Shown: in pieces, positions 1 to 64,000 of the stretch
How the letters are laid out: every line of letters starts with the position of its first letter
Position numbering within the stretch: the first letter of the stretch is position 1
NCBI GenBank assembly: GCA_965204895.1
Contig: OZ242025.1
Span: 1,793,621 to 1,857,620, forward strand
Reading direction: 5' to 3'
DNA from: Dehalococcoidia bacterium
GTDB taxonomy: Bacteria; Chloroflexota; Dehalococcoidia; Lucifugimonadales; UBA2985
Length of the DNA stretch: 64,000 bases
Made by a program: the position numbers and the translations under genes
Notes under the pieces: model-generated
Database searches by the model: none
The model's input: the letters and a program-made list of their open reading frames with translations, nothing else
What the model was told of the DNA's origin: nothing

Positions 1-125
1 TCAAAGACCTTTGCGTAACTGCCAGCAACGACTCAAATCGGGCAAAAGGGGAGTGGTCGTCAATCGTAAACCCAGCCCACTGGATTCTGGCTTTCGCCGG
101 AATGACGGTCTTGCAAAGGTCTCCC
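1..125. repeat. Clamp-hairpin (REP/MITE-like) element, window-edge copy
   Basis: ctggattctggctttcgccggaatgac (81..106, reverse orientation of the family core), flanked by the 10-bp inverted repeat agacctttgc (5..14) / gcaaaggtct (112..121). Confidence 0.7.
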
Positions 126-140
126 GGGGAGTGTAGGCCC

Positions 141-962
141 CTACCTTCCGATGTCCTCTGAGATGGCGCGTATCCTCTCGGCCAGCGCCGGAAGAATCTG
201 GCCCGACGGCCCTCGGAGCACCAGCTCGCACATGCGGGTCAGGGGAGTGTCGTCCGTGTTGATCTCAATGAGGGTTGCGCCGCGCATCGCCGCCTCCTGC
301 GGGAAGGCAGCGGCCGGGTAGACCACGGCGGACGTCCCGATGATGATCATGCTGTCGCACGCCACGGACTCGCGGTAGCAGATGTTCAGCACGTCTCGCG
401 GAATGGGCTCGCCGAAGGCCACGCCGTCGCCCTTGACCAGGTCGCCGCACTCCGGGTCCGGGCACCTGGGAGGCAGGTTATCGACGTTGATGTCCCACTC
501 TGACCGCATCCACCGCGCGTTGCACCCAATGCAGCGCAGCTTGTTCCGATTGCCGTGGATTTCAGCCACATTCTTATTTCCCGCGTCCAGGTGAAGGCCG
601 TCCACGTTCTGGGTGATGATGTACTTGAGGATGTCCATATCCTCCAGCTCCACCAGGGAGTAGTGCCCGGGGTTGGGCCTGGCGTTCTCTATGGCGTCAC
701 GGAACTCTGCCCTCGGCCCATCCATGTCCTCCGGGTTGAGGATGTTCCGCCAGTGGGCCACCGGGTCCTCCAGGAACCTCTGGTACCCCCGGTTGTCCGG
801 CTCACCAACCTTGGTCCACAGTCCGCCTGAGCCTCGGAACGGCGGTATGCCACTCTCCACGGACATGCCTGCTCCCACCATAGCTACAAGATAGTTCCTC
901 TCCAGGATTATCCTGGCGGCGTCTTCAATGCCCTTCTCCAGCTTCTCATCGGGCGAGGTCAT
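141..962 (-). CDS. cobB: NAD-dependent protein deacylase, Sir2/CobB family
   Basis: ORF 141..1022(-). Motifs: GAGMSVESGIPPFRG NAD-binding, QNVDGLH, two Cys pairs (CIGC and CPDPEC) forming the Sir2 zinc ribbon, IIIGTS. Start placed at MTSPDEK (ATG 962); the upstream start at 1022 is also open. Confidence 0.85.
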   Translation of the reverse strand: MTSPDEKLEKGIEDAARIILERNYLVAMVGAGMSVESGIPPFRGSGGLWTKVGEPDNRGYQRFLEDPVAHWRNILNPEDMDGPRAEFRDAIENARPNPGHYSLVELEDMDILKYIITQNVDGLHLDAGNKNVAEIHGNRNKLRCIGCNARWMRSEWDINVDNLPPRCPDPECGDLVKGDGVAFGEPIPRDVLNICYRESVACDSMIIIGTSAVVYPAAAFPQEAAMRGATLIEINTDDTPLTRMCELVLRGPSGQILPALAERIRAISEDIGR

Positions 963-1054
963 GGCTGCCTCCCGTATACTGTTTGGATTGGGGATTGCCC
1001 TGGGGCGCGAACATCTTACCACAAGGCGGGCGCGCCCTGCCCAGGTTCCAGGGT

Positions 1055-2212
1055 TCAGATCGACTCGACTGCGCCGCTCTCCACGCGGAACCTGGCTGCG
1101 CTGTCCAGGAAGCTCTCCCCCACGCGCTCCAGGTCCGTGGTTGAGATGAAGGCCTGCTGGCTCCTGGACACGTACTCCAGCAGCCGACGGCGACGGGACT
1201 GGTCAAGCTCCGAAAGCACGTCGTCCAGGAGAAGGATGGGAGACTCGCGGCGCTCCCTCTCCAGCAGCATCCCCTCGGCCAGCCGCAGGGCAAGGGCAAC
1301 GGTGCGCGCCTGGCCCCGTGACGAGTACGTGGCTGCCTCCATACCGCGTATGAGCAGCCTTACGTCGTCTCTGTGCGGCCCCCACTGGGAAGACCCCAGC
1401 GCCACCTCTCTGTCGCGGCCGGCCTCCAGCGTCCGCTCGAAGCTGAGGCGGACATCCTCCTGGCCGGTGGCCTCCAGGGGTATGCTGGAGGCGTAGTCGG
1501 CTGTGAGCTCATCCTCGTTTCCCGTAAGCTCGCTGTGCACCTCCTCCATCAGAAGGCGGAGGTCGCTTATCACTCCGTGGCGTCTCAGGGTTATGGTCGT
1601 CCCCTCCTCCACTATGGCCTCGTTCCAGAAGTCAAGCTCGTTTGGCCCCGCCCTTCCCTCGCGCAGCATCCGTAGCAGGTGGTTCCTCTGGTACACCACC
1701 TTCTGGTATCGCTGGAGGGCGCGGAGGTAGCCGCGGTCCATCTGCGATATGAGGATGTCCAGGAAGCGGCGGCGGCCGGCGGGAGGCCCGGTCACCAGGT
1801 CGATGTCCCCGGCGTCGAAGAGGACGGCGTTGACCACGCCCACCAGGTCGGAGGCCGGACGCGGTATGCCGTTCACCCTGATGTCCTTGCGCAGGTGGGG
1901 CAGGCCGCCCGCGCTCTCCGTGGCCTCCAGGCGCAGGTCCACCAGTATGCGCACCCTGTCCTGGCCGCGCTGCACCGTGCTCAGTACCTGGGCGTGGTCG
2001 GGGTCTTCTGTGGGGGTCTTGCAGATGGCCTCCCTGTCGCTGGAGGCGCGGTAGGCCTTGGCCAGGCACAGCAGGTACACCGCTTCCAGCAGGTTGGATT
2101 TTCCCTGGGCGTTGTCCCCGAAGAACACCAGGGGGCCTTGGGGCAGGTCCAGCTCCAGGCGGTGGTAGTTTCGGAAGTTGATGAGGCTCAGGTGTGAGGC
2201 GTACAAGCGCAC
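1055..2212 (-). CDS. recF: DNA replication and repair protein RecF
   Basis: 385-aa ORF with Walker A GDNAQGKSNLLEA near the N-terminus and ILLLDDVLSELD Walker B/signature near the C-terminus. Length and layout are typical of RecF. Confidence 0.9.
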   Translation of the reverse strand: MRLYASHLSLINFRNYHRLELDLPQGPLVFFGDNAQGKSNLLEAVYLLCLAKAYRASSDREAICKTPTEDPDHAQVLSTVQRGQDRVRILVDLRLEATESAGGLPHLRKDIRVNGIPRPASDLVGVVNAVLFDAGDIDLVTGPPAGRRRFLDILISQMDRGYLRALQRYQKVVYQRNHLLRMLREGRAGPNELDFWNEAIVEEGTTITLRRHGVISDLRLLMEEVHSELTGNEDELTADYASSIPLEATGQEDVRLSFERTLEAGRDREVALGSSQWGPHRDDVRLLIRGMEAATYSSRGQARTVALALRLAEGMLLERERRESPILLLDDVLSELDQSRRRRLLEYVSRSQQAFISTTDLERVGESFLDSAARFRVESGAVESI

Positions 2213-2337
2213 TCCCTCTCCGAAGGCCGTTTTGTGCTGTCATCATTATATCAGCAGGGTTGGCCTGGGAACTGTCCGTATGTAGACATACGTCGCCTCT
2301 GCACCCAAGGCTATCGCATGAAGGCTGTTTAACTATC

Positions 2338-2465
2338 GTCATACCGGCGGAAGCCGGTATCCAGTCACCGATGCCGTCGATATACTTTCCTGTTCTTTAC
2401 TTTGGAACCTGCTGGACTCCGGCCCCGTATCGGAGTACGGGACATGCTTTCGCCGGAGTGACGGA
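2338..2465. repeat. Clamp-hairpin repeat cluster (two modules)
   Basis: gtcataccggcggaagccggtatccag (2338..2364), plus a nested composite in reverse orientation, ctggactccggccccgtatcggagtacgggacatgctttcgccggagtgac (2412..2463). Confidence 0.8.
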
Positions 2466-2575
2466 GGTGTAACCTTTGATGCAATTGCCCTGCCTCTGCA
2501 CTCAGTGAAGGTTGACAAATCCGCCCCGAGAAAGCAAGATTGTAAGCGAACGATTACTTGCATCTTCGGCTAAAC

Positions 2576-3178
2576 ATGAGTGTAGCAAGACAGAACACGC
2601 TGGTGCGCCAGCACCAGATAATGGAGGCGGCCAGGAACCTGATAGCCATCAAGGGTATGGACGGCGTTACCATTGACGCCATTGCCGAAGAGGTGGGGCT
2701 GACGGAGGGCGCCATATACCGCCACTTCACCAGCAAGCACCAGATACTCTCCCTCCTGGTGGACGACATCGAAAGCAACCTGCTGGACACCGTCGGGAGC
2801 GCCCAGCTTCAGGGGGCGTCCGCCGTGGACAGCCTCTGGCACATCCTGGAGGCGCACCTGAGCGACGTGGAGGGCCACCGGGCCGTGTCCTTCATCGTCA
2901 TAGCGGAGGCGATGGGGTTCGACGGGACGACGCTGGCTCCCAGGGTGTCGCTGATGTTCACCCGCTACCTGGAGGTCATCCAGGCAGTCCTGGACAGGGG
3001 CATTGCAGAAGGCAGCATCAGGCCCGACATCAGCACCAACGCTGCGGCAACCACGTTCTTTGGTCTTATACAGAGCGCCGCCACCCTCTGGGCCCTGAAC
3101 GGATACCGGAGCCGGTTGGCCGAATTTCGCTCTCAAATGTGGGATATCTACAAGAAGGGAATAGTCTCTTCCGGTTGA
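2576..3178 (+). CDS. TetR/AcrR family transcriptional regulator
   Basis: N-terminal HTH GMDGVTIDAIAEEVGLTEGAIYRHFTSKHQIL is typical of TetR. ATG at 2576 preferred; the TTG at 2558 is also open. Confidence 0.8.
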   Translation: MSVARQNTLVRQHQIMEAARNLIAIKGMDGVTIDAIAEEVGLTEGAIYRHFTSKHQILSLLVDDIESNLLDTVGSAQLQGASAVDSLWHILEAHLSDVEGHRAVSFIVIAEAMGFDGTTLAPRVSLMFTRYLEVIQAVLDRGIAEGSIRPDISTNAAATTFFGLIQSAATLWALNGYRSRLAEFRSQMWDIYKKGIVSSG

Positions 3179-3351
3179 TCTCCCTCTCAAACGCATTCCT
3201 CCGGGGCGCTTCTGAGTGGAAGATTTCTGCACCGGACGGATATAGATTCCGGCATCCTATTTTAGCGACGGGATACCAGGGAGTCCGGTTGTGGCGCCGC
3301 CTTTAGCGGGGACGCTATGACCATCTCGGAGACTGAACAAGGAGACAGACC

Positions 3352-4629
3352 ATGAGCACGGAAGGCGCGTCGTCGGATAACGGATATCAGGCCTCACCCA
3401 ACGGGGACCGCATATCGGTACGGTCTCTGTGGAAGGTGTTCGGCAAGAACCCCAGGGCAATCATGACCCCGGAATACGCCAACAAGAGCAAGGCGGAGAT
3501 ACAGGAGGAGACGGGCTGCGTGGTTGCCCTGCAGGACGTCAACTTTGACGTTTCCCTTGGCGAGACCTTTGTGGTCATGGGCCTCTCCGGCAGCGGCAAG
3601 TCCACCCTGATTCGCTGCCTGATACGGCTGATTGAGCCAACCACCGGCGAGATAAAGGTCGACGGCGAGGACGTCCTGATGTACAGCGGCCGCGAGCTGA
3701 CCCAGTTCCGCCGGCAGAAGGTGGCAATGGTGTTCCAGCACTTCGGGCTGCTGCCCCATCGGAAGATAATCGACAACGCGGCCTGGGGCCTTGAGGTGCA
3801 GGGCGTGGACAAGAACACCCGCTACGAGCGCGCCCGGGAGGTGCTGGAGGTGGTGGGCCTCAAGGGCTGGGAGGAGTCCTTTGCGGGGGAGCTGAGCGGC
3901 GGAATGCAGCAGAGAGTGGGGCTGGCCCGTGCCCTGGCGGTCGACCCTGAGATACTCCTTATGGACGAGCCATTCAGCGCTCTGGACCCGTTGATTCGCC
4001 GTGAGATGCAGGACGAGCTTCTGGACCTGCAGAAGCGCCTCCAGAAGACCATTGTGTTCATCACCCACGACCTGAACGAGGCCCTCAAGCTGGGAGACCG
4101 CATCGCCATTATGCGGGACGGCATGATCATCCAGCTGGCAAGCCCGGAGGAGATTGTGGAGAACCCGGCTGACGACTACGTGGAGGACTTCATTCGCGAT
4201 ATATCCAAGACCCAGGTGCTGGGCGCAGGCAGCATTATGCAGCAGCCCAAGACCTCCTTCCAGGGGTCGGCGAGTCCTGCCACGGCCCTGCAGGCGATGC
4301 AGGCCGGGGACGAGGCTTACGCATTCGTGCTGGGTGAAGCCAGGTCGCTTCTGGGCGTTGTTTCTCTGAGCCAGGTGGCCCAGGCGGCCAACAGCGACTC
4401 CGCGCTTCTGCAGGACCTGGACATGCCGGCATCTGCCATGTGTCCCAGGGTTGCGCCGGACACCTCCATCGACGAGCTTATTCCGCTGGCAGCCCAGACG
4501 GAGTGCCCTATAGCGGTGGTGAACGACGACGGGCGGCTCATGGGCGTGATTCCCAGGACCGCGCTGCTGGCCAGCCTGGCCGAGAACCAGTCGTCACAGG
4601 GCAAGGAGGAGGCCTATACCAGGGTGTAG
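3352..4629 (+). CDS. proV: Glycine betaine/proline ABC transporter ATP-binding protein with C-terminal CBS-like region
   Basis: Walker [10 protein letters not shown], signature [15 protein letters not shown], Walker [15 protein letters not shown]-terminal extension of about 150 aa resembles OpuAA/ProV tandem CBS. GGAG-type RBS (aaggagacagacc) precedes the ATG. Confidence 0.9.
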
Positions 4630-4686
4630 AGCGCCCGATGACGGCTAAAGCTGCGCTCAGCCCCCAAGGACTTTGAGGAGGTAGAA

Positions 4687-5952
4687 ATGGACATTACAGA
4701 GTCGATCAAATCGATACCCGTAAGCAACGGCGCTCTTGACGTCATACGCCGGCGGGCGCTCCCGGCCCTGGGGGCCGTGATCCTGGCCTACGCCCTTTGG
4801 GACGTGTACACCTACAGCATTCCACAGAGCCCCGAGGAGTCCAGACCAGCCATTCAATACCTCTTCCCAAGGTTCTACATGTGGCTGTTCGGCGCGTTCG
4901 CGGTGGCCCTTGCGTGGGGCACTCTGAAGGCCATTAAAGCGCCCATTTGGCGTCTGGCCGCGGCGGCCGGATTTCTGCTAATGGTGGTTATTGCGGTGGT
5001 AGGCACGCCTGACTCTTTCCCCTTCTACGCTCCCGGCCAGGACCAGCACGTAGTTGAGGGACAGCGGGTCAGGGAGATAGACGACATTTCCTTTGGCCTG
5101 CTGGGATGGGAAGTCACACCCGCCTCACTGGACAACAAGGTGGACGAAGTGGTGAAGTGGATGGTCGATAACTGGAAGTCCTTCTTCCGGGAGCTCTCCA
5201 ACAGCCTGCTCAAGATTATGGTGCCCATGAACAACGCTCTCCAGGAGATGCCAATGTGGCTCTTCATAGTGGTTTCCGCCCTGGCGGCCTGGCGAGTGAG
5301 TGGTTACAGAGTGGCTACGGTTACCGTTGTCGGGCTGCTCTTTGTGGGTATCTTTGACCTCTGGCCGGAGGCCATGCTTACCATCACCGTCATAGTCACG
5401 GCTACCGTTCTGTCCATAGTCACGGCCATTCCGGTCGGGATAGCCATGGCCAAGAGCGACGCTCTGGAGGGAATGATCCGGCCTGTGCTGGACTTGATGC
5501 AGACCATGCCCAGCTTTGTGTATCTCATACCGGCAATTTTCTTCCTGGGCATTGGCATAGTGCCTGCGGTTATGGCAACCATGATCTACGCCGTGCCCCC
5601 GGCCATACGCCTGACCAACCTGGGAATCCGCCTGGTGTCCCCGGAGCTTATCGAGGCCGCGCGGGCCTTCGGCACCACTCCCATGCAGCTGCTGCTGAAG
5701 ATACAGCTGCCCCTGGCCAGGCCCACCATTATGGCCGGCGTGAACCAGACAATCATGATGGCGCTGGCGATGGTGGTTGTGGCGGCCCTGGTGGGCGCGG
5801 GTGGCCTGGGCGCGGAGGTGTATGCGGGCATCCAGCAGCTTGAGTTTGGCCGCGGCCTCATGGGTGGCCTTGCCATTGTGGTGCTGGCCGTGATACTGGA
5901 CCGGGTGACCCAGGGCATGGCCAAGGACCCGCGGATGCAGAGAGACTCCTAA
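4687..5952 (+). CDS. proW: Glycine betaine/proline ABC transporter permease (long N-terminal membrane extension)
   Basis: Multi-TM ORF whose C-terminal half has the ProW/OpuAB-like permease core (TMPSFVYLIPAIFFLGIG, AARAFGTTPMQLLLKIQLPLARPTIMAGVNQ). It immediately follows proV. Confidence 0.85.
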   Translation: MDITESIKSIPVSNGALDVIRRRALPALGAVILAYALWDVYTYSIPQSPEESRPAIQYLFPRFYMWLFGAFAVALAWGTLKAIKAPIWRLAAAAGFLLMVVIAVVGTPDSFPFYAPGQDQHVVEGQRVREIDDISFGLLGWEVTPASLDNKVDEVVKWMVDNWKSFFRELSNSLLKIMVPMNNALQEMPMWLFIVVSALAAWRVSGYRVATVTVVGLLFVGIFDLWPEAMLTITVIVTATVLSIVTAIPVGIAMAKSDALEGMIRPVLDLMQTMPSFVYLIPAIFFLGIGIVPAVMATMIYAVPPAIRLTNLGIRLVSPELIEAARAFGTTPMQLLLKIQLPLARPTIMAGVNQTIMMALAMVVVAALVGAGGLGAEVYAGIQQLEFGRGLMGGLAIVVLAVILDRVTQGMAKDPRMQRDS

Positions 5953-5973
5953 GTCCTGATCCGGCGTCAAACG

Positions 5974-6013
5974 GCCCGGCCCAGCAGACGCGCCTGCTGG
6001 GCCGGGCTTGTCC
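5974..6013 (+). terminator. Stem-loop terminator candidate after proW
   Basis: gcccggcccagcag-acgcgc-ctgctgggccgggc (14-bp stem) followed by ttgtcc, a weak U-tract. Confidence 0.5.
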
Positions 6014-6173
6014 CTGATCGCGCAGCCGGAAGCGCATCGACGCTAGACAACTGGCGCGAGGATGGTGCTCCTGCCAGGCTTTGGCGTCTCCACTCCACCT
6101 GCGCCGACCTGGACGATGCGGGCTGACGAAATCTGATCTTCCTCCTGAAGGCGCTTTTACCGTAGGCCTCGGG

Positions 6174-6202
6174 TTGAAAGTGTGAGAGACGTGCTGTAGC
6201 AT
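6174..6202 (+). promoter_or_regulatory. Sigma70-like promoter of lipoprotein paralog 1
   Basis: TTGAAA, 17-nt spacer, TAGCAT. The same architecture occurs upstream of paralog 2. Confidence 0.5.
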
Positions 6203-6264
6203 ACTGCCCGTATGGTTAGATGGCGCCGTCTCTGACGGCGCGCGAGCACAGAGAGGCTGAAAGG

Positions 6265-9084
6265 TTGTCTACAGTCCGAATTTCGAACAGATTGCAAAAG
6301 GTGATGTTTCGGGTCACAGGCGCTGCCGTCCTGTGCCTGATGGCTTCCGGGTTGCTGTCGGCATGCGGTGGAGAGCCGCAGCCTACGCCTACAGATGCCG
6401 TTGTCGTCACACCAACAGCCGTGCCGACGCCAACACATACCCGAGTCCCGGTGGCAACTCTCACTCCAAGTCCCACTACTTCCCCGACTCCAACCGCGAC
6501 ATTCACGCCTGCACCGAGCCCCACAGCCGCGCCCACTCCAAGCGCCACTCCTACACCGGCGCCAAGTCCCACTGTGGCGCCCACTCCAAGCGCTACCCCC
6601 ACCCCCACGCCAGTGCCCACGTTGAGTCCAGAGGAGAGGGCCCAGGAACACCTTGGCGCAATCCTGACGTGGTTTGATAACTCGCCGGACCAAGCGCACG
6701 CAACGGCATCGAGTGTGCTAACAGACCTCTGGCTGCGGGACGCCTATTCAGGAGACACAGTTGCCAAAATGCCGTGGATCTTGGACGGTATTGACTTCGA
6801 GGAAATCACTTGGCTACAGGTGTTGGACAGCTTTTCAGCAATAGACGTAGGATTGGGCACAGGCCTGGTTGACTCTTTGTGGGTTGCCGATGGTCTTAGC
6901 GAAGATGAGTTTGCATTAGTGGTTGAGAAACTGTTCTTTACTGCATCGGAGGACACTGATCTGGCAGTACAGCTGCTCGCCGCTCCCTGGGCTGCTGACG
7001 GTCTGAACGATGCAGAAAGGACAGCTTTTGAGGTCCTGCTGGAAGCGGGCAGTGATCATCGGGAGCTAACCGTGCTTCTGGCCGCTTCCTCCTGGGTCGC
7101 CGACGGCGCCGGCCTTGATGAACCTGACATGGGTGAGATATTTGTCCACTTCCTTGAAGTCGCGGGGAAGGATACTGAGACAGCCGGCCTGGCCGCGACC
7201 GCGCCCTGGGTAGTTGACGGCGTGACCAGAGGCGAGGCTCGTATAATTGGATTCCTTGCTGAATATCTGGATGACTTGCCGGAGGAGTCCAAGTCCCTGT
7301 TGGATCTTCCCCAGGAGGTGAGTGGTCTTTCTGTCGATGACCGGTTGCTCTATGACCTGGTTCCCGTCGCGTTCTGGAATCGCCCTGTGGCGTTAACCGT
7401 GGCGCGCTTTGCGGCTGGCACAACCGGAGATATTAGTGATTATCTCTTCGAATCCCTGCTCTCTCTGGCCGAGGTTGACCTTGCTCTCCTGGAGCAACTT
7501 GCCGGCCAACCCTGGTTTGCCGACGGCCTGGACGCCAACGAGGCGGCCCTCCTGGTCACGCTCGACAATGTAGCCCTCAAAAACCTGGACCTTTACAAGC
7601 AACTACTCGATTCCCACTATGTCCAACATAGAGAAATTACCCTGCGGCTTGCCGGCGGCGTAAACGTCTGGGTTGTTCAGAGTGATTCCCTTTCGACTGA
7701 TGAAGGCCTGCTCAAGACCATTGAGGATACCGCTCGAATTTCTGAACAACTCCTGCAGACTCCTTTTCCCACCACGGACATCATACTTTTGGTTATACCT
7801 CCGAAGCGTGGCTTGATAGGAGAGCATCGCGGCAGTCACATGGTCCTCCTGCGGTCGGGGGGAAACGTAGCGGGCGTCTCTCACGAGACGGCCAACTACT
7901 ATTTCACCACCGGAGTCGGGCCGATCTGGCTCTCGGAAGGGGCTGCGGAGTTCATGAAAGCGTACGTTAACCATCGAAAGGACCTCCAGACCCTTGATGT
8001 ACGCAGAGCTGTGTTGTTGAGGGACTCAAACTGCTTTGATGAAATTGGTATAGAGAACATTCGGCACTTCAACTATTACCTGGGCCAGTCCGACCGGCCC
8101 GGATGGGAGGGGTGCGCTTACGCGTTGGGCGAGAACTTTCTGCTTGGCCTCTACGACACCATTGGCCGAGTGGCGTTTGTAGAGGCATTGACCGATCTTT
8201 ACCTGTCCGAACCGGGCAGCGAGCTTCCAGCCGGAGACCCAAGAGTGGAGGAATGGGTCTACAACATCCTTCTGGAGAACACCCCGGCTGACAAACAGGA
8301 GGAGTTCCGCGACCTGTACCGAATGCTGCACGGCGGGCAACACGCTTTCCCGGACACCGACTTCTCTGACGGGCACGGAGACCAGCCCGCGGCCGCTTCC
8401 ACCATAGCCGTGGGAAAGTCCGTTAAGGGTGACCTGGACTACATATTCGACTTCGACTACTTCAAATTCAAGGCGGAAGAGGGAGTGAAGTACCGGATTG
8501 ACGTCGGTCACACTAAGCTGGGGAAGGCCGGCGTCACGCTGTTTGGCCCTGACGGGCAGACGGAAGAGAAGTGGAACTGGAAGTCTCGCAGAGTGACGTC
8601 TCTGGGCCCTCGGATAATCTGGGTGGCGCCAAGCTCCGAGGACTACTACCTGGCAGTGCAGAACTTCGGCGGGCAGACCGGCGCTTACACGCTCACGGTT
8701 ACCAAGGTTGCAGACGTGGATGATGACCACGGAGACACCATTGCCACAGCCACCTACGCATCTCTTGGGGAGGTGGTAGAGGGTATTGTGGACGATGAGT
8801 TTGACTTTGACTACTTCCGATTCCGCGTGGTGGGAGGCAGCCAGTACCAGATAAGGGTTGAGGGCGATACCTTGAAATACTTCCGCGTCAGGCTGTACAC
8901 ACTGGACGGGGCCCCGCCCGAAGATTGGGCCGGGAACCAGTTTGCCGAGGACTCTGTGTCTGGCGAGACCACCAAATGGGTTGCGCCAGGCACGGGGGAG
9001 TATTACCTTGCCCTGGACGGTTTCAATGATAACCTGGGCTCCTACACCTTCCAAATATCCACGATAACCACTCCGGGCGGCTAG
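6265..9084 (+). CDS. Secreted lipoprotein with six W-x-x-DG repeats, a gluzincin-like domain carrying a degenerate HETAN motif, and two PPC-type C-terminal domains
   Basis: ORF 6220..9084. Lipobox LLSAC followed by a Pro/Thr linker. Six PW(I/V/A/F)xDG repeats. HETANYYF...WLSEGAAEF, i.e. the HExxH position reads HExxN. Two modules start with DGHGD or DDHGD and contain FDFDYF(K/R)F. Start taken at TTG 6265 by parallel with the paralog. Confidence 0.7.
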   Translation: MSTVRISNRLQKVMFRVTGAAVLCLMASGLLSACGGEPQPTPTDAVVVTPTAVPTPTHTRVPVATLTPSPTTSPTPTATFTPAPSPTAAPTPSATPTPAPSPTVAPTPSATPTPTPVPTLSPEERAQEHLGAILTWFDNSPDQAHATASSVLTDLWLRDAYSGDTVAKMPWILDGIDFEEITWLQVLDSFSAIDVGLGTGLVDSLWVADGLSEDEFALVVEKLFFTASEDTDLAVQLLAAPWAADGLNDAERTAFEVLLEAGSDHRELTVLLAASSWVADGAGLDEPDMGEIFVHFLEVAGKDTETAGLAATAPWVVDGVTRGEARIIGFLAEYLDDLPEESKSLLDLPQEVSGLSVDDRLLYDLVPVAFWNRPVALTVARFAAGTTGDISDYLFESLLSLAEVDLALLEQLAGQPWFADGLDANEAALLVTLDNVALKNLDLYKQLLDSHYVQHREITLRLAGGVNVWVVQSDSLSTDEGLLKTIEDTARISEQLLQTPFPTTDIILLVIPPKRGLIGEHRGSHMVLLRSGGNVAGVSHETANYYFTTGVGPIWLSEGAAEFMKAYVNHRKDLQTLDVRRAVLLRDSNCFDEIGIENIRHFNYYLGQSDRPGWEGCAYALGENFLLGLYDTIGRVAFVEALTDLYLSEPGSELPAGDPRVEEWVYNILLENTPADKQEEFRDLYRMLHGGQHAFPDTDFSDGHGDQPAAASTIAVGKSVKGDLDYIFDFDYFKFKAEEGVKYRIDVGHTKLGKAGVTLFGPDGQTEEKWNWKSRRVTSLGPRIIWVAPSSEDYYLAVQNFGGQTGAYTLTVTKVADVDDDHGDTIATATYASLGEVVEGIVDDEFDFDYFRFRVVGGSQYQIRVEGDTLKYFRVRLYTLDGAPPEDWAGNQFAEDSVSGETTKWVAPGTGEYYLALDGFNDNLGSYTFQISTITTPGG

Positions 9085-9314
9085 GCCACCCTGCCCTTTT
9101 GCGCCCGGGGCCGGTTGTCTGCGCTCTGCTTTTGGTTGAACTCCGGGCAGCCACCTGCTTGAAGGACAGGCCCGATGCTCATGCGCGCCGGGCCGGACGT
9201 TATGGCGCGGCCCCCTGCTGGTTGAGGAGGAGCAGGCGCATAGCCTGGAGATGTAAGGGCGCAAGGAAGCGGGGCTTTCCTGAGAGGGCCATAATCCGTT
9301 GCACGGGCGGCGGT

Positions 9315-9343
9315 TTGAAAGCGGGTAAGTAGTGCTGTAGTAT
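9315..9343 (+). promoter_or_regulatory. Sigma70-like promoter of lipoprotein paralog 2
   Basis: TTGAAA, 17-nt spacer, TAGTAT. The spacer ends in gtgctg, as in paralog 1. Confidence 0.5.
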
Positions 9344-9406
9344 ACGCCCCATCTGGCCAGGTGATGATGGCTCCCGTCAGTATTGCCGCGCATGGAGGCC
9401 ATATAG

Positions 9407-12175
9407 TTGTTCTCGGATCAGATTTCCAACAGATTGCAGGGGACTTTGCACAAGCTCTTGGGAATAGGTCTTCTGTGTTTGGTGGTCTCTGCAGCGCTAT
9501 CGGCGTGCGGTGAAGGGCCGGAACCGGAGCCAGTGGCTACCGCTGCGAGTACCGCTACGCCGACAGCCGCGCCGGCTCCAACCCATACAAGCGTACCACC
9601 GGCAACTTTGGCCCCGGGCCTCGTCACTACGCCCGTGCCGAGTCCCACCACGGTATCAACCCCAAGCGCCACCTCTACCCCCGCGCCATTGCCCACCACG
9701 CAGCAGCAAGAAGAAGCTCAGGATCACCCTGGCGAGATGCTGCCGTGGTTTGCCAGTCCGCCGGACGAGGCTCACATAACCGCCTCTGAGTTGATAACCA
9801 TCATTTGGATGCGGGATTCTTACACAGGGGAAACGGTTGCTCAAATGCCGTGGATTGTTGACGGGATTTCCGGCGGTGAGATTGCTGCTCTGAGGGCGTT
9901 AGCCGAGCCATCGTACTTCGGCATAGAGCTGGGTAGGGGCGTGGCTGAATCTCAGTGGGTTACCGATGGCCTTAGTGAAGGTGAGATTGATTTGCTGAGT
10001 TGGGCGCTTCCCAATGTGGCTTCCAGAGACCCGGATCTGGCAGTGTTGCTGTTCACCCCTCCCTGGGCGATGGACGGCCTGGACGACGCCGAATGGCTTG
10101 CTTTTGACATCCTGGTGCGAAGTGGAACCGAGCGCCCGGAGCTAGTCAGGCTCCTGGCCTCATCCCCCTGGGTTGCCGACGGCGCCGGCCGCACTGAACC
10201 GCTTATGGGTAACATTATTTCCTACTTTAATGAAATTGAAGTCAGAGACCCGGAAACAGCGATGCTGGTGGCGACAGCGCCCTGGGTGGTCGACGGCGTG
10301 GGCATTGGAGAGGCCCGCGTAATTCAATACGTGTCCAACTACCTGGAGAGCTTCCCGGAGAACGCCAGGCTGCTGCTGGACCTTCCCCAGGCTCTCGAAG
10401 GGTTGGCCGCCTACGACAGGCTGCTATACGACCTGGCGCCTATTGCTTTCTGGGACCGGCCTACTGCGCTGACCGTGTCCCGATACGCCGACGTCGCCAC
10501 AGAAGACATGGGCAGCTATCTCATCAGGTCGCTAACGCAATTCGCCGAGGGTGACTTGAATCGCTTTGACGAGCTTATTGAGCAGCCCTGGTTTGCCGAC
10601 GGGCTTGACGGCGGTGAGGCGGCGCTTGTGTCCACTCTCCACAACATCTTCAGGACCAGTCCGACCCTATACTATGAATTGCTGGAGACCCACTACGTTC
10701 AGAGCAAGACTGTTTCGTTGCCACTGGCCGGTGACGTCAACATCTGGGTTGTTCATAACGCTCCACCTCCACCGGGCGAAGACTTGCTCAAGGAAATCGC
10801 GGATACCGCTCGTATTTCCGAGGAGTACCTGGGGACGGAATTCCCCACGACGGACATTATTCTACTGGTGATAACCCCGGGCAATAGTGAATACGGGATA
10901 GGCGGGCACCATGCAGGCAGCCACATGGTGCTCAATAGGTCTAAGTCTAAGGGTGAAGTGAATGGCGTCCCGCACGAGACGGCCCACTACTACTTCTACT
11001 TCAACGTCGGCCAGGTGTGGTTCCGAGAGGGAGCGGCCCAGTTCATTGAGGCTTACGTTAACCATCGGACCGGCGAACAGCCCCTGGCCGACCGCAGGGC
11101 TCAGATGTCAGCTGAAACGGGAGCGAATTGTGTAGGCATAGGCACGGAGAACATACGGCATTTCACCTATGAACTGGAGCACATCTACGAGGGTCGCTTC
11201 TGGCCCGGCGGCTGTGGATACATCATGGGCGAGAATTTTCTGCTGCACGCATACTACGCGTTGGGTGCAGAGTCGATGTCAGCGGCCTTGAGGGAGCTGC
11301 TGTCACGCAATCAGGACTACCTACTGGGCGAGGAGTTGGTGCGGCCACCCACTGAAGAGGATATCTACGATACATTCCTGGAGCATACCCCGGCCGACCG
11401 GAAAGAGACGTTCAGAGACCTGTACCGCCGGCTGCACGGTGGGGCCTTCGCATTCCCGACCACCGATTTCTCAGACGAGCACGGAGATGAGCCGTCGGCG
11501 GCCTCCGCCATAGCAGTGGGACAGGCTATAGTGGGCGATCTGGACTACATGTTCGACTTCGACTACTTCAGGTTCCAGGCTGTAGAGGGGCAGAAGTACC
11601 GGATGAACGTCAACCACAACTCGCTGAGGATATCAAACATCACTCTGCTGGGCTTGGACGGGGTGACTCAGGAGATATGGAACTGGAAGTCCCGCAGACT
11701 GACGCCGTCCGGCCCTCAGATTCTATGGGTCGCGCCGGGCTCCGGAGACTACTACTTTGCCGTGCAGAACTTCGGCGGCAAGACGGGCCAGTACACGCTC
11801 ACCATTGCGCCTGTGGCCGATGTTGAGGATGACCACGGGGATTCCCTGGCCACAGCCACCTACGCATCTCTTGGAGAGGTTGTCCAGGGCGCTGTGGAAG
11901 ACGAGTTTGACCTCGACTACTTCCGGTTCCGGGTGGAGGCGGGTCGCAGGTACCAATTGAGTGTAAGCAGAGAGACCCTGGAATACTTCCGTATGAAGCT
12001 GTACGCGTCTGACGGGGCTCCACCCAGGGACTGGTATGGGAACCAGTTCGCCGATAACTCGGCGTCAGGGGACACGGTCGAGTGGGTGGCGCCGAGCTCC
12101 GGGGAGTTCTACGCTTCCGTAGAGGGCCATAGGGAGCACCTGGGCGCATACACCTTCACGATAACCAGCGCGTAG
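9407..12175 (+). CDS. Secreted lipoprotein paralog with intact HExxH (HETAH) gluzincin-like motif, six W-x-x-DG repeats and two PPC-type domains
   Basis: Collinear with 6265..9084 over its full length. Lipobox ALSAC, PT linker, HETAHYYF...WFREGAAQF (HExxH plus a downstream Glu as in MA-clan peptidases), DEHGD/DDHGD modules with FDFDYFRF and FDLDYFRF. Confidence 0.7.
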   Translation: MFSDQISNRLQGTLHKLLGIGLLCLVVSAALSACGEGPEPEPVATAASTATPTAAPAPTHTSVPPATLAPGLVTTPVPSPTTVSTPSATSTPAPLPTTQQQEEAQDHPGEMLPWFASPPDEAHITASELITIIWMRDSYTGETVAQMPWIVDGISGGEIAALRALAEPSYFGIELGRGVAESQWVTDGLSEGEIDLLSWALPNVASRDPDLAVLLFTPPWAMDGLDDAEWLAFDILVRSGTERPELVRLLASSPWVADGAGRTEPLMGNIISYFNEIEVRDPETAMLVATAPWVVDGVGIGEARVIQYVSNYLESFPENARLLLDLPQALEGLAAYDRLLYDLAPIAFWDRPTALTVSRYADVATEDMGSYLIRSLTQFAEGDLNRFDELIEQPWFADGLDGGEAALVSTLHNIFRTSPTLYYELLETHYVQSKTVSLPLAGDVNIWVVHNAPPPPGEDLLKEIADTARISEEYLGTEFPTTDIILLVITPGNSEYGIGGHHAGSHMVLNRSKSKGEVNGVPHETAHYYFYFNVGQVWFREGAAQFIEAYVNHRTGEQPLADRRAQMSAETGANCVGIGTENIRHFTYELEHIYEGRFWPGGCGYIMGENFLLHAYYALGAESMSAALRELLSRNQDYLLGEELVRPPTEEDIYDTFLEHTPADRKETFRDLYRRLHGGAFAFPTTDFSDEHGDEPSAASAIAVGQAIVGDLDYMFDFDYFRFQAVEGQKYRMNVNHNSLRISNITLLGLDGVTQEIWNWKSRRLTPSGPQILWVAPGSGDYYFAVQNFGGKTGQYTLTIAPVADVEDDHGDSLATATYASLGEVVQGAVEDEFDLDYFRFRVEAGRRYQLSVSRETLEYFRMKLYASDGAPPRDWYGNQFADNSASGDTVEWVAPSSGEFYASVEGHREHLGAYTFTITSA

Positions 12176-12395
12176 ATGGCAAGCCCCTCGCTCTATGCCC
12201 ACCGCCGGATAGGAAACGCTTGGCGGCCGCCCTGTGCCGTCTGCTTTTCCCGGCAATCCGCCCGCCGCGGGCCTGTCAGAGCCTCCTGATTTGTGGTAAA
12301 ACTATCTGGGACGGTGCCGTTGGCGCGTCGCCGTCCATGACTTGCCCCCGGACAGCGGGCCAGGGGCCAAACTTTAGCCGCGAAAGGCGGGGCTT

Positions 12396-13151
12396 ATGGA
12401 TATCAACGACATCTTCCCCAGAGGGCTGGACTTTGACGATGCCCTCAACCTCCTGGAGCCGGTTGCCGTCTACGTCTTTGGAATGGCCGTCTACGCCGCC
12501 TTCGTCTTCAGGTTCTACAGGTTCGTGGCCGCCAGGGACATGTTTGCGCTGGACCTGTCCAGGTATGAGGAGTCCAGGTTTCGCCCGGTGCGGGCCTTTC
12601 TCCACTTCGTCATGTACGTGGCCAAGTACATCATCCTGTTCCCCGTCTTCGCCTTCTTCTGGTTCGCGGTCCTCACCGTGATACTGGCGCTCCTGGCAAA
12701 GGAGCAGACCTTCTCGGACATACTGCTTACGGCGCTGGTGACGGTTGGCACCATCCGCGTGACCGCGTACCTCACGGAGGACCTCTCCAGGGATTTGGCC
12801 AAGATACTCCCCTTTGCCGTGCTGGCCATCTCCCTCATAGACCCGGCCTTCTTCGCAATTGAGGACTCCCTGGACGTGCTGATGGAGGTCAGGGACTACA
12901 GCGAGAACATCCTCTACTACCTGGTGTTCCTCATTGCCCTGGAGTTTGCTCTGCGACTGCTGATGGGGTTTGCCAGCCTGGTGCTGGTGGGCGACAGGGC
13001 GCGTACGCCGGAGGAGCCTGAGCCTGCCGCCGAGGCCGCGCCTGCTGCGGAGCCGCCGCCGGACGACTCCGGGTCGATGGAGGAGGACGCCGCGCCCGGT
13101 GACGACGCGGAGCCGCCGGACGATGCCCGGGCGCAGTCGCAGGAGCGGTGA
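12396..13151 (+). CDS. Multi-pass membrane protein with acidic Pro/Ala/Glu-rich C-terminal tail, function unknown
   Basis: 251-aa ORF with about 5 hydrophobic helices and a low-complexity acidic tail. I recognise no family motif. Confidence 0.5.
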   Translation: MDINDIFPRGLDFDDALNLLEPVAVYVFGMAVYAAFVFRFYRFVAARDMFALDLSRYEESRFRPVRAFLHFVMYVAKYIILFPVFAFFWFAVLTVILALLAKEQTFSDILLTALVTVGTIRVTAYLTEDLSRDLAKILPFAVLAISLIDPAFFAIEDSLDVLMEVRDYSENILYYLVFLIALEFALRLLMGFASLVLVGDRARTPEEPEPAAEAAPAAEPPPDDSGSMEEDAAPGDDAEPPDDARAQSQER

Positions 13152-13292
13152 GCCGTCCGCCACGCCCGTGACGGAGGGCATCCAGGAGGGAAGGGGAGTA
13201 GGCTCCCGTCTGCACTGGAGCGACGAAATGTGTGCCTCTGCCAACTCCGTCATTCCGGCGGAAGCCGGAATCCAGGAGAGGTGGAGGGAGCG
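13150..13292. repeat. Clamp-hairpin repeat cluster
   Basis: gggcatccag...ggctcccgtctgcactggagcgac...gtcattccggcggaagccggaatccag. The same unit of about 120 bp recurs at 13770..13965. Confidence 0.85.
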
Positions 13293-13293
13293 G

Positions 13294-13713
13294 CTACGCG
13301 TGAGCCAACCGCTCGGCGTACAGAATGTAGTCCGAGGTCTCGCGAATAAGGCGTTCCGTTACAACGGGTTCGCAGTAATCGTGGTAGAAGCACTCGCCGT
13401 GCAGCACGGCCTGGCGGTCGAAGTAGCGGGTCCGAAGGTCCCACAGCGACGGGTCGGCCGCCACGCCGGCCTGCAGTCGCCGGCCGGCCATGGTGGATGT
13501 CCCGGGCTCCTGCCCCGTGCGGATGAGGACCAGCGCCTCCGTGGCGCGCAGGGTGGCGCACCAGGCCTTCTCCGCCGCGTCTCGAATGTCGCCGGCCGCC
13601 ATCTGCTCCAGGGCGGAGTCGCGCATCCGGCGCGCGTCCGCGAAAATGCGGGCAGCATTGGCTTCCACTGTGGTCATCAGCTCTTCCTCAATTGAATTGT
13701 CGTCCGAGCGCAT
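13294..13713 (-). CDS. PaREP1-like helical-bundle protein, function unknown
   Basis: 139-aa ORF. The pattern AAEKAWCATLRATEALV ... LHGECFY resembles the PaREP1 family signature (SEKxWGA...A.KA ... LH.NFY). An alternative start is MTTVEAN at 13677. Confidence 0.45.
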   Translation of the reverse strand: MRSDDNSIEEELMTTVEANAARIFADARRMRDSALEQMAAGDIRDAAEKAWCATLRATEALVLIRTGQEPGTSTMAGRRLQAGVAADPSLWDLRTRYFDRQAVLHGECFYHDYCEPVVTERLIRETSDYILYAERLAHA

Positions 13714-13714
13714 T

Positions 13715-13963
13715 GTAGCATGAGGGAGAACGCCGCGTCATTCAATACGCGCGGACTGCCATTCCTCCGTAGGCAGGCATCCAGTAGGGAAGGGGAGTGG
13801 GGTCCCGTCTGCACGGGAGCGACGAACGGTGGGCCTCTGCCAACTTCGTCATTCCGGCGGAAGCCGGAATCTAGCGGCGGTGAGCCGCCCACCACGCCCG
13901 TGACTGCGGGCATCCAGTAGGGAAGCGGAGTGGGCTCTCGTCTGCACGGGAGCGACGGGCGGC
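13715..13963. repeat. Clamp-hairpin repeat cluster (about two units)
   Basis: Two units of the gggcatccag / tcccgtctgcacgggagcgac / cattccggcggaagccggaatc type. Confidence 0.85.
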
Positions 13964-13973
13964 GGGCTACTTG

Positions 13974-14222
13974 TCAGGCGTTCCTGTCAGACTGGGAGGG
14001 TGGAGGCTCATTGAACGGCTTGCCTTGCGCCTGGGCCTCCTCTCTCCGGCTGTTCCAGTCTTCCCACCTGGCCCGCTCTTCGTTTCGGCCTTCCCTTAGC
14101 CCCTCGTTTCGGCCCTCTCTTCTCAGCGCCTCTCTTATTCTGCTGGTGAGCACCATAATCCAACCTCCGGCTTCAACGACAATGATGGCGAGCACCGCGG
14201 ATGCCCGTCTGAGTGCGGGCAT
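13974..14222 (-). pseudogene. Second tandem duplicate of the same 3' cassette, 2 copies of the REGRNEGL-type unit
   Basis: 82-aa ORF, near identical to 14241..14513 with the same junction sequence. Confidence 0.4.
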
Positions 14223-14240
14223 GACTGAGGGGGCTACTTG

Positions 14241-14513
14241 TCAGGCGTTCCTGTCGGATTGGGAGGGTGGAGGCTCATTGAACGGCTTGCCTTGCGCCTG
14301 GGCCTCCTCTCTCCGGCTGTTCCAGTCTTCCCACCTGGCCCGCTCTTCGTTCCGGCCTTCCCTTAGCCCCTCGTTTCGGCCTTCCCTCAGCCCTTCGTTT
14401 CGGCCCTCTCTTCTCAGCGCCTCTCTTATTCTGCTGGTGAGCACCATAATCCAACCTCCGGCTTCAACGACAATGATGGCGAACACCGCGGATGCCCGTC
14501 TGAGTGCGGGCAT
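14241..14513 (-). pseudogene. Tandem duplicate of the 3' part (last TM plus tail) of gene 14532..14921, ORF intact, 3 copies of the REGRNEGL unit
   Basis: 90-aa ORF identical to the C-terminal 70-odd residues of the upstream gene except for unit number. A new ATG lies in the junction hairpin atgcccgcactcagacgggcat. No obvious RBS. Confidence 0.4.
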
Positions 14514-14531
14514 GACTGAGGGGGCTACTTG

Positions 14532-14921
14532 TCAGGCGTTCCTGTCGGATTGGGAGGGTGGAGGCTCATTGAACGGCTTGCCTTGCGCCTGGGCCTCCTC
14601 TCTCCGGCTGTTCCAGTCTTCCCACCTGGCCCGCTCTTCGTTTCGGCCCTCTCTTCTCAGCGCCTCTCTTATTCTGCTGGTGAGCACCATAATCCAACCT
14701 CCGGCTTCAACGACAATGATGGCGAACACCGCCGATGCGAGCGCCAATTCGCCTGTGCGCTCCCATACACGGAGTAGTATTGCCTGGATGGATGTTGATT
14801 GCTGCCATACCTCAGCGACGATGAAGATGATACCAACAATGATTTGACCCGTAAAGAGCGCATAGTATACCAGGGCCGTCCGGCTGGTTACGCTCCAAAC
14901 GGATATGCGGTCTTCATTCAA
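14532..14921 (-). CDS. Small two-TM membrane protein with Arg/Glu-rich cytoplasmic tail
   Basis: 129-aa ORF with two hydrophobic helices (LVYYALFTGQIIVGIIFIV, AVFAIIVVEAGGWIMVL) followed by REGRNEERARWEDWNSRREEAQAQ. The opposite strand is also open (13930..14847), so strand choice is not certain. Confidence 0.5.
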   Translation of the reverse strand: MNEDRISVWSVTSRTALVYYALFTGQIIVGIIFIVAEVWQQSTSIQAILLRVWERTGELALASAVFAIIVVEAGGWIMVLTSRIREALRREGRNEERARWEDWNSRREEAQAQGKPFNEPPPSQSDRNA

Positions 14922-15111
14922 GGGCCGGTCTCATTGCTTCAAGAGGTGTACTGAGGTGTACTAGGCAAGCGTCTGCGCCCAGGCCGCTGCCATACAGCCG
15001 AGCGTTACGCCGGAGCTTCCCGCCGTATCCTCTCTGGGTAACGGGCTGCGCAACGGTAGATGCGTGGTCTCCCTGAGCCTTGCACGCTCATTGTAGCACA
15101 AAACCCCAAAT

Positions 15112-15204
15112 GGGGGTGTGCAGGCGGGCGCGCAGGTAGTAGAATTGGCGCTGGCAAGTGTGAAAAAGGGCAATAGATCCTATGGTTATCTTGCATTTGA
15201 ATGG
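15112..15204 (+). repeat. Upstream module copy 1 (about 93 nt), shared by two surface-protein genes
   Basis: gggggtgtgcaggcgggcgcgcaggtagtagaattggcgctggcaagtgtgaaaaagggcaatagatcctatggttatcttgcatttgaatgg aligns along its length with 16142..16235. Confidence 0.8.
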
Positions 15205-15275
15205 GTTGCTGTTACCATATAAGAAAGCGCTGGTGGGGAAGAACAACCATACCACGGGGAGACAGGAGGTAAGTC

Positions 15276-15557
15276 TTGGCTACCATAAATGACCGGATAA
15301 CAAAGCTGGAAGACGCGTTTATCACACTGGCGGAGGGGCAGCGCGAGTTTGCCGCCATCTTGAAGGGTCTGGTGGAGGGCCAGCGCGAGTTTGCCGCCAT
15401 CTTGAAGGGTCTGGCGGAGGGCCAGAACGCTCTGGTGGAGGGTCAGAACGCTCTGGTGGAGGGTCAGAACACTCTAATTGAAGGCCAGAAGGCTATTATA
15501 GCCACCCTGCAGGACCACTCCGTAGAGTTGAAGCTCATTCGGGAGCACCTTGGATAG
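15276..15557 (+). CDS. Small coiled-coil repeat protein (EGQ repeats)
   Basis: 93-aa ORF with a TTG start 6 nt after AGGAGG. Internal tandem repeats: EGQREFAAILKGL x2 and EGQNALV-type heptads x4. Confidence 0.6.
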   Translation: MATINDRITKLEDAFITLAEGQREFAAILKGLVEGQREFAAILKGLAEGQNALVEGQNALVEGQNTLIEGQKAIIATLQDHSVELKLIREHLG

Positions 15558-15689
15558 GGATAACGCGTATTCTCAACAAGAGTCGGTGACGCCCACTCCC
15601 GTTGAGGGTCTCTCCCCTTCGTCACTCGTGATGAATCTACATCCTTTTCTCTCATAGTGAGCTTGGCCCGTATCAAGTACGGGGATTAG

Positions 15690-16141
15690 CAGACCTTCGC
15701 GTAACTAAGGTGTCGTCCCAGAGGTACGCTTCTCGTCATTTCCGCGCAAGCGGGAATCTATTTCCCTCTCTTTAGCAGGAGTCCTGGATTCCGGCTTCCG
15801 CCGGAATGACGGTGCAACACACTCCATTCAGGACAACGCTGGAGTTATTCAAATATCTGCGAAGGCAGGCATCCGGGAGCGGTGAGCCGCCCGCCTTTCC
15901 CGCTCGTGGTGAGCATGGTCGAACCAGAGCGGGAAGATAGGCGTGATGTGTACCCGCTCACCCTTCGACAGGCTCAGGATGAGCGGAAAGAGCGCTTGTG
16001 ATGCAGCGGTGAGCCGTCCGCCACGTGTTCGCCATTCCTGCGGAGGCAGGAATCCAGGGGGTCGTGAGGGGGTCGGCGGCTTTAGATTCCTCACGAAGTT
16101 TACCCTGAGCGTAGCCGAAGGGTTCGGAATGACGGCCTGAT
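15690..16141. repeat. Clamp-hairpin repeat cluster (mixed modules)
   Basis: The terminus gaccttcgcgtaact is shared with the copy at 1..20. Modules: catttccgcgcaagcgggaatc, ctggattccggcttccgccggaatgac, cattcctgcggaggcaggaatccag, gattcctcacgaag...ccgaagggttcggaatgac. Confidence 0.85.
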
Positions 16142-16235
16142 AGGGGTGTGCAGACGGGCGCGAAGTGTGTAGAATGGGCGGGGGAAAGTGTGAAAAAAGG
16201 GGCAATAAACCCTATCCTGTTCTTGACAGGAATGG
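16142..16235 (+). repeat. Upstream module copy 2
   Basis: aggggtgtgcagacgggcgcgaagtgtgtagaatgggcgggggaaagtgtgaaaaaaggggcaataaaccctatcctgttcttgacaggaatgg. Confidence 0.8.
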
Positions 16236-16336
16236 TACAATCTGTAATCGGGTATAATACTTGTTTCTCGTTTGTAGGAGCATGGCGAGACAGCATGGAC
16301 ATTATGCTGAGAAAGCACCTTGAGGAGGTTCGTTAG

Positions 16337-19300
16337 ATGCGAACTATAGATTCATCCATCTCGGTAATCAAGCCGTCCAACCTGGCGTGGTGGCACAGGA
16401 GTTGGACAGGGCGATTTGTTCTGGCGGCCCTGCTCATTGCGGCTGCCGCCTTTGCCCTTATGCCGGACAGGACGTCCGCACAGGCCACGGTCGGAATAAC
16501 CGACTACTGTAAAGCTGACGGCGCTACCGGCCCCGGCGGTACTACGATTCCCACCGGAGACGTCGACGAAGACAACGGCATCATTACCGCTAACGTATTC
16601 ACCGAAGGCCTCCAGGCTGACTGTATCGCGTTGCTTACAGCGGCGGAAGCGCTGGAAGATGACAATGATGGTCCGAATGATGACAATGCGGATGTCGTGA
16701 ATGGGGATGCCGTAAACTGGATAGACGTGGACACACTACCGGACTTGAACACTGGTGGATGGGACGGCGTCACGGTCGCGGACCCTGACACCACTGACAC
16801 AGACACTGCCATTAGGGTTACAGAAGTCATCCTTCCCAGTGATTTGTCTGGCGGGTCGCTGGTGGCGGCATGGGCAGATCTCTCCGAGTTGACAAGCCTT
16901 AACCTTTCCGGCAACCATCTGAGTGGGGCTGTCCCGCGCAGCGTGTGGGAGTTCTTTGATGAGCAGATAACGTCCACTACTAATACGGATACCGACACGG
17001 ACAACGTAGATGCTCTGAATCTTGGCAGCAACCCAGACTTGGAACCGTCTCCTACGCTTAATCTGAAGGGTGTGGTGACCAAGGTAGCGGAGGGTGATGA
17101 CGCGGGCAAGACACAGGTTGAACTCTCCTTTGACAACGTCTGGTACACAACGGAGGTAACGGCGCACGAGTACCGGTACAGCGCCGACGGCGGTACATCC
17201 TGGGGCCCGAACGACGCCGAGAACGGCATGGGTTGGATGTCCATGGACGCGCTGCGCTGTCCTGTAACCCCTGCTACAGATCCTCCAACATATCAGCCTT
17301 GCGACAAGCTTGACAGCGCGACGCCCCAGGCTCGTGTGAGGAATACGATCGAGGTTATCCCTGAAGAGGACAAGGCCACCTACATCTTTGAGGTGCGGCG
17401 GGTTAAGGAAGTTGTGACTACGGAAGATGACGCTAGTACAACGGATGTAGACGAGACCGAAAAGGAAACTACAAAGAGTGAGGCCTCCCGGCTGGACGTG
17501 GTTGGCCCACGGACACTGACGGCGGATAGCCCATTCAGCCTGACCGTGGCGGTGGCCTACACGCCCACCCAGGAACCCGAGGAAGAGGATGGGGACAAGA
17601 CTTTCAAGGTGGAAGTCCTGGATGCGGAAGGCGAAGTTAACGATGAAGCGGACGACATCCTCACTATTGAGGTGGAAAGCACGGATGACGCCGTCACCTT
17701 GAAGTTCAACCCCTCGGCCGAAGGAAGCGCCAGGGTCACCCTTGGCTCACCGGCCACGGGCAAAGGCTCAACCAGCGTCTCCCACACCTTCCCTGTCACA
17801 ATTCACTCGGCGGACACCGCGCCCAAGCTGAGGGTGAACAGGATACGCCCCCAGGAGGTGGTCAACCACCGGCGCGACACCACCCTGGACCTGTCCAGGT
17901 ATTTTGAGGACTCTGGTAACCTGACGTTCGAAGCGGACTCGTCTGACGAGCGCGTGGCTACCGTTACCGTTGTTATAGACGAGGACGATGGCTCTTTGCT
18001 GGTCATTGACCCACATCGACCGGGCAGGACCATGATCACCATCACGGCCACCAATCCGGATCAGGGCACGTTCCAGCATGAATTCAGAGTGACGGTCGTG
18101 GACCCCAACACGGCTCCCCAGCTTGTGGGGACCATCCCGGACCTCACCCTCTACCTGGATGACGAGGGCACCCGGATAGACATGACCCAGTACTTCCGTG
18201 ACCTGGACAACGACTTCCTGCGCTTCATCCCGCAGTCGTCCAACGCCATGGTGCTCACGGCAAGGCCGGACGGCCGCTTCGTGGTCTTCCAGGTGACGGG
18301 CGTTGGAGAGGTCAGGATGACCATCATCGCCCAGGACGACGCCGGGGCCACGGCCTTTGGCAGCTTCAACGTTGAGGTGCTTGACCCCAACGACGCGCCG
18401 GAGGCGGTTGGCGAGATACCCAAGCAGCAGGTGCGCCTGGAGAGCTCCGGCGTGGCAATTGGCCTGGGCTCCTACTTCACGGACGCCAACGGCGACCCGC
18501 TGACCTACACGGCGGTATCGGCAGACGAGGCGATAGCGACGGTGGAGTTGATGGAGGCCACGGCCACCATAATGGCGGTGGCCCTTGGAGAGACCACGGT
18601 TACCTTTACGGCCACGGATCCGGGCGGGAAGTACGCCATGCAGGTGGCGGAGGTGGAGGTGCTGCCGGCCAACATGCCGCCGGTGCTCCTGGAGGAGATA
18701 CCGGACGTGCTGATGCAGGACGACGACGAGCCCCTGGGTCTGGACGTGACCATGTACTTCAGTGACCCTGAGGGCGAGGGCCTGGACTTCGCCGGAAGTG
18801 GCGACAACGAAGCGGTGGCGGTGGTCAGGGTGCACAGCGACGGCCTGGTGCGTGTGGACGCCCAGGAGGTCAGCCCCGGAGCGGCCGGTGAAGTTGAGAT
18901 AACGGTGTCGGCCCGCGACCCGCACGGCGCGTCGGTGTCGGACACCTTCATAGTGACGGTGCAGGGCAACCTGCCGCCAGAGGCGGTGGGCAGCATAGAG
19001 GACCAGGCGCTGCTTGAGGGCCGGGACGCGCTGATGGAGGTTGCTGAGTACTTCAACGACCCCAACGGCGACGAGCTGACCTACATGGCAACCTCGGACA
19101 ACCTTGATGCGGTTGCGGCCGTCAGCATAGAGGGCAGCCAGCAGATAGTGTTGAGGGCGCTCTCGCCTGCGGAGAATGTGACCGTAACGGTGACGGCAAT
19201 GGACCCGGACGGAGAGTCTGCGGCTCAGCTGATAAACGTGACGGTGATAGCTGCGGCGCCACCGCCCACGGCGACGCCTGAGCCCACGGCCACGCCTGAG

Positions 19301-19453
19301 CCGACGCCGACGCCGGCCCCCACGGCCACGCCGGCTCCCACGCCGACTCCTGAGCCGGAGGAGGGCGGATTCCCGGTGGGGCTGATTATAGTGCTCCTGC
19401 TGGTGCTGGCCGGTATAGCTGCGGCGGTGTTCATCATCCAGCGTCGCCGGTAG
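16337..19453 (+). CDS. Large cell-surface protein with five cadherin/Ig-like repeats, PT-rich stalk and C-terminal TM anchor
   Basis: N-terminal signal/anchor (FVLAALLIAAAAFALMP). Five repeats of about 100 aa share (N)xxP..(V)G.IPD...YF.D.(D/N)GD.L(T/R)(Y/F). PT linker TATPEPTATPEPTPTPAP. The tail is GGFPVGLIIVLLLVLAGIAAAVFIIQRRR. Confidence 0.75.
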   Translation: MRTIDSSISVIKPSNLAWWHRSWTGRFVLAALLIAAAAFALMPDRTSAQATVGITDYCKADGATGPGGTTIPTGDVDEDNGIITANVFTEGLQADCIALLTAAEALEDDNDGPNDDNADVVNGDAVNWIDVDTLPDLNTGGWDGVTVADPDTTDTDTAIRVTEVILPSDLSGGSLVAAWADLSELTSLNLSGNHLSGAVPRSVWEFFDEQITSTTNTDTDTDNVDALNLGSNPDLEPSPTLNLKGVVTKVAEGDDAGKTQVELSFDNVWYTTEVTAHEYRYSADGGTSWGPNDAENGMGWMSMDALRCPVTPATDPPTYQPCDKLDSATPQARVRNTIEVIPEEDKATYIFEVRRVKEVVTTEDDASTTDVDETEKETTKSEASRLDVVGPRTLTADSPFSLTVAVAYTPTQEPEEEDGDKTFKVEVLDAEGEVNDEADDILTIEVESTDDAVTLKFNPSAEGSARVTLGSPATGKGSTSVSHTFPVTIHSADTAPKLRVNRIRPQEVVNHRRDTTLDLSRYFEDSGNLTFEADSSDERVATVTVVIDEDDGSLLVIDPHRPGRTMITITATNPDQGTFQHEFRVTVVDPNTAPQLVGTIPDLTLYLDDEGTRIDMTQYFRDLDNDFLRFIPQSSNAMVLTARPDGRFVVFQVTGVGEVRMTIIAQDDAGATAFGSFNVEVLDPNDAPEAVGEIPKQQVRLESSGVAIGLGSYFTDANGDPLTYTAVSADEAIATVELMEATATIMAVALGETTVTFTATDPGGKYAMQVAEVEVLPANMPPVLLEEIPDVLMQDDDEPLGLDVTMYFSDPEGEGLDFAGSGDNEAVAVVRVHSDGLVRVDAQEVSPGAAGEVEITVSARDPHGASVSDTFIVTVQGNLPPEAVGSIEDQALLEGRDALMEVAEYFNDPNGDELTYMATSDNLDAVAAVSIEGSQQIVLRALSPAENVTVTVTAMDPDGESAAQLINVTVIAAAPPPTATPEPTATPEPTPTPAPTATPAPTPTPEPEEGGFPVGLIIVLLLVLAGIAAAVFIIQRRR

Positions 19454-19454
19454 A

Positions 19455-20375
19455 CGCTCGCCATCCTCCACCGTCATTCCCGTGAAGACGGGAATCCGGG
19501 AGGAGCGGTAGCGGAAAGCTAGGGAACAATGAGGCCCCTCGCTAAATGCGGGGGGCCTTCTTTTGTCAGCACGACCATTCCTGCGAAGGGGTGGCGTGGG
19601 GGTCGGCGTCTTTTGATTCCTCACTGCGTTCGGAATGACATTGCCGTCGTCATTCCTGCCAGGCAGAATTCAGGGACGTGATCTGTCATGCCCGTGCAGC
19701 CTGCCCCGTACTTGATACGGGGACGGGCATCCAAGGACGGGAGATGGATTCCTGCCTCCGCAGGAATGGTCTGTATCTGGTGTCGTTGTCCCCGTTGAGC
19801 GGCTTTGGATTCCTCGCTGCGCTCGGAATGGCGTTGCCGTCGTCATTCCGGCGGAAGCCGGAATCCAGGGCCTTGATCCGTCATGCCCGTGCAGCCTGCC
19901 CCGTACTTGATACGGGGACGGGCATCCAAGGACGGGGGATGGATTCCTGCCTCCGCAGGAATGGTCTGCATAAGGCGTCGTTGTCCCCGTTGAGCGGCTT
20001 TGGATTCCCCACTGCGCTCGGAATGGCGTTGCCGTCGTCATTCCTGCCAGGCAGAATTCAGGGACATGATCTGTCATGCCCGTGCAGCCTGCCCCGTACT
20101 TGATACGGGGACGGGCATCCGGGCGCTGGAGATGGATTCCTGCCTCCGCAGGAATGGTCTGTATCTGGTGTCGTTGTCCCCGCTGAGCGGATTTAGATTC
20201 CTCGCTGCGCTCGGAATGGCGTTGCCGTCGTCATTCCGGCGGAAGCCGGAATCCAGAGGCGAGGGGATGGCGGAATCCCGCCCCGTATCGGAGTGCGGGA
20301 CAGGCCTGGGTGGGAGTAGTGTTTGTATACCATTCCTGCGGAGGCAGGAATCCAGAGGTGGGGGAGGTGGACTCC
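19455..20375. repeat. Higher-order tandem array of clamp-hairpin modules (unit about 193-195 bp, about 4 units, alternating A/B subtypes)
   Basis: cggaatg(a/g)c(a/g)ttgccgtcgtcattcc recurs at 19631, 19824, 20019 and 20212. Units 1 and 3 carry cattcctgccaggcagaattcagg; units 2 and 4 carry cattccggcggaagccggaatccag. Confidence 0.95.
19532..19565 (+). terminator. Intrinsic terminator after the 1038-aa surface protein gene
   Basis: aggcccc(t)cgc-taaat-gcg(g)ggggcct followed by tcttttg. Confidence 0.7.
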
Positions 20376-20378
20376 CGT

Positions 20379-21497
20379 TTACATGTGAGTGACAGTCTGC
20401 AGCGCAACGCCAGAGGGCCCCAGCGCGCCCTCAATGTACCCGCCGCCAAGCACCTCATCGCCCAGGTAGAAGACCACGGCCTGGCCCGGCGTAACGGCGC
20501 GCTGCGGCTCCCGGAATCGCACCTCCGCCCAGTCGCCGTGGGGCGCGAGGGTGGCGGCGGAGTCGCCCGCCTTGTAGCGGATCCTGGCCTCAATCTCCAC
20601 CGGGCCCTCCGGCGCAACCCCCGAGAGGTAGTTGACGCCGCCGGCCCACAGGCTGCTCTGCATAAGGCCCTCCGCCGGCCCCACCACAACCCGGTTGGCC
20701 TCCGCATCAATCGCAAGCACGAACATGGGCTTCTCGCTGTGAATGCCCAGGCCGCGCCGCTGGCCCACGGTGAAGCCCTGGACGCCCTGGTGACGCCCCA
20801 GGACCGTCCCGGACCCGTCGACAATCTCACCCGGCGCGGGCGGGAACCTCTGGGCCAGGTATGCGCGGTAGTCGTTCTGGGGGATGAAGCATATCTCCTG
20901 GCTGTCCGGCTTGTCCGCCACGGGCAGGCCCTCGGCGCGGGCGATGTCGCGGATGGCCTTCTTGGGATGCCAGCCCACGGGGAGCAGGAGGCGCGCCGCC
21001 TGGTGGGAGCGCAGGTTGAACAGCACGTAGGACTGGTCCTTTGTGGGGTCTATGCCCTTGAGGAGGCGCGGCGCGCCCGATGACGCGTCCAGGCGGGCGT
21101 AGTGGCCCGTGGCAACGTAGTCAATGTCCAGGGCGGCGGCCTTCTTCATAAGGAAGTCAAACTTTATCTTGTCGTTGCAGGCCAGGCAGGGATGGGGCGT
21201 GCGGCCCCGCAGGTACTCGCTGCAGAAGTAGTCGATGACGTGGGCCTGGAACTCCTGCTGGAAGTTCATCACGTAGTGGGGCGCGCCGATGATCTGGCAC
21301 ACGCGGCGGGCGTCCTCGATGTCGTCCAGGGTACAGCAGCCCCGCGACTGCCCGGGGCGCTGGGCCTCAGCCTCCTCGTCGCTCCACAGCTTCATCGTCA
21401 CACCCACGACGTCGTAGCCGTCGGCCTTCAGGAGGCACGCGGCAACGGAGGAGTCGACGCCCCCGCTCATGGCTACAACCACTTTTCCCTTGCTCAT
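20379..21497 (-). CDS. mnmA: tRNA-specific 2-thiouridylase MnmA
   Basis: PP-loop motif VVVAMSGGVDSSVAA with conserved catalytic Cys regions. Start at MSKGKVV (ATG 21497) within ORF 20379..21548. Confidence 0.9.
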   Translation of the reverse strand: MSKGKVVVAMSGGVDSSVAACLLKADGYDVVGVTMKLWSDEEAEAQRPGQSRGCCTLDDIEDARRVCQIIGAPHYVMNFQQEFQAHVIDYFCSEYLRGRTPHPCLACNDKIKFDFLMKKAAALDIDYVATGHYARLDASSGAPRLLKGIDPTKDQSYVLFNLRSHQAARLLLPVGWHPKKAIRDIARAEGLPVADKPDSQEICFIPQNDYRAYLAQRFPPAPGEIVDGSGTVLGRHQGVQGFTVGQRRGLGIHSEKPMFVLAIDAEANRVVVGPAEGLMQSSLWAGGVNYLSGVAPEGPVEIEARIRYKAGDSAATLAPHGDWAEVRFREPQRAVTPGQAVVFYLGDEVLGGGYIEGALGPSGVALQTVTHM

Positions 21498-21681
21498 CAA
21501 GTCCAGTATACCCCGCGAGTCGGTTCTGGTGAAGGGCCACTTTCCCAAAGCCGCGTTTTCGCCGCCTTCTGATAGTGGAAGTCTTGCCCATTAGGGTATA
21601 TACTATCCCTGCAAGGGGTAGCTGAGTGCCGGAGCATCCTATCCCAAAATCATATGCTGGGCACCCAGCTGGAGGAGAATC

Positions 21682-21990
21682 TTGAGGATATATGTAGGGA
21701 ACCTGCCGTACGAGTCCACGGAAGACGATCTGATTGAGGCCTTTTCGGCTCACGGAGAAGTGGAGTCGGTAACGGTTATAAGAGACAGGGACACGGGCCG
21801 ATCAAAGGGCTTTGCCTTTGTGGAGATGCCAACCAACTCGGAGGCCGAGGCTGCCATTGCGGCCTTCAACGGCCAGGAGTTCAACCGACGCACCCTGACG
21901 GTCAACGAGGCCCGGCCCAGGGCCGACCGCGGCTTCGGCGGCGGCGGTGGTGGAGGTGGCGGCAGAGGCGGCGGGATGCCTCGCTGGTAG
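21682..21990 (+). CDS. RRM-type RNA-binding protein with Gly-rich tail
   Basis: RNP2 IYVGNL, RNP1 KGFAFVEM, C-terminal GFGGGGGGGGGRGGG. TTG start preceded by GGAGGAG. Confidence 0.85.
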   Translation: MRIYVGNLPYESTEDDLIEAFSAHGEVESVTVIRDRDTGRSKGFAFVEMPTNSEAEAAIAAFNGQEFNRRTLTVNEARPRADRGFGGGGGGGGGRGGGMPRW

Positions 21991-22025
21991 CCGGCGCCAC
22001 CTTCTGACGCGGCGGAGGAAGTCCA

Positions 22026-22514
22026 TTGGAGGCCACCTCCTCACGAGACATTGACGTGCAGGTCTTCCCGGCGTATGCGGGGAGGGTCTCGAAGTCGTGG
22101 CTGAGGATGGTGGCGTCCCAGGCGCTCGGTTCTGAAGACAGGGACGAATCGTCCGGCGTCAGCCTCGTCATAGCCGACGATGAGACTCTGAGAGGGCTCA
22201 ACCTGGAGTACCGGGGGCTGGACGAGGTTACGGACGTGCTCGCCTTCTCTCTGGAGGAAGCCGGCGGCGACCACCCGGACGGGGCATTCCCTGACACCCC
22301 AGATGAGGCGTCACACATGGGAGAGATAGTGATATCCTATCCCCAGGCAAAGCGCCAGGCCAGGGAGGCGAAGAAGCCTCTCAGGGCGGAGCTTGCCCTG
22401 CTGGTGGTCCACGGCGTCCTGCACCTTCTGGGGTACGACCACGCAGAGCCGCAGGAGGAGAGAGTCATGTGGGCTAGGCAGGACAGGGTTCTGGCAAACG
22501 TCCCCCTGAAGTAG
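22026..22514 (+). CDS. ybeY: rRNA maturation endoribonuclease YbeY
   Basis: Zinc motif HGVLHLLGYDH near the C-terminus and typical length. Confidence 0.85.
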   Translation: MEATSSRDIDVQVFPAYAGRVSKSWLRMVASQALGSEDRDESSGVSLVIADDETLRGLNLEYRGLDEVTDVLAFSLEEAGGDHPDGAFPDTPDEASHMGEIVISYPQAKRQAREAKKPLRAELALLVVHGVLHLLGYDHAEPQEERVMWARQDRVLANVPLK

Positions 22515-22527
22515 GAGCGATTCGGAG

Positions 22528-24210
22528 TTGACGCAGGTTTTCTATCGAAAATGGCGTCCCAGGACGCTGGAAGACGTAATAGGCCAGGACCACGTCGCAA
22601 GAACGCTTAAGCAGGCGGTGGTGCAGGGCAGGATAGCCCACGCCTACCTCTTCTGCGGCCCCAGGGGCACGGGGAAGACCAGCACGGCCCGCATCCTGGC
22701 AAAGGCGGTGAACTGCGCCAGCCCCAACGACGGCGAACCCTGCAACTCGTGCTCATCCTGCGAGGCCGTCAACGAGGGCAGGGCGCTGGACCTTGTGGAG
22801 ATTGACGCCGCCAGCCACCGCGGTATCGACGACATTCGCAACCTGAAGGAGAAGGTGCACTTCACGCCCGCGGAGGGCGCGTACAAGGTGTACATTGTGG
22901 ACGAGGTGCACATGATGACCTCGGACGCGTTCAACGCCCTGCTCAAGACGCTGGAGGAGCCACCGGCCCACGCCATATTTGTGCTGGCCACCACGGAGGC
23001 CCACAGGGTGCCGGCCACGGTGATCTCCCGCTGCCAGCGCTTCGACTTTCACCGCATCTCCAACCGCCACATTGAGGAGTGCCTTGCCAAGATATGCGAA
23101 AGCGAGGGGATTGAGGCCGAACCCCAGGCGCTGAGGGCAATCGCCGGAAACGCCGCCGGCAGCCTGCGGGACGCCGAGAACCTGCTGGAGCAGCTGGTGG
23201 TCTCCTACGACTCCCACGTTACCCTTGACCACGTCAGAGAGCTGCTGGGCCAGGGCGACGACGAGCTGGCCCTTGACCTGGTGAGGAGCGCGCTCAAGGG
23301 TGAGGTCTCGGCGGGACTCAAGACAATCGTCGCGGTGGCCGACCAGGGGCTGGACCCTCGGCGGTTTCACAAGCAGGTCGTCGACCACCTGCGGGGCGTG
23401 CTGCTCATCAAGGCCGGCGCGGAGGACGCCCTGGACTATCCGCAGGAGACGCTGGAGGCGATAAGGGCCGCGGCGGAGTCCTGCACCCTGGAGAGGGCGC
23501 TGAAGGCTGTCCAGATGTTTGAGCAGAGGCCGGTGTCCCAGGACGGCTTTCCCACCCTGTCCCTTGAGATGGCGCTGGTGGAGACGTCCCTGGAGAGCGA
23601 GCCTCCGCAGCCCGCCCCCGCCACTCGGACGGCATCCGCTCCCGCCGCCAACACCCGGCCTGCCGCGAGGGACGCCCCGCCCCGCTCCGCCCCGCCCCGC
23701 CGCGAGGCTGAACGCCCGGTCGCCAGGTCGGAGCCGCCCGCCGCGCCCGCAAGACAGACGGCGTCGCCACCTGCTGAGACGCCCGTGGGGCAGACGGCTG
23801 CATCGTCGGAAAACGGGCAGGCCGCCCCAATCGCGGACGGCAGCCCAATGCCGGAGGAGCACTGGGGTGCAATCCAGAAGGCCATGAAGCGGTTCAAGGG
23901 GCAGAAGTTCAACATTGGAGCGCTGCTCATGGACTGCGGCGCCAGGTACATTGAGGACGACTCCCTGGTGCTGGTGTTCAAGAACCGCCCCAACATGGAG
24001 CGGCTGGAGGGCGAGCTGGAGAACCCGGACACCCGCAGGGGCATACAGCAGGCTGTTCAGGACGTAACCGGTACCTCCTACAACCTGCGACTGACCCTGG
24101 CGGACCAGGGCAGCGTCGGCGCAGGGCAATCGAAAGGCCACCTGGTGCGGGCGGCCCTGAACATGGGCGCGCGCCTGGTCGAAGAAGAAGAGGAGAGACC
24201 CAATGAATAG
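22528..24210 (+). CDS. dnaX: DNA polymerase III subunit gamma/tau
   Basis: Motifs YRKWRP, AAA+ Walker [10 protein letters not shown], zinc module CNSCSSC, Walker [15 protein letters not shown]. Confidence 0.92.
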
Positions 24211-24508
24211 GAACATGATGCGCCAAGCGCAGCAGCTTCAGGCCCGGCTGGCCAAGGCCCAGGAGGAGTTGGAGAGCGCCGTTGTGGAGGCCACCGCCGG
24301 AGGGGGCGTGGTCAAGGTGACGGTGACCGGGAAGCTGAAGGTGCAGTCCATTGAGATTGCGCCGGAGGCGGTAGACCCCGAGGACGTGGATATGCTCCAG
24401 GACCTGGTCATGGCGGCGACCAACGAGGCCATCGACAAGGCGCAGGAGCTTGCCCAGACCCGCTTGAGCGCCATAACCGGCGGGATGAAGATACCCGGGC
24501 TGACGTAG
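24203..24508 (+). CDS. ybaB: Nucleoid-associated protein YbaB/EbfC
   Basis: 101-aa ORF with MMRQAQQLQ...[11 protein letters not shown], in the conserved position between dnaX and recR. Confidence 0.88.
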
Positions 24509-24531
24509 AGCGCCCGCGCGGGTACGCTGCA

Positions 24532-25146
24532 ATGACCTACGATTTCCTCCCGTCCGTGGCCGCTCCTCTGGCGCGCCTCATTGAGGAGTTCCACAAGCTG
24601 CCGGGCATTGGCCCCAAGAGCGCCCAGCGCCTGGCCTACTACCTCATTCGTATGCCCCCGGATGAGGCGCGGTCGCTGGCAGAGGCTGTCCTGGCCGTCA
24701 AGGAGCGGGTCATCTTCTGCAGCGTCTGCCAGAACATCACCGAGAGCAGCCCTTGCTACCTCTGCTCCCACGAGGGTCGTGACAGGTCTCGGATATGCGT
24801 GGTGGAGGAGCCCCTGGACGTGCTCTCCCTTGAGCGCACACAGGTGTACAAGGGGCTTTACCACGTGCTCCACGGCGTTATATCGCCCGCCAGCGGCATA
24901 GGGCCGGACGACCTGAAGCTGCGGGAGTTGATGGATCGTCTGAAGGACAACCAGGTGGGAGAGGTGATCCTGGCGACCAACCCCAGCCTGGAGGGCGAGA
25001 ACACTTCAATGTACATACAGCGTATGCTCTCGCCCCTGGGTTTGCGGGTGACGCGCCTCGCCAGGGGTCTTCCCGTAGGCGGAGACCTGGAGTACGCTGA
25101 CGAGGTTACGCTAAGCCGCGCCCTGGAGGGCCGTCAGGAAGTGTAG
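24532..25146 (+). CDS. recR: Recombination protein RecR
   Basis: HhH motif [15 protein letters not shown]4 zinc finger CSVCQN..CYLC and a Toprim region. Confidence 0.92.
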
Positions 25147-25163
25147 GCTTTCGAGTTCATCCC

Positions 25164-25970
25164 ATGACCACCACGCCAAAGACATACAAGACGGAGGCTA
25201 TTGTCCTCAGGCACCACCCCATTGGGGAGGCCGACTACCTTCTCACCCTGTTCACCCCCAACAGAGGCAAGGTGCGGGCGGTGGCCAGGGGCGCGCGCCG
25301 CATAAAGAGCAAGCTGGGCGGCCACGTTGAGCCTCCCATGCGCACTTCCCTCTTCATGGTGAAGGGCCAGAACCTGGACACTGTGAACCAGGCTGAGGCG
25401 CTGGAGGGCTTCCGCCCCCTGAGGGAGGACCTGAACAGGCTGTCCCAGGCCCTTTACATGCTGGAGATGGTGGACGCCTTCTCCCAGGAGGAGCAGGCAA
25501 ACTATCCCGTTTATCGACTTGTGCTGGACTCCCTGCGTTCCCTGTCCGGCGATGCGCCGCCCGCTCTTCTGCCGTACTTCCAGATGCGACTCCTCGACCA
25601 CAGCGGCTTCCGGCCGGAGCTGCACCGATGCGTGGAGTGCGAAGCAGGCCTGGAGCCGGGACGCCACTCCTTCGCGCCGAGCCAGGGAGGCGCCCTCTGC
25701 GACTCGTGTCGTCCGCCCGGCGTGAGCATCCTTCCCATGTCCCTGAACGCCGTCAAGGTACTGCGGTTCCTTCAGAGGGAGAGCATGCCCAACGCAGAGA
25801 AGCTCACCCTGGAGCAGGACACTCTTGGAGAGTTGGAGAGGCTTCTGGGCGCGCTGATAAGGTGTGTTCTGGACAGGGACGTGAGGGCGTCCAGGTTTGT
25901 GCAGCAGGTGAACCAGAGAGACCATGTTGAGCCTGTTGGCCTCTCGCACGGAGACCGGGGCAAGGGATGA
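25164..25970 (+). CDS. recO: DNA repair protein RecO
   Basis: N-terminal OB region EAIVLRHHPIGEADYLLTLFTPNRGKVRAVARGARR and a zinc motif CVEC...CDSC. Confidence 0.88.
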   Translation: MTTTPKTYKTEAIVLRHHPIGEADYLLTLFTPNRGKVRAVARGARRIKSKLGGHVEPPMRTSLFMVKGQNLDTVNQAEALEGFRPLREDLNRLSQALYMLEMVDAFSQEEQANYPVYRLVLDSLRSLSGDAPPALLPYFQMRLLDHSGFRPELHRCVECEAGLEPGRHSFAPSQGGALCDSCRPPGVSILPMSLNAVKVLRFLQRESMPNAEKLTLEQDTLGELERLLGALIRCVLDRDVRASRFVQQVNQRDHVEPVGLSHGDRGKG

Positions 25971-26500
25971 ACGTACCGGAGAATCTGGCGGAAGGACTGA
26001 ACCTCGCGGGAACGGGCATGGCCCTTGTCTTTGCCGCGCTGGTGGTCTTCATGCTGATACTCATGGCGCTCCAGAAGCTCTTCCCGGGCGAGGAGATTGA
26101 AGAGGAGGAGTTCTCTGAGGCCGCGGAGCCTGAGCCGGTGGCTGAGGTGATACAGGTTGCCGAGACAGCCCCGGTAGTGGAAAGAGCGCCGGAGCCGCCT
26201 GCAGTCGCCGTCGAGCAACCCGTCGGGAGGATACCCGGGTCGCAGATAGCGGCGATGGCCGTGGCGATATACCTGTCCATGGAACAGCAGGAGCAGTCCC
26301 AACCGTTCGCTGTCGCGGCAGAACCCACTCCGGCTGCAACTCCTGCCCTGGCTCCAAGCCCCGCCACTACCCCGTATGGACGCAGCAGCTGGGGCCGCAT
26401 AGGAAGGGAGGCCATGCTGGAGTCCCAGGGCCGCAGGGCGCCTGCCTACGGCAACCGGCCGCAGAGCGCATTCAACCCCAGGGGAAGCGAGAGGCGGTAG
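25967..26500 (+). CDS. Na+-transporting decarboxylase gamma-subunit-like protein (OadG family) with long Pro/Ala/Glu-rich extension
   Basis: N-terminal single TM LNLAGTGMALVFAALVVFMLILMALQKLF is typical of OadG. The start overlaps the recO stop (ATGA). Confidence 0.6.
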   Translation: MNVPENLAEGLNLAGTGMALVFAALVVFMLILMALQKLFPGEEIEEEEFSEAAEPEPVAEVIQVAETAPVVERAPEPPAVAVEQPVGRIPGSQIAAMAVAIYLSMEQQEQSQPFAVAAEPTPAATPALAPSPATTPYGRSSWGRIGREAMLESQGRRAPAYGNRPQSAFNPRGSERR

Positions 26501-26503
26501 TCC

Positions 26504-27610
26504 ATGCCTGAGGAGCTTCTGGGAGCGTTTCCAGACCTCACCCCCGGCAACGCTGCCATGATTTGCATTGCCCTGGGCATGATATACCTGGGGGTGTCCA
26601 GGAAGTACGAGCCTCTGCTTCTTCTGCCCATTGGCCTTGGGGTGATGCTGGCCAACCTGCCGTCCACGGGCATCGCAGAGGACGACGGGTTCCTGGGGCT
26701 GCTGAGAAGGGCGGGGCTGGATAACGAGCTGTTCCCGCTGCTGATGTTCCTGGGTGTTGGCGCGCTGACCGACTTCACGCCCATGCTCCAGAGGCCTGTG
26801 ACGGTGCTACTGGGCGCGGCGGCCCAGTTCGGGATATTCGCGGCCCTCATCGCCGCGCTCTTTCTGGGGTGGAGCATGGAGAACGCGGGCGCCATCGGCA
26901 TTATTGGCTCCGCCGACGGCCCGACCACCATCTTCGTCTCCACGCAGCTGGCCGACGTGGACCTGTGGGGGCCGATAGCCGTGGCTGCCTACTCCTACAT
27001 GGCTATGGTCCCCCTGATACAGCCTCCAATTATGCGGGCGCTGACCACCAGGAAGGAACGCATGGTCAGGATGCCGTACCCGTCCCAGAGGGCGTCCTTC
27101 AAGGCCCGCATATTCTTCCCCATTATCGTCATCATACTGGGGAGCCTGATTGCTCCCAAGGCAGCGCCCCTCATTGGTATGCTCATGTTCGGCAACCTGC
27201 TCCGTGAGGTTGGTGTGGTGGACAGGCTGTCCCACGCCGCCCAGAACGAGCTGATTAACGTCACCACCATCTTCCTTGGCCTCACCGTCGGCTCCACGAT
27301 GACCGCCGAGCGTTTTCTGGAGCCACAGACCCTGGGCATATTCGCGCTGGGGCTGCTCGCCTTCGGAATAGCGACCTTTACCGGAGTGCTCTTCGGCAAG
27401 GTGATGTACTACGCGTCCAGGGGCCAGATAAACCCCCTGATAGGCGCGGCGGGCGTATCGGCGGTGCCAATGGCCGCGAGGGTTGTCCACAGGGTGGGGC
27501 AGGATGAGGACTCCGACAACTGGCTCATAATGCACGCCATGGGCCCCAACGTCGCAGGGGTCATTGGCTCGGCGATAGCCGGCGGCGTGATACTGGGGTA
27601 TCTGCTCTAG
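26504..27610 (+). CDS. Na+-transporting carboxylic-acid decarboxylase beta subunit (OadB/GcdB/MmdB family)
   Basis: Multi-TM ORF with family-typical segments IGIIGSADGPTTIFVS, AVAAYSYMAMVPLIQPPIM and GAAGVSAVPMAARV. Confidence 0.85.
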   Translation: MPEELLGAFPDLTPGNAAMICIALGMIYLGVSRKYEPLLLLPIGLGVMLANLPSTGIAEDDGFLGLLRRAGLDNELFPLLMFLGVGALTDFTPMLQRPVTVLLGAAAQFGIFAALIAALFLGWSMENAGAIGIIGSADGPTTIFVSTQLADVDLWGPIAVAAYSYMAMVPLIQPPIMRALTTRKERMVRMPYPSQRASFKARIFFPIIVIILGSLIAPKAAPLIGMLMFGNLLREVGVVDRLSHAAQNELINVTTIFLGLTVGSTMTAERFLEPQTLGIFALGLLAFGIATFTGVLFGKVMYYASRGQINPLIGAAGVSAVPMAARVVHRVGQDEDSDNWLIMHAMGPNVAGVIGSAIAGGVILGYLL

Positions 27611-27617
27611 GCTGTCC

Positions 27618-28058
27618 TTACGTCGCAATTGGCAGTGACGGCGCTTCCAGGACGACCTCGCTGCCCATGGCCCGCAGAGCATCGTTTAGACGGCTGACAG
27701 ACGTCCGATGACGAGGGTTGAGCATTCTCTGGACAACCTTCCTGTCCACGCCAAGGCGCTCAGCCAGGGCTGACTGGGTGAGGCCACTGGCGCGAAAGAC
27801 CAGGACCAGAGCAGCCTTTGCTGCCATGTCTATGGGCAGCGCGACCATGCGCTCGCCGGGCAGCGGAGCGCTGGGCGCCGGTATAGACTCCCCGGTCCTG
27901 AGGCGGCCATAGATGGCGGTATCCAGGGCATCCTCTGCTTCGAGAAGGGCCTCAGCCTCATCCTCGCCCGATGTGAGGCACTCCGGCAGGTCCCGGAAGG
28001 ACACTACAATCTCGTTCTCACTGTACCGCTTCAGTTGCGCCGGGTATATGAATTGCAT
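27618..28058 (-). CDS. hicB: HicB-family antitoxin with C-terminal HTH
   Basis: The N-terminal HicB fold pattern (YPAQL...VSFRDLPECLTSGEDEAEAL..AEDAL) is followed by an Xre-type HTH LTQSALAERLGVDRKVVQRML. It lies immediately downstream of the hicA-like gene. Confidence 0.8.
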   Translation of the reverse strand: MQFIYPAQLKRYSENEIVVSFRDLPECLTSGEDEAEALLEAEDALDTAIYGRLRTGESIPAPSAPLPGERMVALPIDMAAKAALVLVFRASGLTQSALAERLGVDRKVVQRMLNPRHRTSVSRLNDALRAMGSEVVLEAPSLPIAT

Positions 28059-28070
28059 GATGTACTCCTC

Positions 28071-28304
28071 TTACCTGAAGTCACTTCGCTGCAAGCCAAG
28101 CTGCCGAATCATTGAGGCAAGCAGGCCCGGGCCAAGCTCCTTGCGCAAGTCCTTGACGACCGTAACGCGGTCCCCATAGTAGAGCAGAACATGGCTGCCT
28201 TTTCCCCGTTCGGTATCTACCAGTACCTCAACGTCTCGCTGCCGTGCCAGTCTGGTCACCCGCTCAATGAACTCCCGGCCTGTCATGAGTATATAATGGG
28301 ACAC
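28071..28304 (-). CDS. hicA: HicA-family mRNA interferase toxin
   Basis: 77-aa ORF with the GKGSH motif and layout typical of HicA/YcfA. It precedes hicB by 12 nt. Confidence 0.7.
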   Translation of the reverse strand: MSHYILMTGREFIERVTRLARQRDVEVLVDTERGKGSHVLLYYGDRVTVVKDLRKELGPGLLASMIRQLGLQRSDFR

Positions 28305-28370
28305 ACATGTCCCTCCCGTCCATATTCTACGAGATTGCCCGGCCTGGACACAAGCCGGTGTTGCAGTTGC

Positions 28371-28398
28371 TTGACAGGCGGAATTGGCTTACTATGTC
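28371..28398 (+). promoter_or_regulatory. Candidate metF promoter
   Basis: TTGACA, 16-nt spacer, TATGTC, about 25 nt upstream of the metF ATG. Confidence 0.4.
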
Positions 28399-28420
28399 AG
28401 AGGTATAGAGGGCCACTCCT

Positions 28421-29320
28421 ATGAAATTCGCAGACTTCTATGCAGACGGCCGTCCGGCCATATCCTTCGAGCTGTTCCCTCCCAGGACCGAGCGTACCCT
28501 GGCCGAGCTTGAGGAGCGCCTGCCGAGGTTGATCGGCCTGGGGCCTTCCTTCATGACGGTGACCTACGGCGCGCTTGGCAGCACCCGCGACCTTACCCTG
28601 GAGGTGGCCTCCAAGATAAAGCTGGAGTACGGGATGGAGACCGCCCACCACCTGACCTGCGTTGGGTCCAGCCGGGACGAGATCACTGACATCCTTGCGG
28701 AGATACGCTCCCAAGGCATAGAGAACATCGTAGCCCTTCGCGGAGACCCGCCCCGCGGGGAGACGGAGTTCACGCCCCCGGAGGACGGCTACGGCCACGG
28801 CAACGAGCTTGTGGAGCACATCAACCGTATCGGTGGGTTCAGCGTCGCCGTGGCGGGGTACCCGGAGAAGCACCTGGAAGCGCCGGACTTTGAGACTGAT
28901 CTGCGGAACCTGAAGCGCAAGGTGGACAGCGGCGCGGATGGCGTAATCACCCAGCTCTTCTACGACAACAGCGACTTCTTCAGCTTTGTAGACCGGTGCC
29001 GGGCCATTGGCATTGAGCAGCCCATAGTGCCCGGCCTCATGCCCATACTGAACGTGCAGCAGATCAAGCGCATCACGGATATGTGCGGCGCCACCATCCC
29101 AGACGATCTCCTTGAACAGCTTAACGACGCAGAGGACGACGAGGAGAGTGTGCACCAGATAGGCATTGTGCACACGGCTGACCAGGCCATTGACCTGTTG
29201 GATCATGGGGTACCGGGCATCCACTTCTACGTCCTGAACCGCCACTTCCACATCGCCGATATCATGGAGCGCATACAGCCCGCGCTGCAGCGCAGAGGGG
29301 GAATAGCAACGGCGGGCTAG
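28421..29320 (+). CDS. metF: 5,10-methylenetetrahydrofolate reductase
   Basis: Full-length MetF-like pattern (SFELFPP, TVTYGA, HLTC, ALRGDPP, VAGYPE). Confidence 0.88.
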   Translation: MKFADFYADGRPAISFELFPPRTERTLAELEERLPRLIGLGPSFMTVTYGALGSTRDLTLEVASKIKLEYGMETAHHLTCVGSSRDEITDILAEIRSQGIENIVALRGDPPRGETEFTPPEDGYGHGNELVEHINRIGGFSVAVAGYPEKHLEAPDFETDLRNLKRKVDSGADGVITQLFYDNSDFFSFVDRCRAIGIEQPIVPGLMPILNVQQIKRITDMCGATIPDDLLEQLNDAEDDEESVHQIGIVHTADQAIDLLDHGVPGIHFYVLNRHFHIADIMERIQPALQRRGGIATAG

Positions 29321-29410
29321 GGTGGTGATGTTCGGTACAAATGGATGGCGCCGTCTCTTATATGCCTACTTCACTAGTGCAGGGGCCAGAAGAGGATAGG
29401 AGGCGATATA

Positions 29411-30193
29411 ATGTTGGTATTCCTGGACGAAAGCGGGATACCACACCCGAATGACTCGAATCTAAATCCAGTCGTGGTCGCCGTGTGCATTGATCGAAAC
29501 CTCACGAGATCAATGGCCGGCCAGATATTTGCCCTAAAGCGGCGTTTAGGCACACCTGATATTGAGTTGAAGGGAGTAAACCTCATAACTCGCAGGGTTT
29601 TCGAGAGGCGTGAGAACGAATGGGAATTAGTGGAGTCCTTTTTTGACCTTTGCCGTACGCTTCCGTTCACACTCTTTTGCGTAGTGATGGAGCATCCACA
29701 AGAACTGCCACACGGGAGCGAACCTGGTGGCGAGAACTACCTCCCTAATCAATACCGATACCTGCTCCAGAGAATAGACCTATTGGCAGAAGAGTCCGGG
29801 AAAATGGCTACTCTCCTCTTTGACGGAGACGGCCCTTCCATGTTCGGCGGTACTTTGCCTAAGAAGTTTGAATCATTTCTATACCGTTCCACCGAGGGCA
29901 GATCATTTACAAACATATCGGATGCCCCGTACTTTGTTGACTCGCGCTTAACACAGGGTATTCAGATTGCAGACATGGCAGCGTATGTCTGTAGAATCTA
30001 TCAGGAGAATAGACTATACGAGGGTTTACCTCAGGGCGACCGATACCTTTCAGCAATAAACAGGTACTACGGTGTTCTCAGGGCCAAGTCGGTTGACCTA
30101 GTTTCCAACGAGGGCTTTGCTCGTCCTGGAATGTATATTATGCCCGAGAGAGATCATTACCGTAGAGAGGGCGAGCAAGGGCACTTGGTCTAG
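29411..30193 (+). CDS. DUF3800 family protein
   Basis: The N-terminus MLVFLDESG is the DUF3800 hallmark. The conserved IQIADM segment lies late in the protein. The gene is visibly AT-richer than its neighbours. Confidence 0.7.
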   Translation: MLVFLDESGIPHPNDSNLNPVVVAVCIDRNLTRSMAGQIFALKRRLGTPDIELKGVNLITRRVFERRENEWELVESFFDLCRTLPFTLFCVVMEHPQELPHGSEPGGENYLPNQYRYLLQRIDLLAEESGKMATLLFDGDGPSMFGGTLPKKFESFLYRSTEGRSFTNISDAPYFVDSRLTQGIQIADMAAYVCRIYQENRLYEGLPQGDRYLSAINRYYGVLRAKSVDLVSNEGFARPGMYIMPERDHYRREGEQGHLV

Positions 30194-30199
30194 TAGCCA

Positions 30200-30298
30200 T
30201 AATCAAAAACGGACGGCACACTCTGCACCGTCCGTTGATAGCAAATCTTCTAAACCTGGAACCGCAAATAACCCCCGGCGGGAATTACAACTGGCTCC
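30200..30298 (-). ncRNA. Candidate transcript of about 95 nt (sRNA or leaderless 16-codon micro-ORF MEPVVIPAGGYLRFQV)
   Basis: It is bounded by the promoter at 30305..30333(-) and by a 9-bp hairpin (30236..30228 with 30216..30208) followed by TTTTTG on the minus strand. Confidence 0.3.
30208..30236 (-). terminator. Intrinsic terminator (minus-strand U-tract), possibly also the stop hairpin for the convergent DUF3800 gene
   Basis: aacggacgg-N11-ccgtccgtt. The minus strand continues tttttg. Confidence 0.5.
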
Positions 30299-30304
30299 AT
30301 TGAA

Positions 30305-30333
30305 ATCATATGTTGAATAAAGATGTTTGTCAA
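30305..30333 (-). promoter_or_regulatory. Orphan near-consensus promoter on the minus strand
   Basis: The minus strand reads TTGACA aacatctttattcaaca TATGAT ttcaATG, with a 17-nt spacer. Confidence 0.45.
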
Positions 30334-30415
30334 CTCGCTTAAAACTACTGCCGCTTCAAGGGTCAGATCGAGTGCCGTTCGCTTATCTTCACCATTATAG
30401 CCCCGCCCCCCGCCG

Positions 30416-30444
30416 TTGACAGGCAAGGGGCCATTCTCTAAACT
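30416..30444 (+). promoter_or_regulatory. Candidate glyA promoter
   Basis: TTGACA, 17-nt spacer, TAAACT, about 115 nt upstream of the glyA ATG. Confidence 0.45.
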
Positions 30445-30488
30445 AAAACTTGCAAAGACCCGCTTTTTGCCTGTAAGTGTGGCATGTC

Positions 30489-30530
30489 GGGAGAGCTACA
30501 GTAGCGCTATACGTAGCTCTCCCTCTATTT
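30489..30530 (+). promoter_or_regulatory. Terminator-like hairpin in the glyA leader
   Basis: gggagagctac-N13-gtagctctccc followed by tctattt, about 30 nt upstream of the glyA RBS. Confidence 0.4.
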
Positions 30531-30560
30531 GAGGCTTTGTAGTGCAGTTAAGGAGGCCCA

Positions 30561-31805
30561 ATGAGCGCATTGCGAGAGAAAGACCCTGACGTAGCCCTGG
30601 CCATCGAGAAGGAGTCCGAGAGGCAGAGGAGGAACATTGTCCTCATCGCTTCCGAGAACTACGCCAGCCAGGCGGTGCTGGAAGCCCAGGGCTCTGTGCT
30701 GACCAACAAGTACGCCGAAGGCTACCCCGGGCGTCGATACTACGGCGGCTGTGAGTACGTGGACATCGCCGAGCAGCTGGCGATCGACAGGGCGAGCGCC
30801 CTGTTCGGGGCGGAGTACGTCAACGTCCAGCCTCACAGCGGAGCGCAGGCGAACATGGCGGCCTACTTCGCCATCCTGGAGCCGGGAGACACCGTGCTGG
30901 GCATGAGGCTTGACCAGGGCGGGCACCTCACCCACGGCAGCCCGGTGAACTTCTCCGGCAAGCTGTACAACTTCGCGGCCTATGGCGTTGACAGGGAGAC
31001 GGAGCACGTGGACTACGACGAGGTGGAGCGGCTGGCCCTGGAGCACAAGCCCAAGGTCATTGTGGCCGGGTACACGGCGTATCCCAGGACCATCGACTTT
31101 CCCAGGTTCAGGGAGATCGCCGACAAGGTGGGCGCGCTCCTCATGGTGGACATGGCCCACATCGCCGGGCTCATTGCCGCCGGGGTGCACCCTTCTCCGC
31201 TGCCCCACGCCAACGTGGTCACGTCCACCACCCACAAGACAATGAGGGGGCCAAGGGGAGCCTTCATCCTGTCCACCCAGGACAGGGCGCGGGCCATCAA
31301 CAGCGCCGTCTTCCCCTTCACCCAGGGCGGGCCCATGATGCACGCCATCGCAGGCAAGGCAGTGGCCTTTGGCGAGGCGCTGCAGCCGGAGTTCAAGGAG
31401 TACCAGCAGGGCGTCGTGGACAACGCCCGGACACTGGCCCAGGGCCTCACCGAGAGCGGGCTGAGGGTCGTTTCCGGCGGCACGGACAATCACCTGGTGC
31501 TCGTCGACCTGACGCCCATCAACGTCACCGGCCAGGAGGCGGAGGACGCCCTTGGCAAGGTGAACATCACCGTCAACAAGAACGCCATCCCCTTCGATGC
31601 GCGTCCGCCCAGGGTCACCAGCGGCCTGCGCCTTGGGACACCGGCGGTCACCAGCCGGGGCTTTGGCGTAGAGGAGATGCGGGACATTTCCCGTCTGATA
31701 GTCAAGACCCTTGCCAACATCGGAGACGCGGCGGTGGAGAAGGAGGTCAGGGAGGACGTGGAAGGGATTGGCTCCCGGTTTCCGGTGCCGGGCCTGGATT
31801 CGTGA
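30561..31805 (+). CDS. glyA: Serine hydroxymethyltransferase
   Basis: PLP-lysine motif [13 protein letters not shown] with full-length SHMT pattern. AGGAGG RBS. Confidence 0.95.
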
Positions 31806-31876
31806 GCGGCTAGCTTCGCCGGGCCTCAGTGCGCAGCGTTGACGCTGTGCGCGTGGCTGGTTATCATCGAAACACA

Positions 31877-32812
31877 ATGGCGGAAGCAGAGAAAGTACCG
31901 CACGCCTGGGGGTGGGCCACGCCCAAAGCCCTCCTCTCCTCCATGCGCCCGCGCCAGTGGACAAAGAACCTCATCATCTACTTCGCCTTCTTCTTCACCG
32001 TAAACCAGGGGTGGCAGCTTGATGACATTGGCGAAGCGACGCGCCTCTTTGCACGCACCACCATTGCCTTTGCCCTGTTCTGCCTGGTCACCAGCGCCGT
32101 TTATCTGATTAACGACGTAGCCGACGCGGAGAAGGACAGGCGTCATCCCGAAAAGCGACACCGGCCCGTTGCCGCGGGGACTCTGCCGCCGGCGCTGGCC
32201 CTGGGCATGGCCTTCCTTATGGCGACGGGCAGCATTGCGCTTGCGGCTGTCCTTGACCCGATGTTCGCGCTGGTGGCGCTGATCTACTTCGTCGTGATGA
32301 TCGCCTACTCCACGTACCTGAAGCGCCTGGTCATCCTCGACGTCTTCACCATTAGCGCGGGGTTCGTGCTGAGGGCTGTGGCGGGCGCGATCATACTGGG
32401 CGTGGTCATATCGCCCTGGCTGTACGTCTGCACCAGCCTGGGCGCTCTGTTCCTGGGCTTTGCCAAGCGCCTCAACGAGTCCGTGCTGGCCGGAGAGGAA
32501 GCCGGCCTCCAGCGAGAGGCCCTGGACGACTACAACCCCAAGTTCCTGGAGCAGCTCATCGCGATTGTGGCTCCGGCCACCCTGGTCTCCTACATCCTCT
32601 ACACCTTCACCTCCGAGAACCTGCCCGACAACCACGCCATGATGCTCACCATTCCCTTTGTCATGTACGGCCTCTTCCGCTACCTCTACCTGGTCCACAA
32701 CAAGAACCTGGGGGAGAGCCCGGAGGAGATACTCCTCACCGACAAGCCGCTTATGCTGAACATCGCGCTCTGGCTGATAAGCGCCTCTGCAGTGCTGGTG
32801 GTGTACAGGTAG
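31877..32812 (+). CDS. UbiA-family prenyltransferase, decaprenyl-phosphate phosphoribosyltransferase-like
   Basis: RPRQWTKNL, Asp-rich motif NDVADAEKDRRHPEKRHRPVAAG and 8-9 TM helices. ATG 31877 preferred within ORF 31829..32812. Confidence 0.8.
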   Translation: MAEAEKVPHAWGWATPKALLSSMRPRQWTKNLIIYFAFFFTVNQGWQLDDIGEATRLFARTTIAFALFCLVTSAVYLINDVADAEKDRRHPEKRHRPVAAGTLPPALALGMAFLMATGSIALAAVLDPMFALVALIYFVVMIAYSTYLKRLVILDVFTISAGFVLRAVAGAIILGVVISPWLYVCTSLGALFLGFAKRLNESVLAGEEAGLQREALDDYNPKFLEQLIAIVAPATLVSYILYTFTSENLPDNHAMMLTIPFVMYGLFRYLYLVHNKNLGESPEEILLTDKPLMLNIALWLISASAVLVVYR

Positions 32813-33044
32813 CGTGGTTTTGTGTAGCGTCAGGCTGACAGATTGCTTCATCCAGAAACGCTTGATAAGAGAATCTTGTGTAGCCATGTGGCCTTCCCAA
32901 AAAGCCCAATGCTCTTTTGCATGGTAAACAAGAGGGGTTATCCCCGCGCAGGCGGAAATCAATCCAGGCGGTGAGGCAAAGGGCGCGGGCCATGGGTTAT
33001 AATAGACGGCACAGACGCCCGCGACCAAAGGAGACACCGACGAC

Positions 33045-33401
33045 ATGGGGACCTTCAAGCGCCCGTTGCGGATTTCCAGCATGGACGGACAACGCGCCCG
33101 GGACATAGAGGCCACGGTGGACGCCGGCGCCTTCTTCACCACGCTGCCCGCGCCTCTGCTGAGGGAGTTAGGCATTGAGCCGGTGGACAGCCGCAGGTTT
33201 GTCGTGGGTGACGGTCGGGGCGTTCAGATGGACATTGGCCGAGCGTGGGTTACGGTGGACGGCAGAAGCGAAGTTACTATTGTAGCCTTTGGGGAAGACG
33301 ACTCTCCCCCGGTGCTGGGGGCGTATACGCTGGAGGGCCTGATACTGGCTGTTGATCCCGCGGGAGAGCGGCTGGTCCCCATAGACCTCCTTTCTCTCTA
33401 G
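33045..33401 (+). CDS. Retropepsin-like (clan AA) aspartyl protease, stand-alone
   Basis: 118-aa ORF with VDAGA at the D(T/S/A)GA catalytic position and a downstream LG.YTLEGL flap/dimer region. Confidence 0.65.
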   Translation: MGTFKRPLRISSMDGQRARDIEATVDAGAFFTTLPAPLLRELGIEPVDSRRFVVGDGRGVQMDIGRAWVTVDGRSEVTIVAFGEDDSPPVLGAYTLEGLILAVDPAGERLVPIDLLSL

Positions 33402-33443
33402 GCGCGGGCCCGCCGTTGCAAGGACTACTGAGCAGATGAATCG

Positions 33444-33965
33444 ATGAACAGAGCCATAACGGAGTTCCAGTACTGCCCCCGGTGCGGGACGCGCCTGTCG
33501 GACGCAGACATCGACGGTAGCGGGATTCTCCGATGCCCGGACTGCCGGTTCAACATCATTCGCAGGCCGGTGATTGGGGTGGGCGTGGTCGTTCTGGACG
33601 GCAAGACGGTCGTATTGGGGCGACGCACCCTGATGGGAGGCCGTCGCTACCAGGGCCACTGGTGCATCCCCTGCGGCTATCTGGAGTGGGGCGAGGAGGT
33701 GCGCACGGCCGCTGCCAGGGAGTTCCTGGAGGAGACGGGGCTTGAGGTTGAGATAGTCGACGTGTACGCCGTCCACTCCAACTTCCACAACCCCAACGAC
33801 CTGACGGTAGGGGTATGGTTCAAGGGGAGGGTCGTGGGGGGCGCGCTTCAGGCCGGGGACGACCTAGACATGGTTGGCTACTTCCCCCTGGACGACCTGC
33901 CGGAGCCCATCGCCTTTCCCACGGACCGCCTGGTGCTGGAGCAGCTACGGCGTGAGTTGAAATGA
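33444..33965 (+). CDS. NUDIX hydrolase with N-terminal zinc ribbon
   Basis: CPRCG...CPDC zinc ribbon followed by the Nudix box GYLEWGEEVRTAAAREFLEETGL. Confidence 0.85.
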   Translation: MNRAITEFQYCPRCGTRLSDADIDGSGILRCPDCRFNIIRRPVIGVGVVVLDGKTVVLGRRTLMGGRRYQGHWCIPCGYLEWGEEVRTAAAREFLEETGLEVEIVDVYAVHSNFHNPNDLTVGVWFKGRVVGGALQAGDDLDMVGYFPLDDLPEPIAFPTDRLVLEQLRRELK

Positions 33966-34754
33966 GCCTCCGCTTGAAGAATGGCGCTTCTCGTACTCCC
34001 TTGCGCCGCTCAGGTAATCCAGACTCGCTCCAGCTATGAGGTTGGTGAGGCCGGTGCACAGGTACTGGAAGCCGCGCCTTCTCCAGTGCTCGTAGGCCTC
34101 CGGGCTCCCAGCGATGGTGCCTGCCGCCTTGCCCGCGCCCGTTATGACCCGACCTGCTTCTTCAATGGCGGCCAGCACTTCGGGGTGGGTGGGTTGGCCG
34201 GGATAGCCCATGGCGCTGGACAGGTCCGTGGGCCCAAGGAATACAAGGTCAACCAGATCGACGCTTGCGATCTCCTTAACCTTGGCAAGGGCCTCCGTGG
34301 TCTCCACCTGCACGCACACCAGGGTCTCCTCGTTGGCTGTGCGGACGTACTCGGCCAGGTCTATGTTGGTCCCGTACCTCGTGGCTCGATGGGCGGCCAG
34401 GCCGCGCCGTCCCAGGGGCGGGTATTTGGTGGCGGCCACCACCATCTCCGCTTCCTCCCTTGAGTTGACCATAGGGATTTGGACGCCGCATACTCCGGTG
34501 TCCAGGTATCGCAGGAGATTCTGGGGGAGGTTCAGGGCCACCCTCACCATGGAAGCCATGCCGGAGGCGTCGGCGGCGCGCACCATGTGCTCGCAGGTGT
34601 CCATGTCAACGGGACTGTGCTCTGCGTCGATGATTATGAAGTCGAATCCGGCAATGCCCAGCATCTCCGCCGCCGCCGGCGAAGGGAGGTTGCAAAACAG
34701 TCCCACCGCGGCGTCGCCCGCTCTCAGCTTCTCCTTGATGGGGTTCTTATTCAT
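33945..34754 (-). CDS. HpcH/HpaI-family aldolase
   Basis: LRAGDAAVGLFCNLPSPAAAEMLGIAGFDFIIIDAEHSP and full-length family pattern. Its 3' end overlaps the convergent NUDIX gene by 21 nt. Confidence 0.85.
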   Translation of the reverse strand: MNKNPIKEKLRAGDAAVGLFCNLPSPAAAEMLGIAGFDFIIIDAEHSPVDMDTCEHMVRAADASGMASMVRVALNLPQNLLRYLDTGVCGVQIPMVNSREEAEMVVAATKYPPLGRRGLAAHRATRYGTNIDLAEYVRTANEETLVCVQVETTEALAKVKEIASVDLVDLVFLGPTDLSSAMGYPGQPTHPEVLAAIEEAGRVITGAGKAAGTIAGSPEAYEHWRRRGFQYLCTGLTNLIAGASLDYLSGAREYEKRHSSSGGSFQLTP

Positions 34755-34936
34755 TCTTCCCTCCTGACGGCGGTTGATGCCAACTGCACCACTTTATCTG
34801 AGACGTAATAATGCGTCAATACGGGAGATGAGGTGTCCTGACGCCCAGCGCTTTAATGCGCCTGCGCTTTGGTGTATAATTATAGTGGGTATGTGTTCCT
34901 GGAACACGCCCGGAGACGACAAGGAGGATCAAAGAT

Positions 34937-35659
34937 TTGTCTCTGCCGGTCATTGGAGTAGCAGCCTCGGACGCAGATTGGGCCCGAACCTACAGAGAGG
35001 CGGCGGAGAGGGGTGGGATGGAGACCCGGCTGCTTCTGCCTGACGACCCCGAGAAGGTCTCGGAGACGCTGGCTGCCCTCGACGGCATACTGCTGACCGG
35101 CGGAGCGGATATAGACCCCGGCCACTACAACCAGGAGCCTGATCCAAACGCTGGACTGGACGAACCCAACCACCCACAGGACAGGTGGGAGATAGCCCTG
35201 CTGGAGGCCGCGCTGCAGGCGGACATGCCCGTCTTGGGTATCTGCCGCGGGATGCAGCTTATGAACGTGGTCTTTGGCGGGAAGCTCATCCAGCACCTGT
35301 CGGGGCACCGCACGGAGCCCGGTTCCATGAAGTCGGCGTACCACCGGGTGTACATATCCCCCGGCAGCAAGCTGGCGGCCATACTCGGCTCCGGCGGCTT
35401 CGTGCAGGTGAACAGCCGGCATCATCAGGGCGTGAGCGAGCCGCAGAAGGCGCCGTCGCTTATGGCGTCGGCCTACTCCCTGGAGGACGGCCTCATCGAG
35501 GCCCTTGAGAGCCCGGCCCACGACTGGGTCATAGGCGTTCAGTGGCACAACGAGAACGAGGAGGAATTGCCCAAGAGCTTCGGGAATCTTTTCCTGGCTC
35601 TGGCGGAACGAGGGGAGATGTACTCCCAGAAGAGAGGGGCCGGCCCTGACCAGGGGTAA
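34937..35659 (+). CDS. Class I glutamine amidotransferase, gamma-glutamyl-GABA hydrolase (peptidase C26) family
   Basis: Nucleophile elbow GICRGMQLMN and HH..V/QWH motifs. TTG start after AAGGAGG. Confidence 0.8.
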   Translation: MSLPVIGVAASDADWARTYREAAERGGMETRLLLPDDPEKVSETLAALDGILLTGGADIDPGHYNQEPDPNAGLDEPNHPQDRWEIALLEAALQADMPVLGICRGMQLMNVVFGGKLIQHLSGHRTEPGSMKSAYHRVYISPGSKLAAILGSGGFVQVNSRHHQGVSEPQKAPSLMASAYSLEDGLIEALESPAHDWVIGVQWHNENEEELPKSFGNLFLALAERGEMYSQKRGAGPDQG

Positions 35660-35696
35660 CGGCTTAAATACAACCTCAGAACGGAGAGGATAGATC

Positions 35697-38141
35697 ATGG
35701 TTTCTTCCGGAAATATCAGGCCTGTGCGCATTGAAGAGGAGATGCGCAACTCCTACCTTGACTACGCCATGAGCGTAATAGTTGCCCGCGCCCTCCCGGA
35801 CGTGCGTGACGGGCTGAAGCCGGTGCAGCGCAGAATCCTGTACGCCATGGATGACCTTGGCATGAGGGCCGGGGCCGCTTATCGAAAAAGCGCCCGCCTG
35901 GTCGGGGACGTCCTTGGTAAGTACCACCCCCACGGCGACTCCGCCGTCTACGATGCCCTTGTGCGAATGGCGCAGGACTTCTCCCTGCGATATCCCCTTA
36001 TCGATGGGCAGGGCAACTTCGGCAGCATCGACGACGACCCGCCTGCCGCAATGCGCTACACCGAGGCGCGCCTGGCCGCCATCGCCCAGGAGATGCTCGC
36101 GGACATCGACCGCGACACCGTTGACTTCGGCGTAAACTTTGACGACTCGCTCAGGGAGCCTCTGGTGCTTCCCGCGAGGCTTCCCAACCTGCTGGTCAAC
36201 GGGGCGTCGGGCATTGCCGTTGGCATGGCAACCAGCATTCCTCCCCACAACCTGCGGGAGGTGTGCGACGCCGTGATTCACCTCATAGACCACCCTGAGG
36301 CCACGGTGGACGACCTTGTGAAGTTCATCCAGGGCCCGGACTTCCCCACCGGCGGCATCATCATGGGCCGGGAGGGTATCCTCAGCGCCTACTCCACGGG
36401 CCGCGGGCGCGTGGTCGTGCGGGCCAGGGCCGCCATCGAGGACATGGCGCGTGGAGGCCGCAAGCAGATCGTCGTCACCGAGATACCCTACCAGGTGAAC
36501 AAGGCCAACCTGGTGGAGAAGATAGCCCTGCTGGCCAAGGACAAGAAGGTGGACGGGATAAGCGACATCAGGGACGAGTCCGACCGCCAGGGGCTGAGGA
36601 TTGTCATTGAGCTGCGGCGAGAGTCACAGGCGGAGATTGTGCTAAACAACCTGTACAAGCACACGGCGTTGCAGTCGGCCTTCTCCGTGAACACCCTTGC
36701 ACTGGTTGACGGACAGCCCCAGGTGCTGCCCCTCAAGCGCATTCTCCGGCACTACATCGACTTCCGCCGACAGGTGATCACCCGCCGCGCGGAGTTCGAC
36801 CTGAAGAAGGCCCAGGAGCGGGCCCACATCCTGGAGGGGCTGCGCATTGCCCTGAACAACCTGGATGCGGTGATAGCGCTCATCAGGGCATCGGCGGATG
36901 CGGAAACCGCCCGCCAGGGGCTGATGCAGCAGTTCGGCCTCACCCAGGTTCAGGCGCAGGCCATCCTGGACATGCAGCTGCGGCGCATCGCGGCCCTGGA
37001 GCGGGAGCGGATCGAGGAGGAGTACCAGGGCCTGGTCAAGACCATCGCGGAGCTTGAGGCGCTCCTGGCGGACCCGAAGAAGATTCTGGCCGAGATAAAG
37101 AAGGAGACCCGCAAGCTGCGGAAGGACTACGGCGACGACCGCCGCACGGAGATCACGGGCGAGGAGGCCAGGAACTACACCCCGGAGGAGCAGATTCAGC
37201 ACCAGGAGATGGTGATAACCATTACCCAGCGCGGCTACATCAAGTGCATGCCCGCCACCACCTACAGGGCGCAGCACCGCGGCGGACGCGGCATTACAGG
37301 GATGCTTCCAAGGGAGGCGGACGTACTCCAGCACCTTCTGGTGGCCGACACCCACGACACGTTGCTGTTCTTCACAAACCGGGGCAAGGCGTACTCCTTG
37401 CGGTGCTTTGAGGTACCGCCTGACACCACGCGGAATACCCGCGGCACTCCCGCCGTCAACCTCCTTTCGCTGTCGGAAGGGGAGCGGATAAACGCGGTGG
37501 TTGTGAAGACTGGCATAAGCCAGGAAGGGTACATCCTCCTGGCGACCCGAATGGGCGAGATCAAGCGGATGGAGTTCTCCGTACTGGCCAACATTCGGAG
37601 CAACGGGCTTATCGCAATGGACATTGAGGACGGGGACGAGGTCATATCGGCCTGGCAGGCCGGGGAAGACGATGACGTGGTGATGGTGTCGGAGAAGGGT
37701 ATGGCCGCCAGGTTCCCCATTTCCAGGGTGCCCACCAGACAGCGGCCTGCAGGCGGCGTCAGGGGAATGCGCCTTGACCCTGGGGACAGGGTTGTATCCA
37801 TGGACGTGGTGATTCCCGGGGCACAGCTGCTGGTGGTGAGCCGCAACGGGCTTGGGAAGCTGACTCCCATCACGTCCTATCGGCAGACCGGTAGGGACGT
37901 CAAGGGTGTGACAACCCTCAGGATAACCGACAAGACGGGGCCGGTGGCTACGGCTCACCTTGTGCAGGACGCCACTGAAGTGCTGCTGGTGTCCGAGAAG
38001 GGCGTCATTGTGCGGGTGCCTCTGTCGGAGATACGCTCGCTGGGCCGCATCACCCAGGGGGTCAAGATAATGAACCCGGATGATGGGGACTTCGTTGCGA
38101 CGGCCACCAGTATGAACACCAATACCAGAGGGGAAAAGTAG
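35697..38141 (+). CDS. gyrA: DNA gyrase subunit A
   Basis: [24 protein letters not shown], the QRDR-region [11 protein letters not shown], active-site AAMRYTE and C-terminal beta-pinwheel repeats. Confidence 0.97.
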
Positions 38142-38172
38142 GGGAAGGCTCTCTGCTGTCCCCCCATCCCAA

Positions 38173-38196
38173 CCTTCCCCCGCTTGCGGGGGAAGG
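38173..38196. terminator. GC-rich hairpin between convergent gyrA and the TPP-enzyme gene
   Basis: ccttcccccg-cttg-cgggggaagg. There is no U-tract on either strand, so terminator function is uncertain. Confidence 0.3.
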
Positions 38197-38245
38197 AGCC
38201 TTGGGGCAGCCTAAAGGGCTCAGCTAATGTCTCTCGGCGCAGTAA

Positions 38246-39838
38246 TCACCCGTAGGGTGAGGGCATCATGCCCACCGGCACCTCAATGAGGGTCGGCGCT
38301 TTGGCGGCTAGGGCGTCCTGAAGCGCAGCCTCCAGCCGGTTCGGGCCGTCCGCCCGGATTCCCTTTGCGCCGTAGGCCTGCGCCAGCTTCACGAAGTCCG
38401 GGTTGTGCAGCTCTGAGCCTATTGGCCTGTTGCCAAACCGGTTTATCTGGTCCCTTAGCACGTTGCCGTAGGCGTTGTCGTTGAACACCACGGTCACCAG
38501 GTTGATGCCGTACTTCACGGCGGTGGCAAGCTCCTGGGAGTTGTAGAGGAAACCGCCGTCGCCGCAGATTGCCACCACTGGCCTGTTGGGTTGGGCAACC
38601 TTCGCGCCCAGGGCCGTGGGGAAGGCGTAGCCCAGGTTCCCAAAGTAGGATGAGGTCATGAAGGTGCCCGGCTCGTAGACGGGGTAGTGGACGCGGCTGT
38701 AGTAGCTAATCTGGGTCATGTCCGCCACGAATATGCCGTCGTCCGGGATGACCTTCCTGAGGACCGCCGTGAGAGAGTCCTGGGGCTCCACCTTGCGAAT
38801 ATTGGTCTGCCTCTCCGCCTTGAGCGCCTCCAACTCCGCCTTGCGGCTGGGTCTGGGGGGCTGGGTGGCCGACAGCTCGCGGTACAGCTCCTCCAGGGTG
38901 CGCCTGGCGTCCCCCACAAGGCCGATTGTGTCCTTGTGGTTCCGGCCTATCTCCTCGTCATCTATGTCAATCTGGATGACCTGATGGCCCTGCAGCACGT
39001 CCGGGTTGGCAAGCCTGCTGCCGACGGCCAGCACCAGGTCGTGGCCGGTCAGCTGGTTGTTGTCCCGGCCCGTGATCGCGCCAGCAGACAGGTAGTGCCT
39101 GTCCGAGATGGCGCCCTTGCCCTCGTTGGTGCAGACAACGGGCGCCTGCAGGTGCTCCGCCACCTTCAGCAGCATCTCCGAGGCCCCGGACCTGATGACG
39201 CCGCCGCCGGCCCATATAATGGGGTTTGGCGCTTCCAGTATTAGCTTTGCTGCCTGTCTGACCGCCTCATACGCGGCCGCTGGGCGGAAGTAGTCCCCCG
39301 GCTCAAGAAGCTGTACGTCCGCCTCCTCCGCCAGGGTCTCCGGCGGAATCTCTATCTCAACGGGGCGGGGCCGGCCGGTCCTGAGTTGGTAGAAGGCCTC
39401 ATGGATGGCGTCGGGGATCTCCGCCGGGTCCAGAATTCTGCGCGCCCACTTGGTCACCTGCTTTATCGCCTCCAGCTGGTCGTCGACCTCGTGGAGCATA
39501 CCCCGGTTGACCCCGATAAGCTCTCTCTGTATCTGTCCGGAGATCGCCAGCACGGGGCTTGATGAGGCGTAGGCCGTGCCTATGGCTGCGGAGGCGTTGA
39601 GCAAGCCGGGGCCTGGAACGACAAGGGTAGTCCCAACGTCGCCGCTAGCCCGGGCATAGCCGTCCGCCATATAGGCCGCGCCCTGCTCGTGGCGGGTGGT
39701 CATAAACTGAATGCCCGGCTCATCGTACAGGGCGTCCATAGCGTGGTATGTCTGCACCCCTGGCAGGCCAAAAATGTGGCGCACACCCTCCAGGTAGAGG
39801 GACTTCATCAGTATCTGACCGCCTGTCAATTTGGGCAT
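38246..39838 (-). CDS. Thiamine-pyrophosphate-dependent enzyme, acetolactate-synthase-like family
   Basis: N-terminal TPP-pyrimidine domain (GVRHIFGLPG, TRHEQGAAYMADGYAR) and the C-terminal TPP motif GDGGFLYNSQELATA...NN. Start at MPKLTGG (ATG 39838, GGGAGG RBS) within ORF 38246..39961. Confidence 0.8.
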   Translation of the reverse strand: MPKLTGGQILMKSLYLEGVRHIFGLPGVQTYHAMDALYDEPGIQFMTTRHEQGAAYMADGYARASGDVGTTLVVPGPGLLNASAAIGTAYASSSPVLAISGQIQRELIGVNRGMLHEVDDQLEAIKQVTKWARRILDPAEIPDAIHEAFYQLRTGRPRPVEIEIPPETLAEEADVQLLEPGDYFRPAAAYEAVRQAAKLILEAPNPIIWAGGGVIRSGASEMLLKVAEHLQAPVVCTNEGKGAISDRHYLSAGAITGRDNNQLTGHDLVLAVGSRLANPDVLQGHQVIQIDIDDEEIGRNHKDTIGLVGDARRTLEELYRELSATQPPRPSRKAELEALKAERQTNIRKVEPQDSLTAVLRKVIPDDGIFVADMTQISYYSRVHYPVYEPGTFMTSSYFGNLGYAFPTALGAKVAQPNRPVVAICGDGGFLYNSQELATAVKYGINLVTVVFNDNAYGNVLRDQINRFGNRPIGSELHNPDFVKLAQAYGAKGIRADGPNRLEAALQDALAAKAPTLIEVPVGMMPSPYG

Positions 39839-39978
39839 GGCTGCTGCCTCCCTTCTTACGGCGCGCGGGGTAGACGTGTCCCCGCCGGCTGACTCCAGAA
39901 TAGCAAAAAGAGACTCCCAATTGAAGAGCGTGAAGCGAGATTGTTGCCAAAATGCACACATAATGCGACAATGGTTGT

Positions 39979-40263
39979 GTGGGTATTGCCTTTGACTGGA
40001 GCTTTGAGAAGAACCTGCAACTCGTTGAGCAACGGGGAATTTCTTTCGAGGGCATTGTATCCGCTATAGAGCAAGGTGGGCTTATGGACGTGCTGGAGCA
40101 CCCGAACCAGGGCCGCTATCCGGGGCAGCAGATCTATGTTGTCGCAGTACAGGAGTACATTCACCTTGTGCCGTTTGTGATACAGGAGGACGGCGTTCGT
40201 TTTCTCAAGACTATTATACCCAGCCGGAAGGCAACAAGAGATTACTGGAGGACGCGGCCATGA
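39979..40263 (+). CDS. BrnT-like (DUF497) toxin
   Basis: 94-aa ORF. FDWSFEKNLQLVEQRGISFE matches the (F/W)DW..K...N..KHG.SF pattern, and the C-terminus is IIPSRKATRDY. Its 3' end overlaps the downstream antitoxin-like gene by 4 nt. Confidence 0.55.
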   Translation: MGIAFDWSFEKNLQLVEQRGISFEGIVSAIEQGGLMDVLEHPNQGRYPGQQIYVVAVQEYIHLVPFVIQEDGVRFLKTIIPSRKATRDYWRTRP

Positions 40264-40538
40264 AGGACGAGATAATGGACACGGAAGAGAGGGACATTCT
40301 GAGCCGATTTGAAATGGGTGAGTTGCGTCCGTCTCTCAACGCTGCCCGTGAGATCCAGGCGGCGCAAGAAGCGGCGCGTAACACCTTCAACAAGACCCGG
40401 CGGGTAAACCTGCGCGTAACAGAGCGCGACTATATGCTGGCTCATACTCGGGCCAGGGAGGAAGGGATTCCCTACCAGACGCTGCTGTCCAGCGTCATCC
40501 ATAAGTACCTGTCCGGCAGATTGACCGAGAAGGTGTAG
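40260..40538 (+). CDS. CopG/RHH-type antitoxin (BrnA/CopG_antitoxin-like)
   Basis: 92-aa ORF. The pattern RVNLRVTERDYMLAHTRAREEGIPYQTLLSSVIHKYLSGRL is typical of this antitoxin family. Confidence 0.65.
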   Translation: MKDEIMDTEERDILSRFEMGELRPSLNAAREIQAAQEAARNTFNKTRRVNLRVTERDYMLAHTRAREEGIPYQTLLSSVIHKYLSGRLTEKV

Positions 40539-40609
40539 CGGACATCCCGGCGCTGGAGCGGGAGGCGGAGAATAACGAAAAGGCGCCACGTGAAGAGAAC
40601 GCGGCCGCT

Positions 40610-41404
40610 CTAGCCTTGGCGTATGCCCCGGGCGACGACGCACGTCCATTGGAAGTGGATGCCGCCCGCATCGTCCTGGCGAATGTGAAAGGCGTCCACG
40701 GCGTCCTGTGAGGCGTTGAGGAAGTCACGCCGCAGGCCCTCGACCACCGGCGCGGGGGTTCCTGAGCGCAGCACCCAGTCGTCGAATCCCATTGGCACGG
40801 GCGCAAGTGCGGTGTCGGTTACGTGGAAGCCCTGGGACTCCAGCAGGGCAATCCACTCTGAGGGCGAGAGGTTGCGCACGTGGCTGGAGTCTCGCCGCTC
40901 TTCGATGTCGTTCATCCAGTCTGCGGTGGGCGCGTCCTCCGGGCAGGAGGTGTCCGCCATGATAAGGACGGCCTCCTTCGCAACAACGCGATGCCACTCG
41001 GAGACGGCCCTGTTCAGGTCCTGGAAGTGGTGGGCGGCCGTCCGGCAGGTGAGCAGGTCCAAGGAGCCGTCCTGGAAGGGAAGCTCCTCAGAGGCCGCCA
41101 GGACGTAGCCCAGGTTGCTCAGGCCGCGCTGGGCAACCTGCTTGCGGGTCTCCGCCAGCATGGCAGGGGTGATGTCCACTGCAAGCACGTGGTCGGCGTA
41201 TGGCGCTACGGCAAAGGCCGTGAACCCCGTCCCGGTGCCAATGTCCGCGGCAAGGGGATACCTGGCCCTGGACGCCCAGTCCTGTACCACCTCAAGGCTC
41301 TCCCCGGAGCTGTGGACTATGCTCTCGGAATAGAAGCGGGCCTGCCGCCCAAACTGCTCCTGGGACGTGACCTGCGGTTGGTTGTTCTGCTCGGAAGACA
41401 CCAC
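40610..41404 (-). CDS. Class I SAM-dependent methyltransferase
   Basis: SAM motif I AADIGTGTGFTAF, then VLAVDITPAML and the post-I/II pattern. Confidence 0.8.
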   Translation of the reverse strand: MVSSEQNNQPQVTSQEQFGRQARFYSESIVHSSGESLEVVQDWASRARYPLAADIGTGTGFTAFAVAPYADHVLAVDITPAMLAETRKQVAQRGLSNLGYVLAASEELPFQDGSLDLLTCRTAAHHFQDLNRAVSEWHRVVAKEAVLIMADTSCPEDAPTADWMNDIEERRDSSHVRNLSPSEWIALLESQGFHVTDTALAPVPMGFDDWVLRSGTPAPVVEGLRRDFLNASQDAVDAFHIRQDDAGGIHFQWTCVVARGIRQG

Positions 41405-41470
41405 TGAATGTTAGCCCAAGGTTGGGGATGATGCAAGGGCGATGAGTGGCGTTCCGACCACGCGCTGCGA

Positions 41471-41902
41471 TTACAACTTCAGCGCCTGCCCAATCCGCAG
41501 GCCCAGCGCCACTGCCGACAGGCCGATGGCCAGTTGCAGCAGAACGTTCGCCGACCCGGCCAGGTACGCCCCGTCCCGGAGCAGCCTGACGGTCTCCATT
41601 CCGAAGGCCGAGAACGTGGTGAAGCCGCCGAGCACGCCTACTACCAGGAACGCCTGGGCCTCGGGGCTGAGCGGCTGGCGGGCGTCGGCAAAGCCCACAA
41701 TTGCGCCTATCAGGAAGCAGCCCAGCGCGTTCACGGCAAGGGTTCCGTAGGGGAAAGCGGAGCCTCCCATCGCGCCGGTCACCCCCGTGACAACGAGGTA
41801 GCGCATTATGGCTCCAACTACGCCGCCCGCTCCGACCCATAGTATCAGCAATGTAAGCTTGTCCTCCGTCTGAGCCTTTTGCTCAGGGTAGTTGTACCAC
41901 AA
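41471..41902 (-). CDS. crcB: Fluoride ion channel CrcB
   Basis: 4-TM protein with GAGGVVGAIMRY and GGFTTFSAF motifs. The true start is probably the internal TTG at 41851 (GGAGGA about 10 nt upstream), giving about 127 aa. Confidence 0.85.
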   Translation of the reverse strand: MWYNYPEQKAQTEDKLTLLILWVGAGGVVGAIMRYLVVTGVTGAMGGSAFPYGTLAVNALGCFLIGAIVGFADARQPLSPEAQAFLVVGVLGGFTTFSAFGMETVRLLRDGAYLAGSANVLLQLAIGLSAVALGLRIGQALKL

Positions 41903-42021
41903 ATCGGAGTATGAAGGTAGGTCTGCAGATGTTCATCGTCACGTTGCTGTGGGCCGTTGGAGGACTAGACCGCAGGCCGTTGACCTCGTATTATTAGGCT
42001 ATCCAAGAGAGGTGAGACATA

Positions 42022-43491
42022 ATGCTAGTACCAAGGGCGATGAGCACCCAGCACCCGGACAACGCGACACCGGCGCCCTTCGCCGATGAGGCCGGAGTGC
42101 TGAAGGGCGACGGTGAGGTGAACGAGGCCGTCGATGTCTTCGCCCTGGGCTGTGACGAGCAGATGTGGGACTCCGAGGGCAAGGAGGCCGACAACCAGGT
42201 CGTTCGGAAACTGCTCACCGGCTATCCGGACTTCTTCCAGGACAATATCCAGCTTGGTCGAGACGTGGCTCTGACCCTGCGAGTGCCCAATCCACGTATT
42301 GAGCAGGACATGCGCAAGTCCATGGTGGAGGCTCTGCAGAGCGTGCCCTCCGCCTGGGACATGGCGCACAGCTTCTATGGTGACGAGCACGCCGCTCCTA
42401 TTCAGGAGGTCATTCTCCCATTCACAACCTCCGCGGAGGAGCTTCTGCTGGTTGAGGCCTACTACCAGAGGGTGATCGTCGGGCAGGAGGACGAGACCCT
42501 GGTGGACGGCCAGGAAGTCAGGGACTGGGTGGGGGAGTTCTACCCCAAGACCGTCCGGGTGATTCCCCTCATCGAGGACGTGGAGCACCTCTTCCATTGT
42601 GACGCCATTGTCGAGGAGTTCCTGCACGGGAGGGAGCTGCCCGGTCAGAGGGTGTTCCTGGCGCGGAGCGACCCGGCGCTCAACTACGGCGTGGTGTCCG
42701 CCGAGCTTGCGCTGAAGGTGGCCCTGCGCCGCCTGTACGACCTGGAAGGTAAGCTGGGCGTTCCTCTGTACCCCATCATCGGAGTTGGCTCTGTGCCCTT
42801 CCGGGGACATCTGAACCCGCTTAACGTCGACCGCGCCCTGACAGAGTACCCAAGTGTCCAGACCTTCACCGTCCAGTCAGCCTTCAAGTACGACTACGAC
42901 AGGGATACCGTCCGCTCCGGCATAGCGCAACTCCTGGCTCACGAGCGCCGGGAACCGGCGTCCGTTGATAATGAGCGCGTCCGCGACGTCATCCGCAAGA
43001 CCACCACTGAGTATCAGAACCAGGTGCACAAGATGATCCACGTCATCAGCACCGTATCGGCGCACGTTCCCAAGCGCCGGGAGCGCAAGATGCACGTTGG
43101 TCTGTTCGGCTACGGGCGTTCTCTGGACGGTGTGGGCGGCGTGACCCTGCCGCGGGCCATTGGCTTCACAGCCTCCCTCTACTCAATCGGCGTTCCGCCG
43201 GAGCTGCTGGGCCTGGCCGCGCTCACCGACTCGGACCTCGCATTTGTGCGGGAGGTCTACCCCAGCCTTGACCAGGATCTCCACGCGGCCCTGCGCTTCA
43301 CCAATGAGCGTCACGTGGGAGAGCTACTGGGCGCGCCGTACATACGGTTGGTGGAGCAGTTCGCCGGCGATATAGACCGCGTCCACGAGGGGCTGACCAG
43401 CGCAATCCGCGCCGGTCTCGACGAAAACGCCGACGTCAACATCAGCCAGTACGTTCAGGAGGCCGCCCATCTCCGCCGCTTCCTGGGCTAG
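42022..43491 (+). CDS. ppcA: Archaeal-type phosphoenolpyruvate carboxylase (PpcA)
   Basis: The N-terminal hallmark PRAMSTQHPDN and a length of about 490 aa fit the atypical/archaeal PEPC family rather than the 900-aa bacterial Ppc. Confidence 0.8.
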   Translation: MLVPRAMSTQHPDNATPAPFADEAGVLKGDGEVNEAVDVFALGCDEQMWDSEGKEADNQVVRKLLTGYPDFFQDNIQLGRDVALTLRVPNPRIEQDMRKSMVEALQSVPSAWDMAHSFYGDEHAAPIQEVILPFTTSAEELLLVEAYYQRVIVGQEDETLVDGQEVRDWVGEFYPKTVRVIPLIEDVEHLFHCDAIVEEFLHGRELPGQRVFLARSDPALNYGVVSAELALKVALRRLYDLEGKLGVPLYPIIGVGSVPFRGHLNPLNVDRALTEYPSVQTFTVQSAFKYDYDRDTVRSGIAQLLAHERREPASVDNERVRDVIRKTTTEYQNQVHKMIHVISTVSAHVPKRRERKMHVGLFGYGRSLDGVGGVTLPRAIGFTASLYSIGVPPELLGLAALTDSDLAFVREVYPSLDQDLHAALRFTNERHVGELLGAPYIRLVEQFAGDIDRVHEGLTSAIRAGLDENADVNISQYVQEAAHLRRFLG

Positions 43492-43556
43492 CACGTTATC
43501 TGAGTACAGGACTACGTTGGCGCAATCCCCTCTGAGGGGAGCCTGGCGCGCTGCGC

Positions 43557-45212
43557 TCACTCCTGCCGCAGAATAGGTCGAATTATCTGCTTCGCCTCCT
43601 CCATGTCGGCCACCATGTTCCCTGGAGGCACCCTGTCCAGCACGCGCAGGGCATTGAGCGTGTCTGCCACGTCGTCGTGCAGGCCGGAGATGATCAGAGT
43701 CCTTGAGGGGTGTGCCAGGGCAATGCGAATCAGCTCGCCTATCATTACGGCGGCGGTATCGTCCACGTACAGCGTTCGGGACATTTCCAGGACCACCACC
43801 TGATGGCCCCGGATGTCGGGTCGAAGGCTGCGGCTCATCTCCCTGGCGGATGCCACCGTGACCCGGTCCGGGAGTATCACCATCCCTGTGCGAGCCTGGT
43901 ACGGGTCGATGTCGTCTGAGTCGGCGTCGTCCAGTATGGCCTGGTCAAGCACGGGGGTGGAGATCAGGGAGCGGACCTCCATAGGCTCAAGCTGCCGCGC
44001 CCCCGTCAAAGCGGCCACCACCAGGCCAACAACTATGGCAAGGTTTATGTCCACAAAGAGGACCAGGGCGCTTGTCAGGACCATGACTGCGGCATAGCGG
44101 CGGGGTATACGGTGAATCCGGGTGATGAAACGCCAGTCGATGATGTTCCAGCCGTTAATAATCAGGATCCCGGCCAGGACTGCGAAGGGGATACGCTCCG
44201 CGACCGGAGCCAGGACGAAGAGGACCAGGAGGAATAGCGCGGATACCGTGACCCCTGCGACCATTGTCCGCCCGCCGCTGAAGGCGTTGGCAAAGCTGCC
44301 CGGGGCAACTCCCCCGGGGGAGCCTCCTATGAGACCGGCAGCAATGTTCCCAACGCCCTGGGCCATGACTTCCCGGTTTGGCTTATGCTGCGTGCCAGTG
44401 ATTGCGTCCAGCTGCAATGACACTATCAGGGTGGACACCGAGCTTAGCAGGGCCATCGCAAAGGCCGGCTGCGCGACTCGGAGGAAGAAGTCCAGGGAAA
44501 CGTCCGGCAGCTGAGGGGCAGGCAGGCCGATGGGAATCTCGCCGATTGTCGGGGCTTCCCGCAGCGCCGTCACTCCAACCACGCTGCCGATGACCAGCAC
44601 CACAAAGGGGGAGGGGGCAATGCGCAACAGCCGTCCCCGCCACAGAATTCCCAGGGCCACGCAGAAGACGCTCAGGGCCAGCGCCTGGATGTGCACCTCC
44701 GCTATGGCCGTTGGCAGCGCCTTGATGCTATCGAGGGCGCTTCCGGCCGGTGATGCGCCCAGGGCCAGGAGCGCCTGCTTGATGATCAGCAGGAACCCGA
44801 ATGCGGTGAAGAACCCTGCGGTCAGGGAGAAGGGTATGTATGACACGTACCGCCCCACTCCCAACAGGCCGAAGGCGATCTGCATCAGTCCGGCCAGAAT
44901 CCCGACGCTTATGGCCTCGGTGATGCTCGTAGTGTATTCAGAAACCACGATCGCCATAGTAAGGGTGACCAGTATATTGGGGCCGGAGGTCATTCCCCTG
45001 GTTCCCCCAAAGATGGCGGCAAAGAAGCTGACCGCCACAGCGCCGTAGAGCCCGGCCACGGGGCCCAACCCGGATATCACCCCGTACCCTATCGCCGTTG
45101 GAAGCGATATGCTCCCCGCCGTGATACCACCGAACACGTCCCCGCGCAGGTCGGCCAGCCCGTAGCTGAACTGCCCGGGTAAAGCGGAGGACAGACGTTG
45201 TTTAACGTTCAT
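43557..45212 (-). CDS. SulP-family anion permease with C-terminal STAS domain
   Basis: 10+ TM core (GDVFGGITAGSISLPTAIGYG) and a STAS-like tail (VVVLEMSRTLYVDDTAAVMIGEL). Confidence 0.88.
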   Translation of the reverse strand: MNVKQRLSSALPGQFSYGLADLRGDVFGGITAGSISLPTAIGYGVISGLGPVAGLYGAVAVSFFAAIFGGTRGMTSGPNILVTLTMAIVVSEYTTSITEAISVGILAGLMQIAFGLLGVGRYVSYIPFSLTAGFFTAFGFLLIIKQALLALGASPAGSALDSIKALPTAIAEVHIQALALSVFCVALGILWRGRLLRIAPSPFVVLVIGSVVGVTALREAPTIGEIPIGLPAPQLPDVSLDFFLRVAQPAFAMALLSSVSTLIVSLQLDAITGTQHKPNREVMAQGVGNIAAGLIGGSPGGVAPGSFANAFSGGRTMVAGVTVSALFLLVLFVLAPVAERIPFAVLAGILIINGWNIIDWRFITRIHRIPRRYAAVMVLTSALVLFVDINLAIVVGLVVAALTGARQLEPMEVRSLISTPVLDQAILDDADSDDIDPYQARTGMVILPDRVTVASAREMSRSLRPDIRGHQVVVLEMSRTLYVDDTAAVMIGELIRIALAHPSRTLIISGLHDDVADTLNALRVLDRVPPGNMVADMEEAKQIIRPILRQE

Positions 45213-45337
45213 AGGCTTGAGACACTATAGAATGCCGGAGAGGTCGGAGGCTCCGGAATCAGTGACAGCTTACCAGCTATTCCACTATGGCGAAAGTGGC
45301 GTGTCGCTGCAGACGGGCCGGTCGCCGGCGCGCTCGG

Positions 45338-45366
45338 TTTACCCTCCACTCCGCATGTGCTAGAAT
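45338..45366 (+). promoter_or_regulatory. Candidate promoter of the fmdB-like and thiE genes
   Basis: TTTACC, 17-nt spacer, TAGAAT, with TG two positions upstream of the -10. Confidence 0.4.
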
Positions 45367-45388
45367 TTCTATACTAGAGGTAACATCT

Positions 45389-45736
45389 ATGCCCATTTAC
45401 GAATATCGCTGCCAGAGTTGCAACCGCAAGTTCTCCGTGTTCTTCCGCAGCTTTTCGGAGACCAGCGAGCCCTCCTGCTCCCACTGCGGCGGCGAAAACC
45501 CGACTCGCATCATCTCCCAGGTGGCCGTCATCACAAGCTGGAACGACTTCATGGGCAACATGCCCTCCTGGGAGAGCATGACGGACTTTGACGAGGACGA
45601 CCCCAGAAGCGTTGCCGACATGCTCCGTACCATGAAGGACAGGACCGGCCAGGACATTGGGGTGGAGGGTGAGGAGTTCCTGGCTCGCATGGACACTGGG
45701 GAGATGCTCAACGACACCGGCAGCCTTGGATTCTAG
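45389..45736 (+). CDS. FmdB-family zinc-ribbon protein (CxxC_CxxC_SSSS)
   Basis: MPIYEYRCQSC....CSHCGG hallmark. ATG 45389 within ORF 45287..45736. Confidence 0.8.
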   Translation: MPIYEYRCQSCNRKFSVFFRSFSETSEPSCSHCGGENPTRIISQVAVITSWNDFMGNMPSWESMTDFDEDDPRSVADMLRTMKDRTGQDIGVEGEEFLARMDTGEMLNDTGSLGF

Positions 45737-45741
45737 CGGCA

Positions 45742-46392
45742 ATGGCGTCACCTGATCGAGGCGCTATCGCCCAAAAGGTCAAGGGCCTTTACGTCATTAT
45801 CGACGAACAGGCGGCGCAGGGCAGGGGACTGGTGGAGTTGAGCCGAGCGGCGCTCCGGGGTGGCGCTAGCGTCTTGCAGCTCAGGGACAAGGTCAACGAC
45901 AAGGGTGACGTGCTGCCCGTCGCCCGCGCCATCCGCGACCTGTGCGAAGAGCATGACGCCCTGCTGATAGTCAACGACCATGTTGACCTGGCCGTGGCCT
46001 GCAACGCCCACGGCGTGCACCTGGGCCAGCACGATCTTCCCATTGAGGAGGCCCGGGCCATTCTCCACCCGCACCAGATCATAGGCACGTCAAACGCCCT
46101 TCTGGAGGAGGCGCTGGACTCGGAGAGGCGGGGCGCGGACTACCTGGCCGTGGGCGCGATGTTCCCCACCAGCACCAAGGAGAGGACAAGGCCGGCCGGC
46201 CTGGAGACCCTCGGCAAAGTCAGGCAGAGCACGTCTCTGCCGCTGGTCGCCATTGGCGGCATCAACGGTGGCAACATCTCCCAGGTCGTGCAGGCGGGCG
46301 CGGATGCAGCGTGCGTCATCTCGGCGGTGGTCAACGACCCTGACCCGGAGGCGGCCGCCCGCCGTCTGGTGGCGGCGCTGGAGGCCGCGTGA
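45742..46392 (+). CDS. thiE: Thiamine-phosphate synthase
   Basis: LYVIID, LQLRDK, INDHVDLA, GVHLGQ.DL, GVGAMFPT.TK and AIGGI motifs. Confidence 0.9.
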   Translation: MASPDRGAIAQKVKGLYVIIDEQAAQGRGLVELSRAALRGGASVLQLRDKVNDKGDVLPVARAIRDLCEEHDALLIVNDHVDLAVACNAHGVHLGQHDLPIEEARAILHPHQIIGTSNALLEEALDSERRGADYLAVGAMFPTSTKERTRPAGLETLGKVRQSTSLPLVAIGGINGGNISQVVQAGADAACVISAVVNDPDPEAAARRLVAALEAA

Positions 46393-46427
46393 TCCGGCAA
46401 CACACCGTACCCTCTCAGTAAAGTCGG

Positions 46428-46469
46428 TTGATGAAGCCCGTCACATGAAGTATGATGTAGTGTGACGGG
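46428..46469 (+). promoter_or_regulatory. Candidate ccmE promoter bracketed by a 9-bp inverted repeat
   Basis: TTGATG, 17-nt spacer, TATGAT. The inverted repeat cccgtcaca (46437..46445) / tgtgacggg (46461..46469) flanks the -10 box. Confidence 0.4.
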
Positions 46470-46499
46470 AAGCACAATCATCTGTAGAGCGTAAATGAC

Positions 46500-46967
46500 A
46501 TGGCCGTTGGAATAAACCAGGAAGATGCATATGCTCTGCCGGAGCCAATGGCGGAGAGGTCCGTCCGGACCCACCGGATTGGGTTCCTTATCGCGGGCGT
46601 CGTGTTTCTGATGGTCATTGGATACCTGGGCTTCACAGCGTTCCAGAGCGCCAGCGCCTACTACCTGACCGTCAGCGAGCTCACGGCCAAGGGCGCAGAT
46701 GCCTACGACAAGAACATCCGCGTTAACGGCAAACTGGTTCCCACGTCATTTGAGAGGGACGCCGGCGGCACACTGGTGCACTTCTCCCTGACCGACGGCG
46801 CGGATACGATAAACGCCGTCCACGACGGCGTTGTGCCGGACCTGTTCTTCAACGAGCACTCGGAGATACTCCTGGAGGGCACCTACGGCCCGGAGGGTCT
46901 GTTTGACGCCCAGGCCATCATTGTGAAGTGCCCGTCCAAGTACGAGGCTCTGGAAGACTCGGCGTAG
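46500..46967 (+). CDS. ccmE: Cytochrome c maturation heme chaperone CcmE, CxxxY variant
   Basis: N-terminal TM anchor, OB-fold region (IRVNGKLVP...F.LTDG...I.V...G..PDLF.E...I.LEG) and C-terminal IIVKCPSKYE in place of the canonical AKHDENY. Confidence 0.8.
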   Translation: MAVGINQEDAYALPEPMAERSVRTHRIGFLIAGVVFLMVIGYLGFTAFQSASAYYLTVSELTAKGADAYDKNIRVNGKLVPTSFERDAGGTLVHFSLTDGADTINAVHDGVVPDLFFNEHSEILLEGTYGPEGLFDAQAIIVKCPSKYEALEDSA

Positions 46968-46994
46968 CTCCACCTACAAAGACGCGTACAAAGA

Positions 46995-47028
46995 GAAGCG
47001 CCCCTCACTGAGGGGCGCTTCCGTTTTC
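46995..47028. terminator. Bidirectional terminator between convergent ccmE and korB
   Basis: gaagcgcccc-tcactga-ggggcgcttc followed by cgttttcc on the plus strand. The minus strand also has a T-rich run. Confidence 0.6.
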
Positions 47029-47055
47029 CTAAATCAGCCCTTGCAGGCGAACCGT

Positions 47056-47922
47056 CTATATGGCGAAGGCCTCCACCTGGTCCTCAAGGCTCCTGGCCCT
47101 GACCTTCTGGGCCATAAGCTCCACGCGCTTGTCCATGGGGTCGGAATCCTCTCGCTGGTAGACGAGGCCCAGGGGGATGCCCCCCTCCTGAAGCAGGCCG
47201 TAGGCAGCCGCCTTATCGGAGGGATCGTGCTCCTCGGGGATGTCCCACGCAATGGGCGCTATCTCCTTCTTCACGTTGCCCTTCAGGAGGTCGTAGTTGT
47301 CGTTGTAGGTGGTGCAGGGCGACTGCACGTGTACAATAGAGAACCCGGGGTAGTCCATGCCCTGCTGAATCAGGTTGGCCAGGTCCCTCACCTTGCTGGA
47401 AAAGCCGGATGCAATGAAGCTGACTCCCAGCGTGAGGTACATCTCCAGGGGATTCAGGGCGTTCTCCACCTTGCCGTAGGGGGTGGTGGGCGTGATCACG
47501 CCAAGCTCCGTCGTGGGCGAGCTCTGCCCCTTCGTCAGGCCGTAGACGCCGTTGTCCATGATGATGGCCGTGACGTTCAGGTTTCGCTGGGCCTGGGGCG
47601 CAATGTGCTCGCCGCCGATGCTCAGGAAGTCGCCGTCTCCCGACACAATGACCACGTTCAAGTCAGGCCTGCCCATCTTCACGCCGAAGGCCACTGGCAG
47701 CGATCTGCCGTGCAGCCCGTGGATGCCGAAGGGCTGAACGCCGTCCAGCAGATGCACCAGGTTGCCGGAGCACCCGATGCCTGCTACAACCACTGTGTTC
47801 ACCATCGGCTGCTCAAGCTCAATGTTGCGCTTCTCTACGCCCATCTCCAACGCCCGCTTGACGCCGAAGTCACCGCAGCCCGGGCACCATTTGAAATCGT
47901 ATTCGGGATTCTTCTTGCTCAT
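47056..47922 (-). CDS. korB: 2-oxoacid:ferredoxin oxidoreductase beta subunit
   Basis: WCPGCGDFG and the TPP-binding motif GDGD..SIGG. It overlaps korA by 4 nt. Confidence 0.9.
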   Translation of the reverse strand: MSKKNPEYDFKWCPGCGDFGVKRALEMGVEKRNIELEQPMVNTVVVAGIGCSGNLVHLLDGVQPFGIHGLHGRSLPVAFGVKMGRPDLNVVIVSGDGDFLSIGGEHIAPQAQRNLNVTAIIMDNGVYGLTKGQSSPTTELGVITPTTPYGKVENALNPLEMYLTLGVSFIASGFSSKVRDLANLIQQGMDYPGFSIVHVQSPCTTYNDNYDLLKGNVKKEIAPIAWDIPEEHDPSDKAAAYGLLQEGGIPLGLVYQREDSDPMDKRVELMAQKVRARSLEDQVEAFAI

Positions 47923-49634
47923 ACGTTCACCAACTCCTTCTGTCCGGCTTCAAGTCTCTCCGTGACCCTTGCGATAAGGTCTCTGACCTTGAAGGGCTTG
48001 CCTGTGTATTGGGTCAAGGCCTCGGCCTTGATTCCCTCAGCCCTCAGGATGGAGGCCAGCTGACCCAGGTAGTTCAACTCCGGTATCAGCACCAACTCCT
48101 TCTTCCTGAGCTCCTCCATCAGCTTGGGGGGCATGGGGTGAATCTGCATGGTGTAGTACCACGCAATCTTCATCCCGTCTGCGATCATCTGGTCGTACGC
48201 CTCTCTGGCCGACCCCTTGGAGCCGCCCCAGGGCAGCAGGGCAATCGGCTCTTCGGCGTTTTCGGATTCGTACGCGCCGTCCTCAAGGAGCTTCAGCTTG
48301 CTGAAGCGCCGTTGGGTCATCTCAACGTGCCGGGTGGGCAGGTGAGTGGTGTCGCCCATGCCGTCGTGCTCGCTGGCGTTGGCCACGTATGGGCCGGGGC
48401 CGCCGGGGATGGGCATTGGCGAAAGCTCCAGGCCGGCGTAACGCTCGTAGCCGTTTTCGCCCCTGTAGATGTTCCTCTGCTCCTGTACAACCTTGGAAAC
48501 GTCAGGCTTGGGGATGTTCTGGGCCTGCTCAGAGAGGGCGTGGTCGCTCAGGAGTATCACGGGACCCTGGTACTTCTCCGCCCAGTTGATGGCGTTGATT
48601 GCGGCGTAGTAGCACTCCTCAACGGTGCCTGCGGCGATGATTGGCAGGCTGGCGTCGCCGTGGGCGGGGTGCAGCGCCGCGAACAGGTCTGACTGCTCAA
48701 CCTTGGTTGGGAGTCCCGTTGCGGGGCCGCCTCTCTGCACGTCTACAACCACGCACGGAATCTCTGCCATCCACGCCATTCCAAGGCCCTCGCTCATCAG
48801 GCTGAGGCCGGGGCCGGAGGTGGAGGTCATCGCTTTCTTCCCGGCGTAGCCCGCTCCGACTATCGCGTTTATGGACTCAATCTCCGAGCTTGCCTGGTAG
48901 ACGAACTTTCCTGGTCCTATCAGGTTGCGTTCCATGTACACCAGGATGGTGGTGGCCGGCGATATGGGGTAGCCGACGAAGAAGTCCAGGTCAGCCGCGA
49001 GCGCGCCGATGGCCAAGGCGTCGTTACCCTTGATGAGGACCTGCTCGTAGTCCGGGGGCGTCGGGTCGGCCAGTTCGCCAAGGCTGAAGCCGCTCTTCTT
49101 GGCCTCTTCGCGCCCAAGGTCCAGCGCCATGATGTTGCCCTTGATGATCTCCTCGTCCCCGGGCCGCCCCCTGCTGAACCGCTTGGTCACGAACTCGGGC
49201 AGGTAGTGCTCGGGCATGTGCACCAGGTGGGCAATGGCGCCCAGGATGACCATGTTGGCCGCCCTGGGGTTCCCGGTGGACCGGGCAAGCTCGTCTATGC
49301 GGATTCCGAAGCTCTTGCCGTCGTCCTCCAGCTGGAAGTCCTCGGAGTTGTAGACAATGACGCCGCCCTCGCGCACCTCTTCCTGGTGGGTGTCGTACGC
49401 CTCGCGGTCAAAGGCCACCAGCACGTCCAGGTCGTCGCCGTAGCTCAGCACCGGTGCGGTGGAGATACGGGCCTGGGCGAACGTGGGGCCGCCCATGATC
49501 TGGGACGGGAAAGTTACAAACGTCTTGACGTGATAACCTACTTGGGCGGTGACCTGAGCAAGCAGCTCAGCCGAGGTCACCAAACCTCCGCCTCCTTCAC
49601 CAGCAAATCGAACCACAAAGTCTGTATTTGCCAT
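47919..49634 (-). CDS. korA: 2-oxoacid:ferredoxin oxidoreductase alpha subunit (gamma-alpha fusion)
   Basis: N-terminal gamma-like domain (VRFAGEGGGGLVTSAELLA) followed by the alpha domain (GYPISPAT, TSGPGLSLM). Confidence 0.88.
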   Translation of the reverse strand: MANTDFVVRFAGEGGGGLVTSAELLAQVTAQVGYHVKTFVTFPSQIMGGPTFAQARISTAPVLSYGDDLDVLVAFDREAYDTHQEEVREGGVIVYNSEDFQLEDDGKSFGIRIDELARSTGNPRAANMVILGAIAHLVHMPEHYLPEFVTKRFSRGRPGDEEIIKGNIMALDLGREEAKKSGFSLGELADPTPPDYEQVLIKGNDALAIGALAADLDFFVGYPISPATTILVYMERNLIGPGKFVYQASSEIESINAIVGAGYAGKKAMTSTSGPGLSLMSEGLGMAWMAEIPCVVVDVQRGGPATGLPTKVEQSDLFAALHPAHGDASLPIIAAGTVEECYYAAINAINWAEKYQGPVILLSDHALSEQAQNIPKPDVSKVVQEQRNIYRGENGYERYAGLELSPMPIPGGPGPYVANASEHDGMGDTTHLPTRHVEMTQRRFSKLKLLEDGAYESENAEEPIALLPWGGSKGSAREAYDQMIADGMKIAWYYTMQIHPMPPKLMEELRKKELVLIPELNYLGQLASILRAEGIKAEALTQYTGKPFKVRDLIARVTERLEAGQKELVNV

Positions 49635-49898
49635 CTACTACCTCTCTTATAGATGATGATTCAGGAACGGCGACGGGGCCACGCGCGGCCCTTCGCTGTG
49701 CCTGTATGGGGAGTTAAACGCCATTCCGATGCCGGGTGCAACAGGATATAGGGAAACGAGGAAGCTGCTCCTCCCTGAGCCGCCTCCTCGTGCGATGTTG
49801 TATTCACACATGAGCAAGAAGACCCATCCTGCCTCTGCGTTGCTGCAAAGACCCACCGGCGGTTTCCTGCGGGCCTTCGCCTTTATCACCTGAATCCA

Positions 49899-49927
49899 AC
49901 TCTAGCATTCCACTTTATCGTTGTCAA
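49899..49927 (-). promoter_or_regulatory. Candidate korAB promoter
   Basis: The minus strand reads TTGACA acgataaagtggaatgc TAGAGT. This implies a leader of about 255 nt. Confidence 0.45.
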
Positions 49928-49939
49928 TAAGATTTCGTA

Positions 49940-49953
49940 ACGATTTATATCGT
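49940..49953. promoter_or_regulatory. Palindrome ACGAT-TTAT-ATCGT between the divergent -35 boxes
   Basis: A perfect 5+5 inverted repeat in an AT-rich 75-bp spacer. The spacer also holds ATCGTnG x3 and TTTCACA x2. Confidence 0.35.
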
Positions 49954-50002
49954 GGAAAGTTTCACAAATCGTAGCGGTTTACATAGTGCGATATTTCACA
50001 GA

Positions 50003-50031
50003 TTGACAGTGGAGAGGGCAAATGATATATT
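50003..50031 (+). promoter_or_regulatory. Candidate citrate synthase promoter
   Basis: TTGACA gtggagagggcaaatga TATATT. This implies a leader of about 210 nt. Confidence 0.5.
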
Positions 50032-50246
50032 CCTTTGCGATGGACGTTGGGCTGCTTCGGGACAGGCCGGTTAACCCGAACCCCGTAGAGAGACCCACCT
50101 GCTCCTCTCGCAGCCTTACGCAAGATACACTGACGGCTGGCAGCGTCGCGCCTTGCACGGCGCGGTTGCCGTCAGCGGCGCCTTCGCGGGGAAGTGCGGG
50201 GAGCCGTAGCTGAAACCTACATCCTTGGACGAAACTGCCGGAGGGG

Positions 50247-51392
50247 ATGAACATGACATCGGAGATTGAGATTCGAAGGGGACTGCGGGATGTCTACATT
50301 GACCACACCCAGTCCAGCTTCATAGACGGCGAGATTGGCAAGCTCCTGTACAGGGGCTACTCCATCCACGACCTCGCGGAGAAGTCCACCTTCGAGGAGA
50401 CGGTCTACCTCCTGCTCTACAGCAAGCTGCCCACGCAGAAGGAGTTGGACGAATTCGACGCGTTGCTGCGCGCAAATCGCAGCGTTCCCGACGAGGTCAT
50501 CAGGGTTCTGGACCTGGTCAAGACCAGCCACCCGATGGACGTCCTCCGCACCGGCATGTCCGCCCTCGCGGCCTTCGACCCGGAGGTGAGCGACAACTCC
50601 ATTGAAGCCACCCTGCGCAAGGGAATCCGCATGACGGCCAAGGCCCCCACCATTGTGGCGGCCCACCACAGACTGCGTCAGGGCCTGGAGCCTGTGGCCC
50701 CCAACCCGGACTTGAACCAGGCCGGCAACTTCCTCTACATGCTGCTGGGTGAGGTGCCGGACGAAGAGACGATGAAGCTGCTGGATGTGGATTTCATCCT
50801 CCACGCCGAGCACGGCATCAACGCCTCCGCCTTTGGCGCGCGGGTTACTGCCTCCACCATCTCAGACCTGCACTCGGCTGTGGTCACGGGCATAGGCGTC
50901 CTCAAGGGCCCGGCCCACGGCGGCGCAGCCGAAGAAGTGATGAAGATGGCAATCGAGATAGGCGACCCGGCCAACGCCGAGGAGTATTGCCGCAACATCC
51001 TGGACAACGGCGGCCGGATAATGGGCTTCGGCCACAGGGTGTACAGGGCGGAAGACCCCAGGGCGCGCCATCTCCGTGAGCGCTCCCGCGACCTCAGCGA
51101 GAAGGTGGGACAGCCCAAGTGGTTCCAGATACTGACCTACGTGGAAGAGGTGGCTATGGTGCCCTACCGCGAGCGGGGCATCTACGTCAACGTGGACTTC
51201 TTCGCCGGTTCCATCTACTACCTGCTGGGCATCCCGGAGGACCTGTTCATTTCCATCTTCGCAATGGGCCGTATCCCCGGCTGGACGGTGCAGGTAATGG
51301 AGCAGTTCTCCGACAACATCCTGCTGCGACCTCGCCTCCTGTACCAGGGGCCGATGGACGTGGAGTACGTGCCCATAGGCCAGCGCGGCTAG
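50247..51392 (+). CDS. gltA: Citrate synthase (small type)
   Basis: LHAEHG.NAS and GFGHRVY motifs, about 380 aa. Confidence 0.92.
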   Translation: MNMTSEIEIRRGLRDVYIDHTQSSFIDGEIGKLLYRGYSIHDLAEKSTFEETVYLLLYSKLPTQKELDEFDALLRANRSVPDEVIRVLDLVKTSHPMDVLRTGMSALAAFDPEVSDNSIEATLRKGIRMTAKAPTIVAAHHRLRQGLEPVAPNPDLNQAGNFLYMLLGEVPDEETMKLLDVDFILHAEHGINASAFGARVTASTISDLHSAVVTGIGVLKGPAHGGAAEEVMKMAIEIGDPANAEEYCRNILDNGGRIMGFGHRVYRAEDPRARHLRERSRDLSEKVGQPKWFQILTYVEEVAMVPYRERGIYVNVDFFAGSIYYLLGIPEDLFISIFAMGRIPGWTVQVMEQFSDNILLRPRLLYQGPMDVEYVPIGQRG

Positions 51393-51421
51393 CCGTCGCA
51401 GCTACCTAATAGACACAACGT

Positions 51422-51456
51422 GGGACGCCCTCAACCAGGGGCGTCCCCTTGCATTT
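51422..51456 (+). terminator. Terminator candidate after citrate synthase
   Basis: gggacgccc-tcaaccag-gggcgtccc followed by cttgcattt. Confidence 0.45.
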
Positions 51457-51471
51457 ATGGGGTGACACAGC

Positions 51472-52689
51472 ATGGCCGACGGCGCGCTGGGCGAGATTCA
51501 CAGCCTGATTCGTGAACAAGGCAGGATCACCTTCGCCGACTTCATGGAGACGGCCCTCTATTACCCCGACGGAGGCTACTACACTAACCCTGAGAACAGG
51601 GTCGGGCGGGACTTCTACACCGCGCCATCCGCACATCCGGCCTTTGGCGCGCTCATTGCAGTCCAGCTTGAGCAGCTGTGGGCGGCGATGGACGCGCCCT
51701 CCCCCTTCTACTTAATTGAGGTAGGCGCGGGCACAGGGGTTCTGGCCAGGGACATTGTGGCGTACTCGCTTGAGCTGTCCCCGGACTTCCACCGCGCCCT
51801 GGAGTACGTAGCGGTGGACTACCAGCCCTCTGAACGCGCTCCCGACTCCGTCACATGGGTGAAGGCCGGCGGCCTCCCGCTCCGGGACGTGGAGGGCTGT
51901 ATCCTCTCCAACGAGCTTCTGGACGCCTTTCCCGTGCACCGCTTCGCCGTTCAGGACGGCCGCCTGCTGGAGGTCTACGTGACCCTGCGTGACGGGGAGC
52001 TTGTGGAGACCCTTGATGAGCCGTCGACGCCGGAGATAGAGCGGCGTCTCACCGGCCTCGATCTCCCGGAGGGGTTCCGCGGCGAGGTCAACCTGGGGAT
52101 AGACGGATGGCTTGATGAGGTGAGCCGCGTGCTCAAGCGAGGTCTTGCCCTCACCGTAGACTACGGCCACACGGCGGCTGACCTGTACTCTACCTTGCGC
52201 TCCCGCGGCACACTGCGCTGCTACTACGGCCACACGCTCACGGACGACCCGTACCGGCACGTCGGCAGCCAGGACATCACGGCTCACGTGGACTTCACGT
52301 CCCTGATAGCGTCGGGGGAGGAGCGCGGCCTGGCCGCCCTTGGCTTCACAACACAGCGCAGCTTTCTCTACAACCTGGGCTTCCAGCAGCTCCTGGACTC
52401 CCTGAGCCGCATGGAGCTTGACCAGAGGCGGAGGGACGCCAACCGCATGGCGATCCTGGACCTGGTCAAGCCTGGAGAGATGGGAGATTTCAAGGTACTG
52501 GCCCAGGCCAAGGGCCTGCCGGAAGACCTGCGGCTCACCGGCTTTGACGGCGGCGGTGACTCAGGCGCAGCCGGACGCTTACCGCCCGTTCCCCTCCTCT
52601 CAGAGGGGCACATGGAGCTTATGGCCGCCCGCTACCCGCACCTGGGAATGCAGTTTGAGCACCTGTGGCCCTTTGGGAAAGAGGACTAG
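51472..52689 (+). CDS. MidA/NDUFAF7-family SAM-dependent methyltransferase (DUF185)
   Basis: ITFADFMETALYYPDGGYY, EVGAGTGVLARD, SNELLDAFPVHRF. Confidence 0.8.
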   Translation: MADGALGEIHSLIREQGRITFADFMETALYYPDGGYYTNPENRVGRDFYTAPSAHPAFGALIAVQLEQLWAAMDAPSPFYLIEVGAGTGVLARDIVAYSLELSPDFHRALEYVAVDYQPSERAPDSVTWVKAGGLPLRDVEGCILSNELLDAFPVHRFAVQDGRLLEVYVTLRDGELVETLDEPSTPEIERRLTGLDLPEGFRGEVNLGIDGWLDEVSRVLKRGLALTVDYGHTAADLYSTLRSRGTLRCYYGHTLTDDPYRHVGSQDITAHVDFTSLIASGEERGLAALGFTTQRSFLYNLGFQQLLDSLSRMELDQRRRDANRMAILDLVKPGEMGDFKVLAQAKGLPEDLRLTGFDGGGDSGAAGRLPPVPLLSEGHMELMAARYPHLGMQFEHLWPFGKED

Positions 52690-53252
52690 GCTCCTTCCGC
52701 CACCAGGCCCAGGTCCGACGCCACCGGCTTCAGGGCGTCTGCCACGAACTCAATCAACTCATCGAGGTCGACGCCAAGCTCCTCTGCCCCTTGCACCAGA
52801 TCGTCACGGCTCACGTTGCGGGCAAAGGCCTTGTCCTTCATCTTCCTTCGCACAGACCTCGCGTTGGTGTCCGCAAGGCTCTTGGACGGCCTCACCAGGG
52901 CCACCGCCGTGACAAACCCGGAAAGCTCGTCAACGGCAAAGAGGGCCTTCTCCATGAGGCTCTCCCTGGCAATTCCCGTGTGGTTCCCGTGGGAGAGGAT
53001 GGCCCTCACAATCTCCTCCGGGTAGCCCCGCTCCCGCAGAATCTCTGCTCCGTACTGGGGGTGCTCCTCCTCGGTCGGGCACACGTCCCAGTCAAAGTCG
53101 TGCAGCATCCCCGCAATTCCCCACACCTCCTCGTCCTCGCCCACCTTGCGAGCGTAGGCCCGCATGACCGCCTCCACTGAAATGCAGTGCTTCAGCAGGC
53201 TCTCCGACGTGGCGAACTCCTTGACCAGGCCCCACGCGCTCTCTCTGTCCAT
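52686..53252 (-). CDS. HD/HDIG-domain metal-dependent phosphohydrolase
   Basis: LKHCISVE...GMLHDFD (H...HD) and the downstream SH.NH pattern, 188 aa. Confidence 0.75.
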   Translation of the reverse strand: MDRESAWGLVKEFATSESLLKHCISVEAVMRAYARKVGEDEEVWGIAGMLHDFDWDVCPTEEEHPQYGAEILRERGYPEEIVRAILSHGNHTGIARESLMEKALFAVDELSGFVTAVALVRPSKSLADTNARSVRRKMKDKAFARNVSRDDLVQGAEELGVDLDELIEFVADALKPVASDLGLVAEGA

Positions 53253-54098
53253 TTACTCACCTCCTGCGACTGAGTCGATTTCGTTCGCGTCCTCTTCTGC
53301 GGCTTCCGGCGTCTCCTTGGCGGTGCACCTGCGAGCGGTGGTGATGAACCCCGTGTGCGCCACCATGCGATGCACCGGCCTCACGCTGCGCTGCGACACC
53401 GACCAGGGGCGCTCCAGCACCTCCACGGTCTCCATAAGCTCGAAGTTGGGGTTGTCCACCAGCGCGGCCTGGAGCTCGTGGATCTGGAGGACGGTGGGCA
53501 GGTAGCTCAGGAAGATGCCCCCAGGCGCAAGGACGCGGGCCGCCTCCGGCACCACGTGCCAGGGCTCCGGCACGTCCAGGACAATCCGGTCAAGCTCCGG
53601 CTCCTCTATTCCCTGGTACACGTCCCTGACCTTGACCTCCAGGTTGGGCGCATCCGGGAATAGGGCGTTGATGTTTGCTTTGGCCTTCTCCACCAGGTCC
53701 GGCCTCACCTCGTAGGACACGACCTTGCCCCTCTCGCCCACGGCCCTGAGCAGGGCCATGGTCAGCGCGCCGGACCCCAGGCCCGCCTCAAGCACCCTTG
53801 CGCCGGGGAACACGTCCCCGTGCATGATTATCGCGCCCATGTCCTTGGCGTACACCACCTGGGTGGGGTGGGGCATTTCCAGGATGTAATCGGACAGCGT
53901 TGGGCGGAAGGCCAGCAGCACGTGGCCGCTGTTGGTCTCGACCCTGGCCCCGGCCTCCTGCCCGATGATGTCGGCGTGGGGCACAATGCCCAGGTGAGTG
54001 TGAAAGGTCTTCTCAGCCGACAGCGTGAGGAGGTAGCGCCGCCCGCGCCTGTCCACCAGAAGGGCCAGGTCGCCCTCTGCAAAGTGATGGCTATTCAT
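53253..54098 (-). CDS. trmI: tRNA (adenine-N1)-methyltransferase TrmI/Gcd14 family
   Basis: N-terminal F.EGD...L.D.RGRRYL beta-domain and the SAM motif VLEAGLGSGALT. Confidence 0.85.
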   Translation of the reverse strand: MNSHHFAEGDLALLVDRRGRRYLLTLSAEKTFHTHLGIVPHADIIGQEAGARVETNSGHVLLAFRPTLSDYILEMPHPTQVVYAKDMGAIIMHGDVFPGARVLEAGLGSGALTMALLRAVGERGKVVSYEVRPDLVEKAKANINALFPDAPNLEVKVRDVYQGIEEPELDRIVLDVPEPWHVVPEAARVLAPGGIFLSYLPTVLQIHELQAALVDNPNFELMETVEVLERPWSVSQRSVRPVHRMVAHTGFITTARRCTAKETPEAAEEDANEIDSVAGGE

Positions 54099-54198
54099 TG
54101 CTGGGTTGTATCATGAACGCGTTCAAAGCTACGTCAAGAGGCAGCGCCGTCCTCAACAAACAACGCTGCCTCTGCGTCTCCCTTTTGTCGGTATCCTT

Positions 54199-54657
54199 CT
54201 ACAGCTTGTCCAGCTCGTCCAGGATCTCCTGGACGTCGGGCAGGCCGCGGTCGTAGACGCGCTTGTACCTGATCACGCCTTCCTTGTCGATGATGATGAC
54301 CGCCCGCTTGCCGACGCCCCGCTCTTCGTCGTAGATGCCGAACAGCTCGAACACATGGCCCTTGGGGTTGAAGTCGGCCAGGAGCGGGTAGGGAAGGTTG
54401 CCGAGGCCGGAGGCGAAGGCCCTCTGCGTTGGGGCGCTGTCCACGCTCATCCCCAGCACCTGCGCGCCCTTCTCCTCAAACCTGCGATTTTCGATCCGGA
54501 ACCCGGAACACTGGTGAGTTCAACCGCCTGTGAAGGACAGGAGATGGGTCTGGATAACAACGGTCTTCTCACCCAGGTACTGGCTGAGGGTGATGTTTTC
54601 CCCGTCATGGGAGCGGAGGGTGAAGTCCGGCGCCTTGTCTCCTACTTCTGCTGTCAT
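54199..54657 (-). CDS. Peroxiredoxin (BCP/PrxQ-like) with in-frame UGA at the peroxidatic position: putative selenocysteine peroxiredoxin
   Basis: My own translation from ATG 54657 (AGGAGG RBS) gives MTAEVGDKAPDFTLRSHDGENITLSQYLGEKTVVIQTHLLSFTGG-[TGA 54522..54520]-THQCSGFRIENRRFEEKGAQVLGMSVDS..., which continues in frame into track ORF 54199..54459. The TGA aligns with the Cys of the FT(P/G)xC-T-x-Q/E Prx motif, and a hairpin follows it. Confidence 0.7.
54492..54510 (-). promoter_or_regulatory. SECIS-like stem-loop downstream of the in-frame UGA
   Basis: The mRNA reads UGA ACUCACCAG UG U UCCGG GUU CCGGA U CG. The core is a 5-bp stem (54495..54499 with 54503..54507), extendable past a U.U mismatch. 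The apical loop contains GU, with its G about 18 nt after the UGA. Confidence 0.5.
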
Positions 54658-54820
54658 GTCTGCCTCCTGAGTGAAACTTGGCTGTGTTCACCTAGTCTAA
54701 CCCGCGCGCGTCGTTGGCGCAATGAGAACGCTAGGGTAATTCAGGCCTCAAAACTACCTCTTCTCCCTCGATGGAGACCTTTGCACAACTCCAGCGTTGT
54801 CCCGAAGGGAGCGCTTTTTG

Positions 54821-54900
54821 GCCGTCATTCCGGCGGAAGCCGGAATCCAGGGCGCTTATACAAAGCGAGGGATAGATTCCAGTTTTCACGGGAATGACGA
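54821..54900. repeat. Clamp-hairpin repeat pair
   Basis: gtcattccggcggaagccggaatccag, plus the degenerate reverse copy gattccagttttcacgggaatgac. Confidence 0.8.
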
Positions 54901-54977
54901 GGGGTTGAGCTTGGTTACAAGTCGCGTAAAGTCTACTACGCAGGAATGGTTGGAGCGAGTGTATGGGGAGGTCGCCT

Positions 54978-56456
54978 CTAGTCTTCCGCGGCCGCCCTCT
55001 TCCAGCCCAGGTCCGGCCTCCGGGCTGCGCGGGCCTCGTCAAGACGGCTGTTGGGCGTGAAGTGCGGAGCGCTCTTCACCGTCTCAGGCTCTTCGTCCAC
55101 CTCCCGGGCAATGTCCTTCATCACCTGTATGAAGCGCTCCAGCGTCTCCTTGCTCTCGGACTCCGTAGGCTCTATCATCAGCGCCTCCTCCACCACCAGC
55201 GGGAAGTACATCGTGGGCGGGTGAATGCCGTGGTCGATTAGGCGCTTGGCGATGTCCAGCGCGCTCACGCCCTTGGCCCTCTGCCTGCGGGCGGAGAAGA
55301 CCACCTCGTGCATGCACGTCCTGTCGAAGGGCAGGTGGTAGTAGTCCTTCAGCTGGCTGAGGATGTAGTTGGCGTTTATGACCGCGTTCTCGCTTATCTC
55401 CCGGAGGCCGGAAGCGCCCATGCTGCGGATGTAGGTGTAGGCCCTCACCAGCACACCAAAGTTGCCGTGGAAGGCGGCCGTCTTGCCGACGGTCTGCTCC
55501 GGCGTGCCCAGCCTGTACCTCTCATCGCCGTTGTCGTCTATGTAGCGTTCCACGACGGGCGATGGGAGGAAGGGGGCCAGCCGCGGCCCGGCGGACACCG
55601 GCCCCGCCCCGGGACCGCCGCCCCCGTGGGGCGTGCTGAAGGTCTTGTGCAGGTTGAGGTGAAGCACGTCGAACCCCAGGTCGCCCTGCTTCGCATGGCC
55701 CAGGAGGGCGTTCATGTTCGCGCCGTCGCCGTACACAAGGCCGCCGGCTTCGTGGACGGTGTGGCACACCTCAAGGATGTTGTTGTCGAAGAGGCCCAGA
55801 GTGCTGGGGAGGGTGAGCATCAGGCCAACCAAATCGGAGTTGCACGCCTCTTTCAGGGCGTCCATGTCCATGTTTCCACTGCTGTCCCTGGGAATGCTCT
55901 GGACGCGGAAGCCGCACATGGCCGCCGACGCCGGGTTTGTGCCGTGGGCGCTGTCCGGGACCAGGACGGTCTTGCGATGACCCTCCCCGCGAGACAGGTG
56001 GTATGCGCGAATCATCAGCATACCGCCAAGCTCGCCCTGAGCGCCGGCGAGGGTCGCCAGGCTGGTGGCCTCCATACCCGTTACCTCCGAGATGTAGCTC
56101 TGGAGCAGGTAGGCCAGCTTCAGCGCGCCCTGCACCGTCTCCTCCGGCTGGAGGGGGTGAATCTGGGAGAACCCGGGCATACGGGCCGCCTCGTCGTTGA
56201 TCTTGGGGTTGTACTTCATGGTACAGCTGCCCAGGGGGTAGTAGTTGGTGTCAACGGAGAAGTTCATCTGGCTCAGGGTGGTGAAGTATCGCACCACCTC
56301 ACCCTCGCTCACCTCGGGCAGCTCAAGCTCGCCGCGCAGCAGGTCTGAGGATGGCAGAGACTGCTCCGGCACATCAAGGGGCGGCAGCGATGCGCCGATT
56401 CTTCCCGGCACGCTCCGGTCCATCAGCAGGCGGCGGTCACCGTTCAGGCTCTCCAT
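54978..56456 (-). CDS. gcvPB: Glycine dehydrogenase (decarboxylating) subunit 2
   Basis: PLP-lysine region LNLHKTFSTPHGGGGPG with full-length P-protein C-terminal-half pattern. Confidence 0.93.
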   Translation of the reverse strand: MESLNGDRRLLMDRSVPGRIGASLPPLDVPEQSLPSSDLLRGELELPEVSEGEVVRYFTTLSQMNFSVDTNYYPLGSCTMKYNPKINDEAARMPGFSQIHPLQPEETVQGALKLAYLLQSYISEVTGMEATSLATLAGAQGELGGMLMIRAYHLSRGEGHRKTVLVPDSAHGTNPASAAMCGFRVQSIPRDSSGNMDMDALKEACNSDLVGLMLTLPSTLGLFDNNILEVCHTVHEAGGLVYGDGANMNALLGHAKQGDLGFDVLHLNLHKTFSTPHGGGGPGAGPVSAGPRLAPFLPSPVVERYIDDNGDERYRLGTPEQTVGKTAAFHGNFGVLVRAYTYIRSMGASGLREISENAVINANYILSQLKDYYHLPFDRTCMHEVVFSARRQRAKGVSALDIAKRLIDHGIHPPTMYFPLVVEEALMIEPTESESKETLERFIQVMKDIAREVDEEPETVKSAPHFTPNSRLDEARAARRPDLGWKRAAAED

Positions 56457-56513
56457 GCACTCCTCTCAGTTGCTATGCGAATCGAGGCTTCAGAGCGTGA
56501 ACAAACTCCCACC

Positions 56514-56606
56514 GTCATTCCTGCGAAAGCATGCCCCGTACCCCGATACGGGGCAGGAATCCAGAAGGGGCGGGGTGTGGACTCCCGCCTGCGCGGGAGT
56601 GACGAA
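56514..56606. repeat. Clamp-hairpin repeats inserted between gcvPA and gcvPB
   Basis: The nested composite gtcattcctgcgaaagcatgccccgtaccccgatacggggcaggaatccag, followed by ggactcccgcctgcgcgggagtgac. Confidence 0.85.
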
Positions 56607-56651
56607 GGGCTGTATATTTTCATCCTATTACTTGGCATCCGCTCTTCCGGC

Positions 56652-57980
56652 TCAGGCCGAACCGATTTCCCCCAAGGCCTCTGCCAGAGCCTCTATCTCT
56701 TCCCTGGTGTTCATTTCAGTGACGCACAGCAGCAGGCCGTTGGGTATGCGGTCGCTGACGTCCAGCCCGCCGATAATCCCGCGCTCCAGCAGCCGGGCGT
56801 TGACCTCGGATGGGGGAATGGGGCACTGAGCGACGAACTCCTGGAAGAAGGTTCCGCTAAGCGGCAGGCTGTATCCGGGTATACGCTCTATCAGAGACGC
56901 GGCGTAGTGGGCCTTGTGATAGGTGAGTTCCGCAATGTGCCGGAGGCCCACCTTCCCCATGCAGGCCAGGTAGGCCGCAATCATCGTTCCAACAAGCGCC
57001 TCGCTTGTGCAGATGTTGGAGGTGGCCCGCTCCCGGCGGATGTGCTGCTCCCGGGTCTGGAGAGTCAGGACGTACCCCGTCCTTCCCTGGGTGTCGACTG
57101 TGCGGCCAACAATCCGTCCGGGCATCTGCCGCAGGTACTGGGACCTGCAGGTGAACAGCCCCACGTAGGGGCCGCCGTAGCTCAGGGGCACTCCCAGCGG
57201 CTGGCCCTCAGCCACCGCTATGTCCGCTCCGTAGTCGCCGGGGGAGTGGAACATTCCCAGGAACACGGGGTCGGTGGATACCACCAGTAGCGCGCCCTCT
57301 TCGTGGGCCGCCTTGCCCAGGGCGCTCATGTCCTCGATGTAGCCGTAGAAGTTGGGGTTCTGCACCACCACGCACGCCGTGCCCTCCCTTATGTCCAGCC
57401 GGTCCGGGCTTGTGGTGTACACGTCCAGCCCCTGGGGGTCCACGTAGGTCCGGATGACCGACATGTTCGCGGGCGATACGCTGTCCAGGACGGCGATCCG
57501 CTCCCTGCTTGTGAGGCGACAGGCCATCAGCGCGGCCTCGGCCAGGGCCGTTGCGCCGTCGTACATGCCCGCGTTCGCCACCTCCATGCCCATCAGCTGG
57601 CTGGTGAGCGACTGGAACTCGTAGGTGATCTGCAGGGTGCCCTGGGCCACCTCCGGCTGGTAGGGCGTGTAGGAGGTCGAAAGCTCGCCCCTTGAGGCGA
57701 TGTGGCCCACAACGGCGGGGATGAAGTGGTGGTAAGCGCCGCCTCCCAGGAATGAGGGCGTGCTGCCCGTGTTCAGGTTGATGTCTGAGAGGGCCTGCAG
57801 TTCCCTGCGAAGCTCCAACTCGGAGATAGGCGCGGGGATGTCCAGAGACGGGTGGGAGTGGCCCTCCGGTATGTCCCTGAACAGGGCTTCAACGGAATCG
57901 ACGCCCGCGGCCTGCAGCATGGCCTGCCGGTCGGCGTCGGTGTTGGGGATATAGGGGGAGGTGGAGTTTCCCCGATCCAT
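56652..57980 (-). CDS. gcvPA: Glycine dehydrogenase (decarboxylating) subunit 1
   Basis: Full-length P-protein N-terminal-half pattern (SFLGGGAY.H.IP, YTPYQPE.AQG.LQ). Confidence 0.93.
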   Translation of the reverse strand: MDRGNSTSPYIPNTDADRQAMLQAAGVDSVEALFRDIPEGHSHPSLDIPAPISELELRRELQALSDINLNTGSTPSFLGGGAYHHFIPAVVGHIASRGELSTSYTPYQPEVAQGTLQITYEFQSLTSQLMGMEVANAGMYDGATALAEAALMACRLTSRERIAVLDSVSPANMSVIRTYVDPQGLDVYTTSPDRLDIREGTACVVVQNPNFYGYIEDMSALGKAAHEEGALLVVSTDPVFLGMFHSPGDYGADIAVAEGQPLGVPLSYGGPYVGLFTCRSQYLRQMPGRIVGRTVDTQGRTGYVLTLQTREQHIRRERATSNICTSEALVGTMIAAYLACMGKVGLRHIAELTYHKAHYAASLIERIPGYSLPLSGTFFQEFVAQCPIPPSEVNARLLERGIIGGLDVSDRIPNGLLLCVTEMNTREEIEALAEALGEIGSA

Positions 57981-57983
57981 CGG

Positions 57984-58373
57984 TTACTCTTCCAGTGACT
58001 CCAGGAATAATTCGTATTCGGAGGCCGACATCAGGTCGTCCAACTCGGCCGGTCTTGCGGGACTGACTCTTACAAGCCAGCCCTTTTCGTAGGGGTCTTC
58101 GTTCACCACCTCCGGGCTGTCCACCGCCTCCTGGTTAACCTCCACCACCTCGCCGGAGATGGGGCAGTATATGGGTGATACGGACTTCACCGACTCCACC
58201 TCGCCCAGCTCCTGCATCTGGCTGAGCACCGTGCCAACCTGGGGAAGGTCGAAGAACACGATGTCTCCCAGGTGGTCCTGGGCGTAGTAGGAAATGCCTA
58301 CCAGCACGCTGCCGTCGTCTTCGCTCTTTGCCCACTCGTGCTCTCGCGAGTATTTTCGGTCAGTCGGATACAT
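57984..58373 (-). CDS. gcvH: Glycine cleavage system H protein
   Basis: Lipoyl-lysine motif VESVKSVS, 129 aa. Confidence 0.93.
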   Translation of the reverse strand: MYPTDRKYSREHEWAKSEDDGSVLVGISYYAQDHLGDIVFFDLPQVGTVLSQMQELGEVESVKSVSPIYCPISGEVVEVNQEAVDSPEVVNEDPYEKGWLVRVSPARPAELDDLMSASEYELFLESLEE

Positions 58374-59488
58374 TATCTCTTCCTGGTGTAGAAAGGAATT
58401 GGGGCCACCTCCGCCTCCGCCTGCCTGCCCCGGATGTCTATGGCTATCCCGGTCCCGGGTTGTGAGTGTTCCATGGCAACATAGCCTAAACCAATGCCCA
58501 TGTCAAGGGTAGGAGAGTGGGCGCCGCTGGTGACCTCGCCGATGGCCTCGCTCCCCCTCAGCATTGCGTAGCCGTGGCGGGGTATCCCGCTCTTTTCGAC
58601 CAGGCGGAAGCCGACCAGAGTCCTCTCCGGCCCACGATCGCGCATCTCTTGCAACGCCGACAGGCCGATGTAGTCGCCCTTGGCGAAGCTCACGAAGCGG
58701 TCCAGTCCGGCCTCGATGGGCGTGAGGGTGGCGTCCATGTCCGACCCGTGAAGCAGCAGCCCCGCCTCCAGCCGTAGCACGTCCCGCGCCCCCAGCCCGC
58801 AGGGCGTCGCACCGCCTGCGATGAAGCTGCGCCACAGCGACGGCGCATCGACCGCCGGGTAGATGACCTCAAAGCCGTCCTCGCCGGTGTACCCCGTGCG
58901 GCAGACCACCGCCGCGACCCCGGACACCTGCGCCTCCACGGCGCGGAAGGGCCTGACGGCGGACAGGTCAACGGAGGTCAGAGCCTGTAGAATGTCCTGG
59001 GCGTTGGGGCCTTGAAGGGCAATCAGGGCCGTCTCCTCCGTGCGCACGTTGATGGTTACGTCCATTCGCCACTCGTCCAGCCATTTCCTGAGCCACGCCA
59101 GGTCCGTGTCCGCGTTGGCGGCGTTGACAATGAAGATGAAACGCTCATCGCCCATGCGGTAGAGAATGGTGTCGTCTATGACTCCGCCCCGCTCGTTGCA
59201 GAGCAGGGTGTAGCGGGCGCGGCCCAGGGGCATGTTGACAACATCCGCCGTCACCAGCCGGTGAAAGAAAGCGGGCGAGTCTGCGCCGGTGACCTCCAGA
59301 CGCCCCATGTGGGACACGTCGAAGATCCCGGCCCTGGCGCGCACGTCCCTGGACTCCGAGAGGATGCTTGTGTACTGGATGGGCATCTCCCACCCGGCAA
59401 AGGGCACCATGCGCCCGCCGGAGGCCTGGTGCTCCTCAAAGAGGGCGGTGCGCTTCAGGGAGTCATGCTCTGCGTTTTGCTCTGTCAT
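58373..59488 (-). CDS. gcvT: Glycine cleavage system aminomethyltransferase T
   Basis: GWEMPIQY, FDVSHMG and the full-length GcvT pattern. Confidence 0.93.
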   Translation of the reverse strand: MTEQNAEHDSLKRTALFEEHQASGGRMVPFAGWEMPIQYTSILSESRDVRARAGIFDVSHMGRLEVTGADSPAFFHRLVTADVVNMPLGRARYTLLCNERGGVIDDTILYRMGDERFIFIVNAANADTDLAWLRKWLDEWRMDVTINVRTEETALIALQGPNAQDILQALTSVDLSAVRPFRAVEAQVSGVAAVVCRTGYTGEDGFEVIYPAVDAPSLWRSFIAGGATPCGLGARDVLRLEAGLLLHGSDMDATLTPIEAGLDRFVSFAKGDYIGLSALQEMRDRGPERTLVGFRLVEKSGIPRHGYAMLRGSEAIGEVTSGAHSPTLDMGIGLGYVAMEHSQPGTGIAIDIRGRQAEAEVAPIPFYTRKR

Positions 59489-59624
59489 AGGTATTCGGAA
59501 GCAACGGAAATCGTTACGGCTATCAGTTCCATATTATGACGGATGGGGCGTTAGGTCAATGGCTGGGAGGGGATGGCAAATCATGTGTGATACAATCCTG
59601 AGGAGCTACAGGCGAGGTGACGTT

Positions 59625-60710
59625 ATGTCTGTCTACAAGATTACGCCAGAAGCAGTAGAGCAACTGAGAGAGACTACTTTCGAGGCCGAGAATCTCTACG
59701 AACGTTATGACATGCAGCGTTTGCTGCGTGATAGTCCCGACGTATTAGAAGAAGGATTGTTTATCCTTGCTGAAGAATACGGGAGCTGGGAAGAATCCTA
59801 TCGCCGTATCGACCTGCTGGCGTTAGATGAAGAAGGACGGCTGGTGGTTATCGAACTTAAGCGAAGTGATCAGGACAGTCTCATGGATTTGCAGGCAATC
59901 CGATACGCGGCAATGGTAGCCAACATGACGGTGGAACAGGTGATTGACGCTCACCGCGATTATCTCAACAAACGAGATAGCAATGAGGATGCCGAATCCC
60001 GCATTCGAGAACATCTGAGAGCGGAAGATGCAGAAATTCGTATTGACACTGGTAAACCAAGAATTGTGCTGGTTTCATCCAACTTTTCCAAAGAACTGAC
60101 TACTAGCGTCTTATGGCTTAAGGGCTTCGAAATGGATATTACTTGCGTGAAGTTGCAGCCCTACAAAACAGGGCAAGATCTGTTTCTTGAAAGAAGCCAG
60201 ATTATTCCCATTCCAGAGACGGAGGACTACCTGGTCCGTTTGCGGGACAGAGAGAGGGAAGTTGAACGGCAAGAGACTTCCCAAGTAGAGACTAGCTCTG
60301 GGGCTGATGCGTTCCGAGGAGCTATAGAAGCGGCGAACGCGGATTCAAAAGAGATGTTAGAGCAATTGTATAATTGGGCATTGTCGTTGGAGTCAAATAA
60401 ACTTGCCCGGCTTTCCACAAGGTCAGGGTCTTACAATAATGTTCTTCGCGTCACGTTGCCTGATAGCAACAGCGGGTTAGTTAATGTTCTTAAGAATAAG
60501 TTAGGCTGGGGATACCTTAAGTTCAACGGTAATCTGCTCGATAGTCGTGCACCGAGGTCTAAAGACCGTATTGAGAAAATCACAGATATGACTATCGGGC
60601 AAAACACCACGCTCTGGGAGTTGCAAGATGGCTTCCTCGAAGCATTAACTGACGCATATCGAGAGGCCAAGGGAGCATTTTCAGACATGGCCGAAGAAGA
60701 AACAAAATAG
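59625..60710 (+). CDS. PD-(D/E)xK nuclease-fold protein, NucS/DUF91-like N-terminal domain plus uncharacterised C-terminal domain
   Basis: The motif RIDLLALDEEGRLVVIELKR...LQAIRYAAM gives the D...(D/E)xK core in NucS-like order. ATG 59625 preferred, because the 59289 extension runs antisense over gcvT. The gene is visibly AT-richer. Confidence 0.6.
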   Translation: MSVYKITPEAVEQLRETTFEAENLYERYDMQRLLRDSPDVLEEGLFILAEEYGSWEESYRRIDLLALDEEGRLVVIELKRSDQDSLMDLQAIRYAAMVANMTVEQVIDAHRDYLNKRDSNEDAESRIREHLRAEDAEIRIDTGKPRIVLVSSNFSKELTTSVLWLKGFEMDITCVKLQPYKTGQDLFLERSQIIPIPETEDYLVRLRDREREVERQETSQVETSSGADAFRGAIEAANADSKEMLEQLYNWALSLESNKLARLSTRSGSYNNVLRVTLPDSNSGLVNVLKNKLGWGYLKFNGNLLDSRAPRSKDRIEKITDMTIGQNTTLWELQDGFLEALTDAYREAKGAFSDMAEEETK

Positions 60711-60762
60711 AGTCAATCCCAACACTATAGTGTAGTGCTAAATGCGTGTGTTTGGCGCCAGC

Positions 60763-61701
60763 CTACCTCACCCCTGCGTACTCATACAGCCTGTCGGCGG
60801 TGAGCTCAATGCCGGCGCCCATCGTGAGCCGCTCCCGCCACTCCGACGGGATTGCCTCCACGCCGTAGTGCGCCCCGGCAATCTGCCCGTAGATCGCCCC
60901 TGTCGTGTCGGCGTCGTCACCCAGGTTGACCACCTTCAGAGCTCCTTCGCGGAAGTCGTCGGAGTTGTGGAAGGCCCAGAGCACCGCCTCCAGCGTGTCC
61001 ACCACGTAGCCCGTACCCCTTATGTCCGGCGGCTCCCTGCGCTTGAAGGACCCGGCGGCAATCTCATCAATCTTGCGGGCAAGAGGACTCCTCTCCCACA
61101 GGCCCTCCACGGGGCAGTAGCGCGGCGACAGCAGCGTCTCCTTGTCCTCGCCCTTGAGCGCGCCCACCAGCAGACCGGCGAAGTAGCGGCAGGCGTCGAC
61201 GCACTCCGTCGCACCGTGGGTTGTCCGTGAGCTCTCGGCGCTGCGGTCGATGGCCTCCCAGGGGTTGCGTGCGTAGCGCATGGGCACCGGGGCCAGGCGC
61301 ATCAGGGAGCCGTTCCCGGCGGCGTTGGGGTTGGTGGAGCCTGCGAAGGGGTCGCCGAAGCGTTCGAAGTAGGACAGCGCGTCCTGGGTGGTGTTCCCGA
61401 TGTCGAAGCACTCGCCCGTGGAGGACATGTAGCCCTCCCTGAACCAGCGTACGTAGCGCTTCATCTGGTCCAGTGGGTCGAAGCCGCCCGACTCTATCAG
61501 GCTTGCGGCAAGGCACAGGGCCATGGACGTGTCGTCGGTCCACTGGCCGGGCTGCAGGCCGAAGGGCCCGCGGCCTATCATGTCGTCTATTGGCTCGAAC
61601 GTGCCGGGTGGCTGGAACTCCAGCGCCGTGCCCAGGGCGTCGCCCGTGGCCAGGCCCAGCAGGCAGCCCCGGAAGCGGTCCCGTGTGGTTACGTCGCTCA
61701 T
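60763..61701 (-). CDS. ADP-ribosylglycohydrolase (ARH/DraG family)
   Basis: [45 protein letters not shown]. Confidence 0.88.
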
Positions 61702-61705
61702 CCCG

Positions 61706-62263
61706 TCACCTCCCTTGCGATGGCTCAGCCCAGCCGCGGACGTACTCTCTCTGCTCTCTGGTCTCCGGCGAGCCGTGATGGTGCTTGGAGCCTAGCCCCG
61801 ATGCGCGGAAAAGTTCCGTTATTCGGTCCAGGGCCTCGTCTCCAGTCTGCCCGTGGCGCACAAGCCAGCAGCCGAGCACGGTCCCCGTGCGGCCCACTCC
61901 TCCCAGACAGTGCAGGTAGATGGTCTTGCCCTCGGCAAGGGCGGCGTCTATGGCGTCCAGGATGCCGGCCATATGCTGAGGGCTGCGCGGAACGCTGCCG
62001 TCGACGATTGTATGCCTCTTCCAGCCGACGCTCAGCCCAAGGCGTCGGGCCTGCCTCTGCGCGATATCCCAGTACGACGTCAGGTTGTCCGGCTCCCCGC
62101 GCACGTTCAGCCCCGTCAGATCGATGAAGTAGTTGACGCCGGCTTTTAGCAGCGCTTCCACTTTGGGCGCGGCTTCAACCGGGTCTTTCGCGCCGGGGTA
62201 CTCGCCCGCGGCGAAGCGCCCGGGAATGACCCAGTAGCTGTACGGCGATGGGCCCTCTACCAT
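61706..62263 (-). CDS. Cys-based protein/nucleotide phosphatase, dual-specificity PTP-like
   Basis: The P-loop [10 protein letters not shown] (CX5R) and C-terminal SPET..Q..YV are as seen in the PTP clade that accompanies ADP-ribose-processing enzymes. It lies 4 nt upstream of the ARH gene. Confidence 0.7.
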
Positions 62264-62324
62264 GTTAAATCAAGCCACCTTCTGTTACTAGCCATTATGC
62301 TGTCCTGCACGAGGTTGTCCCAAA

Positions 62325-62753
62325 CTATAAATTCCGAGGGATCAGGCCCAATATCCACGTAGCCCCAGATATCGCGAGAATGGCTGAAATCGCGGCAGCA
62401 ACCCATTCTTGGTTAGTCGCACGGTCGCGACACGGCTTCTTACCCCAAGAACAGTATAGATTGTAATGACCAGCCATTACGAAAGGGTGAGCCGCAAACA
62501 CTATAACCGCGACTCCGAACATTTTAGCTGCCATTTCTTTTGAGGCAGAACCAGCTAGAGGTGCCGCGAACACTCCGACGACTAGGATAAGAAAAGATAG
62601 CGCAATAAAACCATCTGCCAATGTAGTCCAAGTTTCCTCACAGTCTGCTTCCATGGCTATTTCTCGCTGGATTCGCCAAGCGAAGGCGGTGACTTGGAAC
62701 CCAGCCAAAACACCCGCTACAGTCCAGACTTGTGACAGTTGGATTGGTTCCAC
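62325..62753 (-). CDS. Four-TM membrane protein, unknown function
   Basis: 142-aa ORF with four hydrophobic helices, in an AT-richer stretch. No recognisable motif. Confidence 0.45.
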   Translation of the reverse strand: MEPIQLSQVWTVAGVLAGFQVTAFAWRIQREIAMEADCEETWTTLADGFIALSFLILVVGVFAAPLAGSASKEMAAKMFGVAVIVFAAHPFVMAGHYNLYCSWGKKPCRDRATNQEWVAAAISAILAISGATWILGLIPRNL

Positions 62754-62902
62754 TATAGTTCCTTAATTTGACACGCCTTTGGAGTTCTATGGGATCCTAC
62801 ATAGTTCCACTGCCGCAACTCTTCACGAGGGCTGGTTGAACTTCTCAGTTGAGCGGGCCTCGGGTGCGGGCATAGGGAAGAGGATTATCTACCGTCTTAT
62901 CA

Positions 62903-63250
62903 TTATTCCTCTTGAGACTTTTGCTGTTCCAATCCGGTCAAGGCTAAACGCAACTCATTCAACTGATGGGCCGTAGGAGCACCTAGACATATTCGTCGAT
63001 TAGCTTGTCCCTGCCAAGATACTACCGCATGATTAGTTGAAAGGTCCCTTCCACATTGAGGGCAAACCGATCCCTCTACTTTGTTAACTTCTGCTGGAAC
63101 TAATCCTACAGCAAGGAATGCTATGGGACCAAATAGAAATCCTAGTACCATCCACGAGACAAAATTCTTGCCTTTCTTCTCCGCTAGGTAGCCGGAGAAT
63201 CCAGCAAAAGTCAACCACCATACTACAAGTAGAAATACTATCTCGCCCAT
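62903..63250 (-). CDS. Two-TM membrane protein with C-terminal CxxC element
   Basis: 115-aa ORF with GGGAGG 7 nt upstream of the ATG. Two N-terminal TM helices (GYLAEKKGKNFVSWMVLGFLFGPIAFL pattern) are followed by CPQCG. Confidence 0.55.
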   Translation of the reverse strand: MGEIVFLLVVWWLTFAGFSGYLAEKKGKNFVSWMVLGFLFGPIAFLAVGLVPAEVNKVEGSVCPQCGRDLSTNHAVVSWQGQANRRICLGAPTAHQLNELRLALTGLEQQKSQEE

Positions 63251-63392
63251 TTAGGAGCCTCCCTGCGACGCTAGGATGTTGACTACCTTACCCAAGTCGT
63301 CGCAATCTAGCGCAGAGCCGCAGGGAGACACAGGTACACCCTGCGAATACGCTCTACGCCTTCGCTCTATGCGACTCTGACTTGGGTAAGTC
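63251..63392 (-). ncRNA. Structured 5' leader with alternative SD-sequestering pairings (candidate riboregulator)
   Basis: The anti-SD CUCCCUGCG (63327..63319) can pair with the SD-containing CGCAGGGAG (63267..63259). It can alternatively pair with upstream CGCAGGG (63346..63340). A separate 6+12-bp long-range helix joins 63390..63370 with 63304..63287. Confidence 0.45.
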
Positions 63393-63398
63393 TTCTTC

Positions 63399-63427
63399 AT
63401 CCTATCACTGGCCTTTATGCCTGTAAA
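63399..63427 (-). promoter_or_regulatory. Candidate promoter of the structured leader and 62903..63250 gene
   Basis: The minus strand reads TTTACA ggcataaaggccagTGa TAGGAT, with a 17-nt spacer and a TGn extended -10. Confidence 0.4.
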
Positions 63428-63568
63428 GTTACGCTTATTCTCTCAGGACTGATGTGTCTATCCTGTAAAAAATCCGGCGATGCCGCATCAGCTCAAAAAG
63501 AGTCCCTGATACTGGTCCGGCTGCAGGAAATAGAAGGATCTCCTGCGGACTCCGTAGCCTCGCGTGAG

Positions 63569-63976
63569 CTATTGGGGCATTGAGACCAGCCACTCGCAGT
63601 TGATGTCAAACGGGCCGCCATCTTCCGACACCTGTCTCCCGGTCGGGCCTACGAATGAGAACGTGGGATCGGGTTGGATATCGCTGACATGGTCTCTTGC
63701 CCAGGATACAACGTCGTTGGACTCCCGTTTCTGTAGGTAGCAGTAGATTGTAGCGGACTCCACCAGCCTGTCTGAGGTGTTCCTGAACGTTGCTACTATG
63801 CGGGATCTCGCTTCACGTCCCCTATCGTCGGGAGGTGGAGTGTACAGACTGGGCCCGTCGACAATTGAGAGAAGAGGTCCCGTTGCCGGTGCTTGTGGTC
63901 GCGCAATCACCAGGACAAACGCCGCTGCTGCAATTGCAGCAGCGGCGTACGCAAGAGTCCGTTTGCGAAACCGCAC
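63569..63976 (-). CDS. Small secreted protein, unknown function
   Basis: 135-aa ORF with the signal-peptide-like N-terminus MRFRKRTLAYAAAAIAAAAFVLVIA. Confidence 0.45.
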   Translation of the reverse strand: MRFRKRTLAYAAAAIAAAAFVLVIARPQAPATGPLLSIVDGPSLYTPPPDDRGREARSRIVATFRNTSDRLVESATIYCYLQKRESNDVVSWARDHVSDIQPDPTFSFVGPTGRQVSEDGGPFDINCEWLVSMPQ

Positions 63977-64000
63977 GGTGACTGACTTACGGCGTCACCG

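Follow-up and report, generated by a model that had tools for sequence, protein, structure and literature searches.

Knowledge of selenocysteine (Sec) peroxiredoxins with a TxxU motif dates from 2001 (PrxU), and PrxU of Eubacterium acidaminophilum was reportedly shown by experiment to be such an enzyme in the work of Sohling et al. of that year. Sec is the peroxidatic residue of PrxU, as it is predicted to be in the protein described here, which is encoded within a 64-kb stretch of DNA that was analysed as a whole (the window). However, PrxU is longer (model length 233) than the AhpE-like window protein (152 residues), which scored 63 bits against a cutoff of 270 with the PrxU model NF040737 and is not an equivalog. 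The TxxU family is long established and abundant, with 43 Sec-peroxiredoxin genes recorded in the Sargasso Sea (PMC1088965) and with entries in the catalogues of prokaryotic selenoproteomes (PMC1794560, PMC13188914). The initial annotation of this locus was therefore well founded in treating Sec-containing peroxiredoxin and AhpC-like proteins as an established bacterial class, and the locus is a further, mis-annotated example of a known selenoprotein family. The likeness to this family extends to the AhpC/TSA fold (PF00578), the predicted replacement of the peroxidatic Cys by Sec, the existence of Cys homologues and a candidate stem-loop, in frame, after the UGA. A literature search on AhpE, SAR202 and Chloroflexi selenoproteins returned no description of an AhpE-like Sec-peroxiredoxin clade in Dehalococcoidia, of its motif lacking Pro or of its SECIS element.

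Among proteins of known structure, the best relatives are structures of Mycobacterium tuberculosis AhpE, which matched residues 4–138 with E values of 4e-24 to 8e-23. All top seven PDB matches are of the AhpE type, six of them being M. tuberculosis AhpE (Rv2238c/MT2298) and the other 4xih, described as ‘AhpC/TSA family protein’. AhpE (Rv2238c; PDB 1XXU, 1XVW, 4X0X, 5C04) is a 1-Cys enzyme that resembles the window protein in length (153 residues), in the F-T-G-x-C/U motif and in the position of the active-site Arg, and the wider family likewise lacks a conserved resolving Cys. It differs in having a Cys as the peroxidatic residue and the canonical Pro, and is ~40% identical to the window protein. 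Judged by sequence comparison, the window protein can be placed in the AhpE subfamily, being nearest to AhpE, ~150 residues long and without a conserved resolving Cys. The reductant of AhpE is mycoredoxin-1 with mycothiol, a system that, to our knowledge, is not expected in Chloroflexota; the Cys homologues of the window protein carry the JGI name ‘mycoredoxin-dependent peroxiredoxin’. Prx-SUH (NF045827), a selenoprotein of recent definition, is likewise a Sec-containing peroxidase of the thioredoxin fold, in this case a thiol peroxidase, but its motif is CxxU as opposed to TxxU and the window protein reached only 28.5 bits with its model, whose cutoff is 298.

The AhpC/TSA peroxiredoxin coding sequence occupies 54199..54657 on the minus strand and comprises 152 codons and a TAG stop (54201-54199). 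As the initial annotation reported, the mechanical list of open reading frames holds a single piece of this gene, the C-terminal 86 residues (54199..54459, minus strand). We reproduced the upstream in-frame translation from the ATG at 54657-54655, which gives a peroxiredoxin N-terminus (MTAEVGDKAPDFTL...GEKTVV...LSFTGG), then TGA, then THQCSGF...DKL and the terminal stop; the internal stop is the only one between 54657 and 54199, and the full minus-strand translation consists of MTAEVGDKAPDFTLRSHDGENITLSQYLGEKTVVIQTHLLSFTGG before it and THQCSGFRIENRRFEEKGAQVLGMSVDS...LDELDKL after it. The TGA is codon 46 (54522-54520, minus strand), at the position of the peroxidatic residue, and is read here as Sec. 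The ribosome-binding site proposed for this start is present as a Shine-Dalgarno-like AGGAGG (54668-54663, minus strand) 5 nt 5′ of the ATG, and the same ATG begins a 45-residue N-terminal reading frame in the gene calls of other assemblies. When Cys was substituted for Sec, the product matched the Pfam AhpC-TSA profile (PF00578) over its full length (positions 1–123 of 124, E 1.3e-31; 109.6 bits against a gathering cutoff of 26), and because this match runs across the TGA the domain is continuous over the stop. On either side, the GC content of the three codon positions resembles that of coding sequence, at 0.60/0.40/0.71 before the TGA and 0.65/0.36/0.91 after it, the reference being the confident genes of the window (0.62–0.70/0.38–0.47/0.81–0.87) from a map filtered by GC3. 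An inverted repeat of 10 bp, AGAGGCAGCG(17 nt)CGCTGCCTCT, lies directly 3′ of the stop codon (54137..54173, minus strand) and is terminator-like without a U tract. Given this repeat, the gene's own ribosome-binding site and a gap of 320 nt upstream, the peroxiredoxin gene may be transcribed alone. We conclude, with a probability of roughly 0.93, that the locus is an intact AhpE-type peroxiredoxin gene of a Dehalococcoidia (Chloroflexota) chromosome with Sec encoded by UGA codon 46, and that the gene is predicted to be intact despite its stop codon because the TGA encodes Sec at the catalytic site.

The active-site motif, L39-L-S-F-T43-G-G-U46 (54520..54543, minus strand), can be compared with the PxxxTxxC signature and distal Arg of peroxiredoxins: T43, U46 in place of Cys and R118 are all present, and the Pro position is occupied by Leu. 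U46 aligns with the peroxidatic Cys45 of AhpE and with the Cys column of the homologues, in agreement with the proposal that the TGA replaces the peroxidatic Cys. T43 is invariant in all 80 related loci compared (described below), as is Arg118, the conserved peroxiredoxin active-site Arg (codon 54304..54306, minus strand), which is also invariant in two further alignments. Position 39 is more variable. Reviews give the motif of the TxxU family as PxxxTxxU, whereas Val, Ile or Leu replaces Pro here and in 54/71 of the homologues with TGA; Pro is found in 17/71 of these and in 9/9 Cys homologues. Four residues after Sec lies Cys50 (TGT, 54508..54510, minus strand), which the initial annotation described as a resolving-type Cys. 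The residue is indeed there, but a Cys at this position is found in only 3/71 homologues with TGA, all in the small subclade of the window, which makes it a candidate lineage-specific resolving Cys as opposed to a feature of the family. Atypical 2-Cys peroxiredoxins of the PrxQ/BCP type similarly carry a second Cys shortly after the peroxidatic position and within one helix, which makes an intramolecular bond conceivable here. The spacing differs, however (Cp-x4-Cr in PrxQ/BCP, U-x3-C here), the second Cys is rare among the relatives of the window protein, and its scores with the PrxQ/BCP models NF006960 (58.6 bits against 140) and NF053650 (49.6 bits against 260) fall below their cutoffs.

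For the comparison with relatives we used the best 80 of at least 578 related loci, taken as one genome per species and spanning 41–99% identity. In this set the codon-46 column holds TGA in 71/80 loci and TGC in 9/80, and neither TAA nor TAG occurs (0 each). This recurrence, like the GC pattern on the two sides of the codon, shows that the arrangement did not arise by chance. The TGA is carried by Dehalococcoidia and other Chloroflexota, Armatimonadota, Acidobacteriota, Binatia and Eisenbacteria, and also by delta- and beta-proteobacterial metagenome-assembled genomes (MAGs) and the isolate Sulfobacillus harzensis DSM 109850. The Cys column that corresponds to U46 is at least 90% conserved among 70 full-length homologues, so that alignment of the Cys-substituted product confirmed the identity of the Sec and Cys columns, and the UGA forms with this conserved Cys the Sec/Cys pair expected of a bacterial selenoprotein gene. 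The protein database presents a different picture of the family: the nearest relatives (63–96% identity) are all C-terminal fragments of 83–103 residues, and no full-length Cys protein exceeds 49% identity. The prediction that the gene would be annotated as a fragment was thus correct, since public gene calls give either reading frames of 45 and 83 residues or the fragments of 83–103 residues.

The RNA immediately downstream of the codon distinguishes the TGA homologues from the Cys homologues. When the 44 nt after the codon were compared with dinucleotide shuffles, the TGA homologues gave a median z-score of -2.9, with 82% below -1.5, whereas the TGC homologues gave a median of +0.56, with none below -1.5 (Mann-Whitney p = 5e-6). 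A stable downstream structure is therefore specific to the TGA homologues. In 50 sequences of the Dehalococcoidia type the stem is formed by columns 14–21 with 45–52 and 24–27 with 39–42, and 72.8% of its cells are paired, as opposed to 39–52% in slid controls; the covariation score is 0.215 against at most 0.126 in the controls, and nine stem pairs have changes on both sides. Some of these double changes fall at third-codon positions, so changing GC content could account for part of them. RNAalifold recovered only four pairs from the 50 aligned TGA regions, since the register of the upper stem varies from one sequence to the next. The distant TGA subfamilies differ in sequence and have a hairpin at the same place. 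Published bacterial SECIS (bSECIS) elements have a loop of 3–9 nt with a G in the first two loop positions, lie 16–37 nt from the UGA and have a minimum free energy (MFE) of -7.5 kcal/mol or lower (PMC13188914). In the TGA relatives most apical loops are 3–9 nt long, and their median distance from the UGA is 27 nt, both within the published range (PMC13188914); an early G in the loop is seen in only 36/71. Our re-implementation of the bSECIS rules passed 24/72 TGA sequences and 4/9 TGC sequences, and because it is neither sensitive nor specific we did not count it as evidence.

The window itself departs from this pattern. Its 44 nt after the TGA have an MFE of -7.1 kcal/mol (z +1.16), the value for 71 nt is z +0.95, and neither is more stable than shuffles. 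Nine substitutions relative to the sister lineage, whose element is identical in five loci (L002, L087, L088, L090, L091), fall in the conserved stem-loop and disrupt or remodel the stem of the window. Two alternative hairpins were identified. The first, candidate A (UCCGG-GUU-CCGGA, 54507-54495, minus strand), has a 5-bp stem and a 3-nt loop that starts with G-U, at a UGA-loop spacing of 17 nt. It is the hairpin with a GU-containing loop that had been placed about 10 nt after the UGA; it exists, starting 12 nt after the UGA, and its spacing and loop do suit SECIS geometry, but it is not the structure conserved in the relatives, which is a longer stem-loop with its loop at ~27 nt. Candidate A has an energy of -9.6 kcal/mol and passes the re-implemented rules that, as noted, Cys controls pass as well. 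Its pairing probability is ~0.01 in the free 66-nt RNA and rises to ~0.8 when the 12–15 nt beside the UGA are excluded, nucleotides that would be unavailable inside the ribosome. One related locus (L008) independently has, at this position, a hairpin of 7 bp that shares the GUU loop. The second, candidate C, is a long imperfect hairpin (54457..54516, minus strand). Its core stem lies at 54501-54473, and its apical loop of 10 nt, GAAAAUCGCA, has G as the first base and opens 27 nt after the UGA. With an MFE of -18.2 kcal/mol and core pair probabilities of 0.74–0.89 it dominates the ensemble of the free 66-nt RNA, but its stability is no better than that of shuffles by the z-scores given above. 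Rfam gave no relevant match to the whole window at the gathering threshold or to 54380-54600 at E <= 10. We regard candidate A as one plausible SECIS of the window's gene, with candidate C as the other candidate structure.

These observations raise an alternative in which the family is a true selenoprotein family but the SECIS has degenerated in the lineage of the window, so that Sec insertion is inefficient and the gene is heading for loss or conversion to Cys. Among the 72 TGA sequences, it is the window and its close relative L001 whose fold stability departs most clearly from the rest, and the nine substitutions in the conserved stem-loop point the same way. Against this, four diverged population variants (the window; L001, which equals L083; L084; and L085), which share 93–97% nucleotide identity, all retain the TGA and encode an identical protein, with not one amino-acid change; their coding sequences vary at 29 sites, and 29/29 of the changes are synonymous. 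The window and L001 differ by 13 synonymous changes, of which 6 precede the TGA, and by 0 non-synonymous changes. Furthermore, none of the 29 variable sites falls in nt 112–194 of the coding sequence (83 nt; 54464..54546, minus strand), where ~5 would be expected, which suggests that the RNA itself is constrained in this stretch about and beyond the UGA. This absence of variation, together with the unchanged protein, argues for an RNA signal that has been maintained and remodelled, and both alternative hairpins offer loops that begin with G at allowed spacings. Degeneration of the signal is accordingly improbable in our estimation, if the best-surviving of the alternatives.

A second alternative, that the UGA is translated as Trp, Cys or Gly by near-cognate decoding or under an alternative genetic code, bears on the Sec machinery. 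Searches of the 64-kb window with E. coli SelA, SelB and SelD (tblastn) found no selA, selB or selD, and a scan of the window and of 63 loci with ARAGORN gave no tRNA-Sec. The same tblastn queries over all locus flanks recovered only the selA of L002, and selB, selC and selD were found in none of the related loci, as far as locus and flank sequence extends. Weak SelB matches in L026 and L029 were set aside as ordinary GTPase similarity. A selA gene is nevertheless present in the lineage. In the closed chromosome OY821663.2 it lies 7.3 kb from an orthologue of 82% identity and scores 550 bits against a TIGR00474 cutoff of 268; the gene order Prx-trmI-HD-acs-HMGL-selA is common to OY821663.2, GCA_034423275.1 and GCA_028877205.1, with selA ~5 kb from the orthologue in the latter two. 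Closer to the window, scaffold_35 of ERZ23495174 (494,320 bp) carries a peroxiredoxin of identical protein sequence and a selA (573 bits, TIGR00474) ~140 kb apart; this contig is ~93–96% identical to the window and hence not the window's own sequence.

Read-through as a standard amino acid could appeal to the fact that selB, selC and selD were not directly observed in the window and related-locus sequence, and to two full-length database homologues (P0001, P0004; 52–57% identity) that are stored with Trp at the codon-46 site. The latter are most simply explained as table-4 gene calls; P0001 also extends beyond the normal C-terminus. In the window, TGA is the terminator of 13/45 confident genes, which indicates a standard genetic code, and Trp is encoded by TGG (124 occurrences). 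Homologues carry Cys in this column and never Trp or Gly, and neither the downstream structure specific to TGA nor a dedicated selA would have a role in plain read-through. We therefore consider decoding as a standard amino acid very unlikely, and Sec remains the preferred reading of codon 46.

A third alternative holds that the locus is a pseudogene, in which a nonsense mutation has struck a Cys-peroxiredoxin and the two open reading frames are its decaying remnants. Every mechanical ORF caller splits the gene, and the downstream RNA structure in the window is weak, both of which would fit decay. However, the same TGA column occurs in 71 species-level genomes without frameshifts or other stops: relatives disrupted at other positions were looked for among the 80 loci, and the one additional stop (1/80) is a natural stop two residues early. 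Purifying selection is equal on both halves of the gene, dN/dS relative to L002 and L003 being 0.20–0.25 over the 45 codons before the TGA and 0.15–0.25 over the 106 codons after it (~0.2 on each side), so that the UGA is conserved in orthologues and flanked on both sides by sequence under purifying selection. Since selection is alike on both sides, the halves appear to be translated as one protein. The 29/29 synonymous changes among the population variants would have a probability of ~1e-18 under neutrality, assuming ~24% synonymous sites. The pseudogene reading is highly unlikely and has in effect already been refuted. A sequencing or assembly error is the least credible explanation and can be set aside: a difference of one base from TGC or TGT would suffice to produce the TGA, but assemblies made independently, from different samples and by different pipelines (DAOUJW01, the MAG with L001; ERZ23495174; ERZ25068482; ERZ23495235), have the identical TGA, as do dozens of long-read chromosomes. 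What the initial annotation had called a probable Sec-peroxiredoxin missed by ORF calling is thus upheld by the TGA column in 71/80 loci, purifying selection, the structure specific to TGA and selA in the lineage.

Based on the reading of codon 46 as Sec, a mechanism can be proposed. The stem-loop just 3′ of the UGA in the mRNA would recruit SelB and Sec-tRNA(Sec), and Sec would be inserted in place of termination. The selenolate, activated and positioned by Thr43 and Arg118, would then attack the hydroperoxide to yield a selenenic acid, which would in turn be reduced by a thiol partner. In peroxiredoxin structures generally, the active-site helix presents residues i and i+4 on the same side, so that a selenenylsulfide between U46 and C50 may form, and in the subclade of the window the reduction might proceed by way of this bond. 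We infer Sec insertion, the acting SECIS hairpin, the reductant and the role of Cys50 from sequence and comparison. More tentatively, the observations could be combined into a single evolutionary account, possible as a whole though one we hold with low confidence: that Dehalococcoidia harbour a distinct and virtually unannotated branch of Sec-dependent AhpE-type peroxiredoxins with the motif [V/I/L]xxxTxxU, in which the canonical Pro has been lost, in which Sec prevails, in which a plastic SECIS has been replaced and in which Cys50 has been gained, leading to selenenylsulfide cycling. If so, the lineage of the window would have exchanged the long stem-loop of the family for a different, minimal element, and its enzyme, originally of the 1-Sec type, would now cycle by way of a selenenylsulfide formed within the molecule. 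An active site without Pro and a remodelled SECIS bear on how far a peroxiredoxin site and a Sec-insertion signal can drift.

In the output of standard pipelines this gene, which is predicted to encode a functional antioxidant enzyme, appears split into two fragments or reduced to a ‘redoxin domain-containing’ stub. As a result, inferences about the proteome, pangenome and metabolism miss both the enzyme and the selenium requirement that it implies, in Dehalococcoidia (including SAR202-related genomes) and in several other uncultured phyla. The occurrence of Sec in 71 of the best 80 homologues suggests that selenium-dependent peroxide defence is the norm in this branch. In the gene table of GCA_028877205.1 the orthologue is given as a single product of 152 residues across the TGA, and therefore at least one public annotation treats the codon as read through.

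A GC3-based scan of the 64-kb window for further genes interrupted by TGA found none, its only hit being the antisense strand of ybeY, which was rejected. The window has a GC content of 61% and carries housekeeping genes that include recF, dnaX, recR, recO, gyrA, glyA, mnmA and a glycine-cleavage operon. It shares 93–96% nucleotide identity with one contig from the ‘Dehalococcoidia bacterium S34_281’ MAG and with contigs of three ENA metagenome assemblies, and the names attached to close protein fragments and SelA homologues are those of the SAR202 cluster or Chloroflexota. Two more pairs of a peroxiredoxin fragment and SelA come from contigs of equal size (391,787 and 32,791 bp), their linkage being inferred from size alone.

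In sister genomes, the peroxiredoxin gene, which we read with a selenocysteine at the in-frame TGA of codon 46, belongs to a gene block that also contains selA. The order Prx-trmI-HD-acetyl-CoA synthetase-HMGL-like-selA is conserved there, spanning positions 10001-19106 of locus L002 and 4660-11356 of loci L087 and L088, with an IS481 transposase inserted after trmI in L002. In the lineage of the window this block is broken and selA lies ~140 kb distant, as seen on the contig ERZ23495174 scaffold_35, which encodes an identical peroxiredoxin. Public records of the orthologue differ in how they treat the TGA. A single 152-residue product is given for L087 4660-5118 in GCA_028877205.1 (JAPPHY010000003.1), despite the in-frame TGA in the DNA, whereas the orthologue is split into 45 + 83 aa in GCA_034423275.1 and in ENA assemblies, so that the gene is annotated inconsistently across public records.

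The entire peroxiredoxin gene is overlain by a 263-aa ORF on the opposite strand (54106-54897 (+)), whose GC content at the first and third codon positions (GC1 0.74, GC3 0.57) corresponds to antisense-frame composition. The window is GC-rich, and several more of its long ORFs are antisense artefacts of this kind, exceeding in length the true genes on the opposite strand; they include those at 30525-31964, opposite glyA, and 25134-25949, opposite recO.

Between gcvT and the gene for ADP-ribosylglycohydrolase lies a variable islet. In the window it encodes a NucS_C-like protein of 473 aa (59289-60710 (+)) whose third-codon-position GC is low, whereas two population variants with an identical peroxiredoxin carry AAA_15 and DUF3226 genes (L083 2242-4854) or DUF4062 (L084 2908-4789). 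The islet resembles a hotspot of mobile or defence genes. Elsewhere in the window, a HicB-like antitoxin that carries an HTH domain (27618-28058 (-)), for which no obvious HicA partner was called, lies near a DUF3800 gene (29411-30193 (+)) whose third-codon-position GC is lower than that of core genes.

Two paralogues of ~950 aa each (6220-9084 and 9407-12175, both (+)) start with a signal or transmembrane sequence, have linkers rich in Pro and Thr, and bear PPC (pre-peptidase) domains at the C-terminus. A surface protein at 16337-19453 contains Big_2 and Big_9 domains. Non-coding tandem repeats occupy three sites: 14080-14655 (a 291-nt unit x2, 97% identity), 15327-15494 (units of 42 and 21 nt) and 19606-20237 (a 193-nt unit x3.3, 89% identity). 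Coding-type composition is absent from the ORFs that overlie them.
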